Virus record (IMG/VR): IMGVR_UViG_3300036045_000015
Coordinates: 1 to 50,740 of that record
From: a virus
Lineage: Duplodnaviria > Caudoviricetes
DNA: 50,740 bases
Strand: one strand, 5' to 3'
The position numbers and the translations under genes were made by a program. The number at the start of each line of letters is the position of its first letter. The first letter of the stretch is position 1. Below are positions 1 through 50,740 of this stretch, in pieces. Below the pieces are notes generated by a model. That model ran no database searches. It was not told the DNA's origin and saw only the letters and a list, made by a program, of their open reading frames with translations.

Positions 1-106
1 CGAATACACCAACGAATACACCAACGAATACACCAACGAATACACCAACGAATACACCAACGAATACACCAACGAATACACCAACGAATACACCAACGAA
101 TACACC
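1..106 (+). repeat. 12-bp tandem repeat (ACGAATACACCA)n, about 9 copies, encoding (TNTP)n; continues the repeat at the right end
   Basis: Directly visible; same unit as 50602-50740. Confidence 0.97.
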
Positions 107-212
107 TGTAGCGCCACCAGCAGAAGCTACGCCAGAGGTGTCAGGGGCGTGGTTAGAGTGGCGCATTGAATTGAATATTGACCTAATTATTGAAAGGTGG
201 CAAAATGATTAA
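1..212 (+). CDS. C-terminal part of the beta-helix protein that starts at 48969 (wraps across the contig junction)
   Basis: Frame starting at base 3 reads (NTPT)n-NTPVAPPAEATPEVSGAWLEWRIELNIDLIIERWQND-TAA(210-212). The register matches the open frame at the right end, and the stop overlaps the next gene (ATG at 205). Confidence 0.85.
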   Translation, partial: NTPTNTPTNTPTNTPTNTPTNTPTNTPTNTPTNTPVAPPAEATPEVSGAWLEWRIELNIDLIIERWQND

Positions 213-1218
213 GTACCCAGCCGGAACAAAATCTCGAATTTCGTTCAATTTTTTACAAGATAACGATGTTGACATGGGGCAAATTTATCGCCGAATGGCA
301 AAAATTCGCCCGACTGTAGCAATGGCGGTGCAGCGTTTTGATATTTTGGAGACGGTGAAAGCGGCGTCGCCGGGCACTATTTGTATTTACCGTGAAGCGT
401 TAACCGAGCTTTTTGTTCAAAACGAAAAAAGGGTAATCGCGGATGAGCAGGTGCATTTGTTTGAAGCCCCAGAAAGGCATATTGAGCGCCGCGCCCCTCA
501 CGCTTTGCAACATGATTATGTGCTTCATGTGAGCAACGAAGCAGGTGATAGCGAATATTTTAGGGAATGGACACTTCGCGCAATTAAACGTGCTACTGCC
601 CTAGAGGTTCGTGGTTGTTTTTTGAATTCTGCGCCCGGCACCCCGCATCATGATTTGTGGGGGCAAGGTGCTTTCGATGAAATTTTGCTGGCGCTTGCTG
701 AGGGCGGGCACTATCTTGGATGGCACAGCTATAGTAATGGCAAAGATTTTGCGGATGATCCGTTGTGGTTGTTTACCCGCATGAATTTTGCCATTAAGCG
801 AATGGAGCAGTTGGGAGTGTTTGTCCCTATTGTTGTCACCGAGCTAAATTTTGCCGAGCTTGCGGGTAAAGGTTGGCACGGCTGGAAGCGTTCTGGCAAG
901 AGCGGGCAGTGGTTTGCTCAGCAGCTTATCAAGGCGGATACTGACCCGAATTTGTTTGGTTTTATGAAGTATCTGTTAGGGTTTTGCGTATTTGGTTATG
1001 GCGATAGTGGCGGTTGGGAACCATTTGACGTGCAAAATGACGAAGATGTGTTTACGCCGCTTTATCCGTATACGTCGCCAATTTTATTGGCGGATTTTGA
1101 ACCCGAACCCGAACCCGAACCCGAACCCGAACCCGAACCTCCTACAACCCGAATTTGGTTTTTTGAGATTTTCGGTTATCGTATTAGCGTTGAACGGTTG
1201 ACAAAAACTGCTACTTGA
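205..1218 (+). CDS. Putative clan GH-A-like TIM-barrel glycoside hydrolase with (EP)n linker; candidate cell-wall or sheath lytic enzyme
   Basis: HVSNEAG (acid/base NE), WHSY, IVVTELN (nucleophile E), GFCVFGYG...W motifs; ATG 205 after AAAGGTGG. Confidence 0.6.
   Translation: MIKYPAGTKSRISFNFLQDNDVDMGQIYRRMAKIRPTVAMAVQRFDILETVKAASPGTICIYREALTELFVQNEKRVIADEQVHLFEAPERHIERRAPHALQHDYVLHVSNEAGDSEYFREWTLRAIKRATALEVRGCFLNSAPGTPHHDLWGQGAFDEILLALAEGGHYLGWHSYSNGKDFADDPLWLFTRMNFAIKRMEQLGVFVPIVVTELNFAELAGKGWHGWKRSGKSGQWFAQQLIKADTDPNLFGFMKYLLGFCVFGYGDSGGWEPFDVQNDEDVFTPLYPYTSPILLADFEPEPEPEPEPEPEPPTTRIWFFEIFGYRISVERLTKTAT
1099..1140 (+). repeat. (GAACCC)x7 hexamer repeat (last copy GAACCT) encoding a Glu-Pro linker
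   Basis: Directly visible. Confidence 0.95.
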
Positions 1219-1243
1219 CAGATATTTCAAATATCGGTATGAT
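1215..1243 (+). promoter_or_regulatory. sigma70-type promoter TTGACA-17-TATGAT
   Basis: Near consensus; the -35 box contains the upstream TGA stop; the spacer holds the inverted repeat GATATTT-C-AAATATC. Confidence 0.85.
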
Positions 1244-1273
1244 TACCTCATTGAGCATAAAAGTGAGGTAATC

Positions 1274-1849
1274 ATGCTAACTAAGCCGCAAATCGAAATG
1301 TTGAAAACGGTTTTTGACCACCCCAGAAATCGTGTTAGAAGCAACCCTTATTCGTTGGATTTGTTATTTTCGAACACCCTTGATGCGCTGTTCCGCTATG
1401 GATATGTCGAAAAAAGAATGACGCCATCCGGTGTTATGTTAAATCTACGAGAAAACGTCTTTTTAACCGCTGCGGGCTATGAAGCAGCAGATAAAGCGGG
1501 GGTGTTTGACGAATTTTTAGAAACAATGGGGGGAAAGCGTAAAACCGCCCGGATTAAATGGTCAGAAATTGACCCACTTGGGAATTCAATGAATATAAAC
1601 TATGAGCCGCTTACGGTGTACCGCAAAGCGGGCGTGTTACCTGACGGTTTGCTTGTTGAAATTGCACATCAGCTGGATGTGCGTTATGAAATGGGGCTTG
1701 TTAATGAAGTTTTTGTTTTGCTTTCGGAGCCGATTAAGCAATACAGAACAAATTGGCATTCATCGTTTGCTTTTAGCCCAGAGTTAAATGAACCGCCACT
1801 TTACGTTGTACCGTCAATCTGGGTTCCACACAATATTTTGGGAGCGTAA
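1274..1849 (+). CDS. Hypothetical protein
   Basis: ORF with GAGG RBS downstream of a promoter. Confidence 0.75.
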   Translation: MLTKPQIEMLKTVFDHPRNRVRSNPYSLDLLFSNTLDALFRYGYVEKRMTPSGVMLNLRENVFLTAAGYEAADKAGVFDEFLETMGGKRKTARIKWSEIDPLGNSMNINYEPLTVYRKAGVLPDGLLVEIAHQLDVRYEMGLVNEVFVLLSEPIKQYRTNWHSSFAFSPELNEPPLYVVPSIWVPHNILGA

Positions 1850-1850
1850 A

Positions 1851-2156
1851 ATGCTGGGTTATGGTGGTGTTATAAGTGCGTTAGCATTATATACAGAAGA
1901 AACCGAACGTTGGGGCACCCCTATTTATTATGTTGTCGGGGTGGATTGCCGTAATATTGTAGTTGAAAAGAATGCCGTAGTTGTAGATATTGCTAACGGT
2001 CAACAACTGCCGTATGCGGTTGCTGAAAATAAAATTCGAACTTATCAGTTTAATTTCAAAAATACGAAAATTACGCTAATTCTCGTGGGCAACAGACTGC
2101 CCGAAAATGAGTTTGAAATCGAGCAAGATTTTCTGGATTATTGGTTTAGCGCTTGA
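1851..2156 (+). CDS. Hypothetical protein
   Basis: ATG 1851 after GGAG, abutting the previous stop. Confidence 0.7.
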   Translation: MLGYGGVISALALYTEETERWGTPIYYVVGVDCRNIVVEKNAVVVDIANGQQLPYAVAENKIRTYQFNFKNTKITLILVGNRLPENEFEIEQDFLDYWFSA

Positions 2157-2181
2157 CATATGTAAAAATATGTGATAAGAT
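2153..2181 (+). promoter_or_regulatory. sigma70-type promoter TTGACA-17-TAAGAT
   Basis: Near consensus; drives a unit with no credible ORF that ends at the 2329-2352 terminator. Confidence 0.8.
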
Positions 2182-2186
2182 TGAAA

Positions 2187-2352
2187 CAAGTAAAAGAAAC
2201 AAGACGGGTACAATCGCCCGACCATTACCATGAGATGTAATGTGAGTTGGAAAAGTGCTAAACGGTAGCGAAGCTGCGAAGCTACCGCCGTCTCTTCTTA
2301 TCGCTGAGCCAAGTGCAGGCGAGTTTTCGGGCACCTTCAAGGTGCCCTTTTT
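2187..2352 (+). ncRNA. Candidate structured small RNA of about 165 nt, family not recognised
   Basis: Bounded by a promoter and an intrinsic terminator; no SD-led ORF; several nested helices. Confidence 0.6.
2329..2352 (+). terminator. Intrinsic terminator GGGCACCTT-C-AAGGTGCCC followed by a T run
   Basis: 9-bp inverted repeat followed by a T run. Confidence 0.85.
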
Positions 2353-2397
2353 TGTATTTTTAAGTCTGCAATGTACAATTGTTAGGGAGTAATAATA

Positions 2398-3198
2398 GTG
2401 TATAGAAAAACTTTGCTGATTTTGACATTTTGTTTGGTACTTGTTTTTGTGCCCTTAAAAGTTTTGGCACAAAATGAAGTCGTGGTTCGTCATCATTGTT
2501 TTGACCGTCAATCGCAGACACACTATTTTCAAATTGAAAATTCTACTGATAGCGCCGTTGAATTTTTTGTATATGAGTGGGCACAAACTCCGCCCCGCCG
2601 TTATTTGGTTGCGGTAAAACTTGTGCCGCCACAAACGATTGATTATGTGCGCACACAGGGGGGCGGGCGCATAGATTTCGACACTGTTAATCGGCGTTAT
2701 GTTGTGTATGAAAATTTTCTTCCATCATGTTGGGCGGGTTTTCAACCTGTAGCGGTTTCAATACCGCAAGATACGGAGGACGAACCTATGTCATTTTCTT
2801 TTGCTGCGAGTGAGTGCTTACCCTTTATGCTGCCTGCGTTAGCGGGGTACACATATACAGTGATGTGGCGTACTCCGGTTGACGGGGGCGGTGCAGTTAT
2901 CGCGGCGTCGGGGGTTATCAGCAGTTACGGCGATGTTTCATTTGTGTTAGCGGCGGGGCGCTATCCTTCACAGCCAAATGCGCACGAGTTTACTGACATG
3001 CGGACAAATGAAGTTTTTGCCGCCTATAGCTACTATGATGTGTTTGTAGCAGATCAATTTGTAGCGACGGTTGTTCAACGTGCTTTGGGCGATTTTTCTA
3101 ATCCGCGTTGTTATCTGCTTGAAGGCGCGTATTCGCGTTTTGTTCAGCCTCGACAAACTTGGGAAACAACGCCAATTGCCCGTAAAAATGAGAACTAA
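2398..3198 (+). CDS. Secreted protein of unknown function (N-terminal signal peptide)
   Basis: MYRKTLLILTFCLVLVFVPLKVLA/Q signal-peptide pattern; GGGAG RBS; several Cys. Confidence 0.75.
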   Translation: MYRKTLLILTFCLVLVFVPLKVLAQNEVVVRHHCFDRQSQTHYFQIENSTDSAVEFFVYEWAQTPPRRYLVAVKLVPPQTIDYVRTQGGGRIDFDTVNRRYVVYENFLPSCWAGFQPVAVSIPQDTEDEPMSFSFAASECLPFMLPALAGYTYTVMWRTPVDGGGAVIAASGVISSYGDVSFVLAAGRYPSQPNAHEFTDMRTNEVFAAYSYYDVFVADQFVATVVQRALGDFSNPRCYLLEGAYSRFVQPRQTWETTPIARKNEN

Positions 3199-3202
3199 GG
3201 GC

Positions 3203-3262
3203 TTGACAGTCGAGCTAATTCGACGGATAATAGACGGACATTTAGTTCGTCTATTTTTTTTT
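3203..3262 (+). promoter_or_regulatory. Promoter TTGACA-17-GATAAT overlapping a terminator-like hairpin (3230-3254 plus T run)
   Basis: Motifs visible; stem ATAGACGGAC/GTTCGTCTAT. Confidence 0.6.
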
Positions 3263-3275
3263 GAAGGGAGGCGGC

Positions 3276-6200
3276 GTGGCATATCCACAATTTCCAATAC
3301 CAAAATATTTGCCTACCGCGCCGGGCAATTACCCCAAATACAGTTATGACGAACTTAACGCAATATTAATGGAACTTTCGGGGCTTGGTCTTCGAGTTCT
3401 GCCTAAAAAGCACGATAATAAGCTACCGCTTTGGCAGTTTTGGGATAAGGACGAAGCGCCCAAACAAGACTACAGCGCCACGTCGCTTATGCGTTACCAG
3501 CAGCGTTCTAACGTGTCGGGCTGGTGCGTTCAAACAGGCGAAATCAGTGGGCGGCTCATGGTTTTGGATTTTGACACTGAAGAAATTAAGCGGCACGGTA
3601 ATGACCCTTTACAGGTTTATGCTAACGTCCAAGAAATGTCCCCTACGTCTTTTGTGTTGGCTTCTCCGGCAAACGGGGTACATCTTTACTATCGTATTCC
3701 GGCTGAGTTCGGGGACATGCCCGGCAATGTCGCCCCTCCGGTTCGCGGTGTAGACACACGCGGCGAGGGGGGTCAAGTAGTGACATTGGGCGGATTTAAC
3801 CGATATGATGGCGGCGCTGCGTCTAAAAAAGGCGTTGTTGACGGGCATACTGCGACATACGAAAAACTAACTGATGGGCGGTACGAGGTAATACCGTTTA
3901 TGACCCGTGAGTTGTTTAATTGGGTGATGAGCGCTCATTTTAACCGCGCTGAAAAGCAGCGGAATGAGGCGGAAAACGCGGTTATATACAGTTCAAGCCC
4001 AGAAGCAGAAGCACGGTTAAGCATTCATCGTGCGCAGCCAAAAGAAAAACAAGTCGCTATTGTTATTGAGGCGTTGAACATCGTATTAAGCGCAATGACG
4101 CCTGAAACGCCCTATGAATATTGGTATAAAGTTTGGATGGCTGCTCATGAGGGCGCTCAAGGTGATCCTATTGTGCGCGATTATATACTTGGTCATCCTG
4201 TTCCTTATTGGCGCGACGGACATGAGGGTAAACGTCATTTTGTGCAGGCATGGAATAACCACAAGCAGCGCGATGGGGGCTATACCGCTGCCACTTTGTT
4301 TTATTTGGCGACTGAATATGGATGGATGCAGCAAACGGGCTACGAGATACCGGATGAATTATGCGAGTTGATTGATACCCCTCGTATTTCAGATTGGGCA
4401 GAAAAATTGGAAACTTTGCCTGAGCTAACTCTGCTAATGTCACAAACAGGGAGCGGAAAAACACAGAACCTAATTTGGATGTGGCATAAGCTCAGCCAAC
4501 CGAAAACGGTTGTGTTTGTGCCTTCAACAAAATTAGCAGCAGACTTAGTATTAACGCTTCGAAATGACGGGGTGCCAGCAGAGTTGTATATTGACCCTGC
4601 AACGGGTAAAACAAAAGCTCCTGAAGTCTTAAAAGCCGCCCATGTTTTGGTGACAACCTTGCAAACGTTTGGGAGAAAAGTTTGGGCGCGGGGGGCGAAT
4701 ATGGCGGATTACGGTTTAGTTTATATTGAGGAAAGCGACCAGCTAATACAACAGTTTGCGCGGGGCGGTAGCGGTATTTATTCCTCGCATGTGCGAGCGG
4801 ATGAGGCGAAATGGGGTTTTGAGGTTTTGCGGGCGGCACTCGAAAGTAGTGGCTACGTATGGGCGGTTGATGCGACCATGAGCAAAATCACGTTGACACT
4901 TTTTCAGGCAATGGCGCGAAGACCTGTTTCAGTAATTCGCAATACTCATGTGGCGTTAAAAGCGCCTGTAGCGATTTTAGCGTCTAAAGACGAAGCAATG
5001 ACAGTTATTCTATCGTCATTGCTACGCAACAAAAAAGTAGTTTTGGTCGCCGACACCGCTGCTGCCGCAAATGATACCGCCGAGATGATGCGCGGTTTGA
5101 TAGATAAGCGCATTATCAGTATTACAGCAGAGACCGAGCGGCAGCCGGAAGTTGTCCGTTTTATTTCCAACGCTAATGAAGAAGCAGCGAAGTACGATCT
5201 TGTTTGCTACAATTCGGTCATGGCGTCCGGTGTTAGTATCACTGCTGTTACGCCCGACGTTGTGGTGCAAATTGCTAACTATTTGCCGCCGCGTGTTAAC
5301 ATCCAGTTGTTAAATCGCTATCGTAAGCAAAAAGCGGTGTATGTTTACTATGGCAGCACAGACCGTATTTACTCTGAAGATGCTGGGGTGATTAAAAAAG
5401 CGGCGGAAAGACGATTGTCTTTAGAAGCGGCGCAGTTAGGTATTGAGGCAGCAGCGCGAACGCCTGATGCGCAGCTGCGGGCTGAGCTTACGGCGATGTC
5501 ACAAGCAGACGTACTTGCGCAGATGCGTTTTCCGGCGACATTTTATCGCGCGTTGCTTCGTCAGGACGGGCGTTATGTCCGCGATAGTGCTAAGCTTTTA
5601 GTCGCCCCCGCAATCGTGTTACGGGGAAAAGAAGTTCGCAAATTGCGGGCTGAACGAGTTGATTATATTCGGCGTAATTGGCGGTTAGTGCGTCCAGTTG
5701 ACAATGAAAATCCAGCAGACCCGGACATGACGCCGCTGCAAGTTGCTTTGGGGCAACGTCATGCGGAAATTGCCGTTGTCCTGAATGGGAATATTCCCAC
5801 AGATGTTGACGACGCAGAGATTGACCGAATTGTTAGCAGTTTTGAGCATAGGCTGTATGAGCTAGACATATTGACAGACGGTACCAATGTCGTTCAACGG
5901 GCGGAATGGCAAGTGCGAAGCGCTAATATGCCTGCGACGGATGTGAGAACACTGATCAGCCTTATGCGAGTGGTGTCAACTGTCAGCATAATGTTTGAGA
6001 GTTTCAACCAGCGTTTGTCTGCGTCATTAGTGGCTCAGCGTGTTCCCTTGTTTCTTGCAGAGATTGGCAAGGTTGTTAGTCAATTTGATGCGTTAGCAAT
6101 TCGAGATACGGATCGATATGAATACTTGAATAGTATTGCGGCGAGTAACAACGAACTTGCAGCGTTAGTTATGCGACGAATGTTGAAACTCGTGGGGCTG

Positions 6201-6473
6201 AAACTGAAAGTTGTTAACGACGGCACCGGAGCAGCAGAATGGTTTATTGCTAATGCTGAAGACGTGCAAAAGTTAATTCTTTGGAGGAATGGTAGCCTAA
6301 AGACACTTCAGTCGGCGTTAGCCGATGCTAGACGAAAAGTTGAACAGGTTCAGGAGCTTGCGGCACTTGTTCGGCGAATTGACCCCGTTGTGCTAAAAGA
6401 GTTGTATAATCGCGATCCGATGATGACAATTTCAACCGTTGTGGACATAGCATCCAGCAAAGAACATTTTTAG
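3276..6473 (+). CDS. Primase-polymerase (Prim-Pol) / PriCT-2 / SF2 helicase fusion replication protein
   Basis: MVLDFD, SPANGVHLYY and DTRGEGGQVV (AEP Prim-Pol); WYKVWMAAH (PriCT-2-like); SQTGSGKT (Walker A), IEESDQ (Walker B variant), DAT and QLLNRYR (helicase motifs); GTG 3276 after GGAGG. Confidence 0.85.
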   Translation: MAYPQFPIPKYLPTAPGNYPKYSYDELNAILMELSGLGLRVLPKKHDNKLPLWQFWDKDEAPKQDYSATSLMRYQQRSNVSGWCVQTGEISGRLMVLDFDTEEIKRHGNDPLQVYANVQEMSPTSFVLASPANGVHLYYRIPAEFGDMPGNVAPPVRGVDTRGEGGQVVTLGGFNRYDGGAASKKGVVDGHTATYEKLTDGRYEVIPFMTRELFNWVMSAHFNRAEKQRNEAENAVIYSSSPEAEARLSIHRAQPKEKQVAIVIEALNIVLSAMTPETPYEYWYKVWMAAHEGAQGDPIVRDYILGHPVPYWRDGHEGKRHFVQAWNNHKQRDGGYTAATLFYLATEYGWMQQTGYEIPDELCELIDTPRISDWAEKLETLPELTLLMSQTGSGKTQNLIWMWHKLSQPKTVVFVPSTKLAADLVLTLRNDGVPAELYIDPATGKTKAPEVLKAAHVLVTTLQTFGRKVWARGANMADYGLVYIEESDQLIQQFARGGSGIYSSHVRADEAKWGFEVLRAALESSGYVWAVDATMSKITLTLFQAMARRPVSVIRNTHVALKAPVAILASKDEAMTVILSSLLRNKKVVLVADTAAAANDTAEMMRGLIDKRIISITAETERQPEVVRFISNANEEAAKYDLVCYNSVMASGVSITAVTPDVVVQIANYLPPRVNIQLLNRYRKQKAVYVYYGSTDRIYSEDAGVIKKAAERRLSLEAAQLGIEAAARTPDAQLRAELTAMSQADVLAQMRFPATFYRALLRQDGRYVRDSAKLLVAPAIVLRGKEVRKLRAERVDYIRRNWRLVRPVDNENPADPDMTPLQVALGQRHAEIAVVLNGNIPTDVDDAEIDRIVSSFEHRLYELDILTDGTNVVQRAEWQVRSANMPATDVRTLISLMRVVSTVSIMFESFNQRLSASLVAQRVPLFLAEIGKVVSQFDALAIRDTDRYEYLNSIAASNNELAALVMRRMLKLVGLKLKVVNDGTGAAEWFIANAEDVQKLILWRNGSLKTLQSALADARRKVEQVQELAALVRRIDPVVLKELYNRDPMMTISTVVDIASSKEHF

Positions 6474-6475
6474 TA

Positions 6476-6505
6476 TTGACAAAACTCCTATTTTTTGGGT
6501 ATACT
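6476..6505 (+). promoter_or_regulatory. Promoter TTGACA-18-TATACT
   Basis: Near consensus, intergenic. Confidence 0.75.
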
Positions 6506-6538
6506 TTTAGTATATTCGTGAAATAGGAGTTAGCCCTC

Positions 6539-6940
6539 ATGCAAGAAATTCAAGATGTGTTAAAAAATCGTAGTGGCGTTATTCATGTGGATATGGCGCG
6601 GCGCGGTAATTTGAAAACTGTAATAAAAAATTCTAATCTTGCTAAAAAAGTGTTATACGATTTGCGTTTTGTCGGCGATCAGGTTTACAAAATTAACCCC
6701 CGCACGGGCGGAATGGAGTTATTGCCGACTTTTCAATATGGTGAAATTCGTAGAACTTTGGCGTTATTCGGGCACGGGGAGCTATTGACAGTAATTGCGC
6801 GGGGTAAACGGCTTTTGGGGAACAGTTTAACAAAAACTGAAGTTACGTGTATTGATGTTACTGTCTATGAAATTATTAAAGGCGAAGATGGTTTTGAAAT
6901 CGCGCGTACTATCAATACCGATATGGAGATGTCAAGATGA
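6539..6940 (+). CDS. Hypothetical protein
   Basis: AGGAG RBS, ORF. Confidence 0.75.
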   Translation: MQEIQDVLKNRSGVIHVDMARRGNLKTVIKNSNLAKKVLYDLRFVGDQVYKINPRTGGMELLPTFQYGEIRRTLALFGHGELLTVIARGKRLLGNSLTKTEVTCIDVTVYEIIKGEDGFEIARTINTDMEMSR

Positions 6941-7626
6941 CAACTTTTGATAATGAAAGTTTGGCGCAAAAAACGTGGGTGCCTGTTTTTTATTATTTAC
7001 GTGCTGATGAAAAAATAGACGAGTATTTTGGTCAAAAATATGCGCCGATTTTTTCATTATTCGCGCCAAATGACAAACTAAACGTTCAAGCCAAAGTCGA
7101 AGATACAGGTTTTACAAGGGCTGATCAACGAATTATCGTGTACGGAATTGTGAAAACTAGGTCGGCAGAAAACAACCCGCCCGTTATTGTCGAATTTGAA
7201 GCGAGCGGCATTCGACTAGCTACTATTGGTATGTGGTTTGCAGAAATTATATGCCGCGATAATCTTAAACTAAAAGATGTAAAAACGTTAGTAGACGTAA
7301 AAGCAATGCGCTTTATTGAAAGCACCCCTGAAATGTCGTTTGGGTTTATCGCGGCGTTTTCGAGCTTAACACGCGGGCTTGACGCTGTTAGGGCTATCAC
7401 AAAGTTTTTAGAGGTGTCGTTGCAAGCCGTTCATTTATTCGAACCGGTGCTGGAAGTTTTAGATGAGCGTTCTATGCCCTATGATCGTATTGCGGGCGAA
7501 ATTGCTTGGGGCTTATACTCTATGGTTGAAGAATTTGGCGCTGTAACTGCTTTTACAGGGGATGAATGGTTTACTTTCGAGTTTGCTGAACACAAAAGTG
7601 AGGATGCAGATTATGTACCGGACTAA
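6937..7626 (+). CDS. Hypothetical protein
   Basis: ATGA overlap, GGAG RBS. Confidence 0.75.
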   Translation: MTTFDNESLAQKTWVPVFYYLRADEKIDEYFGQKYAPIFSLFAPNDKLNVQAKVEDTGFTRADQRIIVYGIVKTRSAENNPPVIVEFEASGIRLATIGMWFAEIICRDNLKLKDVKTLVDVKAMRFIESTPEMSFGFIAAFSSLTRGLDAVRAITKFLEVSLQAVHLFEPVLEVLDERSMPYDRIAGEIAWGLYSMVEEFGAVTAFTGDEWFTFEFAEHKSEDADYVPD

Positions 7627-8146
7627 CGATAGCGGTTATCGGCGCACGTGGGGAACGGGGGCACAGCGTGATGTTGTCAAGGATAAGCCTGATTTTTTGA
7701 AATTTTTAGTCTTGCGAGCAATGATGTTAGAACAGGAGCGTTTGACAGGAATACCCTTTATTGTTGAAGCCGCAGGGGTGCCGTCTTTAACGCCAACTTT
7801 TGCACAATTGTACGATGATTATCGCCCTGATTTGTTGCCCGAAATCGCGCTTGAACGTTTGGCAATGCTGCTGGGGCGTGGCGCTAAAAAGTACGGAGAT
7901 CGAAATTGGGAATTGGGCATTCCTGTAGATGTGTTTGCTGCCTCTGCGTTGCGACACATGATGCAGTGGTTATTGGGAGATACTACTGAAGACCACGCCG
8001 CCGCTGTTCTTTTTAATATCGCAGCGGCTATGACCACTGAAGCGCGAGTTCAGGCGGGGGAACTGCCTTCAAGCCTTATTGGTTATTATGGTGTTTTGGG
8101 TAAACAAGTTGACTACGATAGTGATGATAGCTCTGTAAAGCCTTGA
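7613..8146 (+). CDS. DUF5664-like dATP/dGTP diphosphohydrolase domain protein
   Basis: TGAQRD...RPDLLP.IALERLA...GAKKYGDRNWELGIP...SALRH...EDHAAAVLFN pattern. Confidence 0.8.
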   Translation: MYRTNDSGYRRTWGTGAQRDVVKDKPDFLKFLVLRAMMLEQERLTGIPFIVEAAGVPSLTPTFAQLYDDYRPDLLPEIALERLAMLLGRGAKKYGDRNWELGIPVDVFAASALRHMMQWLLGDTTEDHAAAVLFNIAAAMTTEARVQAGELPSSLIGYYGVLGKQVDYDSDDSSVKP

Positions 8147-8172
8147 CAAAGTAATAATGTAACTTAAACTAT

Positions 8173-8197
8173 GGGGCGATAATTATCGCCCCTTTTT
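8173..8197 (+). terminator. Perfect 20-bp palindrome GGGGCGATAATTATCGCCCC plus T5 (terminator and/or operator just downstream of promoter 8143-8170)
   Basis: Directly visible. Confidence 0.65.
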
Positions 8198-8214
8198 GTG
8201 TTGCTGGGGGCGCT

Positions 8215-8421
8215 ATGGAAAATTACGACAAATCGTCTGATTTAGATTTATTGGCGGCAGCGCGTCAAGAATTATTGTTGGCGCATATTGTCCGTATGAT
8301 CAACCGAGTTTTGTTTTCGTATGGGGCAAAATCTCGTCCTACGGAAGCAGCGGTAGAAGCGCGAATAGAATTGGAGCGGCACTATGGTAAAGAAGCAGTC
8401 AGGGATTGGTTCGGGTATTAA
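8215..8421 (+). CDS. Small hypothetical protein
   Basis: ORF with G-rich RBS, overlapping the terS start. Confidence 0.55.
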   Translation: MENYDKSSDLDLLAAARQELLLAHIVRMINRVLFSYGAKSRPTEAAVEARIELERHYGKEAVRDWFGY

Positions 8422-8968
8422 GCCCAAAAATGTGTGGGATCGGCTTCCCGCCGAGAGCGATAAAGCTTTTCACGCTTTCAGCACTTATTTACAAATGCCC
8501 GTTGGCGCACGAAATAAGAGCGAAGTTGCTACTATGCTGGGCTACCAAAGTTTTTCATCGGTCATGCGTTGGTCGAGCGATTTTAATTGGGATGCGCGTG
8601 TCGGGGCGTATGATAGTCATATGCAGGCTCTTGCTCTTGAGACGCAAGCACAAAGCCGCACAGAAGCAGCCGAAAATGCTACTATGCAGCTGCTTATGGA
8701 GATTGATCAAGCCGCTAAATTAATGACCCGCGCCCATCGAATATTGCTTAACCGTATGGAAAACCCCGATGAATTTAAGATGCACGAATTAAAAACGTTT
8801 GTGGATAGTATGCGAAATCTTGACGATTTAAGGCGCAGAGCGTTGGGTATGCCTACGGTTTTTACCCGTCAAGTTGCCGATCAATTAGAGCCAGAAACGT
8901 TATTTGTAATCACCCAGCAAGGATCGCGCCCAGCCGGAGAGGTTGACGGTTATGGTGAAGACCAATAA
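8384..8968 (+). CDS. terS: Terminase small subunit (HTH-containing)
   Basis: WDRLPAES.KAF.AF..Y...W...W..R..AYD pattern; directly upstream of terL. Confidence 0.7.
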   Translation: MVKKQSGIGSGIKPKNVWDRLPAESDKAFHAFSTYLQMPVGARNKSEVATMLGYQSFSSVMRWSSDFNWDARVGAYDSHMQALALETQAQSRTEAAENATMQLLMEIDQAAKLMTRAHRILLNRMENPDEFKMHELKTFVDSMRNLDDLRRRALGMPTVFTRQVADQLEPETLFVITQQGSRPAGEVDGYGEDQ

Positions 8969-10433
8969 AAAAGAACGTCCGTCTACAATTCCAAAAATAG
9001 ATTTTTCTCAAATGCCGCTGTACCCGTTACAGCGCGATATAGCCGACGACCCCGCCCGCTTCAAAGTAGTTGCAATTGGGAGGCAGGCGGGCAAGTCATT
9101 TTTAGCAAAATGGCTGGCGTTGAAATATGCTGCTAACGAAGGGCTGAAAGTTTGGTGGGTCGCACCGACGTATGAAACCGCGCGATCTCATTGGCTGGAT
9201 TTGCGGCGGATGTTAGAAGGTTTTCCTGTACGCAGCATTAATGTTGCTAGTCGAGAAATCACTTTTTGGTCTGGTGGAACGATTACTATTAGGTCGGGGC
9301 ATGAGCCGGAAAATCTGCGTGGCGGATCGTTGGATTTTATCATTTTAGACGAAGCCGCGTTTATGGATAGTTCCGTTTGGCTGCAAGTCTTACAGCCAAC
9401 GTTGACTGCTACAAGGGGGCGCGCGCTTATAATTTCTACGCCAAGAGGACGTAATTGGTTCTGGAACGTGTACACAATGGGTGCAGGCAATCATCCATTC
9501 TATAAGAGTTGGACAGCGCCTACAACGGTGTCGCCGTATCAGTCGAAAGAAGATTTAGATGTTTTACGAAAATCTGTTCCTGAAGTTGTTTGGCGTGAAG
9601 AATACCTTGCCGAATTTTTATCGGATGGCGGCGGCGTATTCACAAACGTAGAACGGGCGCAAGTAACCGATTTTGAAGATCGGCGTAAAGACCCTCTTGA
9701 AACTCTGATTATGGGTGTAGATGTAGGGGCAACCGATAATTACACTGCAATCACGATTATTAGCGAGACACGCGGCGAGCAAATTGCAGGTTACAGATTT
9801 AGAGGGCTAAGCCCTGTTTTGCAGGTGCAAGCGCTGCTTGATATTGTTTCGAAATACAAACCTCAGCATGTGAACGTTGAAATTAATGGAATTGGGCTAC
9901 CGCTTTGGCAATTGATGTACTTGGCGATGTCACGGATGTCTCTCGATACTATTGCAACTGATGATCTACTCGCCAGCTATACCGACGCTGATCGTGCAAA
10001 ACTTCAAGAAATTACGGGGGGAATTCGTAGCAACGGCGGTGCTGTGCATGAGACGGTCAATCGTTTTTATCATAACGGAACTCGTTATGAGGGGGTGCGA
10101 ATTGATAACGCGCTCAAGCGAGTGTTAGTTGAACGAACATCGGTAGCTATTGAATTTGGGCGCTTAAAACTGCTAAAGGCGGATGCTACTGAATATGGTC
10201 GGGTACAAGCAAATGAAATATCTACATTTATTCGTAAGCGGACGTTATCGGGGCTTGAGGTCACTTACATGGCGCAAGATGGGTCAACGGATGATACAAT
10301 TTCTGCGCTGATGCAGGCTATGCACACTGTAAAACTTACGAAAGCCGGGTACTCCGGTGCTGCGCGGTTAACAAACGGGCGGCAAGGCGACAAAAAGCGT
10401 AATCCTTTTTCTAAAAATAGTCGAGTTAAATAG
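8952..10433 (+). CDS. terL: Terminase large subunit
   Basis: GRQAGKS (Walker A), LRGGSLDFIILDEAAF (Walker B), ISTPRG, GVDVG and DDTISA (nuclease motifs). Confidence 0.95.
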   Translation: MVKTNKKERPSTIPKIDFSQMPLYPLQRDIADDPARFKVVAIGRQAGKSFLAKWLALKYAANEGLKVWWVAPTYETARSHWLDLRRMLEGFPVRSINVASREITFWSGGTITIRSGHEPENLRGGSLDFIILDEAAFMDSSVWLQVLQPTLTATRGRALIISTPRGRNWFWNVYTMGAGNHPFYKSWTAPTTVSPYQSKEDLDVLRKSVPEVVWREEYLAEFLSDGGGVFTNVERAQVTDFEDRRKDPLETLIMGVDVGATDNYTAITIISETRGEQIAGYRFRGLSPVLQVQALLDIVSKYKPQHVNVEINGIGLPLWQLMYLAMSRMSLDTIATDDLLASYTDADRAKLQEITGGIRSNGGAVHETVNRFYHNGTRYEGVRIDNALKRVLVERTSVAIEFGRLKLLKADATEYGRVQANEISTFIRKRTLSGLEVTYMAQDGSTDDTISALMQAMHTVKLTKAGYSGAARLTNGRQGDKKRNPFSKNSRVK

Positions 10434-10442
10434 GAGATCAAC

Positions 10443-11954
10443 ATGCCAAGTGCTGTTAAATACTATCCTCCAAGTACGCCTGAACGTCAAAGACTTATGG
10501 TCGCCGCCTCTCAAGAGCGAGCGCAACGGGTAATGGACTATGAAAGAGCGTTACAATACTATTACGGTAATCACCCGCTGCCGATAACAGTCGAAGACAA
10601 TATGCCGGATGACAATGTAGTTATCAATATGGTGCGTATGGTCGGGGATCGGACTGCGCAGTTTTTGTTTCCAGAACCGCCTAAATTTGAGACAGACATT
10701 GACAGCTTAGAAGACACGGAAGAAGAAATTTGGCTAAGAGAGCTATTTGAAAAGTCTGGCGGTTTGGCGTTTTTCAACCGTTGGGCAGTTCGAGGTTATT
10801 TATCGGGGCATACATTTTTAAGAGTTATGCCGCCAAAGTTTCCCGGCGATCAACCGTTTTTGACGTTGTATGACCCGACCCAAGTTGTGCCCTATTGGGA
10901 TGCGGAAAACCCATCTATCGTATTGTGGTATGAATTGCGGTATGCAGTCGGCGAAGATTTTTACATGATTGATTTTTATCGCAAGGGGCTAAATAGCTGG
11001 GGCATTGATAAGTATATCAACCGTAATCGAGTAGATGGCGCGGGCGGCACATTCTATGAGCGCACCGTGCAGCAGCAGTCAATGCTTTTTCGAGCGTTGT
11101 GGTCTACGGATTTGGGTGCGGCGGGCTGGGAGTTGGTGCAGTTGGGCAATTGGGAAAGTAATTATCCCCCCATAATTGATGTGCCCCATCTCCCTGACCC
11201 CGATAAACCCTACGGTATGAGTGAAGTTGCTAATTTACGATTACAGGACACGATTAATCGCATATTCAGTTTGATGAACATGATTGTGCGTAAACATTCT
11301 ACACCTGTGGATGTTATTACGGGGGCAGATGTTGATGATGTAGATAACAGTACAGAAGATTTATTCGCTATTGCTTCGCCGGGCGCAAAAGTTACTCGTC
11401 TTGAGTTAAAGGGCGATCTTGCAGCAGTTGATCAAGCGCTAGAACGGGCTATTATCATGTATCTTGCCCTTGCCCGCGTAGTTTTGCTGCGCGGGGAAGT
11501 CGCAGATTTGCAGCGCGTTACAAATGCTTCAGTGAAGACCCTATTTTTAGATGCGCTTGCAAAGAACACACTTTTGTGGTCATCTTATAGCGCTGCCTTA
11601 AAAATAGCAGCAGCTACCGCGCTAGAGATTGGTTACGCAAATCGGCTAATTACAAATAATCCGGTAAACTTGGATATTCAAGTCGTGCGGGCAGAGCCGT
11701 TACCGACTGATATGCTGGAAGTCGCACAGATTAATGCAATGGGGATTACGGGCGGGTATATGTCTCGACAAGATGCTGCGACACGTTTGGGCTTAAATTG
11801 GGCGCGAACCTCGTCTGCGATAAAGGCAGAACATGATGTAATGATGGAACGTCAAGTCGCGGACGCCGCAATGATGCAAACTGTCAGCCCGAACCAATCG
11901 AATTCAGAGCAAAAAGAGCGTTCAAATGAGCAAAATGTTGACAATGAGAATTAG
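10443..11954 (+). CDS. Portal protein (SPP1-like)
   Basis: YYYGNH and PYGMSEV...LQD.IN patterns; size; position after terL. Confidence 0.85.
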   Translation: MPSAVKYYPPSTPERQRLMVAASQERAQRVMDYERALQYYYGNHPLPITVEDNMPDDNVVINMVRMVGDRTAQFLFPEPPKFETDIDSLEDTEEEIWLRELFEKSGGLAFFNRWAVRGYLSGHTFLRVMPPKFPGDQPFLTLYDPTQVVPYWDAENPSIVLWYELRYAVGEDFYMIDFYRKGLNSWGIDKYINRNRVDGAGGTFYERTVQQQSMLFRALWSTDLGAAGWELVQLGNWESNYPPIIDVPHLPDPDKPYGMSEVANLRLQDTINRIFSLMNMIVRKHSTPVDVITGADVDDVDNSTEDLFAIASPGAKVTRLELKGDLAAVDQALERAIIMYLALARVVLLRGEVADLQRVTNASVKTLFLDALAKNTLLWSSYSAALKIAAATALEIGYANRLITNNPVNLDIQVVRAEPLPTDMLEVAQINAMGITGGYMSRQDAATRLGLNWARTSSAIKAEHDVMMERQVADAAMMQTVSPNQSNSEQKERSNEQNVDNEN

Positions 11955-11965
11955 CAATCTATAAT
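11938..11965 (+). promoter_or_regulatory. Promoter TTGACA-16-TATAAT for scaffold/capsid
   Basis: Consensus hexamers. Confidence 0.8.
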
Positions 11966-11971
11966 GCTTAT

Positions 11972-12147
11972 TTGTGGGGTTGTCCTGAACTTTTGGGGTG
12001 CAGGCGGGTGCTGTGCGCCCCAATACTTAGGATTAACGCCGCTGCCAACTGTTAATAGATATAGTTGGCAATTCATTAATACTTATATTTAGGGGGCGGC
12101 GAGTGCCGCCCTCTTTGGTTCGGGCGAGTGCCCAAAAGGAACCCCAA
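11972..12147 (+). promoter_or_regulatory. Structured 5' leader of the scaffold gene
   Basis: Four hairpins, two with identical GGC-GAGT-GCC tops; an anti-SD pairing is possible. Confidence 0.6.
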
Positions 12148-12729
12148 ATGCGCTACAAATTAGTTGACGAACAAGGTGTAGAAGTTCCGGCTGAAAGTGT
12201 GACATCTGAACATTTACGAGAGTTCAAGCCGTACCAAGAGGTTCTTGAGGAAAGCATTGAACGTCGTAAAGTTATTGCATCGCTCAAGGCAACGCAGAAT
12301 AAGCCGGAAAAATCCGCGCCAGAAGATGCAGAGCAAGTTAATTCTGCTGTTCCCGTTTTGCCAAAAGTTGAAATGTCAAAAGTCGAGGCTCCGTCTTTTG
12401 ACCCCAGTGCGCTGGTCGCTCAGCTAGAACGCGACATTACTGCAAAAGTTACGGCGGCGCTGGCAGCAGCAAAACAAGCTGAACAGGAACAAGAGCAACA
12501 AATGAATGGGCTGTTACGCGAATTTAAGCTGCCCGCTATAGCGCGTGAAGCACTTGCCCCTGTAGCTGACCCGAATGTTCGTCGGCAAATTGCAGACGCG
12601 CTTAGCCGTTCTGGATTACGTCACGATTATGTTGACGAAGGCGGGCAAAAAGAACCGCCGCAAGCTGAATTTTTAGCGAGGCTAGATAAACGGCTTAATT
12701 TGTCAGACGATAATAAACCATTCGGTTGA
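12148..12729 (+). CDS. Capsid scaffolding protein (putative)
   Basis: Helical and charged, with an EESIERR motif; lies between portal and capsid; ATG 12148 after AAGGA. Confidence 0.7.
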   Translation: MRYKLVDEQGVEVPAESVTSEHLREFKPYQEVLEESIERRKVIASLKATQNKPEKSAPEDAEQVNSAVPVLPKVEMSKVEAPSFDPSALVAQLERDITAKVTAALAAAKQAEQEQEQQMNGLLREFKLPAIAREALAPVADPNVRRQIADALSRSGLRHDYVDEGGQKEPPQAEFLARLDKRLNLSDDNKPFG

Positions 12730-12777
12730 AAAATATCAAAAATTACATAAAAATAAATAAGTCAGTGAGGTTATTTT

Positions 12778-14028
12778 ATGGCTTACCCAAATGCAACTAA
12801 TCCGCAAAATTTGGCACAAATTTATGGGGGATTGAAAGATTTAATCCCGCATATGGAGGAACGCGCGTTTAAGTACGTTATGTACAGTCGCGTTTTGCCC
12901 GGACGTGTGACCCTCTATACTGATATGCCCGGCAGCTGGAATGTCCGCAAGTTTTCTGAATACGAACGTCCTCGCCGCGCTGTTTTGAAAAATGAAGGCG
13001 AGCGCGTTGAAGCGGCAAAAATGCGCCGTAAGCGAACAGTGCAAATTGAGCCGCAAGAATGGTCTGATGCTTATGAGATTACAGATCGTCGTTCGGGGAC
13101 GGATTTGGAAAATATTGCCGCCGATACGATTGAAGCATTGGGCGGTTCGTTAGGGCTTCGTCAAGAAAAATTGCTGTTCAAACAACTTCAGAGTAGCGCC
13201 TATGCAACGTTGGGCGATGGCACTGATCAATTTGCGTTGTATATGCAAATTGCGGGTCAGCAAGAGGCGGCAAAAAAAGGTTGGTCAGGTCAGTGGTTCA
13301 TGGCGCTGCATCCGTACCAGACTGTGGGCGTATTGACCGAATTGATTGATTTGACGAAAGCGGGTGTTCCTGCTTTCCGCAACGATTTTATCGCGCAATG
13401 GCGCATCGGCGGGTTTGGCAATCTTATTTTGATCGAGACGCCTTTATTGCCGCGCCACATTGTGTATAATTTGAACATCACAGCGGGGGCGGGTACGGGA
13501 GCGGATGGCGACACCTTCAAACTGTACTTGGGCACCAAAGATGATGGCACGGAAGCAATTACAGCGGAAATTACCGTTGATGCTACCGATGCCCCAGCAA
13601 TTGCGGATACAATTGATGCTATCGAAGCAGCATTAAACGCAGTGACCAATTTTCCTGATGGTTGGGTAGTTGGCGGTACTGCGTTAAATGCGCTTACTAT
13701 TACCCCGCCGTTGACATATTACGTAGATGCTGAGGATGAACTTCGTCTTGCTACTAATGAAGATGGAGACATTGACGGCACGATTAGCGCATCAAATATC
13801 ATTATCAGTGAAAATACTGCTACGGCTAAGGCGGTTATGTGGACACCTGAAACGGTTGCGCTTGATGTGCGCACTCCTATGACAATGGGCATGGAGATGT
13901 ATAACGAAGAAGGCTACATTCGTATGTTTGGAAAGCAAACGTATGGAGTTGAAGACCTTCGCGGTGATCGTCGTTTCCATGTTCATACGTTGGCTTATAG
14001 CCCGTTCAGCACAGCAGCACTCAGCTAA
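12778..14028 (+). CDS. Major capsid protein with an inserted decoration-like domain
   Basis: Position; LHPYQ, IGGFGNL.LIET and YGV..LR motifs typical of HK97-fold capsids. Confidence 0.85.
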   Translation: MAYPNATNPQNLAQIYGGLKDLIPHMEERAFKYVMYSRVLPGRVTLYTDMPGSWNVRKFSEYERPRRAVLKNEGERVEAAKMRRKRTVQIEPQEWSDAYEITDRRSGTDLENIAADTIEALGGSLGLRQEKLLFKQLQSSAYATLGDGTDQFALYMQIAGQQEAAKKGWSGQWFMALHPYQTVGVLTELIDLTKAGVPAFRNDFIAQWRIGGFGNLILIETPLLPRHIVYNLNITAGAGTGADGDTFKLYLGTKDDGTEAITAEITVDATDAPAIADTIDAIEAALNAVTNFPDGWVVGGTALNALTITPPLTYYVDAEDELRLATNEDGDIDGTISASNIIISENTATAKAVMWTPETVALDVRTPMTMGMEMYNEEGYIRMFGKQTYGVEDLRGDRRFHVHTLAYSPFSTAALS

Positions 14029-14047
14029 ATAATTAGGGGGGTAAATC

Positions 14048-14593
14048 ATGGCGCGAGCTACGATGTTAGGTTTAATTTCGGAACTGAGAATGTTGTCTAG
14101 TGCGGTAACAAACGATGTGTTTGACGGCGTGACTTACTGGACGGACGATCAACTCGAAGCCATTCTTGACCGAAATAGCGTCTATCACTTGCGCCACCCC
14201 CTAATAGTTCATCCGATTTATGAAGACGGGAGCATATCTTATCGTTATTGGCGGATAACCGACCATAATCGTAATCGTCGCGTTGAAGATGACCCCGAAA
14301 TTGTAAACTACTGGGGCGTGGTGCAGAACGAAGTAACCGTTGATGTGAATATGGGGATAGTGACATTTGATAACAGCCCATCGAAAAACGCAAAAATGTT
14401 CATCAATATGCGTGTTTTCTTTATGGCTGATGCGGTTGCAGAGGTGTGGGCGGCTAAGGCAGCGCAACGTGCGCCTTATGTAGATTTTCGCGCGGGGGTG
14501 CAGCGCGGTGCCATGCAGCAAGAGTATCAGCACTGCGTAGAGCAGCATAGATTGTGGCGGGCGCGGACAATGCGAGGTCATAAACGTCTATGA
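14048..14593 (+). CDS. Head-tail adaptor (putative)
   Basis: Position; WTDDQLE.ILD and AVAEVW..KAA patterns. Confidence 0.6.
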   Translation: MARATMLGLISELRMLSSAVTNDVFDGVTYWTDDQLEAILDRNSVYHLRHPLIVHPIYEDGSISYRYWRITDHNRNRRVEDDPEIVNYWGVVQNEVTVDVNMGIVTFDNSPSKNAKMFINMRVFFMADAVAEVWAAKAAQRAPYVDFRAGVQRGAMQQEYQHCVEQHRLWRARTMRGHKRL

Positions 14594-14994
14594 ATATTTC
14601 CGAACATGTTAATCGTTGGCGCACATTTACCAATACAAATTTATTGCCGTCTATTTGTAAAGTGCGCACTCCAAAACCAATAACTGAAGTTGACGAGATG
14701 GGCGTACCTGTTCGCGGTGACGTAGTTTACCGAACGTATGCCGATAGCGAAGATATACCTTGTCGAATTGACCCGTCTCGTGCTTTTCGACCTGAATACA
14801 CGCCGCTTCAAGCGATAGTCGCTGATGAATATGAGGTTCACTTTCCAGTTGGTTTTCTACCTCAACATGCTGATATTATTGAAACGGCAGATGGACGTTT
14901 GATGCGAATTCGTAAGATTACTGAAGCAGATACATTTGATGTAACAACGTATGTGTTAGCCTCGTATCTGTCTCTTACGGAGGTAAACGCATGA
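14590..14994 (+). CDS. Head closure / stopper protein (putative)
   Basis: Position, size, IPCRI motif. Confidence 0.6.
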   Translation: MNISEHVNRWRTFTNTNLLPSICKVRTPKPITEVDEMGVPVRGDVVYRTYADSEDIPCRIDPSRAFRPEYTPLQAIVADEYEVHFPVGFLPQHADIIETADGRLMRIRKITEADTFDVTTYVLASYLSLTEVNA

Positions 14995-15443
14995 GCTTAA
15001 ATATGCGGGTCAGGTTAGACCATAGCGGCACTATTCGAGCCGAGCGCAAAGCGTTACGTGTGGCAGATGCTACAACGCGGGAAATTGCGCAGTACATTGT
15101 CGAAGATATTCGCTCAAGCTGGTCGGCGCAAAGTCCGTCTAATGTTGGCAGCCCGCCCGCTGTAGACACCGGGAACTTAGATAGTTCGGTAAAGCTTGAA
15201 CGAACAGGACGCGATGAACGCGGGCGTTTTGCTAATGCTGCTAATACCGCTGTTCATTTTGTGCGTATTGACACTACACAAGGCAGCAATCCGGGCGGGC
15301 GAGGGCAATATGCTGCTGCTTTAGAAGACCCCGACTATTTTAACCGCCCGTATATGCGTCCAGCTGTCGAACGTGCGGCTGAGCATTTTGGCATAGCTTA
15401 TGCAGTTAATTGGGATAGCGCGGGGGGTGGTAACAATGGATAA
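14991..15443 (+). CDS. HK97 gp10-like neck protein
   Basis: PPAVDTGNL.SS, YAAALE and RPYMRPA motifs. Confidence 0.8.
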   Translation: MSLNMRVRLDHSGTIRAERKALRVADATTREIAQYIVEDIRSSWSAQSPSNVGSPPAVDTGNLDSSVKLERTGRDERGRFANAANTAVHFVRIDTTQGSNPGGRGQYAAALEDPDYFNRPYMRPAVERAAEHFGIAYAVNWDSAGGGNNG

Positions 15444-15861
15444 CAGCCCTAATCAACTTGCAGTCAAAGCGATTATACGCACACTCAAAGCAAGCGCCGC
15501 TGTGATTTCTGCGTTAACCGATGCGGGCATAACTCGAATATTTTTTGAGCGAGCGCCCCAAGAAATGCCTTATCCCTATGTCGTTATTCGACACATGAGC
15601 GGGGGATTGCGTAATCATACAAAACAGCAGTTTTTTGATGGGATTTACCGCATTACGAGTTGGTCAAACGAAACAGGAATTTATGCAGTATCGGCATTTG
15701 TTGAAACAGCGCTTATAGACAAACCACTAGTAGTGACTGACCTGCCTATTACAGGAATGGGTTTAATTCAACAAACATTGCCAATTAGTAACACCTACTC
15801 ACGTCAAAATGAAATTATTTACGAAGATGGGGCGGATTATCGTATTCGCTTCAGTCTATAA
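15436..15861 (+). CDS. Tail terminator / completion protein (DUF3168-like)
   Basis: RIF.ERAP...PYPYVV motif; position. Confidence 0.7.
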   Translation: MDNSPNQLAVKAIIRTLKASAAVISALTDAGITRIFFERAPQEMPYPYVVIRHMSGGLRNHTKQQFFDGIYRITSWSNETGIYAVSAFVETALIDKPLVVTDLPITGMGLIQQTLPISNTYSRQNEIIYEDGADYRIRFSL

Positions 15862-15873
15862 GGGAGAAGTAAT

Positions 15874-16668
15874 ATGGCGCTGCCAATCGAAGATTATGTT
15901 ATTAGTTCAGATGTAGAAATTTGGTTTATGCCATTTGGCAACCGCAAAAAGAATGACGGCGTAGAAACTGAGCATGTGCAAGAGTTGCTGTTTCATCCGA
16001 ATGTGGACGGCGGTACTTTTCGTCTGCGCGTTAACGGCGAACAAACAGCGGACATCACTTTTAACACTACCGTTGCGACATTTCTAACTTCTATTAACAA
16101 CGCTCTCGATGCGTTGGAAATTTTAGACGCAGCGGAGATTGTAGCGACGGGTACGGCTAGTACCGCAATTACGCTTACGGGCGCTGATCCGGGCTATTAT
16201 CATATCTTGGTTGAAAATGTCGCTTTGACTGATAGTTCTGTTGCAGTTGAACCCAGCCTCGCCGTCCGTACTCGTGTAACTACTTACGGTTCGCTCTCCA
16301 TTCGTCTTGATGCTTATATGTCGTCTTTTGATATTGAGGATAGCGTAGATACAACTGATACCACGCCAATCAGCCAATTTTCAGCCGATGTAGTCGCCGT
16401 CAAAAACTCTGGCAGCTTCAGTGCAAAGTTGTTTGACGCTAATCAAGAATGGGGCTGGCTGTTTGCAGTTATGGATGTGGAAGGTTTGGAGGGGCGCATG
16501 GAGGTTTATAAGCAAGGTAAGTTTGATGGCACTCGCTATCGTGTTTTGGATGTATTGATCGAAAGCGCTAAGCAGAGCTACCCCGATCACGATAAGCTTG
16601 AAATTGATATTAGCGGTATGCGCAAGGGCGCGTATGTGGTTCCGCCAGAGAGCATCTACCGTATTTAG
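15874..16668 (+). CDS. Major tail tube protein with an inserted domain
   Basis: Position; beta-rich; GGTFRL...QTADI..N insertion. Confidence 0.75.
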   Translation: MALPIEDYVISSDVEIWFMPFGNRKKNDGVETEHVQELLFHPNVDGGTFRLRVNGEQTADITFNTTVATFLTSINNALDALEILDAAEIVATGTASTAITLTGADPGYYHILVENVALTDSSVAVEPSLAVRTRVTTYGSLSIRLDAYMSSFDIEDSVDTTDTTPISQFSADVVAVKNSGSFSAKLFDANQEWGWLFAVMDVEGLEGRMEVYKQGKFDGTRYRVLDVLIESAKQSYPDHDKLEIDISGMRKGAYVVPPESIYRI

Positions 16669-16720
16669 TAAGATCGTTGGCTTTATCATTAATTTTCAAT
16701 ACAAAAAAGGATAACCCACT

Positions 16721-17332
16721 ATGCCTTCTTTATACGGCGAATACCGTAACAAAATTAAAAGCGAGCAGGCGGCTAAGAAGCCGGATGAGCGCGTTGCCCG
16801 TGTACGCTTTAATCCAAACAGTTTGACTTTCGCTGAGTATCTTTTGTTAGATTACGCTTTTAGAAATGATTTCACAGCGGTTGTAGAGGCGCTTTTGCCA
16901 AAAACAATTGTCAGCTGGGATTTTGAAGTGAGCATGAGCCGCCCGGAAAACGCGGGGGATGACTGGAACGTGCTGCACAACTTGACATGGGAACAGTCAC
17001 TTGAGGTTCAAGGCGCGTTTATCCGGTTAGCTGCAAAATATCATGAACAGGTGCTAACGTCGCATGATATTGAAACGTATCGTTTACCCGTCACATGGCG
17101 TCATGCCGATGGGCAACATTTCAAGTCATTAATCAAACAAGCAGAAAAAGTTACTGGCTTGTTTGATGGAGAGTACCCGTATGAACAATGGGTTACAGAG
17201 ATGCTTGAAATTATGCGTCCTGCTGCTTTCGAGCCGCTTGTAGACGACGAAGAATTTGACTTTCATAATGGTACATTGACAATGCACCTTATTCGTCATG
17301 CAGTTGATCGAGCATTATCAGGAAAAAACTAG
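16721..17332 (+). CDS. Tail assembly chaperone (gpG-like)
   Basis: Between tail tube and tape measure; ends GGA AAA AAC TAG. Confidence 0.75.
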   Translation: MPSLYGEYRNKIKSEQAAKKPDERVARVRFNPNSLTFAEYLLLDYAFRNDFTAVVEALLPKTIVSWDFEVSMSRPENAGDDWNVLHNLTWEQSLEVQGAFIRLAAKYHEQVLTSHDIETYRLPVTWRHADGQHFKSLIKQAEKVTGLFDGEYPYEQWVTEMLEIMRPAAFEPLVDDEEFDFHNGTLTMHLIRHAVDRALSGKN

Positions 17333-17565
17333 AAAACCGTCTGTATTTGTCGGCTGTTTATCATAAGCCCCTCGACCCCGCAACCGTATGGAGAATTATT
17401 CGTGTACGACTGTGGGAAAAGGGGCACACTTTTGAAAAAATAGATGCAATGTCTCTAAATGATATTGGAGATATTTTAGCCTATTGGAACGAAGTGAGAA
17501 TGATCGAAAACAGTCGGCGAAGCGCTAAGGCGGGGCGCTCACAAAAAAGTAAAAGTAAAAAATAA
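17323..17565 (+). CDS. Tail assembly chaperone -1 frameshift extension (gpGT-like)
   Basis: Slippery heptamer A AAA AAC at 17323-17329; the -1 frame is open (KLENRLYLSAVYHKP...) to 17565 with no independent ATG/RBS. Confidence 0.8.
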   Translation, partial: KKLENRLYLSAVYHKPLDPATVWRIIRVRLWEKGHTFEKIDAMSLNDIGDILAYWNEVRMIENSRRSAKAGRSQKSKSKK

Positions 17566-17569
17566 TTAG

Positions 17570-17603
17570 ACGCCCGTTGACGATGGTCATCGGGCGCTTT
17601 TTT
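17570..17603 (+). terminator. Terminator-like hairpin before the tape measure gene
   Basis: CGCCCGTTGAC/GTCATCGGGCG imperfect stem plus T run. Confidence 0.55.
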
Positions 17604-17619
17604 GGTAAAGGGTATACGT

Positions 17620-20600
17620 ATGGCAGAACGGGTCGCATATTTAGAGGCAGTTGTAGGCGCTGACATTACATCATTTCGGCGGGGAATGCGCGATGTTCGT
17701 AACGATTTAGGCATTCTTTCCGAAACTATTAAAGGTATCGGCGGTCTGGGGCGTACTCTGACTTTTGCCGTTTCTGCCCCATTGTTGGCGTTAGGTTCAT
17801 TTGCAGTAAATCAGGCGGCAGAATTTGACGCCGCTATGAGAAACATTAATAGTATCGCGCTACTCACTGAGGAACAATTTGCCAGCCTATCTCAGCGCGT
17901 TTTAGACTTTGGCAAAAATACCCGTGAAGGGGCTATTGGCGCAGCAGAGGCGCTTTATACTGTTTACAGCGCGGGCTTGTCGGGTGAGGACGCTTTTCAG
18001 TTAATGGAAGTATCAACCAAAACCGCTGAGGCGGGGTTAGCGGATATGACCGTGACAACTGAAGCATTGGCTACCGTATTGTTAAGCTATGGCGATACTA
18101 GCGAGGAAGCCGCATGGCGAGCATCCAACGCACTAACGACAATGGTGCAGTTGGGTGTGGGTTCAATGGAAAATTTTGCGGGGTCAATTTCAACGTTCTT
18201 ACCCGCCGCAAAATCTTTGGGCGTAGCTTTTGAAGAAACCTTCGCAGCACAGGCATTTTTAACTCAGCGCGGTTTTAGCGCAGCAGAGGCAGCAGTTCGT
18301 GTCAATGCAGTAATGCGCGACATGATCCAGCCAACTCAAGCAATGAAGGCAGCTTTTCAAGAGTTGGGTGTAGACGGGGCTGAAGCGCTTATTACCAAGT
18401 TTGGGGGCTTAACAGAAGCGGTAATAGCGCTGGCGGGTACAACTGACGGCTCACAAGCAGCGATGGCGGAATTGTTTGATGAAACTAGGTCGCGTCAATT
18501 TGTTACCAGCGTAGTAAACGATATTGATGCGTGGCGCGAGAGTTATGCGCTGTTCATGAGTTCTATGGACGGCTCAACAATGAAAGCATGGGAGGAACAG
18601 ACAAAATCATTTTCGTATCAGTTTGACCTTGCAAAAGCGGCGCTTAGTGCGGCGGCGATTACTATTGGTAGCGAACTGCTTCCAGTCTTAACGCCTGCAA
18701 TTCAAGGGTTTACAGAAGGGTTTATCATCCTAACGGAGCTTAACCCGCAGCTGATCGAATTAGGCATCGGTGTTGCGGCGGTAGCAATCGCCTTACCCCC
18801 ACTTGTTTGGTTGCTTAGCAGTTTGGTCAGCCCTATTGGGATAGTCACAACTGGGGTTATTGCATTAAGTCGAGTGTTTGCCACAAACTTTCAAGGCATT
18901 CTTGACGTAATTAACGAAGTCGCTCCCGGCGTTGCCTTGAATATCTTTAGGCTAAAAACTGCCGTTGAACAATTTTTTGGGGTGCTGCTGGGTACTGGGG
19001 ATCAAGCTGCGGACGCAGTTAGCGAAGCGGGGTTAGCCAGCACTGCTATTATTGATGCGTTTAAGGGCGCTGGTTCTCTATTTACGGTTAGTGAGGGAGA
19101 CAGCCTGTGGCAAATTTGGTACGATCATTATCGGGGGCAATACGCCACATTTGCTGAGTTTGTTGAACGTAACGGTTTTGACGCGAATGAGATTATCGTT
19201 CCCGGTCAAGTTTTGCGAATTGGAGCATCTGCGCCAATTGACCCAGCAACGCTAGGGGCATGGGTACTCGAACAGCAAGCAGCGATTGTTTCAGCAGTAG
19301 AAAACGCGCAAGCGGAAATCGAAGTTGAAAAGTTTTTCCGCTTAACGGGCGCTGACGAAGCTGCAAAAAACATGGATAATTTTGCTGCGAGTTTGCCTCC
19401 GAACCCGAACACGCTTGCTGGACGTTTTCAAATTGCCGTTGAAGAAGTCTTACCGCGTATTCTTACACATTTTAGAAGTTTAGTCAGCAGTGTTGGGCGC
19501 TGGATTATCAACACGGGGCTGCCAATGATGTGGGGGTATACGCGCCAGTTAGTCGGGGGGCTAATGACGTGGGCAGCAAGTGAAGGTATCCCCGCTGTTT
19601 TAGATTTCATTGGTAGATTGTTTCAGGGCGCGGCGGGGCAGCTTGATGACGGCGTAGTTAGCAGCCACATGAACAAATTTACTCGTGCTTTTAGACGGTT
19701 TTTCTCAGGCGACATCATTGGCGCGATTGGAACTTTTGCGCCTGAACTCGCGGGGTCAATGGGGACGCTGTTTGCCAACGCCGATCTTACTGAAGCTGTG
19801 ACGAACTTTAGTAACCGTGCCGGAGAATTTGTTTCGGCTTTTGGGGCTTGGCTTGAAGACGAAGGCTTGGATACTATTGCGTATAGCATTGGTTATCTTG
19901 GGGGGCGCATCGGTGCTTTGGTCGGGCAACTGATTGGTAGCATTTGGGGCTTCTTTACGGAGGGAAGCAGCGGCGAAACTGGTGCGCAAAACCTGACAAC
20001 TAACTTGGGAGAGGCGCTTCAGTCTGGTATGCAGGGAGCATCGGATGCGATGTTTGATGCGGGCGTAACGAACCCCGTAGATCGTTTTTTCACTGGGCTA
20101 GTTGGGATGCTAATTGCCCCCGCTGTTATTGGGGGGTTTATGCAAGGCTTAATAACGCGCGGTTTCGGTGCTGCCGTTATGGGCGCAATAAGCGGCGCTA
20201 TTAACGCGGCAATGTGGGCGGGCGGTAGGCTTATGGCGTTAGGACGAGTGTTAATGGGCGGTATTGGTTCTGCGATGGCAATGGTGTCAGGGGGGGCGGT
20301 TGGAGCGGCTGGGCTAATTCCAGCTGCGGGGACGTTTATATCCGGGCTAATTACGGCGATTGGCAACGTGCCCGTGCGATTACAGTTGCTTGCAATAAGT
20401 CTTCGAGGCTTTATTGGCTCAATTGCTGCGGCGTTAGGCTTGGGCACAATTTCCTTTAGCGGTATTGCTACGGCGATTATGGCGGGCGTTAGCAGTGCAA
20501 TGGGGTTAATTTCAGCGGGGGCGACGGCGGTAGTCGGGGCGGCGACTAGTCTAATGGGGGCTATCGGGGCGGCGATTACGGCACTTCCGGTTTTTCCGTT

Positions 20601-21858
20601 AGTATTGGGCACACTATTGATTGCGGGTGCGGCGGCAATCATTTTGTCTGATGAATTTCGCGATAACATTGCCGTTCCCATAACAAACGCAGTTAACGAT
20701 ATTATGGGGACTGAATTTGCCACAATTGACGCCAACTTCTTTGCAGAACAAATGCAAAAAGGCTTTTTAGATTTAACGCAAAACCCAGCGTTTAGAGGTT
20801 TTGGTGCAGAATTTCAAGCTGAGTTTGGAATTGCCCCAACACTTCGAGTTACACAAGAGCAATATGACACGCTGCTTACAGAATGGCAAGCCGCTTTTGG
20901 AGACCAGCCGTTTCCCTTAGACGTTCAAGTTGTGCCCACAATCGAGGAAACAGGCGTTTTTGCGGGTGTACAAAAAGTCATGGAAGCAGGGTTTAGCTTC
21001 TTTGCGCCAGTTACACTTAGTGCTGAAAATCCGTTAGCAGGCAATCCATTAGACGGCGCGACGTTTGCGCCCGATGTTGAAGCAACGCAAATGGCGACTA
21101 TTCAGACGGCGGACGCAGTAGCACAAGCGCCAGAAGTTCAAGCAGCATTTGAGACGGCGGGGCAAACACTCGGTGAGGGTATCATGGCGGGGCTAGATCA
21201 AGCCATGCAAACCGCAATTGCCAATGGGGAAACTTTTAGCGCCGAAACTTGGGCGACTGATTTGTTATTACCAATTGAAACACAATTCAACCGAATGTTT
21301 GGAATTCCTGATGGTGTCGTACCCGTTATCATGGGAGCCTTCGTTGCTGATTTGTCTGCACATGTACAGACTATCATTGATGAAATGCTGAGACTTTCAG
21401 GAGATACGTTAACAGAATTTACCGCGTATCGTGAGGGCATTCTAAACGAAATCAATCCGATAATTCAGGGCTTTAACGACCTAACGTTCGCAATTCGTGA
21501 GACGGGGGCAGCGATGATTGCTTTACCGCAAGGTACAGTTAACTTTAATGCTGGCACAACCGCCCCCGCCGCTGACGATGATGGGGGCGGCGCTGATTTC
21601 GGTTTTAGCGGTATCTACCGAGTGCCGAGAGATAACTATCCGGCTGTTCTCCATGATGACGAAATGGTGTTATCGCGGCAAGAGGCAAATGCCTATAGAG
21701 AGCAGCAATCCGAACCGACAATCAGCGGTGATACGTTAGCGTATGGGGGGAGCGGAATGGGCGGCGGTTCAACTGTTAATAACATCAACGTTTACGGAAT
21801 GCAAAACGTAGACGCATTTTTGGCAGAACTGAAGCGTAGAGGGATTAACCTACAATGA
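17620..21858 (+). CDS. Tail tape measure protein (TP901-like N-terminus) with an internal LysM domain
   Basis: AAEFDAAMRNI and A.ALY...SAG patterns; Ala/Gly-rich; FTVSEGDSLWQIW...IVPGQVLRI LysM at about 19081-19224. Confidence 0.93.
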   Translation: MAERVAYLEAVVGADITSFRRGMRDVRNDLGILSETIKGIGGLGRTLTFAVSAPLLALGSFAVNQAAEFDAAMRNINSIALLTEEQFASLSQRVLDFGKNTREGAIGAAEALYTVYSAGLSGEDAFQLMEVSTKTAEAGLADMTVTTEALATVLLSYGDTSEEAAWRASNALTTMVQLGVGSMENFAGSISTFLPAAKSLGVAFEETFAAQAFLTQRGFSAAEAAVRVNAVMRDMIQPTQAMKAAFQELGVDGAEALITKFGGLTEAVIALAGTTDGSQAAMAELFDETRSRQFVTSVVNDIDAWRESYALFMSSMDGSTMKAWEEQTKSFSYQFDLAKAALSAAAITIGSELLPVLTPAIQGFTEGFIILTELNPQLIELGIGVAAVAIALPPLVWLLSSLVSPIGIVTTGVIALSRVFATNFQGILDVINEVAPGVALNIFRLKTAVEQFFGVLLGTGDQAADAVSEAGLASTAIIDAFKGAGSLFTVSEGDSLWQIWYDHYRGQYATFAEFVERNGFDANEIIVPGQVLRIGASAPIDPATLGAWVLEQQAAIVSAVENAQAEIEVEKFFRLTGADEAAKNMDNFAASLPPNPNTLAGRFQIAVEEVLPRILTHFRSLVSSVGRWIINTGLPMMWGYTRQLVGGLMTWAASEGIPAVLDFIGRLFQGAAGQLDDGVVSSHMNKFTRAFRRFFSGDIIGAIGTFAPELAGSMGTLFANADLTEAVTNFSNRAGEFVSAFGAWLEDEGLDTIAYSIGYLGGRIGALVGQLIGSIWGFFTEGSSGETGAQNLTTNLGEALQSGMQGASDAMFDAGVTNPVDRFFTGLVGMLIAPAVIGGFMQGLITRGFGAAVMGAISGAINAAMWAGGRLMALGRVLMGGIGSAMAMVSGGAVGAAGLIPAAGTFISGLITAIGNVPVRLQLLAISLRGFIGSIAAALGLGTISFSGIATAIMAGVSSAMGLISAGATAVVGAATSLMGAIGAAITALPVFPLVLGTLLIAGAAAIILSDEFRDNIAVPITNAVNDIMGTEFATIDANFFAEQMQKGFLDLTQNPAFRGFGAEFQAEFGIAPTLRVTQEQYDTLLTEWQAAFGDQPFPLDVQVVPTIEETGVFAGVQKVMEAGFSFFAPVTLSAENPLAGNPLDGATFAPDVEATQMATIQTADAVAQAPEVQAAFETAGQTLGEGIMAGLDQAMQTAIANGETFSAETWATDLLLPIETQFNRMFGIPDGVVPVIMGAFVADLSAHVQTIIDEMLRLSGDTLTEFTAYREGILNEINPIIQGFNDLTFAIRETGAAMIALPQGTVNFNAGTTAPAADDDGGGADFGFSGIYRVPRDNYPAVLHDDEMVLSRQEANAYREQQSEPTISGDTLAYGGSGMGGGSTVNNINVYGMQNVDAFLAELKRRGINLQ

Positions 21859-24800
21859 GCATTATTCAATCGAGAGTGTTGGTTGACTGGGATGGGGACG
21901 GGTATGTTAATGCTGGCGTCTCGTTAGACGCGCCAGCAAACATTTTTCCATCCAGTCCTTATTTCGTACAAGCGCATGTTCGAGGCATTCAAAATATCAG
22001 CGGCGATACATTAGTTGAAAATGTATTGAGTGAAAATGAATATGGGTTATGCCAATTTGTTGTGCCAATGGGCTGGACGGGTTCAGAAAACTACGCTACT
22101 CAAGTTGAATTTGGGCTAAATTATGTTCGCAACACAGCGGGGGATACGCCCTATGATAAACGGGCGTACCCCATTCAAGTTGTGGAGGGGCAAAAGTATG
22201 CGCTTCGATTGTACGCAAAGTCAATCGGAAACATTATGCGATTAACGCTGAATGTGTATTTGCGCGAGAATTTTACCAATGTTTCAACTCTTGTGGGCAC
22301 GGCACAAAAAATCGTTAATACGGACGGCTATTTGCCTATCGGGGTTGCTTTTGAAACAGCGGCGAACGGGGGGTTGTACGGGGTAATTACCGCCGAGATT
22401 GAAGATGGATTAGGGGGATACACGCCTATCGGCTTGAACAAACTAGGCACGGTTGAAGTTACGGGTTTTGATTTACGCGATAATGGCGCAGCGGACGGGG
22501 GCAGTAACCCATTTCATCTTTGGCAGGCGGGGGGTGTATCAAACGCATATGACGATATAACGTCCTATGTTTTAAGCGCAGCGGGTAAATCTGGTCGGCA
22601 AGATTTTGCGGCTACAGTTCCTTATGAAGGAACTCTCAGCCTAAATGTTAACAACACAACCCGTATTTTTTCGCCAGCAAATCAAAGTTCGCCCTTGAAT
22701 GGCTTGATGCTTGAAGGGCGTAGAGTGGTTGTTCAGGCGCGGGATGGCGCAGATGCCAATTGGGTCACGTTTTGGTCGGGCTGGACAAAATCGTATGATG
22801 TGATTGCGGGGTTAACAAGCAACCAACAAATGAGCATCGAAGCCGTTCAAGGCTTAGAACGGCTGAGAGTTGGCGGCTTTGGGGGCGCGGGCGGCGGTAT
22901 CGTTGATACGACAATAGACCAAGTTGTCAGAACACTAGTAACATTTAGTGGCTATCGCCCAGCCGGATCACCGTATATTTTGCAGTTTAATAAAACACGT
23001 TTTGATAATAATGCTATCATCACAGGCGACGAAGGTATTTTTGCTGAGATAGAGCAGGGGCTAGAACCGCTGAGTGAAGTAGGGCTAAACTGGTCGCCCG
23101 AAACTCCGCTGTTAACTGCCCTCGAAGAAGTGCTATCACATGAAAATGCACAAATGTGGATTGATCGTCAAGGCAAAATTCATGTCGTTAATCGAGAGCA
23201 TTATGTACCACTAAATCGGCGGCGCGATACCGAGAATGGTTTGTATGCTGCTGAGGTGGGGGAGTTGCTGAACCTTATACCTGAGCCGCTTGATCTACAA
23301 ACTATGATACGAAACTTTGAAACAAGTGTAGGCACAATGTTTGCCACAACAAACCTCTATGCTGATTATGGGCTGCAATATGTACGGTTAACTTGTAATT
23401 CACCAGCGGCGTACCCATATGTTTTCAAATTTGGTGAATGGTATAACAGCAACAATATTTTTGTTCAACGTGTTTTTGAGATTGAACCAAATACCCAATA
23501 CACATTTAGTCTTTATGCAAAATCACAACAATATCTATTAGGCGCAACGCTGCGTTTTCAGTCATGGAACGGTACAAGCTATACCCAAGTCGGCACTCAG
23601 TCTTTTACATTTAGCAGCATGACACCCGATAGTAACGGCTATTACCAATTGTATGTCACGGGGACGACAACCGCCGATGCTACTCATGCGCGGCTAGATT
23701 TTGTTATTGCATCCAGCGATAAATCCGCCGACTTTCCAATTGCCCGCGTTACGGGGCTAATGATGACAGCGGGTGCCGCCGTACCAAGTAAATTTAACGA
23801 TGGTACTCAAGTTCCAAATGAATTAAACCTCGACCTTGCTGTATTTACAGGAGCGCGGTATCGTTATGGAGCAAACGTCATTAATAAAATTGACATCAAG
23901 GGGGCAGCAGAGGAACGAGAAACAAATGTAGTTGTCTGGGAAAGTCCAAATTACATTGAAATTTCTCAGGCGCGGGGACGAGTTCGTAATGAACCGCCTT
24001 CGTGGGTTACTATTCCTCTCGAATTTCGTTTTGAAGGCGGCGACGTAAAACGAGTAGTAAATTTAGAGAATTATATTGACCAAATCGAATTAGAAGGCTT
24101 CAAGTCGGCGTACCAGCAGCTTAACCGCCGTAACTACGCTGATCCCGTTGATGCTGATTATCTAAAGCGCTATGTAAAAGTCCAGCTATTGCGCACATCT
24201 ACAGGCTATAATTTGTATCTACGAAATAGCGGGCAATCGCCTTTATTTGTAAAAGCTAAACTGCGTGGTGACGTTGTTAAAGGCGGAGAACAGCCTATCT
24301 ACAGTTATAGCTACAACGAAGGCATCGAAGAAACTGGTACTGTATATCGTGAAACAATCACTTTACCAAATATTCAAACTAGCGAGGAAGCAGAGACATA
24401 TGCACAGTACATTTTTAATCGGCAAGGTAAACCACGTGGAGAGTTCTACACATTAACAGTTGTAACTGATGCGGGCGGATTTAGCGAAATTGTAAACCGC
24501 ACAATTGGCGATGTGCTGACAATTAGCGAAAGTCAAAGTGGCGAGGTAAAAAGTCCGCATATTATTGTCGGCGAGGAATTTGAACTGTTCGCGGGTCGCT
24601 TTCAGTTTACATATATGTTATCGGCGCTGGATAACACGCAATACGCCACTATTGGAGACGCCTTAACTGCTGCTGACCCGTCATTTGCTGAGTTCGGTTA
24701 CGATAACTTACCGCTGTACCCAACTGCGGGGGCGAATGCCGCAATCATCGGGCGGCAAAATTTGCTAAATAATAGCGCCCCCGTTTATGAAATTGATCTT

Positions 24801-25844
24801 GGGGGTTCAGAAATTGCAACTGTCATGGTCGGCGGCATTTACGCGGCGGGGCAGCCGATACTAATCGGCACCCCAACTGTAGCTGGGGCTGCGTCAACGA
24901 CACTTCTGCCTTCGTTAGAATATGCAGAATGGCGAAACGATGGGGTTAACTTTAACCATACGCCCCAAAACCGCGTTGCTGTTAGGCTGTTAGGCGCATA
25001 TGGCGGCGGTAATTATGTTGAGTTACCCCTAACTATAAAAAATGCTCCTAATGACGGTTCGCTGTTAAGCAGTATTCTTACCATTTCATTTGACCTTATT
25101 TTAGGGGGCGAAAACACTGAAGACATCGAAGTAGTGGTACTCGATAGTACAAAAACTGTTACAATCTTTAGCGCGGTTGTGCCAAACAGTATGGCAATTA
25201 CGAAAAATATACGAATTGTAATACCGGGAAGTTTTTTGTCGGGTATTAGCCCCATGTACTTACGTTTAAGCGCGGGCAATACAGGCGGTGCAGCAGATGT
25301 TTTGATAACAAATGTGTGGGGGCACGGCAACACTAGTAGCGTACTGATGACTGCGCCGAGCGCTACTTATGCGCATAATACGTATACCAAAACAACAGGA
25401 CTAGACATTTACTACCCCACCAATGATGGCACCGCTTTGTTTTCAAATTCGGAGGTATCAGACGCAACAGAATGTTCAGCAGTTTTTTATGTTGATTTTG
25501 ATGTAGACGATTTGCCTGATGAGGTTTATTATCGAGTAGCGCGTAGCACAACTTGGAAAAGGTTAATTGATAATATTGATGCTAACGGCAAGCTCATTGT
25601 ACCTTTAGAGAATACTTCTGTCAGCGGTACTTGGTTTGGGGGCGGTATTGAGTTTATGCGTAAGCCGCCAACAGCGGATATTCTCGGCAGCACAGCTAGT
25701 CCGCGTTCAAAACACGCACGAGCAAATAATGAAAAACAAAAGTTTTACCTTATGCACTTTGGGGTATATTTGAACGAGATTGCCGCATTGAATTACAATC
25801 AGATTGTTAACAAGTCGAACCGTCGTCCGTTGTTATATATTTAG
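21855..25844 (+). CDS. Large minor tail / tail-tip protein with carbohydrate-binding-like modules
   Basis: Follows the tape measure; VDWDGDG N-terminus; two EGQKYALRLYAK / EPNTQYTFSLYAK CBM-like segments. Confidence 0.75.
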   Translation: MSIIQSRVLVDWDGDGYVNAGVSLDAPANIFPSSPYFVQAHVRGIQNISGDTLVENVLSENEYGLCQFVVPMGWTGSENYATQVEFGLNYVRNTAGDTPYDKRAYPIQVVEGQKYALRLYAKSIGNIMRLTLNVYLRENFTNVSTLVGTAQKIVNTDGYLPIGVAFETAANGGLYGVITAEIEDGLGGYTPIGLNKLGTVEVTGFDLRDNGAADGGSNPFHLWQAGGVSNAYDDITSYVLSAAGKSGRQDFAATVPYEGTLSLNVNNTTRIFSPANQSSPLNGLMLEGRRVVVQARDGADANWVTFWSGWTKSYDVIAGLTSNQQMSIEAVQGLERLRVGGFGGAGGGIVDTTIDQVVRTLVTFSGYRPAGSPYILQFNKTRFDNNAIITGDEGIFAEIEQGLEPLSEVGLNWSPETPLLTALEEVLSHENAQMWIDRQGKIHVVNREHYVPLNRRRDTENGLYAAEVGELLNLIPEPLDLQTMIRNFETSVGTMFATTNLYADYGLQYVRLTCNSPAAYPYVFKFGEWYNSNNIFVQRVFEIEPNTQYTFSLYAKSQQYLLGATLRFQSWNGTSYTQVGTQSFTFSSMTPDSNGYYQLYVTGTTTADATHARLDFVIASSDKSADFPIARVTGLMMTAGAAVPSKFNDGTQVPNELNLDLAVFTGARYRYGANVINKIDIKGAAEERETNVVVWESPNYIEISQARGRVRNEPPSWVTIPLEFRFEGGDVKRVVNLENYIDQIELEGFKSAYQQLNRRNYADPVDADYLKRYVKVQLLRTSTGYNLYLRNSGQSPLFVKAKLRGDVVKGGEQPIYSYSYNEGIEETGTVYRETITLPNIQTSEEAETYAQYIFNRQGKPRGEFYTLTVVTDAGGFSEIVNRTIGDVLTISESQSGEVKSPHIIVGEEFELFAGRFQFTYMLSALDNTQYATIGDALTAADPSFAEFGYDNLPLYPTAGANAAIIGRQNLLNNSAPVYEIDLGGSEIATVMVGGIYAAGQPILIGTPTVAGAASTTLLPSLEYAEWRNDGVNFNHTPQNRVAVRLLGAYGGGNYVELPLTIKNAPNDGSLLSSILTISFDLILGGENTEDIEVVVLDSTKTVTIFSAVVPNSMAITKNIRIVIPGSFLSGISPMYLRLSAGNTGGAADVLITNVWGHGNTSSVLMTAPSATYAHNTYTKTTGLDIYYPTNDGTALFSNSEVSDATECSAVFYVDFDVDDLPDEVYYRVARSTTWKRLIDNIDANGKLIVPLENTSVSGTWFGGGIEFMRKPPTADILGSTASPRSKHARANNEKQKFYLMHFGVYLNEIAALNYNQIVNKSNRRPLLYI

Positions 25845-25854
25845 GAGATAGCTT

Positions 25855-26370
25855 ATGAGTTGGTTTACGCCGACACTATTAACCCCTCGATCTGCATTAT
25901 CGGCGCGGCGCTACAATAAAGAAATCGTGGGCAATTTAGAATACTTAAAATCACACAACTTACGATATGTCGAGCAACGAAATGTGTCAAACATTGCGGT
26001 TAACTCTGCCACTTGGGTCAACGGCGGTTTGGGCTTTTTAATTTCTAATTTTCCAAGTAATGGCGGGTTGCTGGAAGTGGGCTTAAAAACAGAAATTGAA
26101 AGTGCTGATTTTTGGGCAGCTTTTGATGTCAGAGTTAACGGCGCAAATTATTTTTCGTCAGGCACGACAACGCCGCTGACAAATGGCATTTTCCGTACCG
26201 AACCGACAAGCGCCCGCGTATTGGGAGTGTATTTTACTTATGTAGACACTTTAGGTATTGCACTTAACGCGGGGAGCGTATTTTCTCTTGAGCTAATGGT
26301 TAAAACGCAAGGCAGCGTAACATTCAATCTACTTGGTAACATTAGCCAGTTTTGGGCAAAGGAATACTAA
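25855..26370 (+). CDS. Tail fibre / receptor-binding-like protein A
   Basis: MSWFTP...SA..YN..I..NL.YLK N-terminal anchor; paralog of the next gene. Confidence 0.6.
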   Translation: MSWFTPTLLTPRSALSARRYNKEIVGNLEYLKSHNLRYVEQRNVSNIAVNSATWVNGGLGFLISNFPSNGGLLEVGLKTEIESADFWAAFDVRVNGANYFSSGTTTPLTNGIFRTEPTSARVLGVYFTYVDTLGIALNAGSVFSLELMVKTQGSVTFNLLGNISQFWAKEY

Positions 26371-26372
26371 TC

Positions 26373-26900
26373 ATGGCGTGGAATTCCCCCGTTGAAGCGT
26401 TACCGGGCGGCGTTATTAGCGCCGATTTCTGGAACCAACAAATTCGAGACAATCTTGTCTATTTGAAATCGGGCAACATGACAATGATACAAGGTAAAAC
26501 GGGTGCAGCAGTCACATTCACAAGCGTGAGTTTCGCCGCTATTGACGACGATATTTTTTCGTTAGGAATTGAACTAGATGAGCCATCAGCGGTGCAGTTT
26601 ATGGCAACGTTGCCCGTGCAAGTGTCTACAGCAAACAATTTCGCATATTTTGATGTACTTGTGGACGGGGCTACGTACCTATCGTCGGGCACTTCAACGC
26701 CGGAGGTCGGTGGAATTAGCTACAACCGTATTGCTACAATTACATCAGTGCTAATAAATTGGGTTAGCAACATTCTACCCGCTGGGGTGCATACTTTTGC
26801 GTTACGTGGAAAGTTTTCTGGAACAGGAAACTTTTCATTAGCGACGGACGTTGCGCCCTTTCAAATGCGCCTAAAAGACGTAGGACAAGTATTGACATAA
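26373..26900 (+). CDS. Tail fibre / receptor-binding-like protein B
   Basis: MAWNSP...SADFWNQQIRDNLVYLKS; shares FDV.V.GA.Y.SSGT.TP with the previous gene. Confidence 0.6.
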   Translation: MAWNSPVEALPGGVISADFWNQQIRDNLVYLKSGNMTMIQGKTGAAVTFTSVSFAAIDDDIFSLGIELDEPSAVQFMATLPVQVSTANNFAYFDVLVDGATYLSSGTSTPEVGGISYNRIATITSVLINWVSNILPAGVHTFALRGKFSGTGNFSLATDVAPFQMRLKDVGQVLT

Positions 26901-26920
26901 AGCCATTTTAGGAGTACAAT
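26892..26920 (+). promoter_or_regulatory. Promoter TTGACA-17-TACAAT
   Basis: Near consensus. Confidence 0.75.
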
Positions 26921-26960
26921 ACGCGCTGATAGGCAAGTAAAAATTACTAAAAGGTGAGCT

Positions 26961-27461
26961 ATGGGTATTCAAACGCTTCTGACAACGTTAATCGAGTTTC
27001 TTATTGACGGTGCGGGCTACCTGCTATTGGTGCTGGCACTTGGGCTGGTTAGCTTAGTATTGACAGCAGTCGCGAAAAATGTGCTAGTTCAACGGTTTAT
27101 GCCGTTTTTCGAAGATATTCTTCAAACTGCTTTTGATGCAGCAATCAGCGTCGAAAATGGCAATATCAGCCAAGAGGACTATAATAAAGCTGTGCAGCGA
27201 GCAGAAAAGTCGGGGCGTAACTGGAAAATGGAATACGTATTGATGCGGGCAGAAGCTACGACCCGCGCATTGGGCGGCATGATTTACGGCGATGGGCGTA
27301 ATCCTATTCGAGCGCTGCTTGGGGTTGTTGTGCCCGGCATCAATATTGGGCGCATTGTGGACGCAGTTGAACGTTATCTAATTGACAGTGACTATTTTCC
27401 AGATCATCCGAAAATTTCCCCGCCAGATACGGAAGAAACTTCGACACTTACTTTAGTATAA
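26961..27461 (+). CDS. Holin-like membrane protein
   Basis: N-terminal hydrophobic helix followed by a soluble helical domain; position after the tail genes. Confidence 0.5.
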   Translation: MGIQTLLTTLIEFLIDGAGYLLLVLALGLVSLVLTAVAKNVLVQRFMPFFEDILQTAFDAAISVENGNISQEDYNKAVQRAEKSGRNWKMEYVLMRAEATTRALGGMIYGDGRNPIRALLGVVVPGINIGRIVDAVERYLIDSDYFPDHPKISPPDTEETSTLTLV

Positions 27462-27479
27462 CGAGTTAAAGGACAACCC

Positions 27480-28565
27480 ATGAGCGATTTTGAATTTTTG
27501 CGCCGTCATCTAACAACGGGTGAACGCGGCGAACGCTTGGCTGAATTTTTTAATGTTACCCCTAGCGCGGCTAGGGGTCAACTGAGCAGAGCATATAATT
27601 CGCCAATGAACCGTCGTGCGGGTTTTGAAATCTTACGAAACACAACCCCACTAACATCAACCACGCAGCGCTTAATTGACGAAACCGTTACGACGAATAA
27701 AACTGCCTTCGAGGAACGATTGCAAAAAGATGCACTTGAAGGCGGATATAAGCGATTGTTTTGGTTTGGCGATTTACACTGGGGTGGCAGCGGGGGAGCG
27801 CGGCTAGACACTCTGGAACTTGCATTTATGATCGCTGAAGATGCAAAAGCAGATTATTGGACGGCGCTTAATGATTTTTTTGATCACGCACAGTACAGTC
27901 GGCACGAAGACCGACGTACTTTGTCTGAAAAAATCTGGGATGCTGACCCCGCATTAGCTGGCAGAACCTTTGCATTTACCGTTGCGCAAATGAAAGCAGT
28001 CGCGCCTAACAGCCGCCCACTTGATCTTTGGGGCAACCATGACCGCTGGGCGCTGTTATCATATTACCAGCGGCAAGACGGCAGCAATGATTACGCGATA
28101 GCCTCGTTCTTTATCACACTACGCAACGCGGGCGTGGATGTGACCCACTTCGATCCTTATCGAGAAAACGTTATTAAACTATCGCCGGGCTTAAAAATTG
28201 TACACGGCATTAGCGCGTCAGGAAATGACCACAGTGTTGGAAAAGCCACGATTGAGGCGTTGGCAGGGAGCGCAGAAACAGGAGATAGCGGAATTTCGTA
28301 CAACACCGCATCGGGGCATGTTCACCGAGATTTCATCACCGACTACGCCGGAGTTCGTCATTATAATTTTGGAACATTGGGCACACTGCACCCGAATTAC
28401 TTAAAGCACAAGCCGAATAAGTGGCAGTGGGGCGTAGGCGTCATTGACTACGATCCGGCTGGGCGCACCGTACAGGGGGAGCCAATTCGATTTGTAGCGC
28501 AAGGAAAACGCCTAACCGCTACATGGCGTGGTAAACACTATGAAACAGCGTTGGACGATAACTAA
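27480..28565 (+). CDS. Calcineurin-like metallophosphoesterase with an N-terminal HTH-like segment
   Basis: GDLH, NDFFD, GNHD, VHG and GHVH motifs. Confidence 0.85.
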   Translation: MSDFEFLRRHLTTGERGERLAEFFNVTPSAARGQLSRAYNSPMNRRAGFEILRNTTPLTSTTQRLIDETVTTNKTAFEERLQKDALEGGYKRLFWFGDLHWGGSGGARLDTLELAFMIAEDAKADYWTALNDFFDHAQYSRHEDRRTLSEKIWDADPALAGRTFAFTVAQMKAVAPNSRPLDLWGNHDRWALLSYYQRQDGSNDYAIASFFITLRNAGVDVTHFDPYRENVIKLSPGLKIVHGISASGNDHSVGKATIEALAGSAETGDSGISYNTASGHVHRDFITDYAGVRHYNFGTLGTLHPNYLKHKPNKWQWGVGVIDYDPAGRTVQGEPIRFVAQGKRLTATWRGKHYETALDDN

Positions 28566-28622
28566 CAAATCGTGGGGGTGGATTGACCGCCCCCTATTTT
28601 ATTTTGAAAAGGACTTATTAGC

Positions 28623-29042
28623 GTGGAACCTACATCAGTATTTGAGTTAAGTGCTGGATTAGTCGTTTTGTGGCTAACATTACACCTAATTCGAACCGTC
28701 TTCGACTTTTTAGGGAAAAGAAATGTCACAATCGAAAACACTAACGACGGGCTGCTGACATTGGTGCAGTCGTTATTATCTGATTTTCGGGCTATTTTGG
28801 ACAGACTTGTGACAACACAGCAAGATATTGCAAATGTCATCTCTCGAATAAGCGAAACACAAAAAACATTAATTGAAAATACTATTCAAGATGCTAAACG
28901 ACATGCAGAAATTATTTCAAGATTAGACGCGGTGTCAGGTCTATTAGACACGCTAATCTCTAAAACAAACGAGAACGCTTGTTCTGCCCCCAACGTCAAT
29001 TCGGGGGGTGCAATTGACGAAAAAACCGCCCTCGACAATTAA
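28623..29042 (+). CDS. Membrane-anchored coiled-coil protein (possible lysis accessory)
   Basis: One N-terminal TM segment followed by a heptad-like helix; AAGGA RBS. Confidence 0.55.
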   Translation: MEPTSVFELSAGLVVLWLTLHLIRTVFDFLGKRNVTIENTNDGLLTLVQSLLSDFRAILDRLVTTQQDIANVISRISETQKTLIENTIQDAKRHAEIISRLDAVSGLLDTLISKTNENACSAPNVNSGGAIDEKTALDN

Positions 29043-29055
29043 TCCTCAATTATTT

Positions 29056-29147
29056 GATATAGTAAACCAAACTACTCGACCAGAAAAGTGCCAAAAAACT
29101 ATAGTTTTATTGCGCTTTTCTGGTCGAGTAGTTTGGTTTACTATATC
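29056..29147. repeat. 36-bp inverted repeat (one T-G mismatch) forming a hairpin of about 92 nt
   Basis: GATATAGTAAACCAAACTACTCGACCAGAAAAGTGC (29056-29091) vs GCGCTTTTCTGGTCGAGTAGTTTGGTTTACTATATC (29112-29147). Confidence 0.95.
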
Positions 29148-29176
29148 TTGACAAGCCGTCATTTTGATGGTAGTAT
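29148..29176 (+). promoter_or_regulatory. Promoter TTGACA-17-TAGTAT abutting the inverted repeat
   Basis: Near consensus. Confidence 0.7.
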
Positions 29177-29205
29177 TAAGACCCCAACTATTTTAGGAGG
29201 TCTAT

Positions 29206-29760
29206 ATGGAAAAATGGGCAAAACCAAATAGCAACGCCCCGTATCAAGTTTCTGATCTTGGGGGCATTCGTTTGTTGAGGCGGGATGGCAGCTATGAGAC
29301 GCTTCGTCCCCAATTTAGAGATGGCGGTTGGTATATCCGCATTAGCTACGAGGGATTTCGTGAACAGCGGTTACTCGCCCGTGCGGTGCTTATGGCATTT
29401 AGCCCCCGTGCCGATGGTTGGGATTACCCGGTTAGCTACATTAATGGCGATAAATCAGATAACAGACTTGTAAATTTGCGCTGGGGGGCGGTAAATGGGC
29501 GGCGCAAGCTGACTGTCGATCAAGTTATCGAAGCGCGTCAACGAATTTTATCGGGCGAACACATTAAAGCGATTGCGCCTGAGTACGATGTAACCAACGA
29601 AGCCTTGAGGTTAGCGGTGCTGGGTATTACTTACGCCGATGCACCTATAAGTGAGTACCAGCGTGAATTAGTCGCAGAAAAACTTGCAGCAAATCGAAAA
29701 GAAGGTCAGCGTATTGGGGGCAGAAAAGGGTTAGGTGTCAAAAAACCTAGATTTTGGTGA
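29206..29760 (+). CDS. NUMOD4/HNH-derived protein with C-terminal HTH; HNH histidines apparently lost
   Basis: EKW...YQVSDLG.IR (NUMOD4); VSYINGDKSDNRLVNLRW (HNH_3-like, H replaced by Y); KLTVDQVIEAR...IA.EYDVT (HTH). Confidence 0.75.
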   Translation: MEKWAKPNSNAPYQVSDLGGIRLLRRDGSYETLRPQFRDGGWYIRISYEGFREQRLLARAVLMAFSPRADGWDYPVSYINGDKSDNRLVNLRWGAVNGRRKLTVDQVIEARQRILSGEHIKAIAPEYDVTNEALRLAVLGITYADAPISEYQRELVAEKLAANRKEGQRIGGRKGLGVKKPRFW

Positions 29761-29789
29761 TTGACACATCCTAAAAAACAAAGTATGAT
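29761..29789 (+). promoter_or_regulatory. Promoter TTGACA-17-TATGAT
   Basis: Near consensus. Confidence 0.8.
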
Positions 29790-29819
29790 TTCTAAGTAAA
29801 CAAATCAAGAGAGGAAAAC

Positions 29820-30989
29820 ATGAGCAAAACAAAAATTTCACACTCTGAAATGTACGCATTAAAAACATGCCCCCGTCGCTGGGCGTATCAATATAAAGAA
29901 CGTCTGCAACGAAAGGGTAAACGCAGTACATACAACATGCTTGTCGGCAGTGCTGTTCACGCGGGCTTAGCCGCCGCGCTGCGTGAAGTTTTTGTTCGTC
30001 AAAAGACTGATGCAAAAAACTTAAGCTATCCGATTAACGCAGCTGAGATTTTGAAGGCGGGTGTTGTTGGTGTCCAAGAATGGCAGATGGCAGAAAATTC
30101 GAAAGTTGACATCAATTTAACGTGGGCGAATGATATTTTAATTGACATTAGCAGCGCTGCATATATCGCTAAAAGTGTGCTGACATATCAATTACCCCAA
30201 TTTGATTTTGATAATGTGTGGTATGTTCTGTCAATTTTTGACGTTTTGGGCGAGGGTTACTCCCCAGATGAGCCGTTTATTGAATACCCCTTCGAATGGG
30301 CTTTACCGGGTTCATTTTTTTTGAAGGGCGCAATTGACGCTGCACTTTACAACGCCGAAGATGGGCGCAGCTATATCATTGACTGGAAAGTGCGGGGCGT
30401 TATTGGCTCAGCACAGCAAGCTGAAATGGACGGGCAGCTGCCGTTATACCTTGCCGCGCTGGTATACAATCGTTATGGAGACGTGAGTAAGGGGGATGAA
30501 TGGGCGATAGCCATGTGGGAATTGTTAAATGAAGTACCTCGCCCCGCTGCGCTTACGACTAAACTTGTGCCGTCATTAACAAAGCAAAAAACAACGTGGG
30601 ATGTTTGGGCGGAAAGCATTCGAGTTGCGGGGTTCAACCCTGAAAGCTACCGGGCGCAAATGGAGGGGAAGCTTCGTAGTCCTGAAACTTATCGGCGTAT
30701 GACAATTATACCGCGCAGCCCAGCGCTGCTTGAAGATGCCTTGCAAACAGCGGGGGCGTGGGCGTCATTAGCAAAACAATACACTGAAAATTCTGCCACG
30801 TCATCTGCATTGGCGGTTTACAACTACATGACGTGCCAAATGTGCCCATACAAGCTGCTGTGCAATGCGCAGCGTCATGGTGATAATGTGGATTATCTGC
30901 TTGCGACTGAATTCGAGGTCGCTCCAAGTGTTGAATACCCCGAATATCAAGAATATTCCGAATACCCTGAAAACGAAGAAGGCAACTAA
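29820..30989 (+). CDS. PD-(D/E)XK exonuclease (Cas4/RecB-like)
   Basis: ISHS...CPRRW.Y.Y, GSAVH, GAIDA, IIDWK, QL.LY and C..CPY...C motifs. Confidence 0.88.
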   Translation: MSKTKISHSEMYALKTCPRRWAYQYKERLQRKGKRSTYNMLVGSAVHAGLAAALREVFVRQKTDAKNLSYPINAAEILKAGVVGVQEWQMAENSKVDINLTWANDILIDISSAAYIAKSVLTYQLPQFDFDNVWYVLSIFDVLGEGYSPDEPFIEYPFEWALPGSFFLKGAIDAALYNAEDGRSYIIDWKVRGVIGSAQQAEMDGQLPLYLAALVYNRYGDVSKGDEWAIAMWELLNEVPRPAALTTKLVPSLTKQKTTWDVWAESIRVAGFNPESYRAQMEGKLRSPETYRRMTIIPRSPALLEDALQTAGAWASLAKQYTENSATSSALAVYNYMTCQMCPYKLLCNAQRHGDNVDYLLATEFEVAPSVEYPEYQEYSEYPENEEGN

Positions 30990-30998
30990 ATTCAGATT

Positions 30999-31033
30999 GC
31001 GGGCTTGACATAAGCCCGCTTATGCTATATACT
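30999..31033 (+). promoter_or_regulatory. Promoter TTGACA-17-TATACT with the -35 box inside the hairpin GCGGGCTT-GACAT-AAGCCCGC
   Basis: Directly visible. Confidence 0.75.
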
Positions 31034-31069
31034 TTTCTGTATCGCTTAAATACAAAAAGGGTAATGCAC

Positions 31070-31693
31070 ATGCCGCCACAAACACTAGTTTTTGCTGCAA
31101 GCACCCCCGTGCAATCTACACTTGTAATCGGGGAACCAAAATCAGGAAAAACAACCTTCGCTGGAAAGCAAGCGCGGGAAACTGTCAGCGAAAGTGGGCA
31201 AATTTTTCTTGTGTCTTTTGGTACGCCGACACATCTTGACGGAGTTCAACGTTTGGTCGTTACAAACAAGGTTGAAGCCAACGGGCTGCGTCAAGTGCTG
31301 CGCGATGTAAAATCGCCAAATTCGGCGCTGATCCTTGATAATTTAGTCGCCTTTCGTGATATTCTAGTAGACGCTGAAGTCGAAAATGCAAAAGATGTTC
31401 GTCGCGTGTACGGCGAGGTTGGCGTAAATATGCTTAATACGCTGCGCGAAGCTTTCCAACTTTTTGGGGGGCGTGTTTGGGCAACGTCCGGCTTGACCGC
31501 TGAGCCAAACGCTAACGGCGTTTTGACGCCTCATCATGATTTGAACCCCGATCTTGTGCGGCGGTTAATCCCCGCCTTCGCCAACGTGCGGTTCACGTAT
31601 TATGACGCTGTGCGTAAGGTTTTCGATGTTCAGGAAAACTCAGCGATGGCAGCAGCATTTATGCGCAATCCAGTCACAACATTAAAATCATAA
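31070..31693 (+). CDS. P-loop NTPase (AAA_24 / Sak4-like recombination protein)
   Basis: GEPKSGKTTFA (Walker A), LILDNL (Walker B); context between exonuclease and SSB-like gene. Confidence 0.7.
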   Translation: MPPQTLVFAASTPVQSTLVIGEPKSGKTTFAGKQARETVSESGQIFLVSFGTPTHLDGVQRLVVTNKVEANGLRQVLRDVKSPNSALILDNLVAFRDILVDAEVENAKDVRRVYGEVGVNMLNTLREAFQLFGGRVWATSGLTAEPNANGVLTPHHDLNPDLVRRLIPAFANVRFTYYDAVRKVFDVQENSAMAAAFMRNPVTTLKS

Positions 31694-31764
31694 ATTTTGG
31701 TGCTTGACTGCATTTGAAAAACGCAGTACAATAACGAATATAAATTAAAAAAGGGAGAAACACA

Positions 31765-32550
31765 ATGCGTGTAGCAAATCAGTACGATGTTACGTTCGAA
31801 ATGAATGAAACCGAGTTACAGCCCCGTCGTTTGTTGACGCCCGATACATACCCCGCAGTTATCACTAGCGCAGAGGCGAAAAATTGGGCATCGAAGCAGC
31901 AAGTAACGTACATGAAGTACATTCTCAATCTCGATGTGCTAGGGAAAGCTGACGAAGCACTGACAACTGTACTTACAACTATTCGTAAAGAAGTTACAGT
32001 TGGCGCAATTAACAGCAATGGCGAATTGTACTCGCCGAACCCGGAATACCCCCCAATTTGGGGCGGGCAAAATGGAGCGAAATATGTTTTAAGTGCTGCT
32101 GGCGTTTTGCGTAGTGGAGTGCCGTTAAGCGTCTCGTTAGCGAACTTCACAGTTAATCAGTTGGTTGGGCGCGTTGTCCGCGTTATGACGAATTACGGCG
32201 GCTATATTCGCGGGGTCGCTGGGGAATATGACCGTGCGGCGTTAGATAAGCTGTTTTTGGATTGGAACGGCGTTGCACTTTCGTCCGACCCCAACGAGGC
32301 GCAAATTCAGGTTAAAGACTGGAATATCGCAAACGGCTATCCTGAAGTCGCAACACGCGAAAAGCCCGCCTTGACGCTTAAGAATGTTGCTACAGGGTTC
32401 TTTAAGCCGATGCAGCAAGATATTGACGCGCACGATTTTGTCGTCGGTCATCTGCCTGAAGGCAACCCGGTTGTTTTCCAAAGTGAGGCGCAGTATCTAC
32501 TAGCTGTGCAACTGCACCAAATGGGCGAAGTTCAAACCCCTAATTTTTAG
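31765..32550 (+). CDS. Putative ssDNA-binding protein (DUF669-like OB fold)
   Basis: LLTPDTYPAVITSAE...LVGRVVRV pattern; context; promoter TTGACT-17-TACAAT at 31704-31732. Confidence 0.55.
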   Translation: MRVANQYDVTFEMNETELQPRRLLTPDTYPAVITSAEAKNWASKQQVTYMKYILNLDVLGKADEALTTVLTTIRKEVTVGAINSNGELYSPNPEYPPIWGGQNGAKYVLSAAGVLRSGVPLSVSLANFTVNQLVGRVVRVMTNYGGYIRGVAGEYDRAALDKLFLDWNGVALSSDPNEAQIQVKDWNIANGYPEVATREKPALTLKNVATGFFKPMQQDIDAHDFVVGHLPEGNPVVFQSEAQYLLAVQLHQMGEVQTPNF

Positions 32551-32564
32551 AATATATTTCTTTG

Positions 32565-32598
32565 GCAGCATCGGCATTAGCCGATGCTGTTTTTTTTT
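32565..32598 (+). terminator. Intrinsic terminator
   Basis: CAGCATCGGC-ATTA-GCCGATGCTG plus T9. Confidence 0.9.
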
Positions 32599-32603
32599 GC
32601 TTA

Positions 32604-32633
32604 TTGACACAGCGCCAGCCTCTATGCTAAAAT
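32604..32633 (+). promoter_or_regulatory. Promoter TTGACA-18-TAAAAT (extended -10 TG)
   Basis: Near consensus. Confidence 0.75.
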
Positions 32634-32657
32634 AGAAAAAAGCAAAGTGAGGGAACT

Positions 32658-35045
32658 ATGACAACCATTGTAAATGTTGCTGATCGTCCACAATTTGACG
32701 CGCTTCTAAAAGAGCTAAGTACCAGCCCGATTATTGTTTTTGACACCGAGACAACGGGGCTTGACTGGCACAAAGATCATTGGATGGTGTCAATGTCATT
32801 TTATTTCCCTGAAAGTGATACAGGCTATAATGTGCCTTTTCGACATGGGATGCGTTTTAACGAAGACCAACGGCGGGCGAATTTATCTAACTGGGCATCA
32901 GAAGTTGCGGGGCTTAGCTGGACGCGCACGGAAAAACTGGAATGGTTCTTTGAGCATTGGTTTGCGCAGTACCATGAGCAAATTATTTGGGGTAACTTGC
33001 CGCTACACTGGCTAACTGAGATTAGCGCAGTATGGGGGCGCGATGATGCGCTTTACATGGGGCATAACGTAAAATTTGACTTGCATGTGTTATCTCGTGA
33101 AGGTTTTAACACCCCGCCCCGCGTTTATGATACGCGCGTAACGGCATTTCATGTCTGGGAGGACTGGAACCGCACTCCATTTTCTATGGTTAATCTGGGG
33201 GGCGACACCGAAATTGGCAGTGTAGGTTTGAAGTGGCAAGCCGATTTTTGGGGGCTTTATCAAAAGGGAGAAGCGAACGGCGAACTCGAATTAGGCAGCA
33301 GTTTGCGTGAAATGGTGCAAAGCATGGTCGAGTTTGCTATTAACAACCCCGACGAAACACTTTTACCGTTCCTACGTAAAAAAGTTGAACTTCATAATTT
33401 AACCGCTGCTGACTGTGATAAGCTGCGCGAGACCCTGATTAAAAAATTTACGGCAATTGTTTTGAAAACGGGCAGCAAATCACAAGCGAACCTATGGCGA
33501 TTGACAGCAGATCAGGTTGCTTATTATGCGGTCATGGACACTGTTTTGACGTGGCGGCTCTATAAGCGGCTCGATGAGAACATTGTGCTGTGGGGGCAAA
33601 GCGCGGTTCATGCTCAAAAACAGCAAGAGATGCTAGAGTTGAGCTACCGCATGGAAAGAAACGGCATTTTAGTTGATATTGACCGCCTAGAGGAACAAAT
33701 GGAGCGCTATGCTGCGCGTGTGCAAAAACTGGTCGCAGATATGCAAGCGCTGCTCCCCGCTGAATTGGGCGAAGATGCGATTAGGGACTTTAATCCCGGC
33801 TCTCCAAAACAATTAATCGCAGTATTCGAATACATGGGTGTACCATTGAAGAATACCGATGCAGAAACGTTACGCCAATACAAAGACTATCCCTTCGTAA
33901 AACTGCTGATTAGCTATCGTAACAGCATTAAGGCGATGAAAACATACTTGTCAAGATGGCGTGATGCACGAGACCATGAAGGCGTTGTACACCCCACTAT
34001 GAATAGTGTTGGTACGGTATCGGGGCGCTGGTCATCATCGGGGGGCGGGGGCAATGCGCAAAACATTCCTGACCGTAAGGGTTATGAGTTGAAGCGGGTG
34101 TTTGTGCCGCCGAATAGTGATTGGTTATTTTTAGCAGTAGACTACGGTCAACTCGAAGCGCGTATCGCTTCATGGATTGCTGAGGATATGCACAAATTCG
34201 ATAGCAACCAAACCATGCTGCGTTTATTTAATGACGGCACTGATATGCACAGCTATACTCGTGACCGGATAGACGTTCGTAACATTCTTTATCCAAATAT
34301 GAGCAGCAGTGATATTTTGATTGCGCGTGGCTATAATCCGGCTAAACTTAACCAAACTGATTGGGATACAAAAGTTGCTGAGGAACTTCGTCAAGTTGCG
34401 AAGACGATGAATTTTGGGCTATTATACAGCGGCGGTAAACGTATGCTGTCTAAACTGCTGCAAATTGACGCAGACCGTGCGGATGTTTTGGTTCAGGAGT
34501 GGCGACGGCTTTTTCCCGCTTTTCCTAGAGCGAACAAGTATTTTGAAAGACAAGCGCTGGAACTACGGGCTGCCCCCAGCGGTTTTGGCAAGCATTATCA
34601 GTATGTGCAAAAACCAATTGTCACACACGATAACAATTTTAGCACGGGCGGCGGTGTACGTAAATTTCATATGTACCCAACCGCGCTGCGTTTAGCGCAT
34701 GGAGGCGTCATTAATCAGCGTGAATGGAAAGCGCAAAAAGCATGGAATAACATAGTTCAGGGCATTAGCGGAGAAATTTGTGTGGCGTCGGGGTTAGAAA
34801 TTGCGAGAGAATTCTCAAATGAAATTCTAAGACCTTTTGCGCAAATTCATGACGCGCTCGAACTTGTTGTTCATCGCAGCCATTTGCATATTGTGCCGCG
34901 TCTGCTGGACATTATGCAAAACTGGCAAACAAACCCACGTTTAACCGTAGACGCCAGCGCCAGCCTTGACAATTGGCACGACTTACGTAAAATTGGTAAC
35001 TTAGATGAATGGATTGCCAGTAACGGAGAGAGTGGATATAAATGA
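32658..35045 (+). CDS. Family A DNA polymerase with 3'-5' exonuclease
   Basis: DTETTG, HNVKFD and YAVMD (exonuclease); TVSGRWSS; DYGQLEAR (A), RQVAKTMNFGLLY (B), QIHD (C). Confidence 0.95.
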   Translation: MTTIVNVADRPQFDALLKELSTSPIIVFDTETTGLDWHKDHWMVSMSFYFPESDTGYNVPFRHGMRFNEDQRRANLSNWASEVAGLSWTRTEKLEWFFEHWFAQYHEQIIWGNLPLHWLTEISAVWGRDDALYMGHNVKFDLHVLSREGFNTPPRVYDTRVTAFHVWEDWNRTPFSMVNLGGDTEIGSVGLKWQADFWGLYQKGEANGELELGSSLREMVQSMVEFAINNPDETLLPFLRKKVELHNLTAADCDKLRETLIKKFTAIVLKTGSKSQANLWRLTADQVAYYAVMDTVLTWRLYKRLDENIVLWGQSAVHAQKQQEMLELSYRMERNGILVDIDRLEEQMERYAARVQKLVADMQALLPAELGEDAIRDFNPGSPKQLIAVFEYMGVPLKNTDAETLRQYKDYPFVKLLISYRNSIKAMKTYLSRWRDARDHEGVVHPTMNSVGTVSGRWSSSGGGGNAQNIPDRKGYELKRVFVPPNSDWLFLAVDYGQLEARIASWIAEDMHKFDSNQTMLRLFNDGTDMHSYTRDRIDVRNILYPNMSSSDILIARGYNPAKLNQTDWDTKVAEELRQVAKTMNFGLLYSGGKRMLSKLLQIDADRADVLVQEWRRLFPAFPRANKYFERQALELRAAPSGFGKHYQYVQKPIVTHDNNFSTGGGVRKFHMYPTALRLAHGGVINQREWKAQKAWNNIVQGISGEICVASGLEIAREFSNEILRPFAQIHDALELVVHRSHLHIVPRLLDIMQNWQTNPRLTVDASASLDNWHDLRKIGNLDEWIASNGESGYK

Positions 35046-35929
35046 ATTCAGTCAAACCGCCGCTAAAATGGGCGGGCAGCAAACGATGGCTGACGCCGTT
35101 CATATCGTTCATATGGTACTCACTTGAAAAACCATATGTGTACGCCCCATTTGCAGGCAGCTTAGCACCTGAACATTTAATCGGGGTGCCAAACGTCGTG
35201 TTTTCGGATAACATAGAGGCGTTACACTACTTTCAACAATGGGTGCGGCTAGGCGGGTTATTCGATTTAAGTTACGGCGTTTATCACGATAACACGCTGG
35301 AAGCGTTTAATCGCGCTAAAAAAGCGTACAATTGTTTAATACAAACGGGTTCAAAACAAACTCCTATTGATAAGCTACACACCGGAAAACTGCTATACAC
35401 CCTAAATCGTCGTGCTTTCAACGGTTTGATCCGCCATAACCGTAAAGGTGAATTCAATGTGCCGTTCGGAAAATACAAACAAGTACAGTACATCACCAAT
35501 TGGGAACCTTATCGTCAACTCTACGCTGGATGGCGGTGGGCGGGTAACGACTACATCCATACGTTACGTTGGGCAGTCGGCACCAATACCTTAAACCAAA
35601 ATAAGCTGATTGTGGCTGACCCGCCGTATTATGGTGGATTTGTCGGTTATTCTGGTCGCGGCTTTAATGCGGGCGATCAAAAAATCCTTGCAAAAATGTT
35701 AGGGGCTATTGCTACGCGCGGTGTTCCAATTATTGCAACAAATAGTGCCCATCAAGATATGCTTGATCTTTACCAAGCCAACGGATTTCAGGTAACACGG
35801 CTCGATGCTCCTAGAAGCATTGCAGCCGCAGCGAACAAACGAGTAAAACAAGTAGAAGCTATTTTTACTCGAAACATTTCACTGGAACTTTTGCAAGCAG
35901 CATTGGAGGCTCAAAATGGACGACGATAA
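35042..35929 (+). CDS. dam: Dam-family (D12 class) DNA adenine methyltransferase
   Basis: PPLKWAGSK, PFAGS, FNGLIR.N.KGEFNVPFG and DPPY motifs. Confidence 0.9.
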   Translation: MNSVKPPLKWAGSKRWLTPFISFIWYSLEKPYVYAPFAGSLAPEHLIGVPNVVFSDNIEALHYFQQWVRLGGLFDLSYGVYHDNTLEAFNRAKKAYNCLIQTGSKQTPIDKLHTGKLLYTLNRRAFNGLIRHNRKGEFNVPFGKYKQVQYITNWEPYRQLYAGWRWAGNDYIHTLRWAVGTNTLNQNKLIVADPPYYGGFVGYSGRGFNAGDQKILAKMLGAIATRGVPIIATNSAHQDMLDLYQANGFQVTRLDAPRSIAAAANKRVKQVEAIFTRNISLELLQAALEAQNGRR

Positions 35930-36113
35930 TCGTAAACTTGCTATTGTAACAACGGGAGAACACGCTGGAAGATTAGTGCTTGTGCCTGTTAATTTGGGCG
36001 ATTATTCCGTTTACCCCTGCACACTGCTAAAACCGGACGAAAGTTTGCCGGGCGGCATGGTTAAAGATAAAGTAATTGCACTGCTGGCGTCGTCGTTTAG
36101 ATTAGTGGAGTAG
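35916..36113 (+). CDS. Small hypothetical protein
   Basis: GGAGG RBS, overlap with the upstream stop. Confidence 0.65.
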   Translation: MDDDNRKLAIVTTGEHAGRLVLVPVNLGDYSVYPCTLLKPDESLPGGMVKDKVIALLASSFRLVE

Positions 36114-36116
36114 AAA

Positions 36117-36440
36117 ATGCCAAGAAAAAATGAAAGCAAAATTGTAGATGAACTGAAAGAATGGGCGCGAAATAAAAACGGGGAACTGACGAAATATCAT
36201 GGTTCCCCGCAATCACGGCGCGGCGAACCTGACCTTGATGGATTTGTCGAACATCTAGGGCGCACCGTTCATGTAAAATTCGAAGTCAAAATACCCGGCG
36301 AAGAATTGCGATTGTTACAAAAACACCGCCTAAACGTTTATCAAAAAGCAGGCTATTGCGCAGGCGTAGTAACATGCGTCGAAGACGCTGAGGGCATGGT
36401 TGACGATTGGGTTAGGGCGGGCAAATGGCTATCCAATTAA
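36117..36440 (+). CDS. VRR-NUC domain nuclease
   Basis: E..I, GEPDL and FEVK.PG...R.LQ motifs. Confidence 0.85.
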   Translation: MPRKNESKIVDELKEWARNKNGELTKYHGSPQSRRGEPDLDGFVEHLGRTVHVKFEVKIPGEELRLLQKHRLNVYQKAGYCAGVVTCVEDAEGMVDDWVRAGKWLSN

Positions 36441-37819
36441 GAGTAGCACTTTGGCAGCATCAACGGGCAATGGTTGATTTTGCTTGCGAAACCCCCGCCG
36501 TACTTTGGGCGGCGGGGGTTGGCACGGGCAAAACGCTTTCGGCAATCGAGGTTGCACGGCGAGTTAACGCTCGCCGTATTTTAGTTATCACACTTAAAAA
36601 TGCGCGAACATTTGTATGGGCAAGAGAAATTGACGCAAACGTTGAAGGATTAAAGTATTTCGTAGTTGATGGCAAAAACGCGCAGACTAAAATTGAGCTA
36701 ACGGATAAAGCATTAAAAGATAGTACAGATGAGCCTATCGTCATTATCACAAATTACGAAACAGCACGGGCGCTGCCATTGGCACGATGGAACTTTGATC
36801 TTGCCATTGCCGACGAAAGTCATATGCTGCAAGCATACGATAGTGTGGCGTCCAATAAATTGGCGCAAGAATGCTGGAACATCCCGCATAAAATTGCAAT
36901 GACCGGAACGCCCTATAGCGATAGACCGTTATCAGTCTACGGTCAAATGCGCTGGCTGTACCCCGACCAAAAAAGGGGCAACTCCCCCTACCTAAGCTGT
37001 AGCATTCTGGGGAGCTATACTAATTTTTTTAGGAACTACACAATAAGCCGCATGGTCGGGGTTGTCCCTATTGTCGAAAAATACATTAACCAAGAGGGGC
37101 TGTCAAATGTTCTGCGTCCATATGTCCTGCATGTAGACCGCCATAAAGTGCTGACCCTTCCAGAAAAACAACACGTTGAAATTTTTGTTGACCCATCACC
37201 CGCACAGCGTAAAGCAATGGCAGAAATGCACCGAGAACTTATCACGCATATTTCTGATAAAGCGGTAACTGCTGCCAATGTTATGGTGAGGTCGGGGCGG
37301 TTGATGGCACTAGCAAACGGTCACAGCATCAGCGAGGACGGCGTGGAAGTTCATCTGCCTAATAACCCGAAAGCAGACGCGGTTGAAGAATTAGTTACAA
37401 TGGCGGGCATTGAACCCGTTGTGATTTTTACGACATTTAAGGCAGACATAACAGCACTGTACGAACGGTTGGTAAAAAAGGGGCTAACCGTTAGCCGATT
37501 GTCTGGCGACTATAATGAATTTGTCACATGGGATGCAGGCAATACACAAATTCTAATTGCTAACTATGCTGCTGGAAGCGCTGCGCTAAAAATGACCCGT
37601 GCGCGAATAACAATATTCTTTGGAATGGGCAACAGCCAAAGAAATTTGCAGCAAGCAATGGGGCGCACGGATAGACCCGGTGCCGATACTAGCCGCAGCG
37701 TGGTTTACTATTATGTTTTGCTGCGAGACAGTATTGACATATTGATAAAAAAAGCGCATAATGATAAACACGAATGGTCACAATATCTGCTAGACAACGT
37801 AAAGCAATTAGGGGGATGA
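36425..37819 (+). CDS. SNF2-family SF2 helicase
   Basis: HQ, GVGTGKT, ITNYE, ADESH, MTGTP and QAMGRTDRPG motifs. Confidence 0.92.
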   Translation: MAIQLRVALWQHQRAMVDFACETPAVLWAAGVGTGKTLSAIEVARRVNARRILVITLKNARTFVWAREIDANVEGLKYFVVDGKNAQTKIELTDKALKDSTDEPIVIITNYETARALPLARWNFDLAIADESHMLQAYDSVASNKLAQECWNIPHKIAMTGTPYSDRPLSVYGQMRWLYPDQKRGNSPYLSCSILGSYTNFFRNYTISRMVGVVPIVEKYINQEGLSNVLRPYVLHVDRHKVLTLPEKQHVEIFVDPSPAQRKAMAEMHRELITHISDKAVTAANVMVRSGRLMALANGHSISEDGVEVHLPNNPKADAVEELVTMAGIEPVVIFTTFKADITALYERLVKKGLTVSRLSGDYNEFVTWDAGNTQILIANYAAGSAALKMTRARITIFFGMGNSQRNLQQAMGRTDRPGADTSRSVVYYYVLLRDSIDILIKKAHNDKHEWSQYLLDNVKQLGG

Positions 37820-37820
37820 C

Positions 37821-38471
37821 ATGGAATTTGTTTCTGAACTTACTAATAAGCTAATCAGCAGCGTAACCGTATTTTACGAGAATTGGGATCAAGAAATTGA
37901 CTACCTTATCCCCAATATCCAGGATCGTATCATTGCGCAGCGCAGCGTTTTGATGGAAGAATTAGAAGAAGCAATGAGCGCCTATCGTCGCGCGTATGGT
38001 GAACTTCCATCAGACATTCTACGAGTAGAAGTCCTGAAAGAACTTGCTGATGTTTTATTTAGCGCAGCGTATCTCACATTACTGTTACTAGTTGCTGCTG
38101 AGGAAGATTTGGCATTTGACATCTTAAGAGACAAATGCAAGCCTCTTTCTAGTATCAGCAAAAGTACCCATTTTCAGTCGCTAAACGCCCTAATGTTCAA
38201 TTATGAATTATCGTTAACTCAATTAGCCACAACTCTCGACAATAGTCAATTGGTGTTTGTCGCTTCAAAGTTGATTAGTGAGACGCTGTTTGTGATTACG
38301 AATATTCCCGCTGATTTTAAGTATTCAATACGCGGGGGTCAAGCATGGAGTGACCAATACGAAACCGTTTGTGTCATGTGGGGTAAACTGCATGAGAATG
38401 AACTCAAAAATCATGAGACACATTACGTTGATGAAAAAGGTAAAGTGCGTCGCCGTTTACGCTGGGCTTGA
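37821..38471 (+). CDS. MazG-like all-alpha NTP pyrophosphatase
   Basis: LMEELEEA and LKELADVLF motifs; C-terminal N..K...DEKGKV. Confidence 0.65.
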   Translation: MEFVSELTNKLISSVTVFYENWDQEIDYLIPNIQDRIIAQRSVLMEELEEAMSAYRRAYGELPSDILRVEVLKELADVLFSAAYLTLLLLVAAEEDLAFDILRDKCKPLSSISKSTHFQSLNALMFNYELSLTQLATTLDNSQLVFVASKLISETLFVITNIPADFKYSIRGGQAWSDQYETVCVMWGKLHENELKNHETHYVDEKGKVRRRLRWA

Positions 38472-38497
38472 CAATACCGCCTTAGTTATAGTAAAAT
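38468..38497 (+). promoter_or_regulatory. Promoter TTGACA-18-TAAAAT
   Basis: Near consensus; the -35 box contains a stop codon. Confidence 0.75.
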
Positions 38498-38544
38498 AAA
38501 AGTTCCAACTAACGAAACATATTTAATCAGGAGAAAAAGACCGC

Positions 38545-39771
38545 ATGAACCAAATTGCGCCACTTCGTCAAGTCGAATGGCAAGCAACAAAGAAACTTAC
38601 AGAAGATCAATGGCGGGCAGAAATACTTGGTAAACGCCCTAATCGTCGGGCAGCTGCAAAGCTGTTAACAGAGCGCGTCAATGTAACGCTGCTCGAATGG
38701 ATGGCATTTGCCGCCTTAGTTGTATTGACAATTTTTACATCGCTAAAGGTGTTCACTGCGACGGTGCCGATTGCAACTACGCTTGCGGAAAGTCTGGCGC
38801 AAACAACGGCAATTAACAATTGGGTGATGACGCTGTTTATTGGCAGTGCGGGCATGACATCAGTTATGTTGGCGACCCCCGCCTTGATTTATTTTAAGGT
38901 TATGGACGCGACGGATAAGCGGTTTATCAATAAACCGCAATTGATCGTCATTGGTAGCGAATATAATCGTATGGGGCGCATCACTCGCACTATTGCTAAT
39001 TTTGTCAATCTGAATGTCATCAGTTACTATTTTCCGGCATTGTTGGTATACGCCATTTCAGGGTATTTACTCTATGTCAGTTTGCATGGCGATTATCAGA
39101 ACGAGTTTGATAAGCTAATTCTCGTTATCGCGGTTATTGCCGAAATCGCGCTTGCATACTTGGTCAGCGACATTTTGGAGAAATACCAACGCCGTGCAGG
39201 TTTAGTCACTGAAAAATTAGACCTGATGATCGAAAAATGGGAAACACGCGAAAAGGGGATGGCAGCAGATAACGAGTATCTTGCACTTCTTTACCAAAAC
39301 ATTTTCACTGCTTTACTCGAAGTTCGGCGCGATATTCGAGACAAGCAAGTACGAAAAAATGTACGAGTAAATGCGTGGCTTGAAATTGAAACCCCAGAAA
39401 TTAGAGAAGCAGCCGTTAAAGACGAATACCGCCGCCATGCTGTGGGGTCGCAAAATTTTACGCAATTTGTCATCGGGGGGATGAACCCCCCACTGAATGA
39501 AAAAGTTGAGGCAATTGCATATGCTGTAACACCTACGGGCGCTGCCCCCGTTGTGACAGAGGAACTACCCACAAAACGCCCTACTCCAACTGGGGGCTGG
39601 ACGGTTGAAAGTTTAGCCTTAGATATGGTTCGGAGCGGCACGTTCAAATATATTCAAGAGCATCCGCATTCCCGGACGCCATATCATGCAATCAGCAAAG
39701 TTTACGAAAATGTAGGTCGAGGTGAGTTTCGCACTGAAGCCCTAAAGCGGGCAAGTGAGCTATCTCGTTAA
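38545..39771 (+). CDS. Multi-pass membrane protein (about 4 TM) with a cytoplasmic C-terminal domain
   Basis: Four hydrophobic segments; AGGAG RBS; own promoter. Confidence 0.75.
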   Translation: MNQIAPLRQVEWQATKKLTEDQWRAEILGKRPNRRAAAKLLTERVNVTLLEWMAFAALVVLTIFTSLKVFTATVPIATTLAESLAQTTAINNWVMTLFIGSAGMTSVMLATPALIYFKVMDATDKRFINKPQLIVIGSEYNRMGRITRTIANFVNLNVISYYFPALLVYAISGYLLYVSLHGDYQNEFDKLILVIAVIAEIALAYLVSDILEKYQRRAGLVTEKLDLMIEKWETREKGMAADNEYLALLYQNIFTALLEVRRDIRDKQVRKNVRVNAWLEIETPEIREAAVKDEYRRHAVGSQNFTQFVIGGMNPPLNEKVEAIAYAVTPTGAAPVVTEELPTKRPTPTGGWTVESLALDMVRSGTFKYIQEHPHSRTPYHAISKVYENVGRGEFRTEALKRASELSR

Positions 39772-39786
39772 ACATAAAGATTTATA

Positions 39787-39866
39787 AGTTGCAACTAGCA
39801 TTTTTTACCGGAGAAATTAAGCACTTTATTTGAAAAATTTCTTCTTTCAAAATGCTAGTTGCAACT
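39787..39866. repeat. 18-bp perfect inverted repeat AGTTGCAACTAGCATTTT; each arm contains the palindrome AGTTGCAACT
   Basis: 39787-39804 vs 39849-39866. Confidence 0.9.
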
Positions 39867-39927
39867 AACAATTGAAAATAAACGATAAAATTCAAGACTT
39901 TTTGGTTTACTACTTAAAATATCGAGG

Positions 39928-40368
39928 ATGATTATGGTCGTATCTTTACTATTTGGTGTCTTTATCGGCTGGCTGTCGCTATTATGCGTAACTATTGCCT
40001 TTAGCCGTTATAGAAACAAATTATCAAAAGCGCTGAGGATTGACCCGTTTGGCAGCAGCTACATTTATTTTTGGCAATCCGTTAAAGACCCCCTATCTGT
40101 TAAAATTGGGCGAACCAATAATCTTATACGACGTATGGACACCTTCCAAACCGCACAAGCTGAACCTATCCGCTTATTATGTGCTATAGAGGTGAAAGAT
40201 AACCGTTATTCAGAGAAATGGCTTCACGATTGTTTTGAAAACAGTCGGGTACGGCGCGACGGAGAATGGTTCTACCTAACCCCCAAACTTGCAATACTGA
40301 TGTGGGCGATACGAGATAGCGAGTTAACAGAGCGCGTTAGACGGCACATCAACGAAACAGGCAGTTGA
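39928..40368 (+). CDS. T5orf172/MUG113-like GIY-YIG nuclease with an N-terminal TM helix
   Basis: YIYF...VKIGRT...R...FQT...E..LH..F...RV..GEWF.L pattern. Confidence 0.8.
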   Translation: MIMVVSLLFGVFIGWLSLLCVTIAFSRYRNKLSKALRIDPFGSSYIYFWQSVKDPLSVKIGRTNNLIRRMDTFQTAQAEPIRLLCAIEVKDNRYSEKWLHDCFENSRVRRDGEWFYLTPKLAILMWAIRDSELTERVRRHINETGS

Positions 40369-40394
40369 CATTGACCAACGTGATATGGTATGAT
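40365..40394 (+). promoter_or_regulatory. Promoter TTGACA-18-TATGAT
   Basis: Near consensus; the -35 box contains a stop codon. Confidence 0.7.
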
Positions 40395-40465
40395 CCCCTT
40401 GATGACAAAAACAAAGCCGCTATTTGCATATGCGTTGAAATAATAAAATCTTGAAGGATAGAACG

Positions 40466-40753
40466 ATGAACAAACAAACCGTAATTCCGCATACTGACAA
40501 ATGTGAATGCGCCCACTGCGCCCTTAAAAACGACGCGCCAAACATAATTCGCAGCAGCATTAGTTTTCGAAAGTCATCCTTAGTTGCTCTACACGAGGTC
40601 GTGGCTCTTGAAAAAATTAATAACCAATGGTTCGTGTTTGTCGAAATTCGTTGGACACACGATAACGGCATGAAAGAAACAGCAGACCGGATTTACAAAT
40701 TAGCGGAGTGGCGTGAATTAGTGGAAGCGGGGTTGAACGCCTCGAAGCAATGA
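40466..40753 (+). CDS. Hypothetical protein (HxxxCxCxxC motif)
   Basis: ATG after AAGGA. Confidence 0.65.
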   Translation: MNKQTVIPHTDKCECAHCALKNDAPNIIRSSISFRKSSLVALHEVVALEKINNQWFVFVEIRWTHDNGMKETADRIYKLAEWRELVEAGLNASKQ

Positions 40754-40813
40754 GGACGCGCCTAACCCCGCCCCATTTGTTTTAGCTTAGCTATTTGCAT
40801 ATAGGATAAAATC

Positions 40814-41299
40814 ATGAACCACCATACTCTATTAAACCAAATTCGCACGAAACGGACTGCTGCTGCTGCTAACCCGTATCAGACAAACAAAATGGCGATT
40901 GCTGTTCATCCGCACCCTGAAAGGCTGCGCAGACCGCTGCCGATACTACCAGATAACCACCAAACTCATGAAACAATTCGTGAACTGTTCAATCGTCGGG
41001 CAGAAATTGCCTTTAGGCTCAATACCAAAAAATCAACCCCCGCAGATGAGATGGATTATGAAAAATTAACGGAAAAAATGGCGAAACTTGTGGCGCATAA
41101 TAGGGGCTACCAATTGGAAGATATGGACGAAAATAAAGCAAAAGGAATTTTTGCGTCTGTCGGGGATCGGGGCAAAACTCCTGAACTTGCCGCCGTAATT
41201 GCAAACTATGTCTGGGTATTGGATGAGCTATCTGATACGTGGTTCGGCGAGGACGAATTAACTGATACTTTGCTTGATGACGACGAAGTGGATATTTAG
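40814..41299 (+). CDS. Hypothetical protein with an acidic tail
   Basis: AGGA RBS, ORF. Confidence 0.7.
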   Translation: MNHHTLLNQIRTKRTAAAANPYQTNKMAIAVHPHPERLRRPLPILPDNHQTHETIRELFNRRAEIAFRLNTKKSTPADEMDYEKLTEKMAKLVAHNRGYQLEDMDENKAKGIFASVGDRGKTPELAAVIANYVWVLDELSDTWFGEDELTDTLLDDDEVDI

Positions 41300-41544
41300 C
41301 CACAGAATAAATGGCGTTGTGTTTTACGATAATTATGACACGACGCCATTTATTTTTTATATTCAGCAAAAAAAACAAAATCTTATATAGAATATTTATA
41401 CGCCCCTTACTTAGCTTCTATAGTAATTTTTCCCCCGTAATAAAAGTTCCTAATTATATATACAATATATTCCAACCTCGAAATTCGACATAACTTTCGA
41501 AGGTCTTTTCAAAACTGCGCATCACGCATGGCGCACAATAACCG

Positions 41545-41634
41545 CGAATAAATGTCAAGCGAATAAACGCGGTACGAATATACGTCAGGCAAATAAATGT
41601 GGCACAAATAAATGTGATACGAATAAAAATAAAT
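41545..41634 (+). repeat. Six degenerate 15-bp-period repeats, consensus C(G/A)AATAAAYGT
   Basis: Units start at 41545, 41560, 41575, 41590, 41605 and 41620. Confidence 0.8.
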
Positions 41635-41724
41635 TTGTGAATTTTGCGTAAATTGCTCTTGACACGAATTTGCTTTTCGAATTATGATGAGGACATCACA
41701 TGAAAATTTCAACTCACTGAGAGG
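41633..41724 (+). promoter_or_regulatory. Early promoter cassette 1: TTGCGTAAATT box, TTGACA-18-TATGAT, AACTCACTGAGAGG
   Basis: Elements shared with 42663-42713 and 43020-43120. Confidence 0.75.
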
Positions 41725-41734
41725 CAGCACAAAA

Positions 41735-41953
41735 ATGACAACACTAGAGAAAACCATTCTGGCGACAATTGGCACAATCAAGATGACCAATGCAGAGGGA
41801 ACATGGGTAGTAAACGAAGACTATGAGCGCGAACTTGCAAAGTTTATCGCGGGCTACGTTGATATGAAAGATGTCCTGAACAAATCAAAAGAATTCAAAC
41901 AGGCGGTGAACTACGCTCGTACCGCTTTAGCTCCCGCGTTCGTTTTGGTGTAG
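41735..41953 (+). CDS. Small hypothetical early protein
   Basis: ATG after GAGG. Confidence 0.65.
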   Translation: MTTLEKTILATIGTIKMTNAEGTWVVNEDYERELAKFIAGYVDMKDVLNKSKEFKQAVNYARTALAPAFVLV

Positions 41954-41955
41954 CT

Positions 41956-42423
41956 ATGTTAAAACAAAATTATCTGCGCCTAATTCAACTAGCAAAAAAA
42001 TCATACGTGCTAGGCACAATCGGCGAACATTTTGCCATGCTGCAATTAAATGTATACGGTCAATTAAAAACAACGCATATCGCCACAAACAGGGAAAAAC
42101 TAGGCGATATTCGTTTAGCGGGCACTGACATCACGATTGAAATCAAGACGGCACGATTGGCTAAGGACGGGCGCTGGACATTCACAATCTATAAAAAGGG
42201 GTCACAATCGTGCCATAACGCTGATTACGTACTGCTCCAATGCTTTAATGACGAGGGTTTGGCGCAACTCTACTTAATCCCAAGAGAAGCGGTTGGAACA
42301 GCACACACGATTAAAATCACTCGTAGCTACATGGGAAAATATGCCGTGTACAAGACCAGCTATGCAGCAGCCGCTAACTATTTGAAAAACATGCACCTAA
42401 CAGACGAAAGGAAAACAGCATGA
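41956..42423 (+). CDS. Restriction-endonuclease-fold (PD-(D/E)XK) protein
   Basis: G.IGE...GDI....IEIKTA...W.F...D......LYLIP pattern. Confidence 0.6.
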   Translation: MLKQNYLRLIQLAKKSYVLGTIGEHFAMLQLNVYGQLKTTHIATNREKLGDIRLAGTDITIEIKTARLAKDGRWTFTIYKKGSQSCHNADYVLLQCFNDEGLAQLYLIPREAVGTAHTIKITRSYMGKYAVYKTSYAAAANYLKNMHLTDERKTA

Positions 42424-42665
42424 ACCAAATCGAAATGATCAATCACGAATATCGTACCGAAACATTTCTGATGCTCGCAAAGAGTTACAATGTCCATATC
42501 GAAAGTGACGTGGTACTTGTAGTTGTGTCGGATAAAAATCAGCCAAACACATTCTCGATTAAGTCCTACAAATCACTTGGACATGCAATTCGCTTTTTTA
42601 ATCGTATGAAGCGCGAGGGCTGCCACGTCGGTTTAATTGGTAAGGGCATAATCATGCAATTCTGA
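42420..42665 (+). CDS. Hypothetical protein
   Basis: ATGA overlap, AAGGA RBS. Confidence 0.65.
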   Translation: MNQIEMINHEYRTETFLMLAKSYNVHIESDVVLVVVSDKNQPNTFSIKSYKSLGHAIRFFNRMKREGCHVGLIGKGIIMQF

Positions 42666-42776
42666 ATTTTGCGTAAATTCATATTGACAAGTGCCCCCAT
42701 CTTGATATACGCTAACGACATCGTACAAATGCAAATTCAAAAAACACACTCTAAGAGAGAGAGAGAAAGAAACACA

Positions 42777-43019
42777 ATGGAAATTATCGTTCGCACTAAC
42801 AGCTATAGCCTTGAAGATTTGCGCAGCGAGGTTGAAGACCTGCTTAACGAAGCGCTAGGGGCTGATGACAGCTTCGTATATTTGTCGCATTTTGAAAATG
42901 ATGACGAAGCGAAACAATTTTTGTCCGCCGCCTGCACTATGTTGACAGTGCTGGAAAGCCAGCCCGACAAGCAAGGTGAATTGGCAGCGGCAATTCTCAA
43001 GGTAATCGGAGAGGAATAG
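42777..43019 (+). CDS. Small acidic hypothetical protein
   Basis: ATG 42777 after a purine tract; promoter TTGACA-18-TACGCT at 42684-42713. Confidence 0.65.
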   Translation: MEIIVRTNSYSLEDLRSEVEDLLNEALGADDSFVYLSHFENDDEAKQFLSAACTMLTVLESQPDKQGELAAAILKVIGEE

Positions 43020-43041
43020 AATTTACGCAATTTTCACAAAT

Positions 43042-43091
43042 CACTCATCATAGGTCTTGACACAATGTACCATTATGACCTATGATGAGTG
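43042..43091. promoter_or_regulatory. 15-bp perfect inverted repeat CACTCATCATAGGTC enclosing promoter TTGACA-18-TATGAT
   Basis: Arms 43042-43056 and 43077-43091; -35 at 43057, -10 at 43081 inside the right arm. Confidence 0.85.
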
Positions 43092-43131
43092 TGTAAGACG
43101 AAATTTTAACTCACTGAGAGGATAAACACCG

Positions 43132-43518
43132 ATGAAACCGTATGTCGCCAAAACCAAAATTGATGTTTATGACGCCGATGGAAATTATCTTGATTTGTCA
43201 ATTTTAGAAATTGATGAGCAATCGGTTGTTTTGGTCGCACATGGCACACCGCAAGGTTTTATCGTAGACGGTGAAAATAATGTTTACACTGCTATGGAAT
43301 TGAACGCCATTGTACGTCACTATTATCCGCAAGTAAACGAAATCGGTTTAATCGCCTGTCATCCGGCAAACGTTGCTGCCCGTAACCTTGATTTAGCAAC
43401 GTGGGATATTGAAATCTTTGGCGATTGGTCTGATGAAACCATGCTTGAAATTGATACATATGAGGATAAAAGCGTTCGCTTTAATTTTTACCCAGTAGCG
43501 CCAGAACACACTATTTAG
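43132..43518 (+). CDS. Putative minimal clan CD (caspase/C80-like) cysteine peptidase
   Basis: VVLVAHG...IGLIAC His/Cys dyad pattern. Confidence 0.5.
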   Translation: MKPYVAKTKIDVYDADGNYLDLSILEIDEQSVVLVAHGTPQGFIVDGENNVYTAMELNAIVRHYYPQVNEIGLIACHPANVAARNLDLATWDIEIFGDWSDETMLEIDTYEDKSVRFNFYPVAPEHTI

Positions 43519-43554
43519 GTAATCGTATAACGCAAAAGCGTAGGGAGCAACATC

Positions 43555-43968
43555 ATGAACACTATGAACATTGATAGAGTAGCAAATGACGCAGCAAAGA
43601 GCGGCGTTCGGTTCGCGGGAATTGGTGGACAAACGCACAAAGTCGAAATCTATGTGCCTAGCACTTTCGGGGCAAAAGCACTAGAGCCAGATGCGCACGA
43701 ATTCTTGGTTACACGCACTATGCAGCAGTTTTTCGACTTGTTTGGTAATGCTATTCGAGTTTTCGCTACCGGACTAAATGCCGAAAACGAGAGCAACGGC
43801 GCTGAAAACATCAGCATCGTATCGGCGCACGTCCACACCAATGATTTGCCGAAATTGGCTGAGGTCTTTCAAATTGCTGCCATGCTCGCTTATTTTCTGA
43901 ACAAAGATGCGATTATGGTCGCCTATTCAAGTCAGGCGGGCAATCGCGCTTGGTTTGTTCAAGCTTAA
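43555..43968 (+). CDS. Hypothetical protein (DUF3574-like alpha/beta pattern)
   Basis: IYVPST...FG.A....G...E...IV......L.K.AI pattern. Confidence 0.55.
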   Translation: MNTMNIDRVANDAAKSGVRFAGIGGQTHKVEIYVPSTFGAKALEPDAHEFLVTRTMQQFFDLFGNAIRVFATGLNAENESNGAENISIVSAHVHTNDLPKLAEVFQIAAMLAYFLNKDAIMVAYSSQAGNRAWFVQA

Positions 43969-43977
43969 GGGGGCTAT

Positions 43978-44298
43978 ATGGATAACGAACAATACACTGT
44001 ACATGTCCTGTTTCGACGGTTAACGCTGGAAGATAATTCGCAAGTGTGGGCAATCTTTCCATTCGAATTGGCGGATATGTCTGGTAACGTCACCGTATTT
44101 GACACACACACATCACACGGGGCGGGTAATCTGGCGCATATGCTCGAAATCACACATCCGATTTCACCCGAAGATCATGAAAAGTTACCCGCGCTTAAAC
44201 GAACAATCCGCGAAATGGCACTAGGCTACGGCTATGTCATTAAGGAAGTTGACGAACATACGGCGCGGCTATCACGCTATTTTAGCTCTAACCGATAA
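43978..44298 (+). CDS. Hypothetical phage protein
   Basis: VLFRR...AIFP...HG...GY pattern; AGGGGG RBS. Confidence 0.65.
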   Translation: MDNEQYTVHVLFRRLTLEDNSQVWAIFPFELADMSGNVTVFDTHTSHGAGNLAHMLEITHPISPEDHEKLPALKRTIREMALGYGYVIKEVDEHTARLSRYFSSNR

Positions 44299-44325
44299 TA
44301 ACTGACAAACTAGGAGATAACGAAC

Positions 44326-44730
44326 ATGACAAAGTACAAAGCACAAATCAACCCACGTCAAGAAATGAAGGAAAAAACGATTGCGAAGGGGACTACCGCC
44401 CACGTAACGGCGAAAAATGTCAGTATTGGTGAACAGCCAGTTTCGATGATGTACGAAACGGTTATCCGCTATCATTGGACGGATATACTAACTGTCTATG
44501 CAAGCGATTTAACAAATGATGTCTATGTGCAAATTTGCACGAATGGTTGGCGGACTGCAACAACCAAACGCCGCATCAACGATATGCTGCGCATGATGGG
44601 GGTTAAAGCGTATATCTATCAGCAGCGCGGCGATTGGTATCTTGTCTACACCGACAGCGACGGCAAAAATCATGAGGAACGTTTCTTTGAGGCGTCGGGC
44701 GACATTATTGTCCAAAGTATTCGCCTCTAA
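44326..44730 (+). CDS. Hypothetical protein (GWxTxTTKxRxN motif), paralog 1
   Basis: AGGAG RBS; similarity to the next ORF. Confidence 0.75.
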   Translation: MTKYKAQINPRQEMKEKTIAKGTTAHVTAKNVSIGEQPVSMMYETVIRYHWTDILTVYASDLTNDVYVQICTNGWRTATTKRRINDMLRMMGVKAYIYQQRGDWYLVYTDSDGKNHEERFFEASGDIIVQSIRL

Positions 44731-44762
44731 CGAAAAATATCCTAAAGGCTGAGGTAAACCAC

Positions 44763-45170
44763 ATGACAAAATATTGTAAGCAAGTTAATCCGCGTCAAGC
44801 AATGAAGAAAACAACAATTGCGAACGCTACAACTGCCCGCGTCGAAAATTCAACACTGTATACGGAAAACGGCGGGGGGCAAATCTACAAAACCACGATT
44901 TGCTATCGTGGGCTGGACATTCTTATGGTTTGGACAAATACGAGTAATCTTGATGTGGTCGCAAGCATCCGTATCGGAGAACTGCGTACTAGTGCGCTAA
45001 AACGCCGCTTGAACGATATGTTTAACATGATGACGCTCAAGGCGCAGATTGTTGAACGTGATCATGAGTGGCGGCTAATCTATACGGCATGGAATGGAGA
45101 AGTCCGAAACATACCGATCCGAGAAACAACTGACATTTGTGTACAAGGGGCGAATGAAAATGAAGATTGA
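44763..45170 (+). CDS. Hypothetical protein, paralog 2
   Basis: GAGG RBS; MTKY..Q.NPRQ.MK..TIA..TTA.V shared with the previous ORF. Confidence 0.75.
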   Translation: MTKYCKQVNPRQAMKKTTIANATTARVENSTLYTENGGGQIYKTTICYRGLDILMVWTNTSNLDVVASIRIGELRTSALKRRLNDMFNMMTLKAQIVERDHEWRLIYTAWNGEVRNIPIRETTDICVQGANENED

Positions 45171-45714
45171 TGATTTGCACGTCGGGGATCGTATCGTTTG
45201 TAATCAGTTTGTGTATACGTCTTCAAATGGTAAAACGGGCAATTACGCAACTGGCACATTCTTCGAAATCGTGGACATCAACGCCGAAACAAACACTATT
45301 GACATTCTTGCACCGGACGGCTTACGCTGGAAAGTTTGGGCGAATAGCCAATATTTCATTACTGTTTCGGAAGCGCTAAATGAGCTAAGGGAGCAAAAGA
45401 GCATGATCAACGAAATTCCGGCAACTTTTAATGGTCGCGCTGTTATTCAAGGCGTTTGGGCTACTGTCAACCTCGCTACAGAACGCGCCTTACTGAATTA
45501 CGAACTACTGTCAGAGGATGAAATTGAGATGCAAAGTGAACGCGCTTATCCGCACCTCTACACACTTCACCCTGATGAAATTAGGGCGCTGTCTGCGGAC
45601 GATGCCTTAAACTTGCCTGATGATGAACTCGAAGCATTTGAAGCACTACAAAACTTTGCGCACCAACTGCCAGCATACATTCAATATTTGATGATCACTG
45701 TTACACGCCGATGA
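45154..45714 (+). CDS. Hypothetical protein (SH3/KOW-like N-terminus)
   Basis: DLHVGDRI motif; AGGGG RBS. Confidence 0.6.
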   Translation: MKMKIDDLHVGDRIVCNQFVYTSSNGKTGNYATGTFFEIVDINAETNTIDILAPDGLRWKVWANSQYFITVSEALNELREQKSMINEIPATFNGRAVIQGVWATVNLATERALLNYELLSEDEIEMQSERAYPHLYTLHPDEIRALSADDALNLPDDELEAFEALQNFAHQLPAYIQYLMITVTRR

Positions 45715-45887
45715 TTGAACTGCTGGTAATCCTAATCATTAGCGCGATAGAACCAATTGCAGGGGTAATGCTGTTTTTCGTCTTGTCATGGCTGCGCAAT
45801 ACTAATGGAGGGGGCAAAAGAAAAAAGACCAAACTAGGCTATTGGAATATGGGGCGCGGTAAGTCGCGTAATTGGTTTAGACGCTAA
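45711..45887 (+). CDS. 58-aa small membrane protein with a basic tail (not in the ORF track)
   Basis: ATGA overlap; MIELLVILIISAIEPIAGVMLFFVLSWLRNTNGGGKRKKTKLGYWNMGRGKSRNWFRR; terminator follows. Confidence 0.6.
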   Translation: MIELLVILIISAIEPIAGVMLFFVLSWLRNTNGGGKRKKTKLGYWNMGRGKSRNWFRR

Positions 45888-45894
45888 CTAATAG

Positions 45895-45927
45895 ATGAGA
45901 CAGCCAAAAAATGGTTGTCTCATTTTT
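45895..45927 (+). terminator. Intrinsic terminator
   Basis: ATGAGACAGCCA/TGGTTGTCTCAT plus T run. Confidence 0.85.
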
Positions 45928-46637
45928 ATTATTGATATACCATATGGGGTATAGGCAGCTAAGTTATCCCACATCCGTGTGGGATAATGTGTGATAACAA
46001 GGTTATGCTAAAAATAATGTTTTGACCCACTAAAAATAAATTTAGGCTGGTCTAAAAATTTCATAGAAACGGGCTACATTCTGTACAAAACACTACACCC
46101 TGTACATTATCGTACAAACGACATTCAGCCCAGTTGCATCCGAACCAAGCACCGAAAAAAACTACATTCGATGACCATACCGTTGGCACTTAGTAACAAG
46201 CCTACAGAATTATTTTACCCCAGCGTCAATCGGGCTGGCATACATACGAATGACATTTGCTTAAATCGCTAAAATAGGGCTTATTTCGCGAAATAAGGGC
46301 ATTTTTGTGATTAAGGTGTATTCATACATGTACTGCTGTAAAATCGAAAATTGTGCCTATAACATAGGCAAATTGTGGCGCTGTAGTATGTGTTGTGCTG
46401 CTGTGCATTGTAGTATGTGTGCTGATGTTAGTTTGTGTGCTGATGTTCGGGCTGTTGTTCGGATGAATAATGTTGTTTAGTATATTATCTTTTGATGTGA
46501 TATTTTTTGATATATTATGATTTATTTTATTCTGATGTGTGTTATTCGGATGATGTAATTAATTACAGCCCTTAACCCCCCACTAATAGATGCTCATGCA
46601 CCCGCTGGCGATCTTCCAATTTTCCAAAAAACAGTTC

Positions 46638-46760
46638 GTTTGTAAATTGTAACACTTGAATAAAAAGTGTTACTCCACTCCAAAATTGCAAAAAACATAA
46701 TATATAATGGGGATTTTGAAGCGATTAACACTTTTTATTCAAGTGTTACAATTTACAAAC
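46638..46760. repeat. 35-bp perfect inverted repeat with nested internal hairpins
   Basis: GTTTGTAAATTGTAACACTTGAATAAAAAGTGTTA (46638-46672) and its reverse complement at 46726-46760. Confidence 0.95.
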
Positions 46761-46796
46761 CTTTTCTTTTTGGCGCATTTTCACCGTATTTCGTGT

Positions 46797-46883
46797 ATTT
46801 CGTGAATAAAAGTTCTTAATCCACTCGAAACGTGTCGAAAAACTAGGGCATTTGGAGATTTCGTGAATAAAAGTTCTTAATCC
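46797..46883 (+). repeat. 26-bp direct repeat ATTTCGTGAATAAAAGTTCTTAATCC x2, 61-bp period
   Basis: 46797-46822 and 46858-46883. Confidence 0.92.
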
Positions 46884-46917
46884 GCGCAAAAGTTGCAGAA
46901 AAACTAATTCAAGCTAC

Positions 46918-46946
46918 TTGACACGCTTGCGATTAGCTACTATACT
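46918..46946 (+). promoter_or_regulatory. Promoter TTGACA-17-TATACT
   Basis: Near consensus. Confidence 0.8.
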
Positions 46947-46975
46947 GAAACGATATTCGAGAGATGGAGGCGATA

Positions 46976-47350
46976 ATGAAGACTAAAAAAGAAAAAGTGC
47001 TAATCCAAATACCAACCGAGAATGGTTTTCGGATTTTTTGTTCTGAAAATAACAGCACCGATGATATTAAATGGCGCAGTCATGTTTATACCGATACGGA
47101 AAGCGGGCTTATTTGGCGGCTGGGCGTAGACGATGACGGCTATTGGGCATTCGTCCGCCCAAATGCGGCTTCGTCGGGCTATTTTACGCCGACGCGCAGC
47201 ACATTTTTTGAGGCTCGCCGTGATGCGGAGGCGCTTTTATGTTGGCTGTTTTTTGCTGAGCCTATGCCGTTCATTATGGAGATGTACAACGGCTTTTATT
47301 TCCTTGAAGATGTTGACAGAGAGGTTAGTGATGAGCAAAGCAAGGGGTAA
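46976..47350 (+). CDS. Hypothetical protein
   Basis: GGAGG RBS. Confidence 0.7.
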   Translation: MKTKKEKVLIQIPTENGFRIFCSENNSTDDIKWRSHVYTDTESGLIWRLGVDDDGYWAFVRPNAASSGYFTPTRSTFFEARRDAEALLCWLFFAEPMPFIMEMYNGFYFLEDVDREVSDEQSKG

Positions 47351-48206
47351 ACGGGCGCGGGGGTACAGTGCCCGTACTTGGGCGACGTATGGGGGGCTTA
47401 ATCCGCAACTGCTGCCGCCGTTAGTTTCGAGAGTGCAGTGGGATCGGGTGCCATTTACGCTAACCCGTGACGTGGACGGAGTGCTGGTTAATAATCGCGT
47501 TTTCGGTTTTGCTCAGTTGAAGCAGCAGTTTGAGGGCATGTCTGTAAACTCGCTGCGGTCTTATCTGAATAAAACTTCGAGTGTGGTGCGTTTTGGTAAT
47601 GCGGTTATTTATGGGCAGTATGGTTTTTTGGGGCTTGCACGTCAGCATTTTTCGCCGAACACTTCACGTTATCGCATCCGCGCGACAAACGAACATGAGG
47701 TGGTTCGCATTTTTGAAGATGCTCAACTTGCTGGCAAACATTTTGGTGTTAGCGCCAATACCGTTTTGCGGCGTGGCAGAGATTTGGGGGCATTGCCCGA
47801 TGCGGACGGCGAGTATTGGACGTTTGAAATTCAAGCGCCATTGAAAGACTACGATGCGTTCTACCGTTTACGAGATTACGCACTTGCGTTGCTGCTGCTT
47901 CGTAAATGGTATTTGAATTTGTGCCCTGATGACGAAATGACGCTCGATATGAACGAGAGCATTTTTTCAAATAGCACAATTTTTCGGCAATTTTCAAACG
48001 AGTTTTATTGCAGTATCGTCGAGGCTGTGCGGGCGGTTCGGCAGCTTTCCCCGTTGGTCGTTGATTTTAATAGAAGCTATTTGCATACTATTATGCAGAG
48101 CGTAGCGGATGGCGTTGATTTAGCTGTTAACCCAGTTGACGCCGAGAGCCTTGCCCGCACTGTTGTGTTAAATGCGGTCAAAAGTGGCATTTTTGCACAA
48201 TCGTAG
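47331..48206 (+). CDS. Hypothetical DNA-binding protein with a NUMOD1-like HTH segment
   Basis: IRATN...VRIFEDAQLAGKHFGVSANTV; GAGG RBS. Confidence 0.55.
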   Translation: MSKARGKRARGYSARTWATYGGLNPQLLPPLVSRVQWDRVPFTLTRDVDGVLVNNRVFGFAQLKQQFEGMSVNSLRSYLNKTSSVVRFGNAVIYGQYGFLGLARQHFSPNTSRYRIRATNEHEVVRIFEDAQLAGKHFGVSANTVLRRGRDLGALPDADGEYWTFEIQAPLKDYDAFYRLRDYALALLLLRKWYLNLCPDDEMTLDMNESIFSNSTIFRQFSNEFYCSIVEAVRAVRQLSPLVVDFNRSYLHTIMQSVADGVDLAVNPVDAESLARTVVLNAVKSGIFAQS

Positions 48207-48243
48207 TTCATGTGATGTTGACATATCGGATAAGGATGATAAC

Positions 48244-48543
48244 ATGGATAATGAAAAAAGTAAAGCCGCGCCGCTATACCCGGTAAATGTGTTAACGTTG
48301 ACTAGTCCTGTAACTGTGAAGGTGTCGGGGCGTCAATATCATCTGTCAGTGGGTGATCAGTTAGGGGTTGCGCGATGGGGGGTTCGTAAAAATATTCAGT
48401 GGTTTGAATGTTACCGCGCGGGGGTGCAGCCTCCATTGATTATTTTGGGGCGCGGGCATAAGATCGACACCGCCATAATGTCAGATAATGATATGCGTCA
48501 GTTGTTTGGTCGCCGTTTGAAGTTATTGGAGGCAGTGCGATGA
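48244..48543 (+). CDS. Hypothetical protein
   Basis: AAGGA RBS. Confidence 0.6.
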   Translation: MDNEKSKAAPLYPVNVLTLTSPVTVKVSGRQYHLSVGDQLGVARWGVRKNIQWFECYRAGVQPPLIILGRGHKIDTAIMSDNDMRQLFGRRLKLLEAVR

Positions 48544-48917
48544 TGACACCGGAGCAATTGTTTGAAAAATTGTCGGCTACAGAACGTAAACCGAGATGGT
48601 GGGTCGGGTATTCGTTATTGTTAACAGATTTTATTCACGAGAGGGATGTGCTTACAGGTAAAATGTATCAAGATTTAAGAGCCGTGAAAGAATGGTACGC
48701 CCAGAATGGGGAATACAGCTGCCTAGATGCGCTTAATTCGTTGGCATTTGCTTTGTTTAACGCTTCGCAGTATTCTGATACGGTAATTCTGTTTGATAAC
48801 TATACAAGTCCTTTAGTAAATTACGCAACCGCTGCGAGACTTTTAACGAAAGCGGTATGGAACTACAATCTTTGGGATGAAGATTGTGTTCAAAGGTACA
48901 TTCAACAAAATCCATAA
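48540..48917 (+). CDS. Hypothetical protein
   Basis: GGAGG RBS, ATGA overlap. Confidence 0.7.
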   Translation: MMTPEQLFEKLSATERKPRWWVGYSLLLTDFIHERDVLTGKMYQDLRAVKEWYAQNGEYSCLDALNSLAFALFNASQYSDTVILFDNYTSPLVNYATAARLLTKAVWNYNLWDEDCVQRYIQQNP

Positions 48918-48924
48918 AGTGTGC

Positions 48925-48957
48925 AAAAGACGGGTGTATCGCCCGTCTTTTTATTTT
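48925..48957 (+). terminator. Intrinsic (possibly bidirectional) terminator
   Basis: AAAAGACGGGTG-TAT-CGCCCGTCTTTT. Confidence 0.8.
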
Positions 48958-48968
48958 GGAGGATATTT

Positions 48969-50740
48969 ATGAGAATTGCAAACATACGAGATTTAACAGC
49001 GGGTTTTGTGGTAGTTTTTGTGCTTTTATTGGGGCTGTTGCTGCTAAACGCCGAACAGGTAATTCAGCTATCGGGGTATGGTGCGCAGCAAGTTTCTGTT
49101 CCGACGTTTGTAGTTGGCGGTTCGGGGGGCTACCCGACGATTGCCGCAGCTTTAACGGCAGCTGCGGGGTCGCCCAGCGCTGTTATCGAGATTTCTTCGG
49201 GAGTTTATCGAGAGCAGGTTAGCTTGTCTGGGCGTTCCGGTATCACGCTGCGGGGCATGGGGGCGGTTACGATCAGCGCTTTCAATGTTATCAGCGCCCC
49301 AACGCTGCACAGCACGGGGGTTTACCGCGTCCCGTTGACGCTTAATTTGGGTCTGGCTGATCCGAATTCGGTGTGGAGTAATGTGACTGTCGCAGTTCCG
49401 GCGCGGCAGCGAATGCACGTTTGGGTTGCTCAGGTTCGTTTACGTCCTGTTACGCAGTTGCCCGCTGACGGGGAATATTGGCACGATACGGCGAATGGCG
49501 TATTGTATGTTAACCCCGTTGGTACCTTAGTGCCAACGGAGGTGGAAGTATCGGCGCGGGAATACGGGCTTATTGCCGAAAATGCTCAGGATATTCAAAT
49601 TGAGAATTTGGCTATTGAGGGGTGCGCTAGTCGGGTTCAAGGGGGCTGTGTTCAGTTTCGGAGAACAGATAATATCTATATGCGTGATGTGACTGTCACG
49701 CGCAGCGGTTACAGCGGCTTTGACTTTTATGATACGGACAATGTTGAGTTGTCCAATTTAACTGCCAATCGCAACGGGGTACGTGACTTCGGGGTGCAGC
49801 GGGCGGAGAATTTGGCGCTTATTGGATTTGAGTTTACCAATACGGGCTGGAAGATTACTGAGAGTGAGCCGCGTCCGGTAGAGAGTAGTTCGCCGCTTAT
49901 TGCTTGGGATGGCGGTAATAAGATTTTGTTTTGTTGGGATTGCGTTTTTGAGAATGGCGTTGTGGACGACATTCGCGGTATTGGAATGTGGTTTGACTTT
50001 GATAATCAAAGAACGGTATTACGGAATTCGCGGATTACTGATGCCGAGCTTGCGGGCGTATTTGTCGAAGCGAATTGTACGGTGTCGGGGGGCTACAGTG
50101 TTTCGTTGCAGCAAGTATTTATTGAACATGGGCTGCCCGGCATGAGTACGCGCGGGGACAATGCTTATTGGGGCGCGTTGTTTATTACGGGAACGGACGG
50201 GGCGCTGTTTGAAGACGTTTATATTCGTTCGGGGGGTCGTAATGGGGTTATGATCACTAATCCTGACCGGACGGTGCAAACTAAAATTGGCACGACTTGT
50301 CAGACGGGTAATCGGAATAATGTGTTTCGTCGTTTAACGGTTGAACAGGTGAGTAACGGGTTTACAAACGCAGCGCTCATTCAAATGGCGTATGGGGGTA
50401 ACGGATATTACGCCACCACCGAGTTTGATGAAACTATTGTTGACCCGCTTTCCGGCAACTCGCAGCCGTTAATGCTGGAATTTGTATCGAGACCATTAAA
50501 TACGTTTGTCAGTTTGATTAAGCCCGGCAGTGACGTTGCGATTATGGATGCACAATTGCCACAAAGTACACCCCCAGTTTTACAAACTGCAACGCCAACG
50601 GCAACGAATACACCAACGAATACACCAACGAATACACCAACGAATACACCAACGAATACACCAACGAATACACCAACGAATACACCAACGAATACACCAA
50701 CGAATACACCAACGAATACACCAACGAATACACCAACGAA
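48969..50740 (+). CDS. Exported right-handed parallel beta-helix (pectin-lyase-like) protein with a Thr/Pro linker; continues across the junction to 212
   Basis: ATG after GGAGG; hand translation is open to the end of the window; N-terminal TM segment, YPTIAAAL...IEISSGVYREQV and GMWFDFDN beta-helix patterns. Confidence 0.88.
   Translation, partial: MRIANIRDLTAGFVVVFVLLLGLLLLNAEQVIQLSGYGAQQVSVPTFVVGGSGGYPTIAAALTAAAGSPSAVIEISSGVYREQVSLSGRSGITLRGMGAVTISAFNVISAPTLHSTGVYRVPLTLNLGLADPNSVWSNVTVAVPARQRMHVWVAQVRLRPVTQLPADGEYWHDTANGVLYVNPVGTLVPTEVEVSAREYGLIAENAQDIQIENLAIEGCASRVQGGCVQFRRTDNIYMRDVTVTRSGYSGFDFYDTDNVELSNLTANRNGVRDFGVQRAENLALIGFEFTNTGWKITESEPRPVESSSPLIAWDGGNKILFCWDCVFENGVVDDIRGIGMWFDFDNQRTVLRNSRITDAELAGVFVEANCTVSGGYSVSLQQVFIEHGLPGMSTRGDNAYWGALFITGTDGALFEDVYIRSGGRNGVMITNPDRTVQTKIGTTCQTGNRNNVFRRLTVEQVSNGFTNAALIQMAYGGNGYYATTEFDETIVDPLSGNSQPLMLEFVSRPLNTFVSLIKPGSDVAIMDAQLPQSTPPVLQTATPTATNTPTNTPTNTPTNTPTNTPTNTPTNTPTNTPTNTPTNTPTNTPT
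50602..50740 (+). repeat. 12-bp tandem repeat (ACGAATACACCA)n, about 11.5 copies
   Basis: Directly visible. Confidence 0.97.

Follow-up and report, generated by a model that had tools for sequence, protein, structure and literature searches.

A candidate promoter-to-terminator RNA unit upstream of the primase-helicase gene of an uncultured siphovirus

Near the start of an environmental phage genome, a promoter and a strong terminator enclose about 165 nt of sequence with no evident gene. Such a stretch could encode an RNA of its own, lead into the gene that follows, or simply close the operon that precedes it. We evaluated these readings in the complete IMG/VR virus record that holds the locus (50,740 bp, G+C 45.8%), which is the whole stretch of DNA analyzed and is referred to below as the window. 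The + strand holds almost all ORFs, and 90% of the genome is ORF-covered. It encodes the small and large terminase subunits (TerS and TerL), a portal protein, a tape measure protein, a family-A-type DNA polymerase, a helicase, a methyltransferase, and a 1070-aa Prim-Pol/helicase (3261-6473, + strand; hereafter primase-helicase). Because of this gene content, we classify the uncultured phage, at 50.7 kb, as a siphovirus type. The runs carrying its sequence are DNA only and come from sediment metagenomes, and four DNA runs from two studies showed no sequence variants across 1200-4200.

The recorded "direct terminal repeat" (1-111 and 50641-50740) consists of 100 nt in which a 12-nt unit, CGAATACACCAA, is repeated in tandem. 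This sequence encodes a (TNTP)n-type linker inside a beta-helix tail-protein ORF that is cut by the 3' end of the record and resumes at the 5' end. The record start is therefore arbitrary, and the number of repeats, hence the exact genome length, is probably uncertain.

Promoter, terminator, and coding potential

The unit begins with a sigma-70-type promoter at 2153-2181 on the + strand, consisting of TTGACA (2153-2158), a 17-nt spacer, and TAAGAT (2176-2181), for 10/12 matches. Its -35 box is perfect and overlaps the stop codon (2154-2156) of the upstream gene, its -10 box is imperfect, and an extended -10 TG is present at 2173-2174. Strong promoter sites (at least 10/12) number 28 on the + (gene) strand vs 10 on the - strand across the genome. 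A perfect TTGACA occurs in 21 of the 28, and 15/28 stand 25-60 nt before an ORF start, as measured to our own longest-ORF calls. Judged by these motifs, the phage clearly makes use of host sigma-70-type promoters, with the 2153 site a member of that class, and this promoter is the strongest part of the case for an RNA unit. The 2153 site is an outlier in distance, with 217 nt to the next ORF start.

An intrinsic terminator lies at 2329-2353 (+ strand), with an 8-bp stem (6 G-C), a 3-nt loop, and U6. The stem, GGGCACCT/AGGTGCCC at 2329-2347, is followed by TTTTTTGTATTTTT, and the terminator ranks first among terminator-like sites in 1-20000. Taking a start 7 nt past the -10 box and an end in the U tract, the predicted non-coding transcript spans 2188-2353 (+ strand, ~165 nt). 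A sequence-only reading of this DNA had proposed that a promoter and strong terminator bracket about 165 nt without a Shine-Dalgarno (SD)-led ORF, and both the coordinates and the motifs were confirmed. A discrete RNA of ~165 nt is probably made from the unit.

The position of the promoter relative to the terminator differs from that at three other sites in this genome. A design of terminator plus restart recurs at 3203-3255, 8143-8192, and 32564-32633, where a strong promoter overlaps or directly follows a strong terminator and the start site falls inside or after the hairpin, with the effect that upstream transcripts stop and a fresh transcript begins. The respective pairs are 3203-3231 over 3229-3255, 8143-8170 over 8173-8192, and 32604 just past 32564-32591; at 3203-3255 and 8143-8192 the -10 box abuts or overlaps the terminator stem. 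The 2153 promoter stands ~150 nt ahead of a strong terminator, so its transcripts appear built to meet that terminator, unlike those of promoters elsewhere that bypass terminators.

Coding potential within the unit is low. There is no SD-led ORF in the ~165 nt. A 45-aa GTG frame (2255-2392, + strand) runs through the terminator, and the remaining frames are one of 64 aa on the strand carrying no genes and a 12-aa ATG frame at 2230 that lacks an SD. The 45-aa frame, or a shorter peptide, could be the actual product. Consistent with a small protein gene, the frame stays open up to a stop 5 nt ahead of the gene that follows. However, its SD (GGA) is weak, its start codon is paired in helix P2 of the predicted fold, and it extends past a strong terminator, so its 3' end would be missing from most transcripts that start at 2153. 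We consider a small protein gene highly unlikely.

The terminator is also the first strong one downstream of the upstream genes (1274-2156). The last gene of that unit encodes a 101-aa ORFan (1851-2156, + strand, SD GGGAG), and the unit likewise ends at this terminator. The stretch might thus be the incidental 3' end of the upstream operon, merely a 3' UTR and terminator, with a weak or silent promoter and a fold typical of 140 nt at 50% G+C. The place of the terminator, the imperfect TAAGAT, and the lack of conservation reported below favor this explanation. The promoter argues against it, with its perfect -35 box, 17-nt spacer, extended -10 TG, and membership in a site class with a 28 vs 10 strand bias, as does the ORF-free spacer of ~170 nt, which is unusual at 90% ORF coverage. 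The predicted fold bears on both sides.

Predicted fold and searches for relatives

The minimum free energy (MFE) fold of 2188-2326 is the same as the centroid and contains all of the helices named in the sequence-only reading, which had described a three-way junction plus hairpins. The junction (2194-2299, + strand) is formed by three helices. P1 pairs AAGAA (2194-98) with TTCTT (2295-99) and AGACGG (2202-07) with CCGTCT (2288-93). P2 pairs GTAC (2208-11) with GTGC (2255-58) and is extended by CCGACCATTAC (2218-28) with GTAATG (2237-42) and GTTGG (2246-50). P3 pairs CGGTAGC (2263-69) with GCTACCG (2281-87) around an 11-nt loop holding tandem GCGAAGCT. A weak hairpin follows (2301-2322, + strand), and the U-rich linker GUUUUC (2323-2328) separates it from the terminator.

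The energy of this fold is ordinary for this genome. With the terminator, which contributes ~-15 kcal/mol, the z-score was -2.97; without it the z-score was -2.07 and 6/200 shuffles were as good. The z-scores obtained for the opposite strand were almost as good (-2.53 and -1.51). The GC-corrected energy residual of the 133-nt body was -1.09 SD, ranking 1151 among 10122 genome windows. The ensemble, on the other hand, is unusually well defined. The MFE frequency was 0.17 (17% of the ensemble) and the ensemble diversity (mean base-pair distance) was 9.2, vs background medians of 0.9% and 29. That frequency was reached by 0/844 genome windows and that diversity by 1.9% of them, although the background windows have arbitrary ends, which favors the target. 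Among 200 shuffles, 0.5% (1/200) reached the MFE frequency and 1% the diversity. The energy rank and the z of -2.07 without the terminator are thus what an incidental 3' end predicts, while an ensemble far better defined than background speaks against it, and with the promoter evidence included we regard an incidental 3' end as unlikely.

We found no alternative fold that would disarm the terminator. Among the 1973 suboptimal folds within 5 kcal/mol, none paired the terminator 5' arm upstream, and in the nascent RNA this arm is predicted to stay free until the 3' arm has been synthesized. A 10-nt long-range complement (2098-2107 / 2324-2333) is present, and we estimate that about one such pair is expected there by chance. 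The absence of an antiterminator fold, with no pairing found that would exclude the terminator, argues against a riboswitch or a classical attenuator, and Rfam gave no known aptamer class. A tRNA or tmRNA was rejected, with no cloverleaf or tRNA-like domain, 0 ARAGORN genes, and no Rfam hit to either at E<=10.

Two adjacent copies of GCGAAGC occur at 2268-74 and 2276-82, which TRF reports as 2 copies of an 8-nt unit. The oligonucleotide d(GCGAAGC) forms a very stable DNA hairpin and is seen in some origins. The sequence-only reading had remarked on the tandem motif, but the window contains 8 copies vs 8.66 expected, and since it occurs at chance frequency the motif is irrelevant to function. 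The two copies, together with a location 900 bp upstream of the primase-helicase gene, are what would suggest a DNA-level element, either a replication origin or a protein-binding site near that gene, with the mini-hairpins acting in single-stranded DNA. Besides the chance-level motif count, positions 1200-3400 hold no iterons or repeat families and only chance-level pairs, much stronger hairpin or repeat regions exist at 29054-29147 and 46630-46885, and the promoter and terminator signals are strand-specific and account for the layout. A DNA-level element is therefore very improbable.

Both of the stronger regions are observations in their own right. At 29054-29147, a near-perfect, A+T-rich inverted repeat with arms of ~36 bp takes up the space separating two genes and runs right up to the -35 box of a promoter (29148-29176). 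It includes the most stable genome windows on both strands (residual -7.7 SD) and may serve as an origin, an operator, or a bidirectional terminator. The 1.4 kb at 45715-47132 have no ORF of at least 60 aa. They hold a ~35-bp inverted repeat (46630-46760), two copies of a 26-nt direct repeat (~46795 and ~46857), promoters at 46725 and 46918, and a terminator-like hairpin (45893-45925), and are a candidate regulatory or origin region.

Searches for relatives of the RNA were negative. In the covariance-model check that had been suggested, Rfam (4227 families) over the whole window gave 0 matches at the gathering threshold, and ARAGORN found 0 genes; the sequence-only reading, too, had not recognized the RNA as a tRNA, SRP, 6S, or riboswitch. 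At E<=10, positions 2100-2420 produced 8 sub-threshold Rfam hits, with no riboswitch, tRNA, or tmRNA among them. The best-scoring three (MicA, isrD, and Atu_C8) rest mainly on the terminator hairpin, and they include weak sub-threshold matches of the 3' module, owed to the terminator hairpin and the U tail, to the Hfq-binding RNAs MicA (E 0.61) and isrD (E 0.16).

DNA similarity searches with a 901-nt query gave no match in phage records. A 211-nt query at E<=5 against 50,697 phage records and 72,556 plasmids returned only 29-44-nt pieces with E of at least 0.02, and an exact 23-mer scan of viral contigs gave 0 hits. Two window-derived gapped patterns, with stems free to vary, matched 3 + 3 viral loci and 7 genome loci. 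All 13 were rejected by a fold-based covariance model, R1, which scored the first three at 10.3 bits at best (E 0.32) and found nothing in the other ten. A 157-nt contig of X3 matching 2265-2301 with 6 differences and unlike flanks was taken as a chance match.

We also compared loci of relatives through the primase-helicase, which had 115 relatives at E <=1e-10, the best non-self at 44% identity. No relatives were obtained from viral contigs in a single-protein scan, nor from genome contigs. The 22 loci compared (6 viral + 16 metagenome) include several that are the same contig twice. No RNA counterpart was found in them by blastn, nhmmer, or R1. The four genes around the RNA had no relatives in the 22 loci, and of seven neighboring proteins only a 194-aa one was shared. 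In sum, no homologs were found in the phage, plasmid, viral, metagenome, or genome collections, and consequently neither conservation nor covariation stands behind the RNA. The missing homologs neither refute nor support it, and the RNA is plausible yet unproven.

Complementarity to potential targets within the phage was not elevated. When the RNA was paired with 58 phage translation-initiation regions in a crude full-length duplex fold, the best duplex reached -50.3 vs a shuffle mean of -50.0, with 27/60 shuffles as good. On the whole + strand, we found one 11-mer complement vs 2.2 expected.

Neighboring genes and the variable arm

Both immediate neighbors of the RNA are ORFans in a collection of 5.8 billion proteins. 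The upstream 101-aa protein matched only itself in that collection and had no Pfam, PHROG, or NCBIfam match. The downstream gene (2398-3198, + strand, SD AGGGAG) encodes a 266-aa protein with an N-terminal signal-peptide-like segment, which had no Pfam or PADLOC match. It has four weak relatives (E 1.8e-08 to 5.5e-06), with no Pfam match above the curated cut-off. Searches of the neighboring proteins against Pfam, PHROGs, PADLOC, NCBIfam, and the Atlas gave nothing. Past the 266-aa gene, a promoter (TTGACA-17-GATAAT, 3203-3231) and a terminator (3229-3255) overlap at 3203-3255 on the + strand; the terminator closes the unit of the 266-aa gene and the promoter restarts transcription for the primase-helicase. 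Beyond the primase-helicase, 7562-8146 encodes the 194-aa protein mentioned above, which is MazZ-like, with a hit to PF18909 (N-terminal domain of dATP/dGTP diphosphohydrolase, E 2.6e-16). No other left-arm protein is conserved in relatives, where this one occurs in 13/22 loci. Among the other of the 18 ORFs scanned against Pfam, no families were found, including adenylosuccinate-synthetase-like (PurZ-type) ones.

Between the terminator and position 2398, where the 266-aa gene starts, there is no promoter site scoring 9/12 or better, and for this reason the gene probably depends on terminator read-through. This qualifies the earlier description of the RNA as "stand-alone". That description is correct in that the unit has its own promoter. 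It fails in that the terminator is shared with the upstream genes (1274-2156), whose unit it ends, and in that the 266-aa gene has no promoter of its own, which makes the RNA the terminated leader of that gene as well.

The most direct rival is accordingly a pure cis-acting leader or attenuator, in which 2153 is the promoter of the 266-aa gene, a structured 210-nt leader sets the amount of read-through, and the terminated RNA is a by-product. Regulation could involve a protein antiterminator, a put-like effect of the RNA on polymerase, or translation of the 45-aa frame across the terminator. The lack of a promoter of at least 9/12 before 2398 fits such a leader, whereas 15/28 strong promoters stand 25-60 nt before ORFs. 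The 45-aa frame over the terminator fits as well, as it resembles the pyrBI leader and orf-64 of lambda. A second long structured leader in the same genome, after a perfect promoter at 11938-12102, also favors this reading. Against it, no antiterminator alternative appeared in the 1973 suboptimal folds and Rfam gave no riboswitch or leader match. The gene just upstream has no Pfam match, and hence belongs to no known antiterminator family. The 45-aa frame has a poor SD and a start inside P2, and we estimate that such an open frame arises about one time in three by chance. Finally, control would extend to a single gene, because the primase gene is served by a separate promoter. We regard a pure cis-acting leader as rather unlikely.

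The second leader is of interest independently of the RNA at 2188-2353. At 11938-12110, an ORF that starts at 12103 is preceded by a 139-nt leader without ORFs and, ahead of that, by a perfect promoter (TTGACA-16-TATAAT, 12/12). This leader folds at -66.7 kcal/mol (z -6.85, 0/200 shuffles as good), far better than the 2188-2353 RNA, and it is the better structured-RNA candidate of the two. It is possibly a regulatory leader of the head-gene block.

The arm upstream of the primase varies among relatives and seems to be a usual place for RNA genes in this phage group. One relative (L004) has three tRNA genes (Asp-GUC, Ser-UGA, and Trp-CCA) at 4248-4754, 1.2 kb upstream of the primase-helicase. 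The closest relative (L008; also L013) has, at 2159-2239 and 2302-2376, an 81-nt "tmRNA" consisting of the tRNA-like domain only, beside a tRNA-Thr(UGU). The tmRNA-like gene matches the Rfam tmRNA model at both ends (50.1 bits; gathering score, 47) and lacks ~290 nt in between, and ARAGORN did not call it. Elsewhere in L008, on the minus strand at 1847-1715, a promoter-like TTGACC-18-TATCAT and a terminator-like hairpin bracket ~95 nt; they lie within 440 nt that lack ORFs and come after a + strand promoter (1492-1520). In a third locus (L015, 3801-4058; also L006 and L002), ~220 nt located 1 kb upstream of the primase are flanked by a promoter (TTGCCA-17-TATACT with TG) and, at 4024-4049, a terminator-like hairpin. 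By eye, this unit may hold a 40-aa Cys-rich frame from 3846, and it has no similarity to the window RNA.

Our best overall reading, held tentatively, is a discrete non-coding RNA with a layout like that of lambda 6S RNA, where read-through feeds the downstream ORFan. Host RNA polymerase would start from the promoter at 2153-2181 and most transcripts would end at the constitutive terminator at 2329-2353, yielding the ~165-nt RNA. The RNA would have a short single-stranded, A-rich 5' end, a rigid three-way-junction body, and a 3' end of the Hfq-type small RNA kind, made up of a hairpin, a U-rich linker, the terminator hairpin, and a U tail. We infer that it is transcribed, that it is stable, and that it acts in trans; as the intended product of the unit, it would most likely act on gene expression in the host or the phage. 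Low-level mRNA for the secreted-looking 266-aa ORFan would come from the smaller share of polymerases that read through the terminator. That the RNA has a function of its own is a possibility we take seriously without counting on it.

A further alternative retains the discrete RNA and changes its partner. It could be the first representative seen of a new class of phage RNAs that have a rigid three-way junction and bind a protein instead of base pairing. The partner would be a host defense factor, an RNA-processing factor, or polymerase itself, and the RNA would be made early, from a host-type promoter, in a hypervariable arm where relatives carry tRNA or tmRNA-like genes. We consider a new class quite improbable.

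Comparison with known systems

phi29 pRNA. The packaging RNA of phi29 is ~170 nt, contains a three-way junction, and is transcribed from an early promoter. The RNA described here is likewise a phage RNA of similar length built on a three-way junction. It differs in having no Rfam match, and its phage is a siphovirus with TerS, TerL, portal, and tape measure instead of a phi29-like podovirus. The roles put forward in the sequence-only reading (decoy, anti-defense, or packaging RNA) are unsupported.

Type III toxin-antitoxin systems. In these systems the terminator sets the ratio of RNA to mRNA (PMC3401426). The order of promoter, non-coding RNA, terminator, and promoterless protein gene is shared with ToxIN, CptIN, and TenpIN. 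The antitoxin RNA of those systems is a tandem array with repeats of ~34-45 nt, vs 2 x 8 nt here (TRF). The 266-aa protein looks secreted and has no Pfam or PADLOC match, hence none to a ToxN-, CptN-, or TenpN-like or other defense family. There was also no match to the corresponding Rfam families at E up to 10.

Terminator-ended small RNAs. The likeness to this group includes a promoter inside or at the end of the upstream gene, a terminator shared with that gene, and the absence of an ORF. MicL and DapZ are 3'UTR-type sRNAs with their own promoter. Ishikawa et al. (2012) reportedly defined the Hfq-binding module as U-rich sequence preceding the hairpin of the terminator plus a U tail behind it. 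By that definition, the Hfq-type arrangement is present here as GUUUUC (2323-2328), the hairpin (2329-2347), and U6. Two differences stand against this likeness: a 165-nt RNA with a large closed three-way junction leaves little single-stranded seed, and target complementarity within the phage did not exceed that of shuffles. Terminator-ended bacterial and phage small RNAs are covered in one review (PMC12197685).

Lambda 6S RNA. One study describes this RNA as ~194 nt, Hfq-bound with targets, and spanned at its terminator by an ORF, and also names the phage small RNAs PreS and VpdS (10.1101/2024.10.31.621285). We compared lambda by layout, with distant blastn against the 50,697 phage records giving only short chance hits. 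The two units (in lambda, the pR'-tR' leader of the late operon) share a strong constitutive promoter, a non-coding RNA of 165-194 nt, a strong intrinsic terminator, and a position upstream of same-strand genes, and each has an ORF that begins within the RNA and continues past the terminator. They differ in that the gene immediately upstream here has no detectable Q-type antiterminator family (Pfam, PHROG, NCBIfam) and in that only one gene precedes the next terminator and promoter pair, with no long read-through-dependent operon. Because no Q-type gene is detectable adjacent to it, the unit is not a member of the lambda system.

The RNA is best filed as an unverified member of the phage-encoded terminator-ended small RNAs or terminated leaders. 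Its value is that of a well-delimited candidate, a single orphan sequence and not demonstrably a new kind of element. Work on phage small RNAs has so far concerned almost entirely lambdoid, Vibrio, and Pseudomonas phages. Should the RNA prove real and functional, an environmental siphovirus would be added to the few phages with known small RNAs of their own, and the lambda 6S layout, in which the RNA product is also the terminated leader, would extend outside the lambdoid phages.
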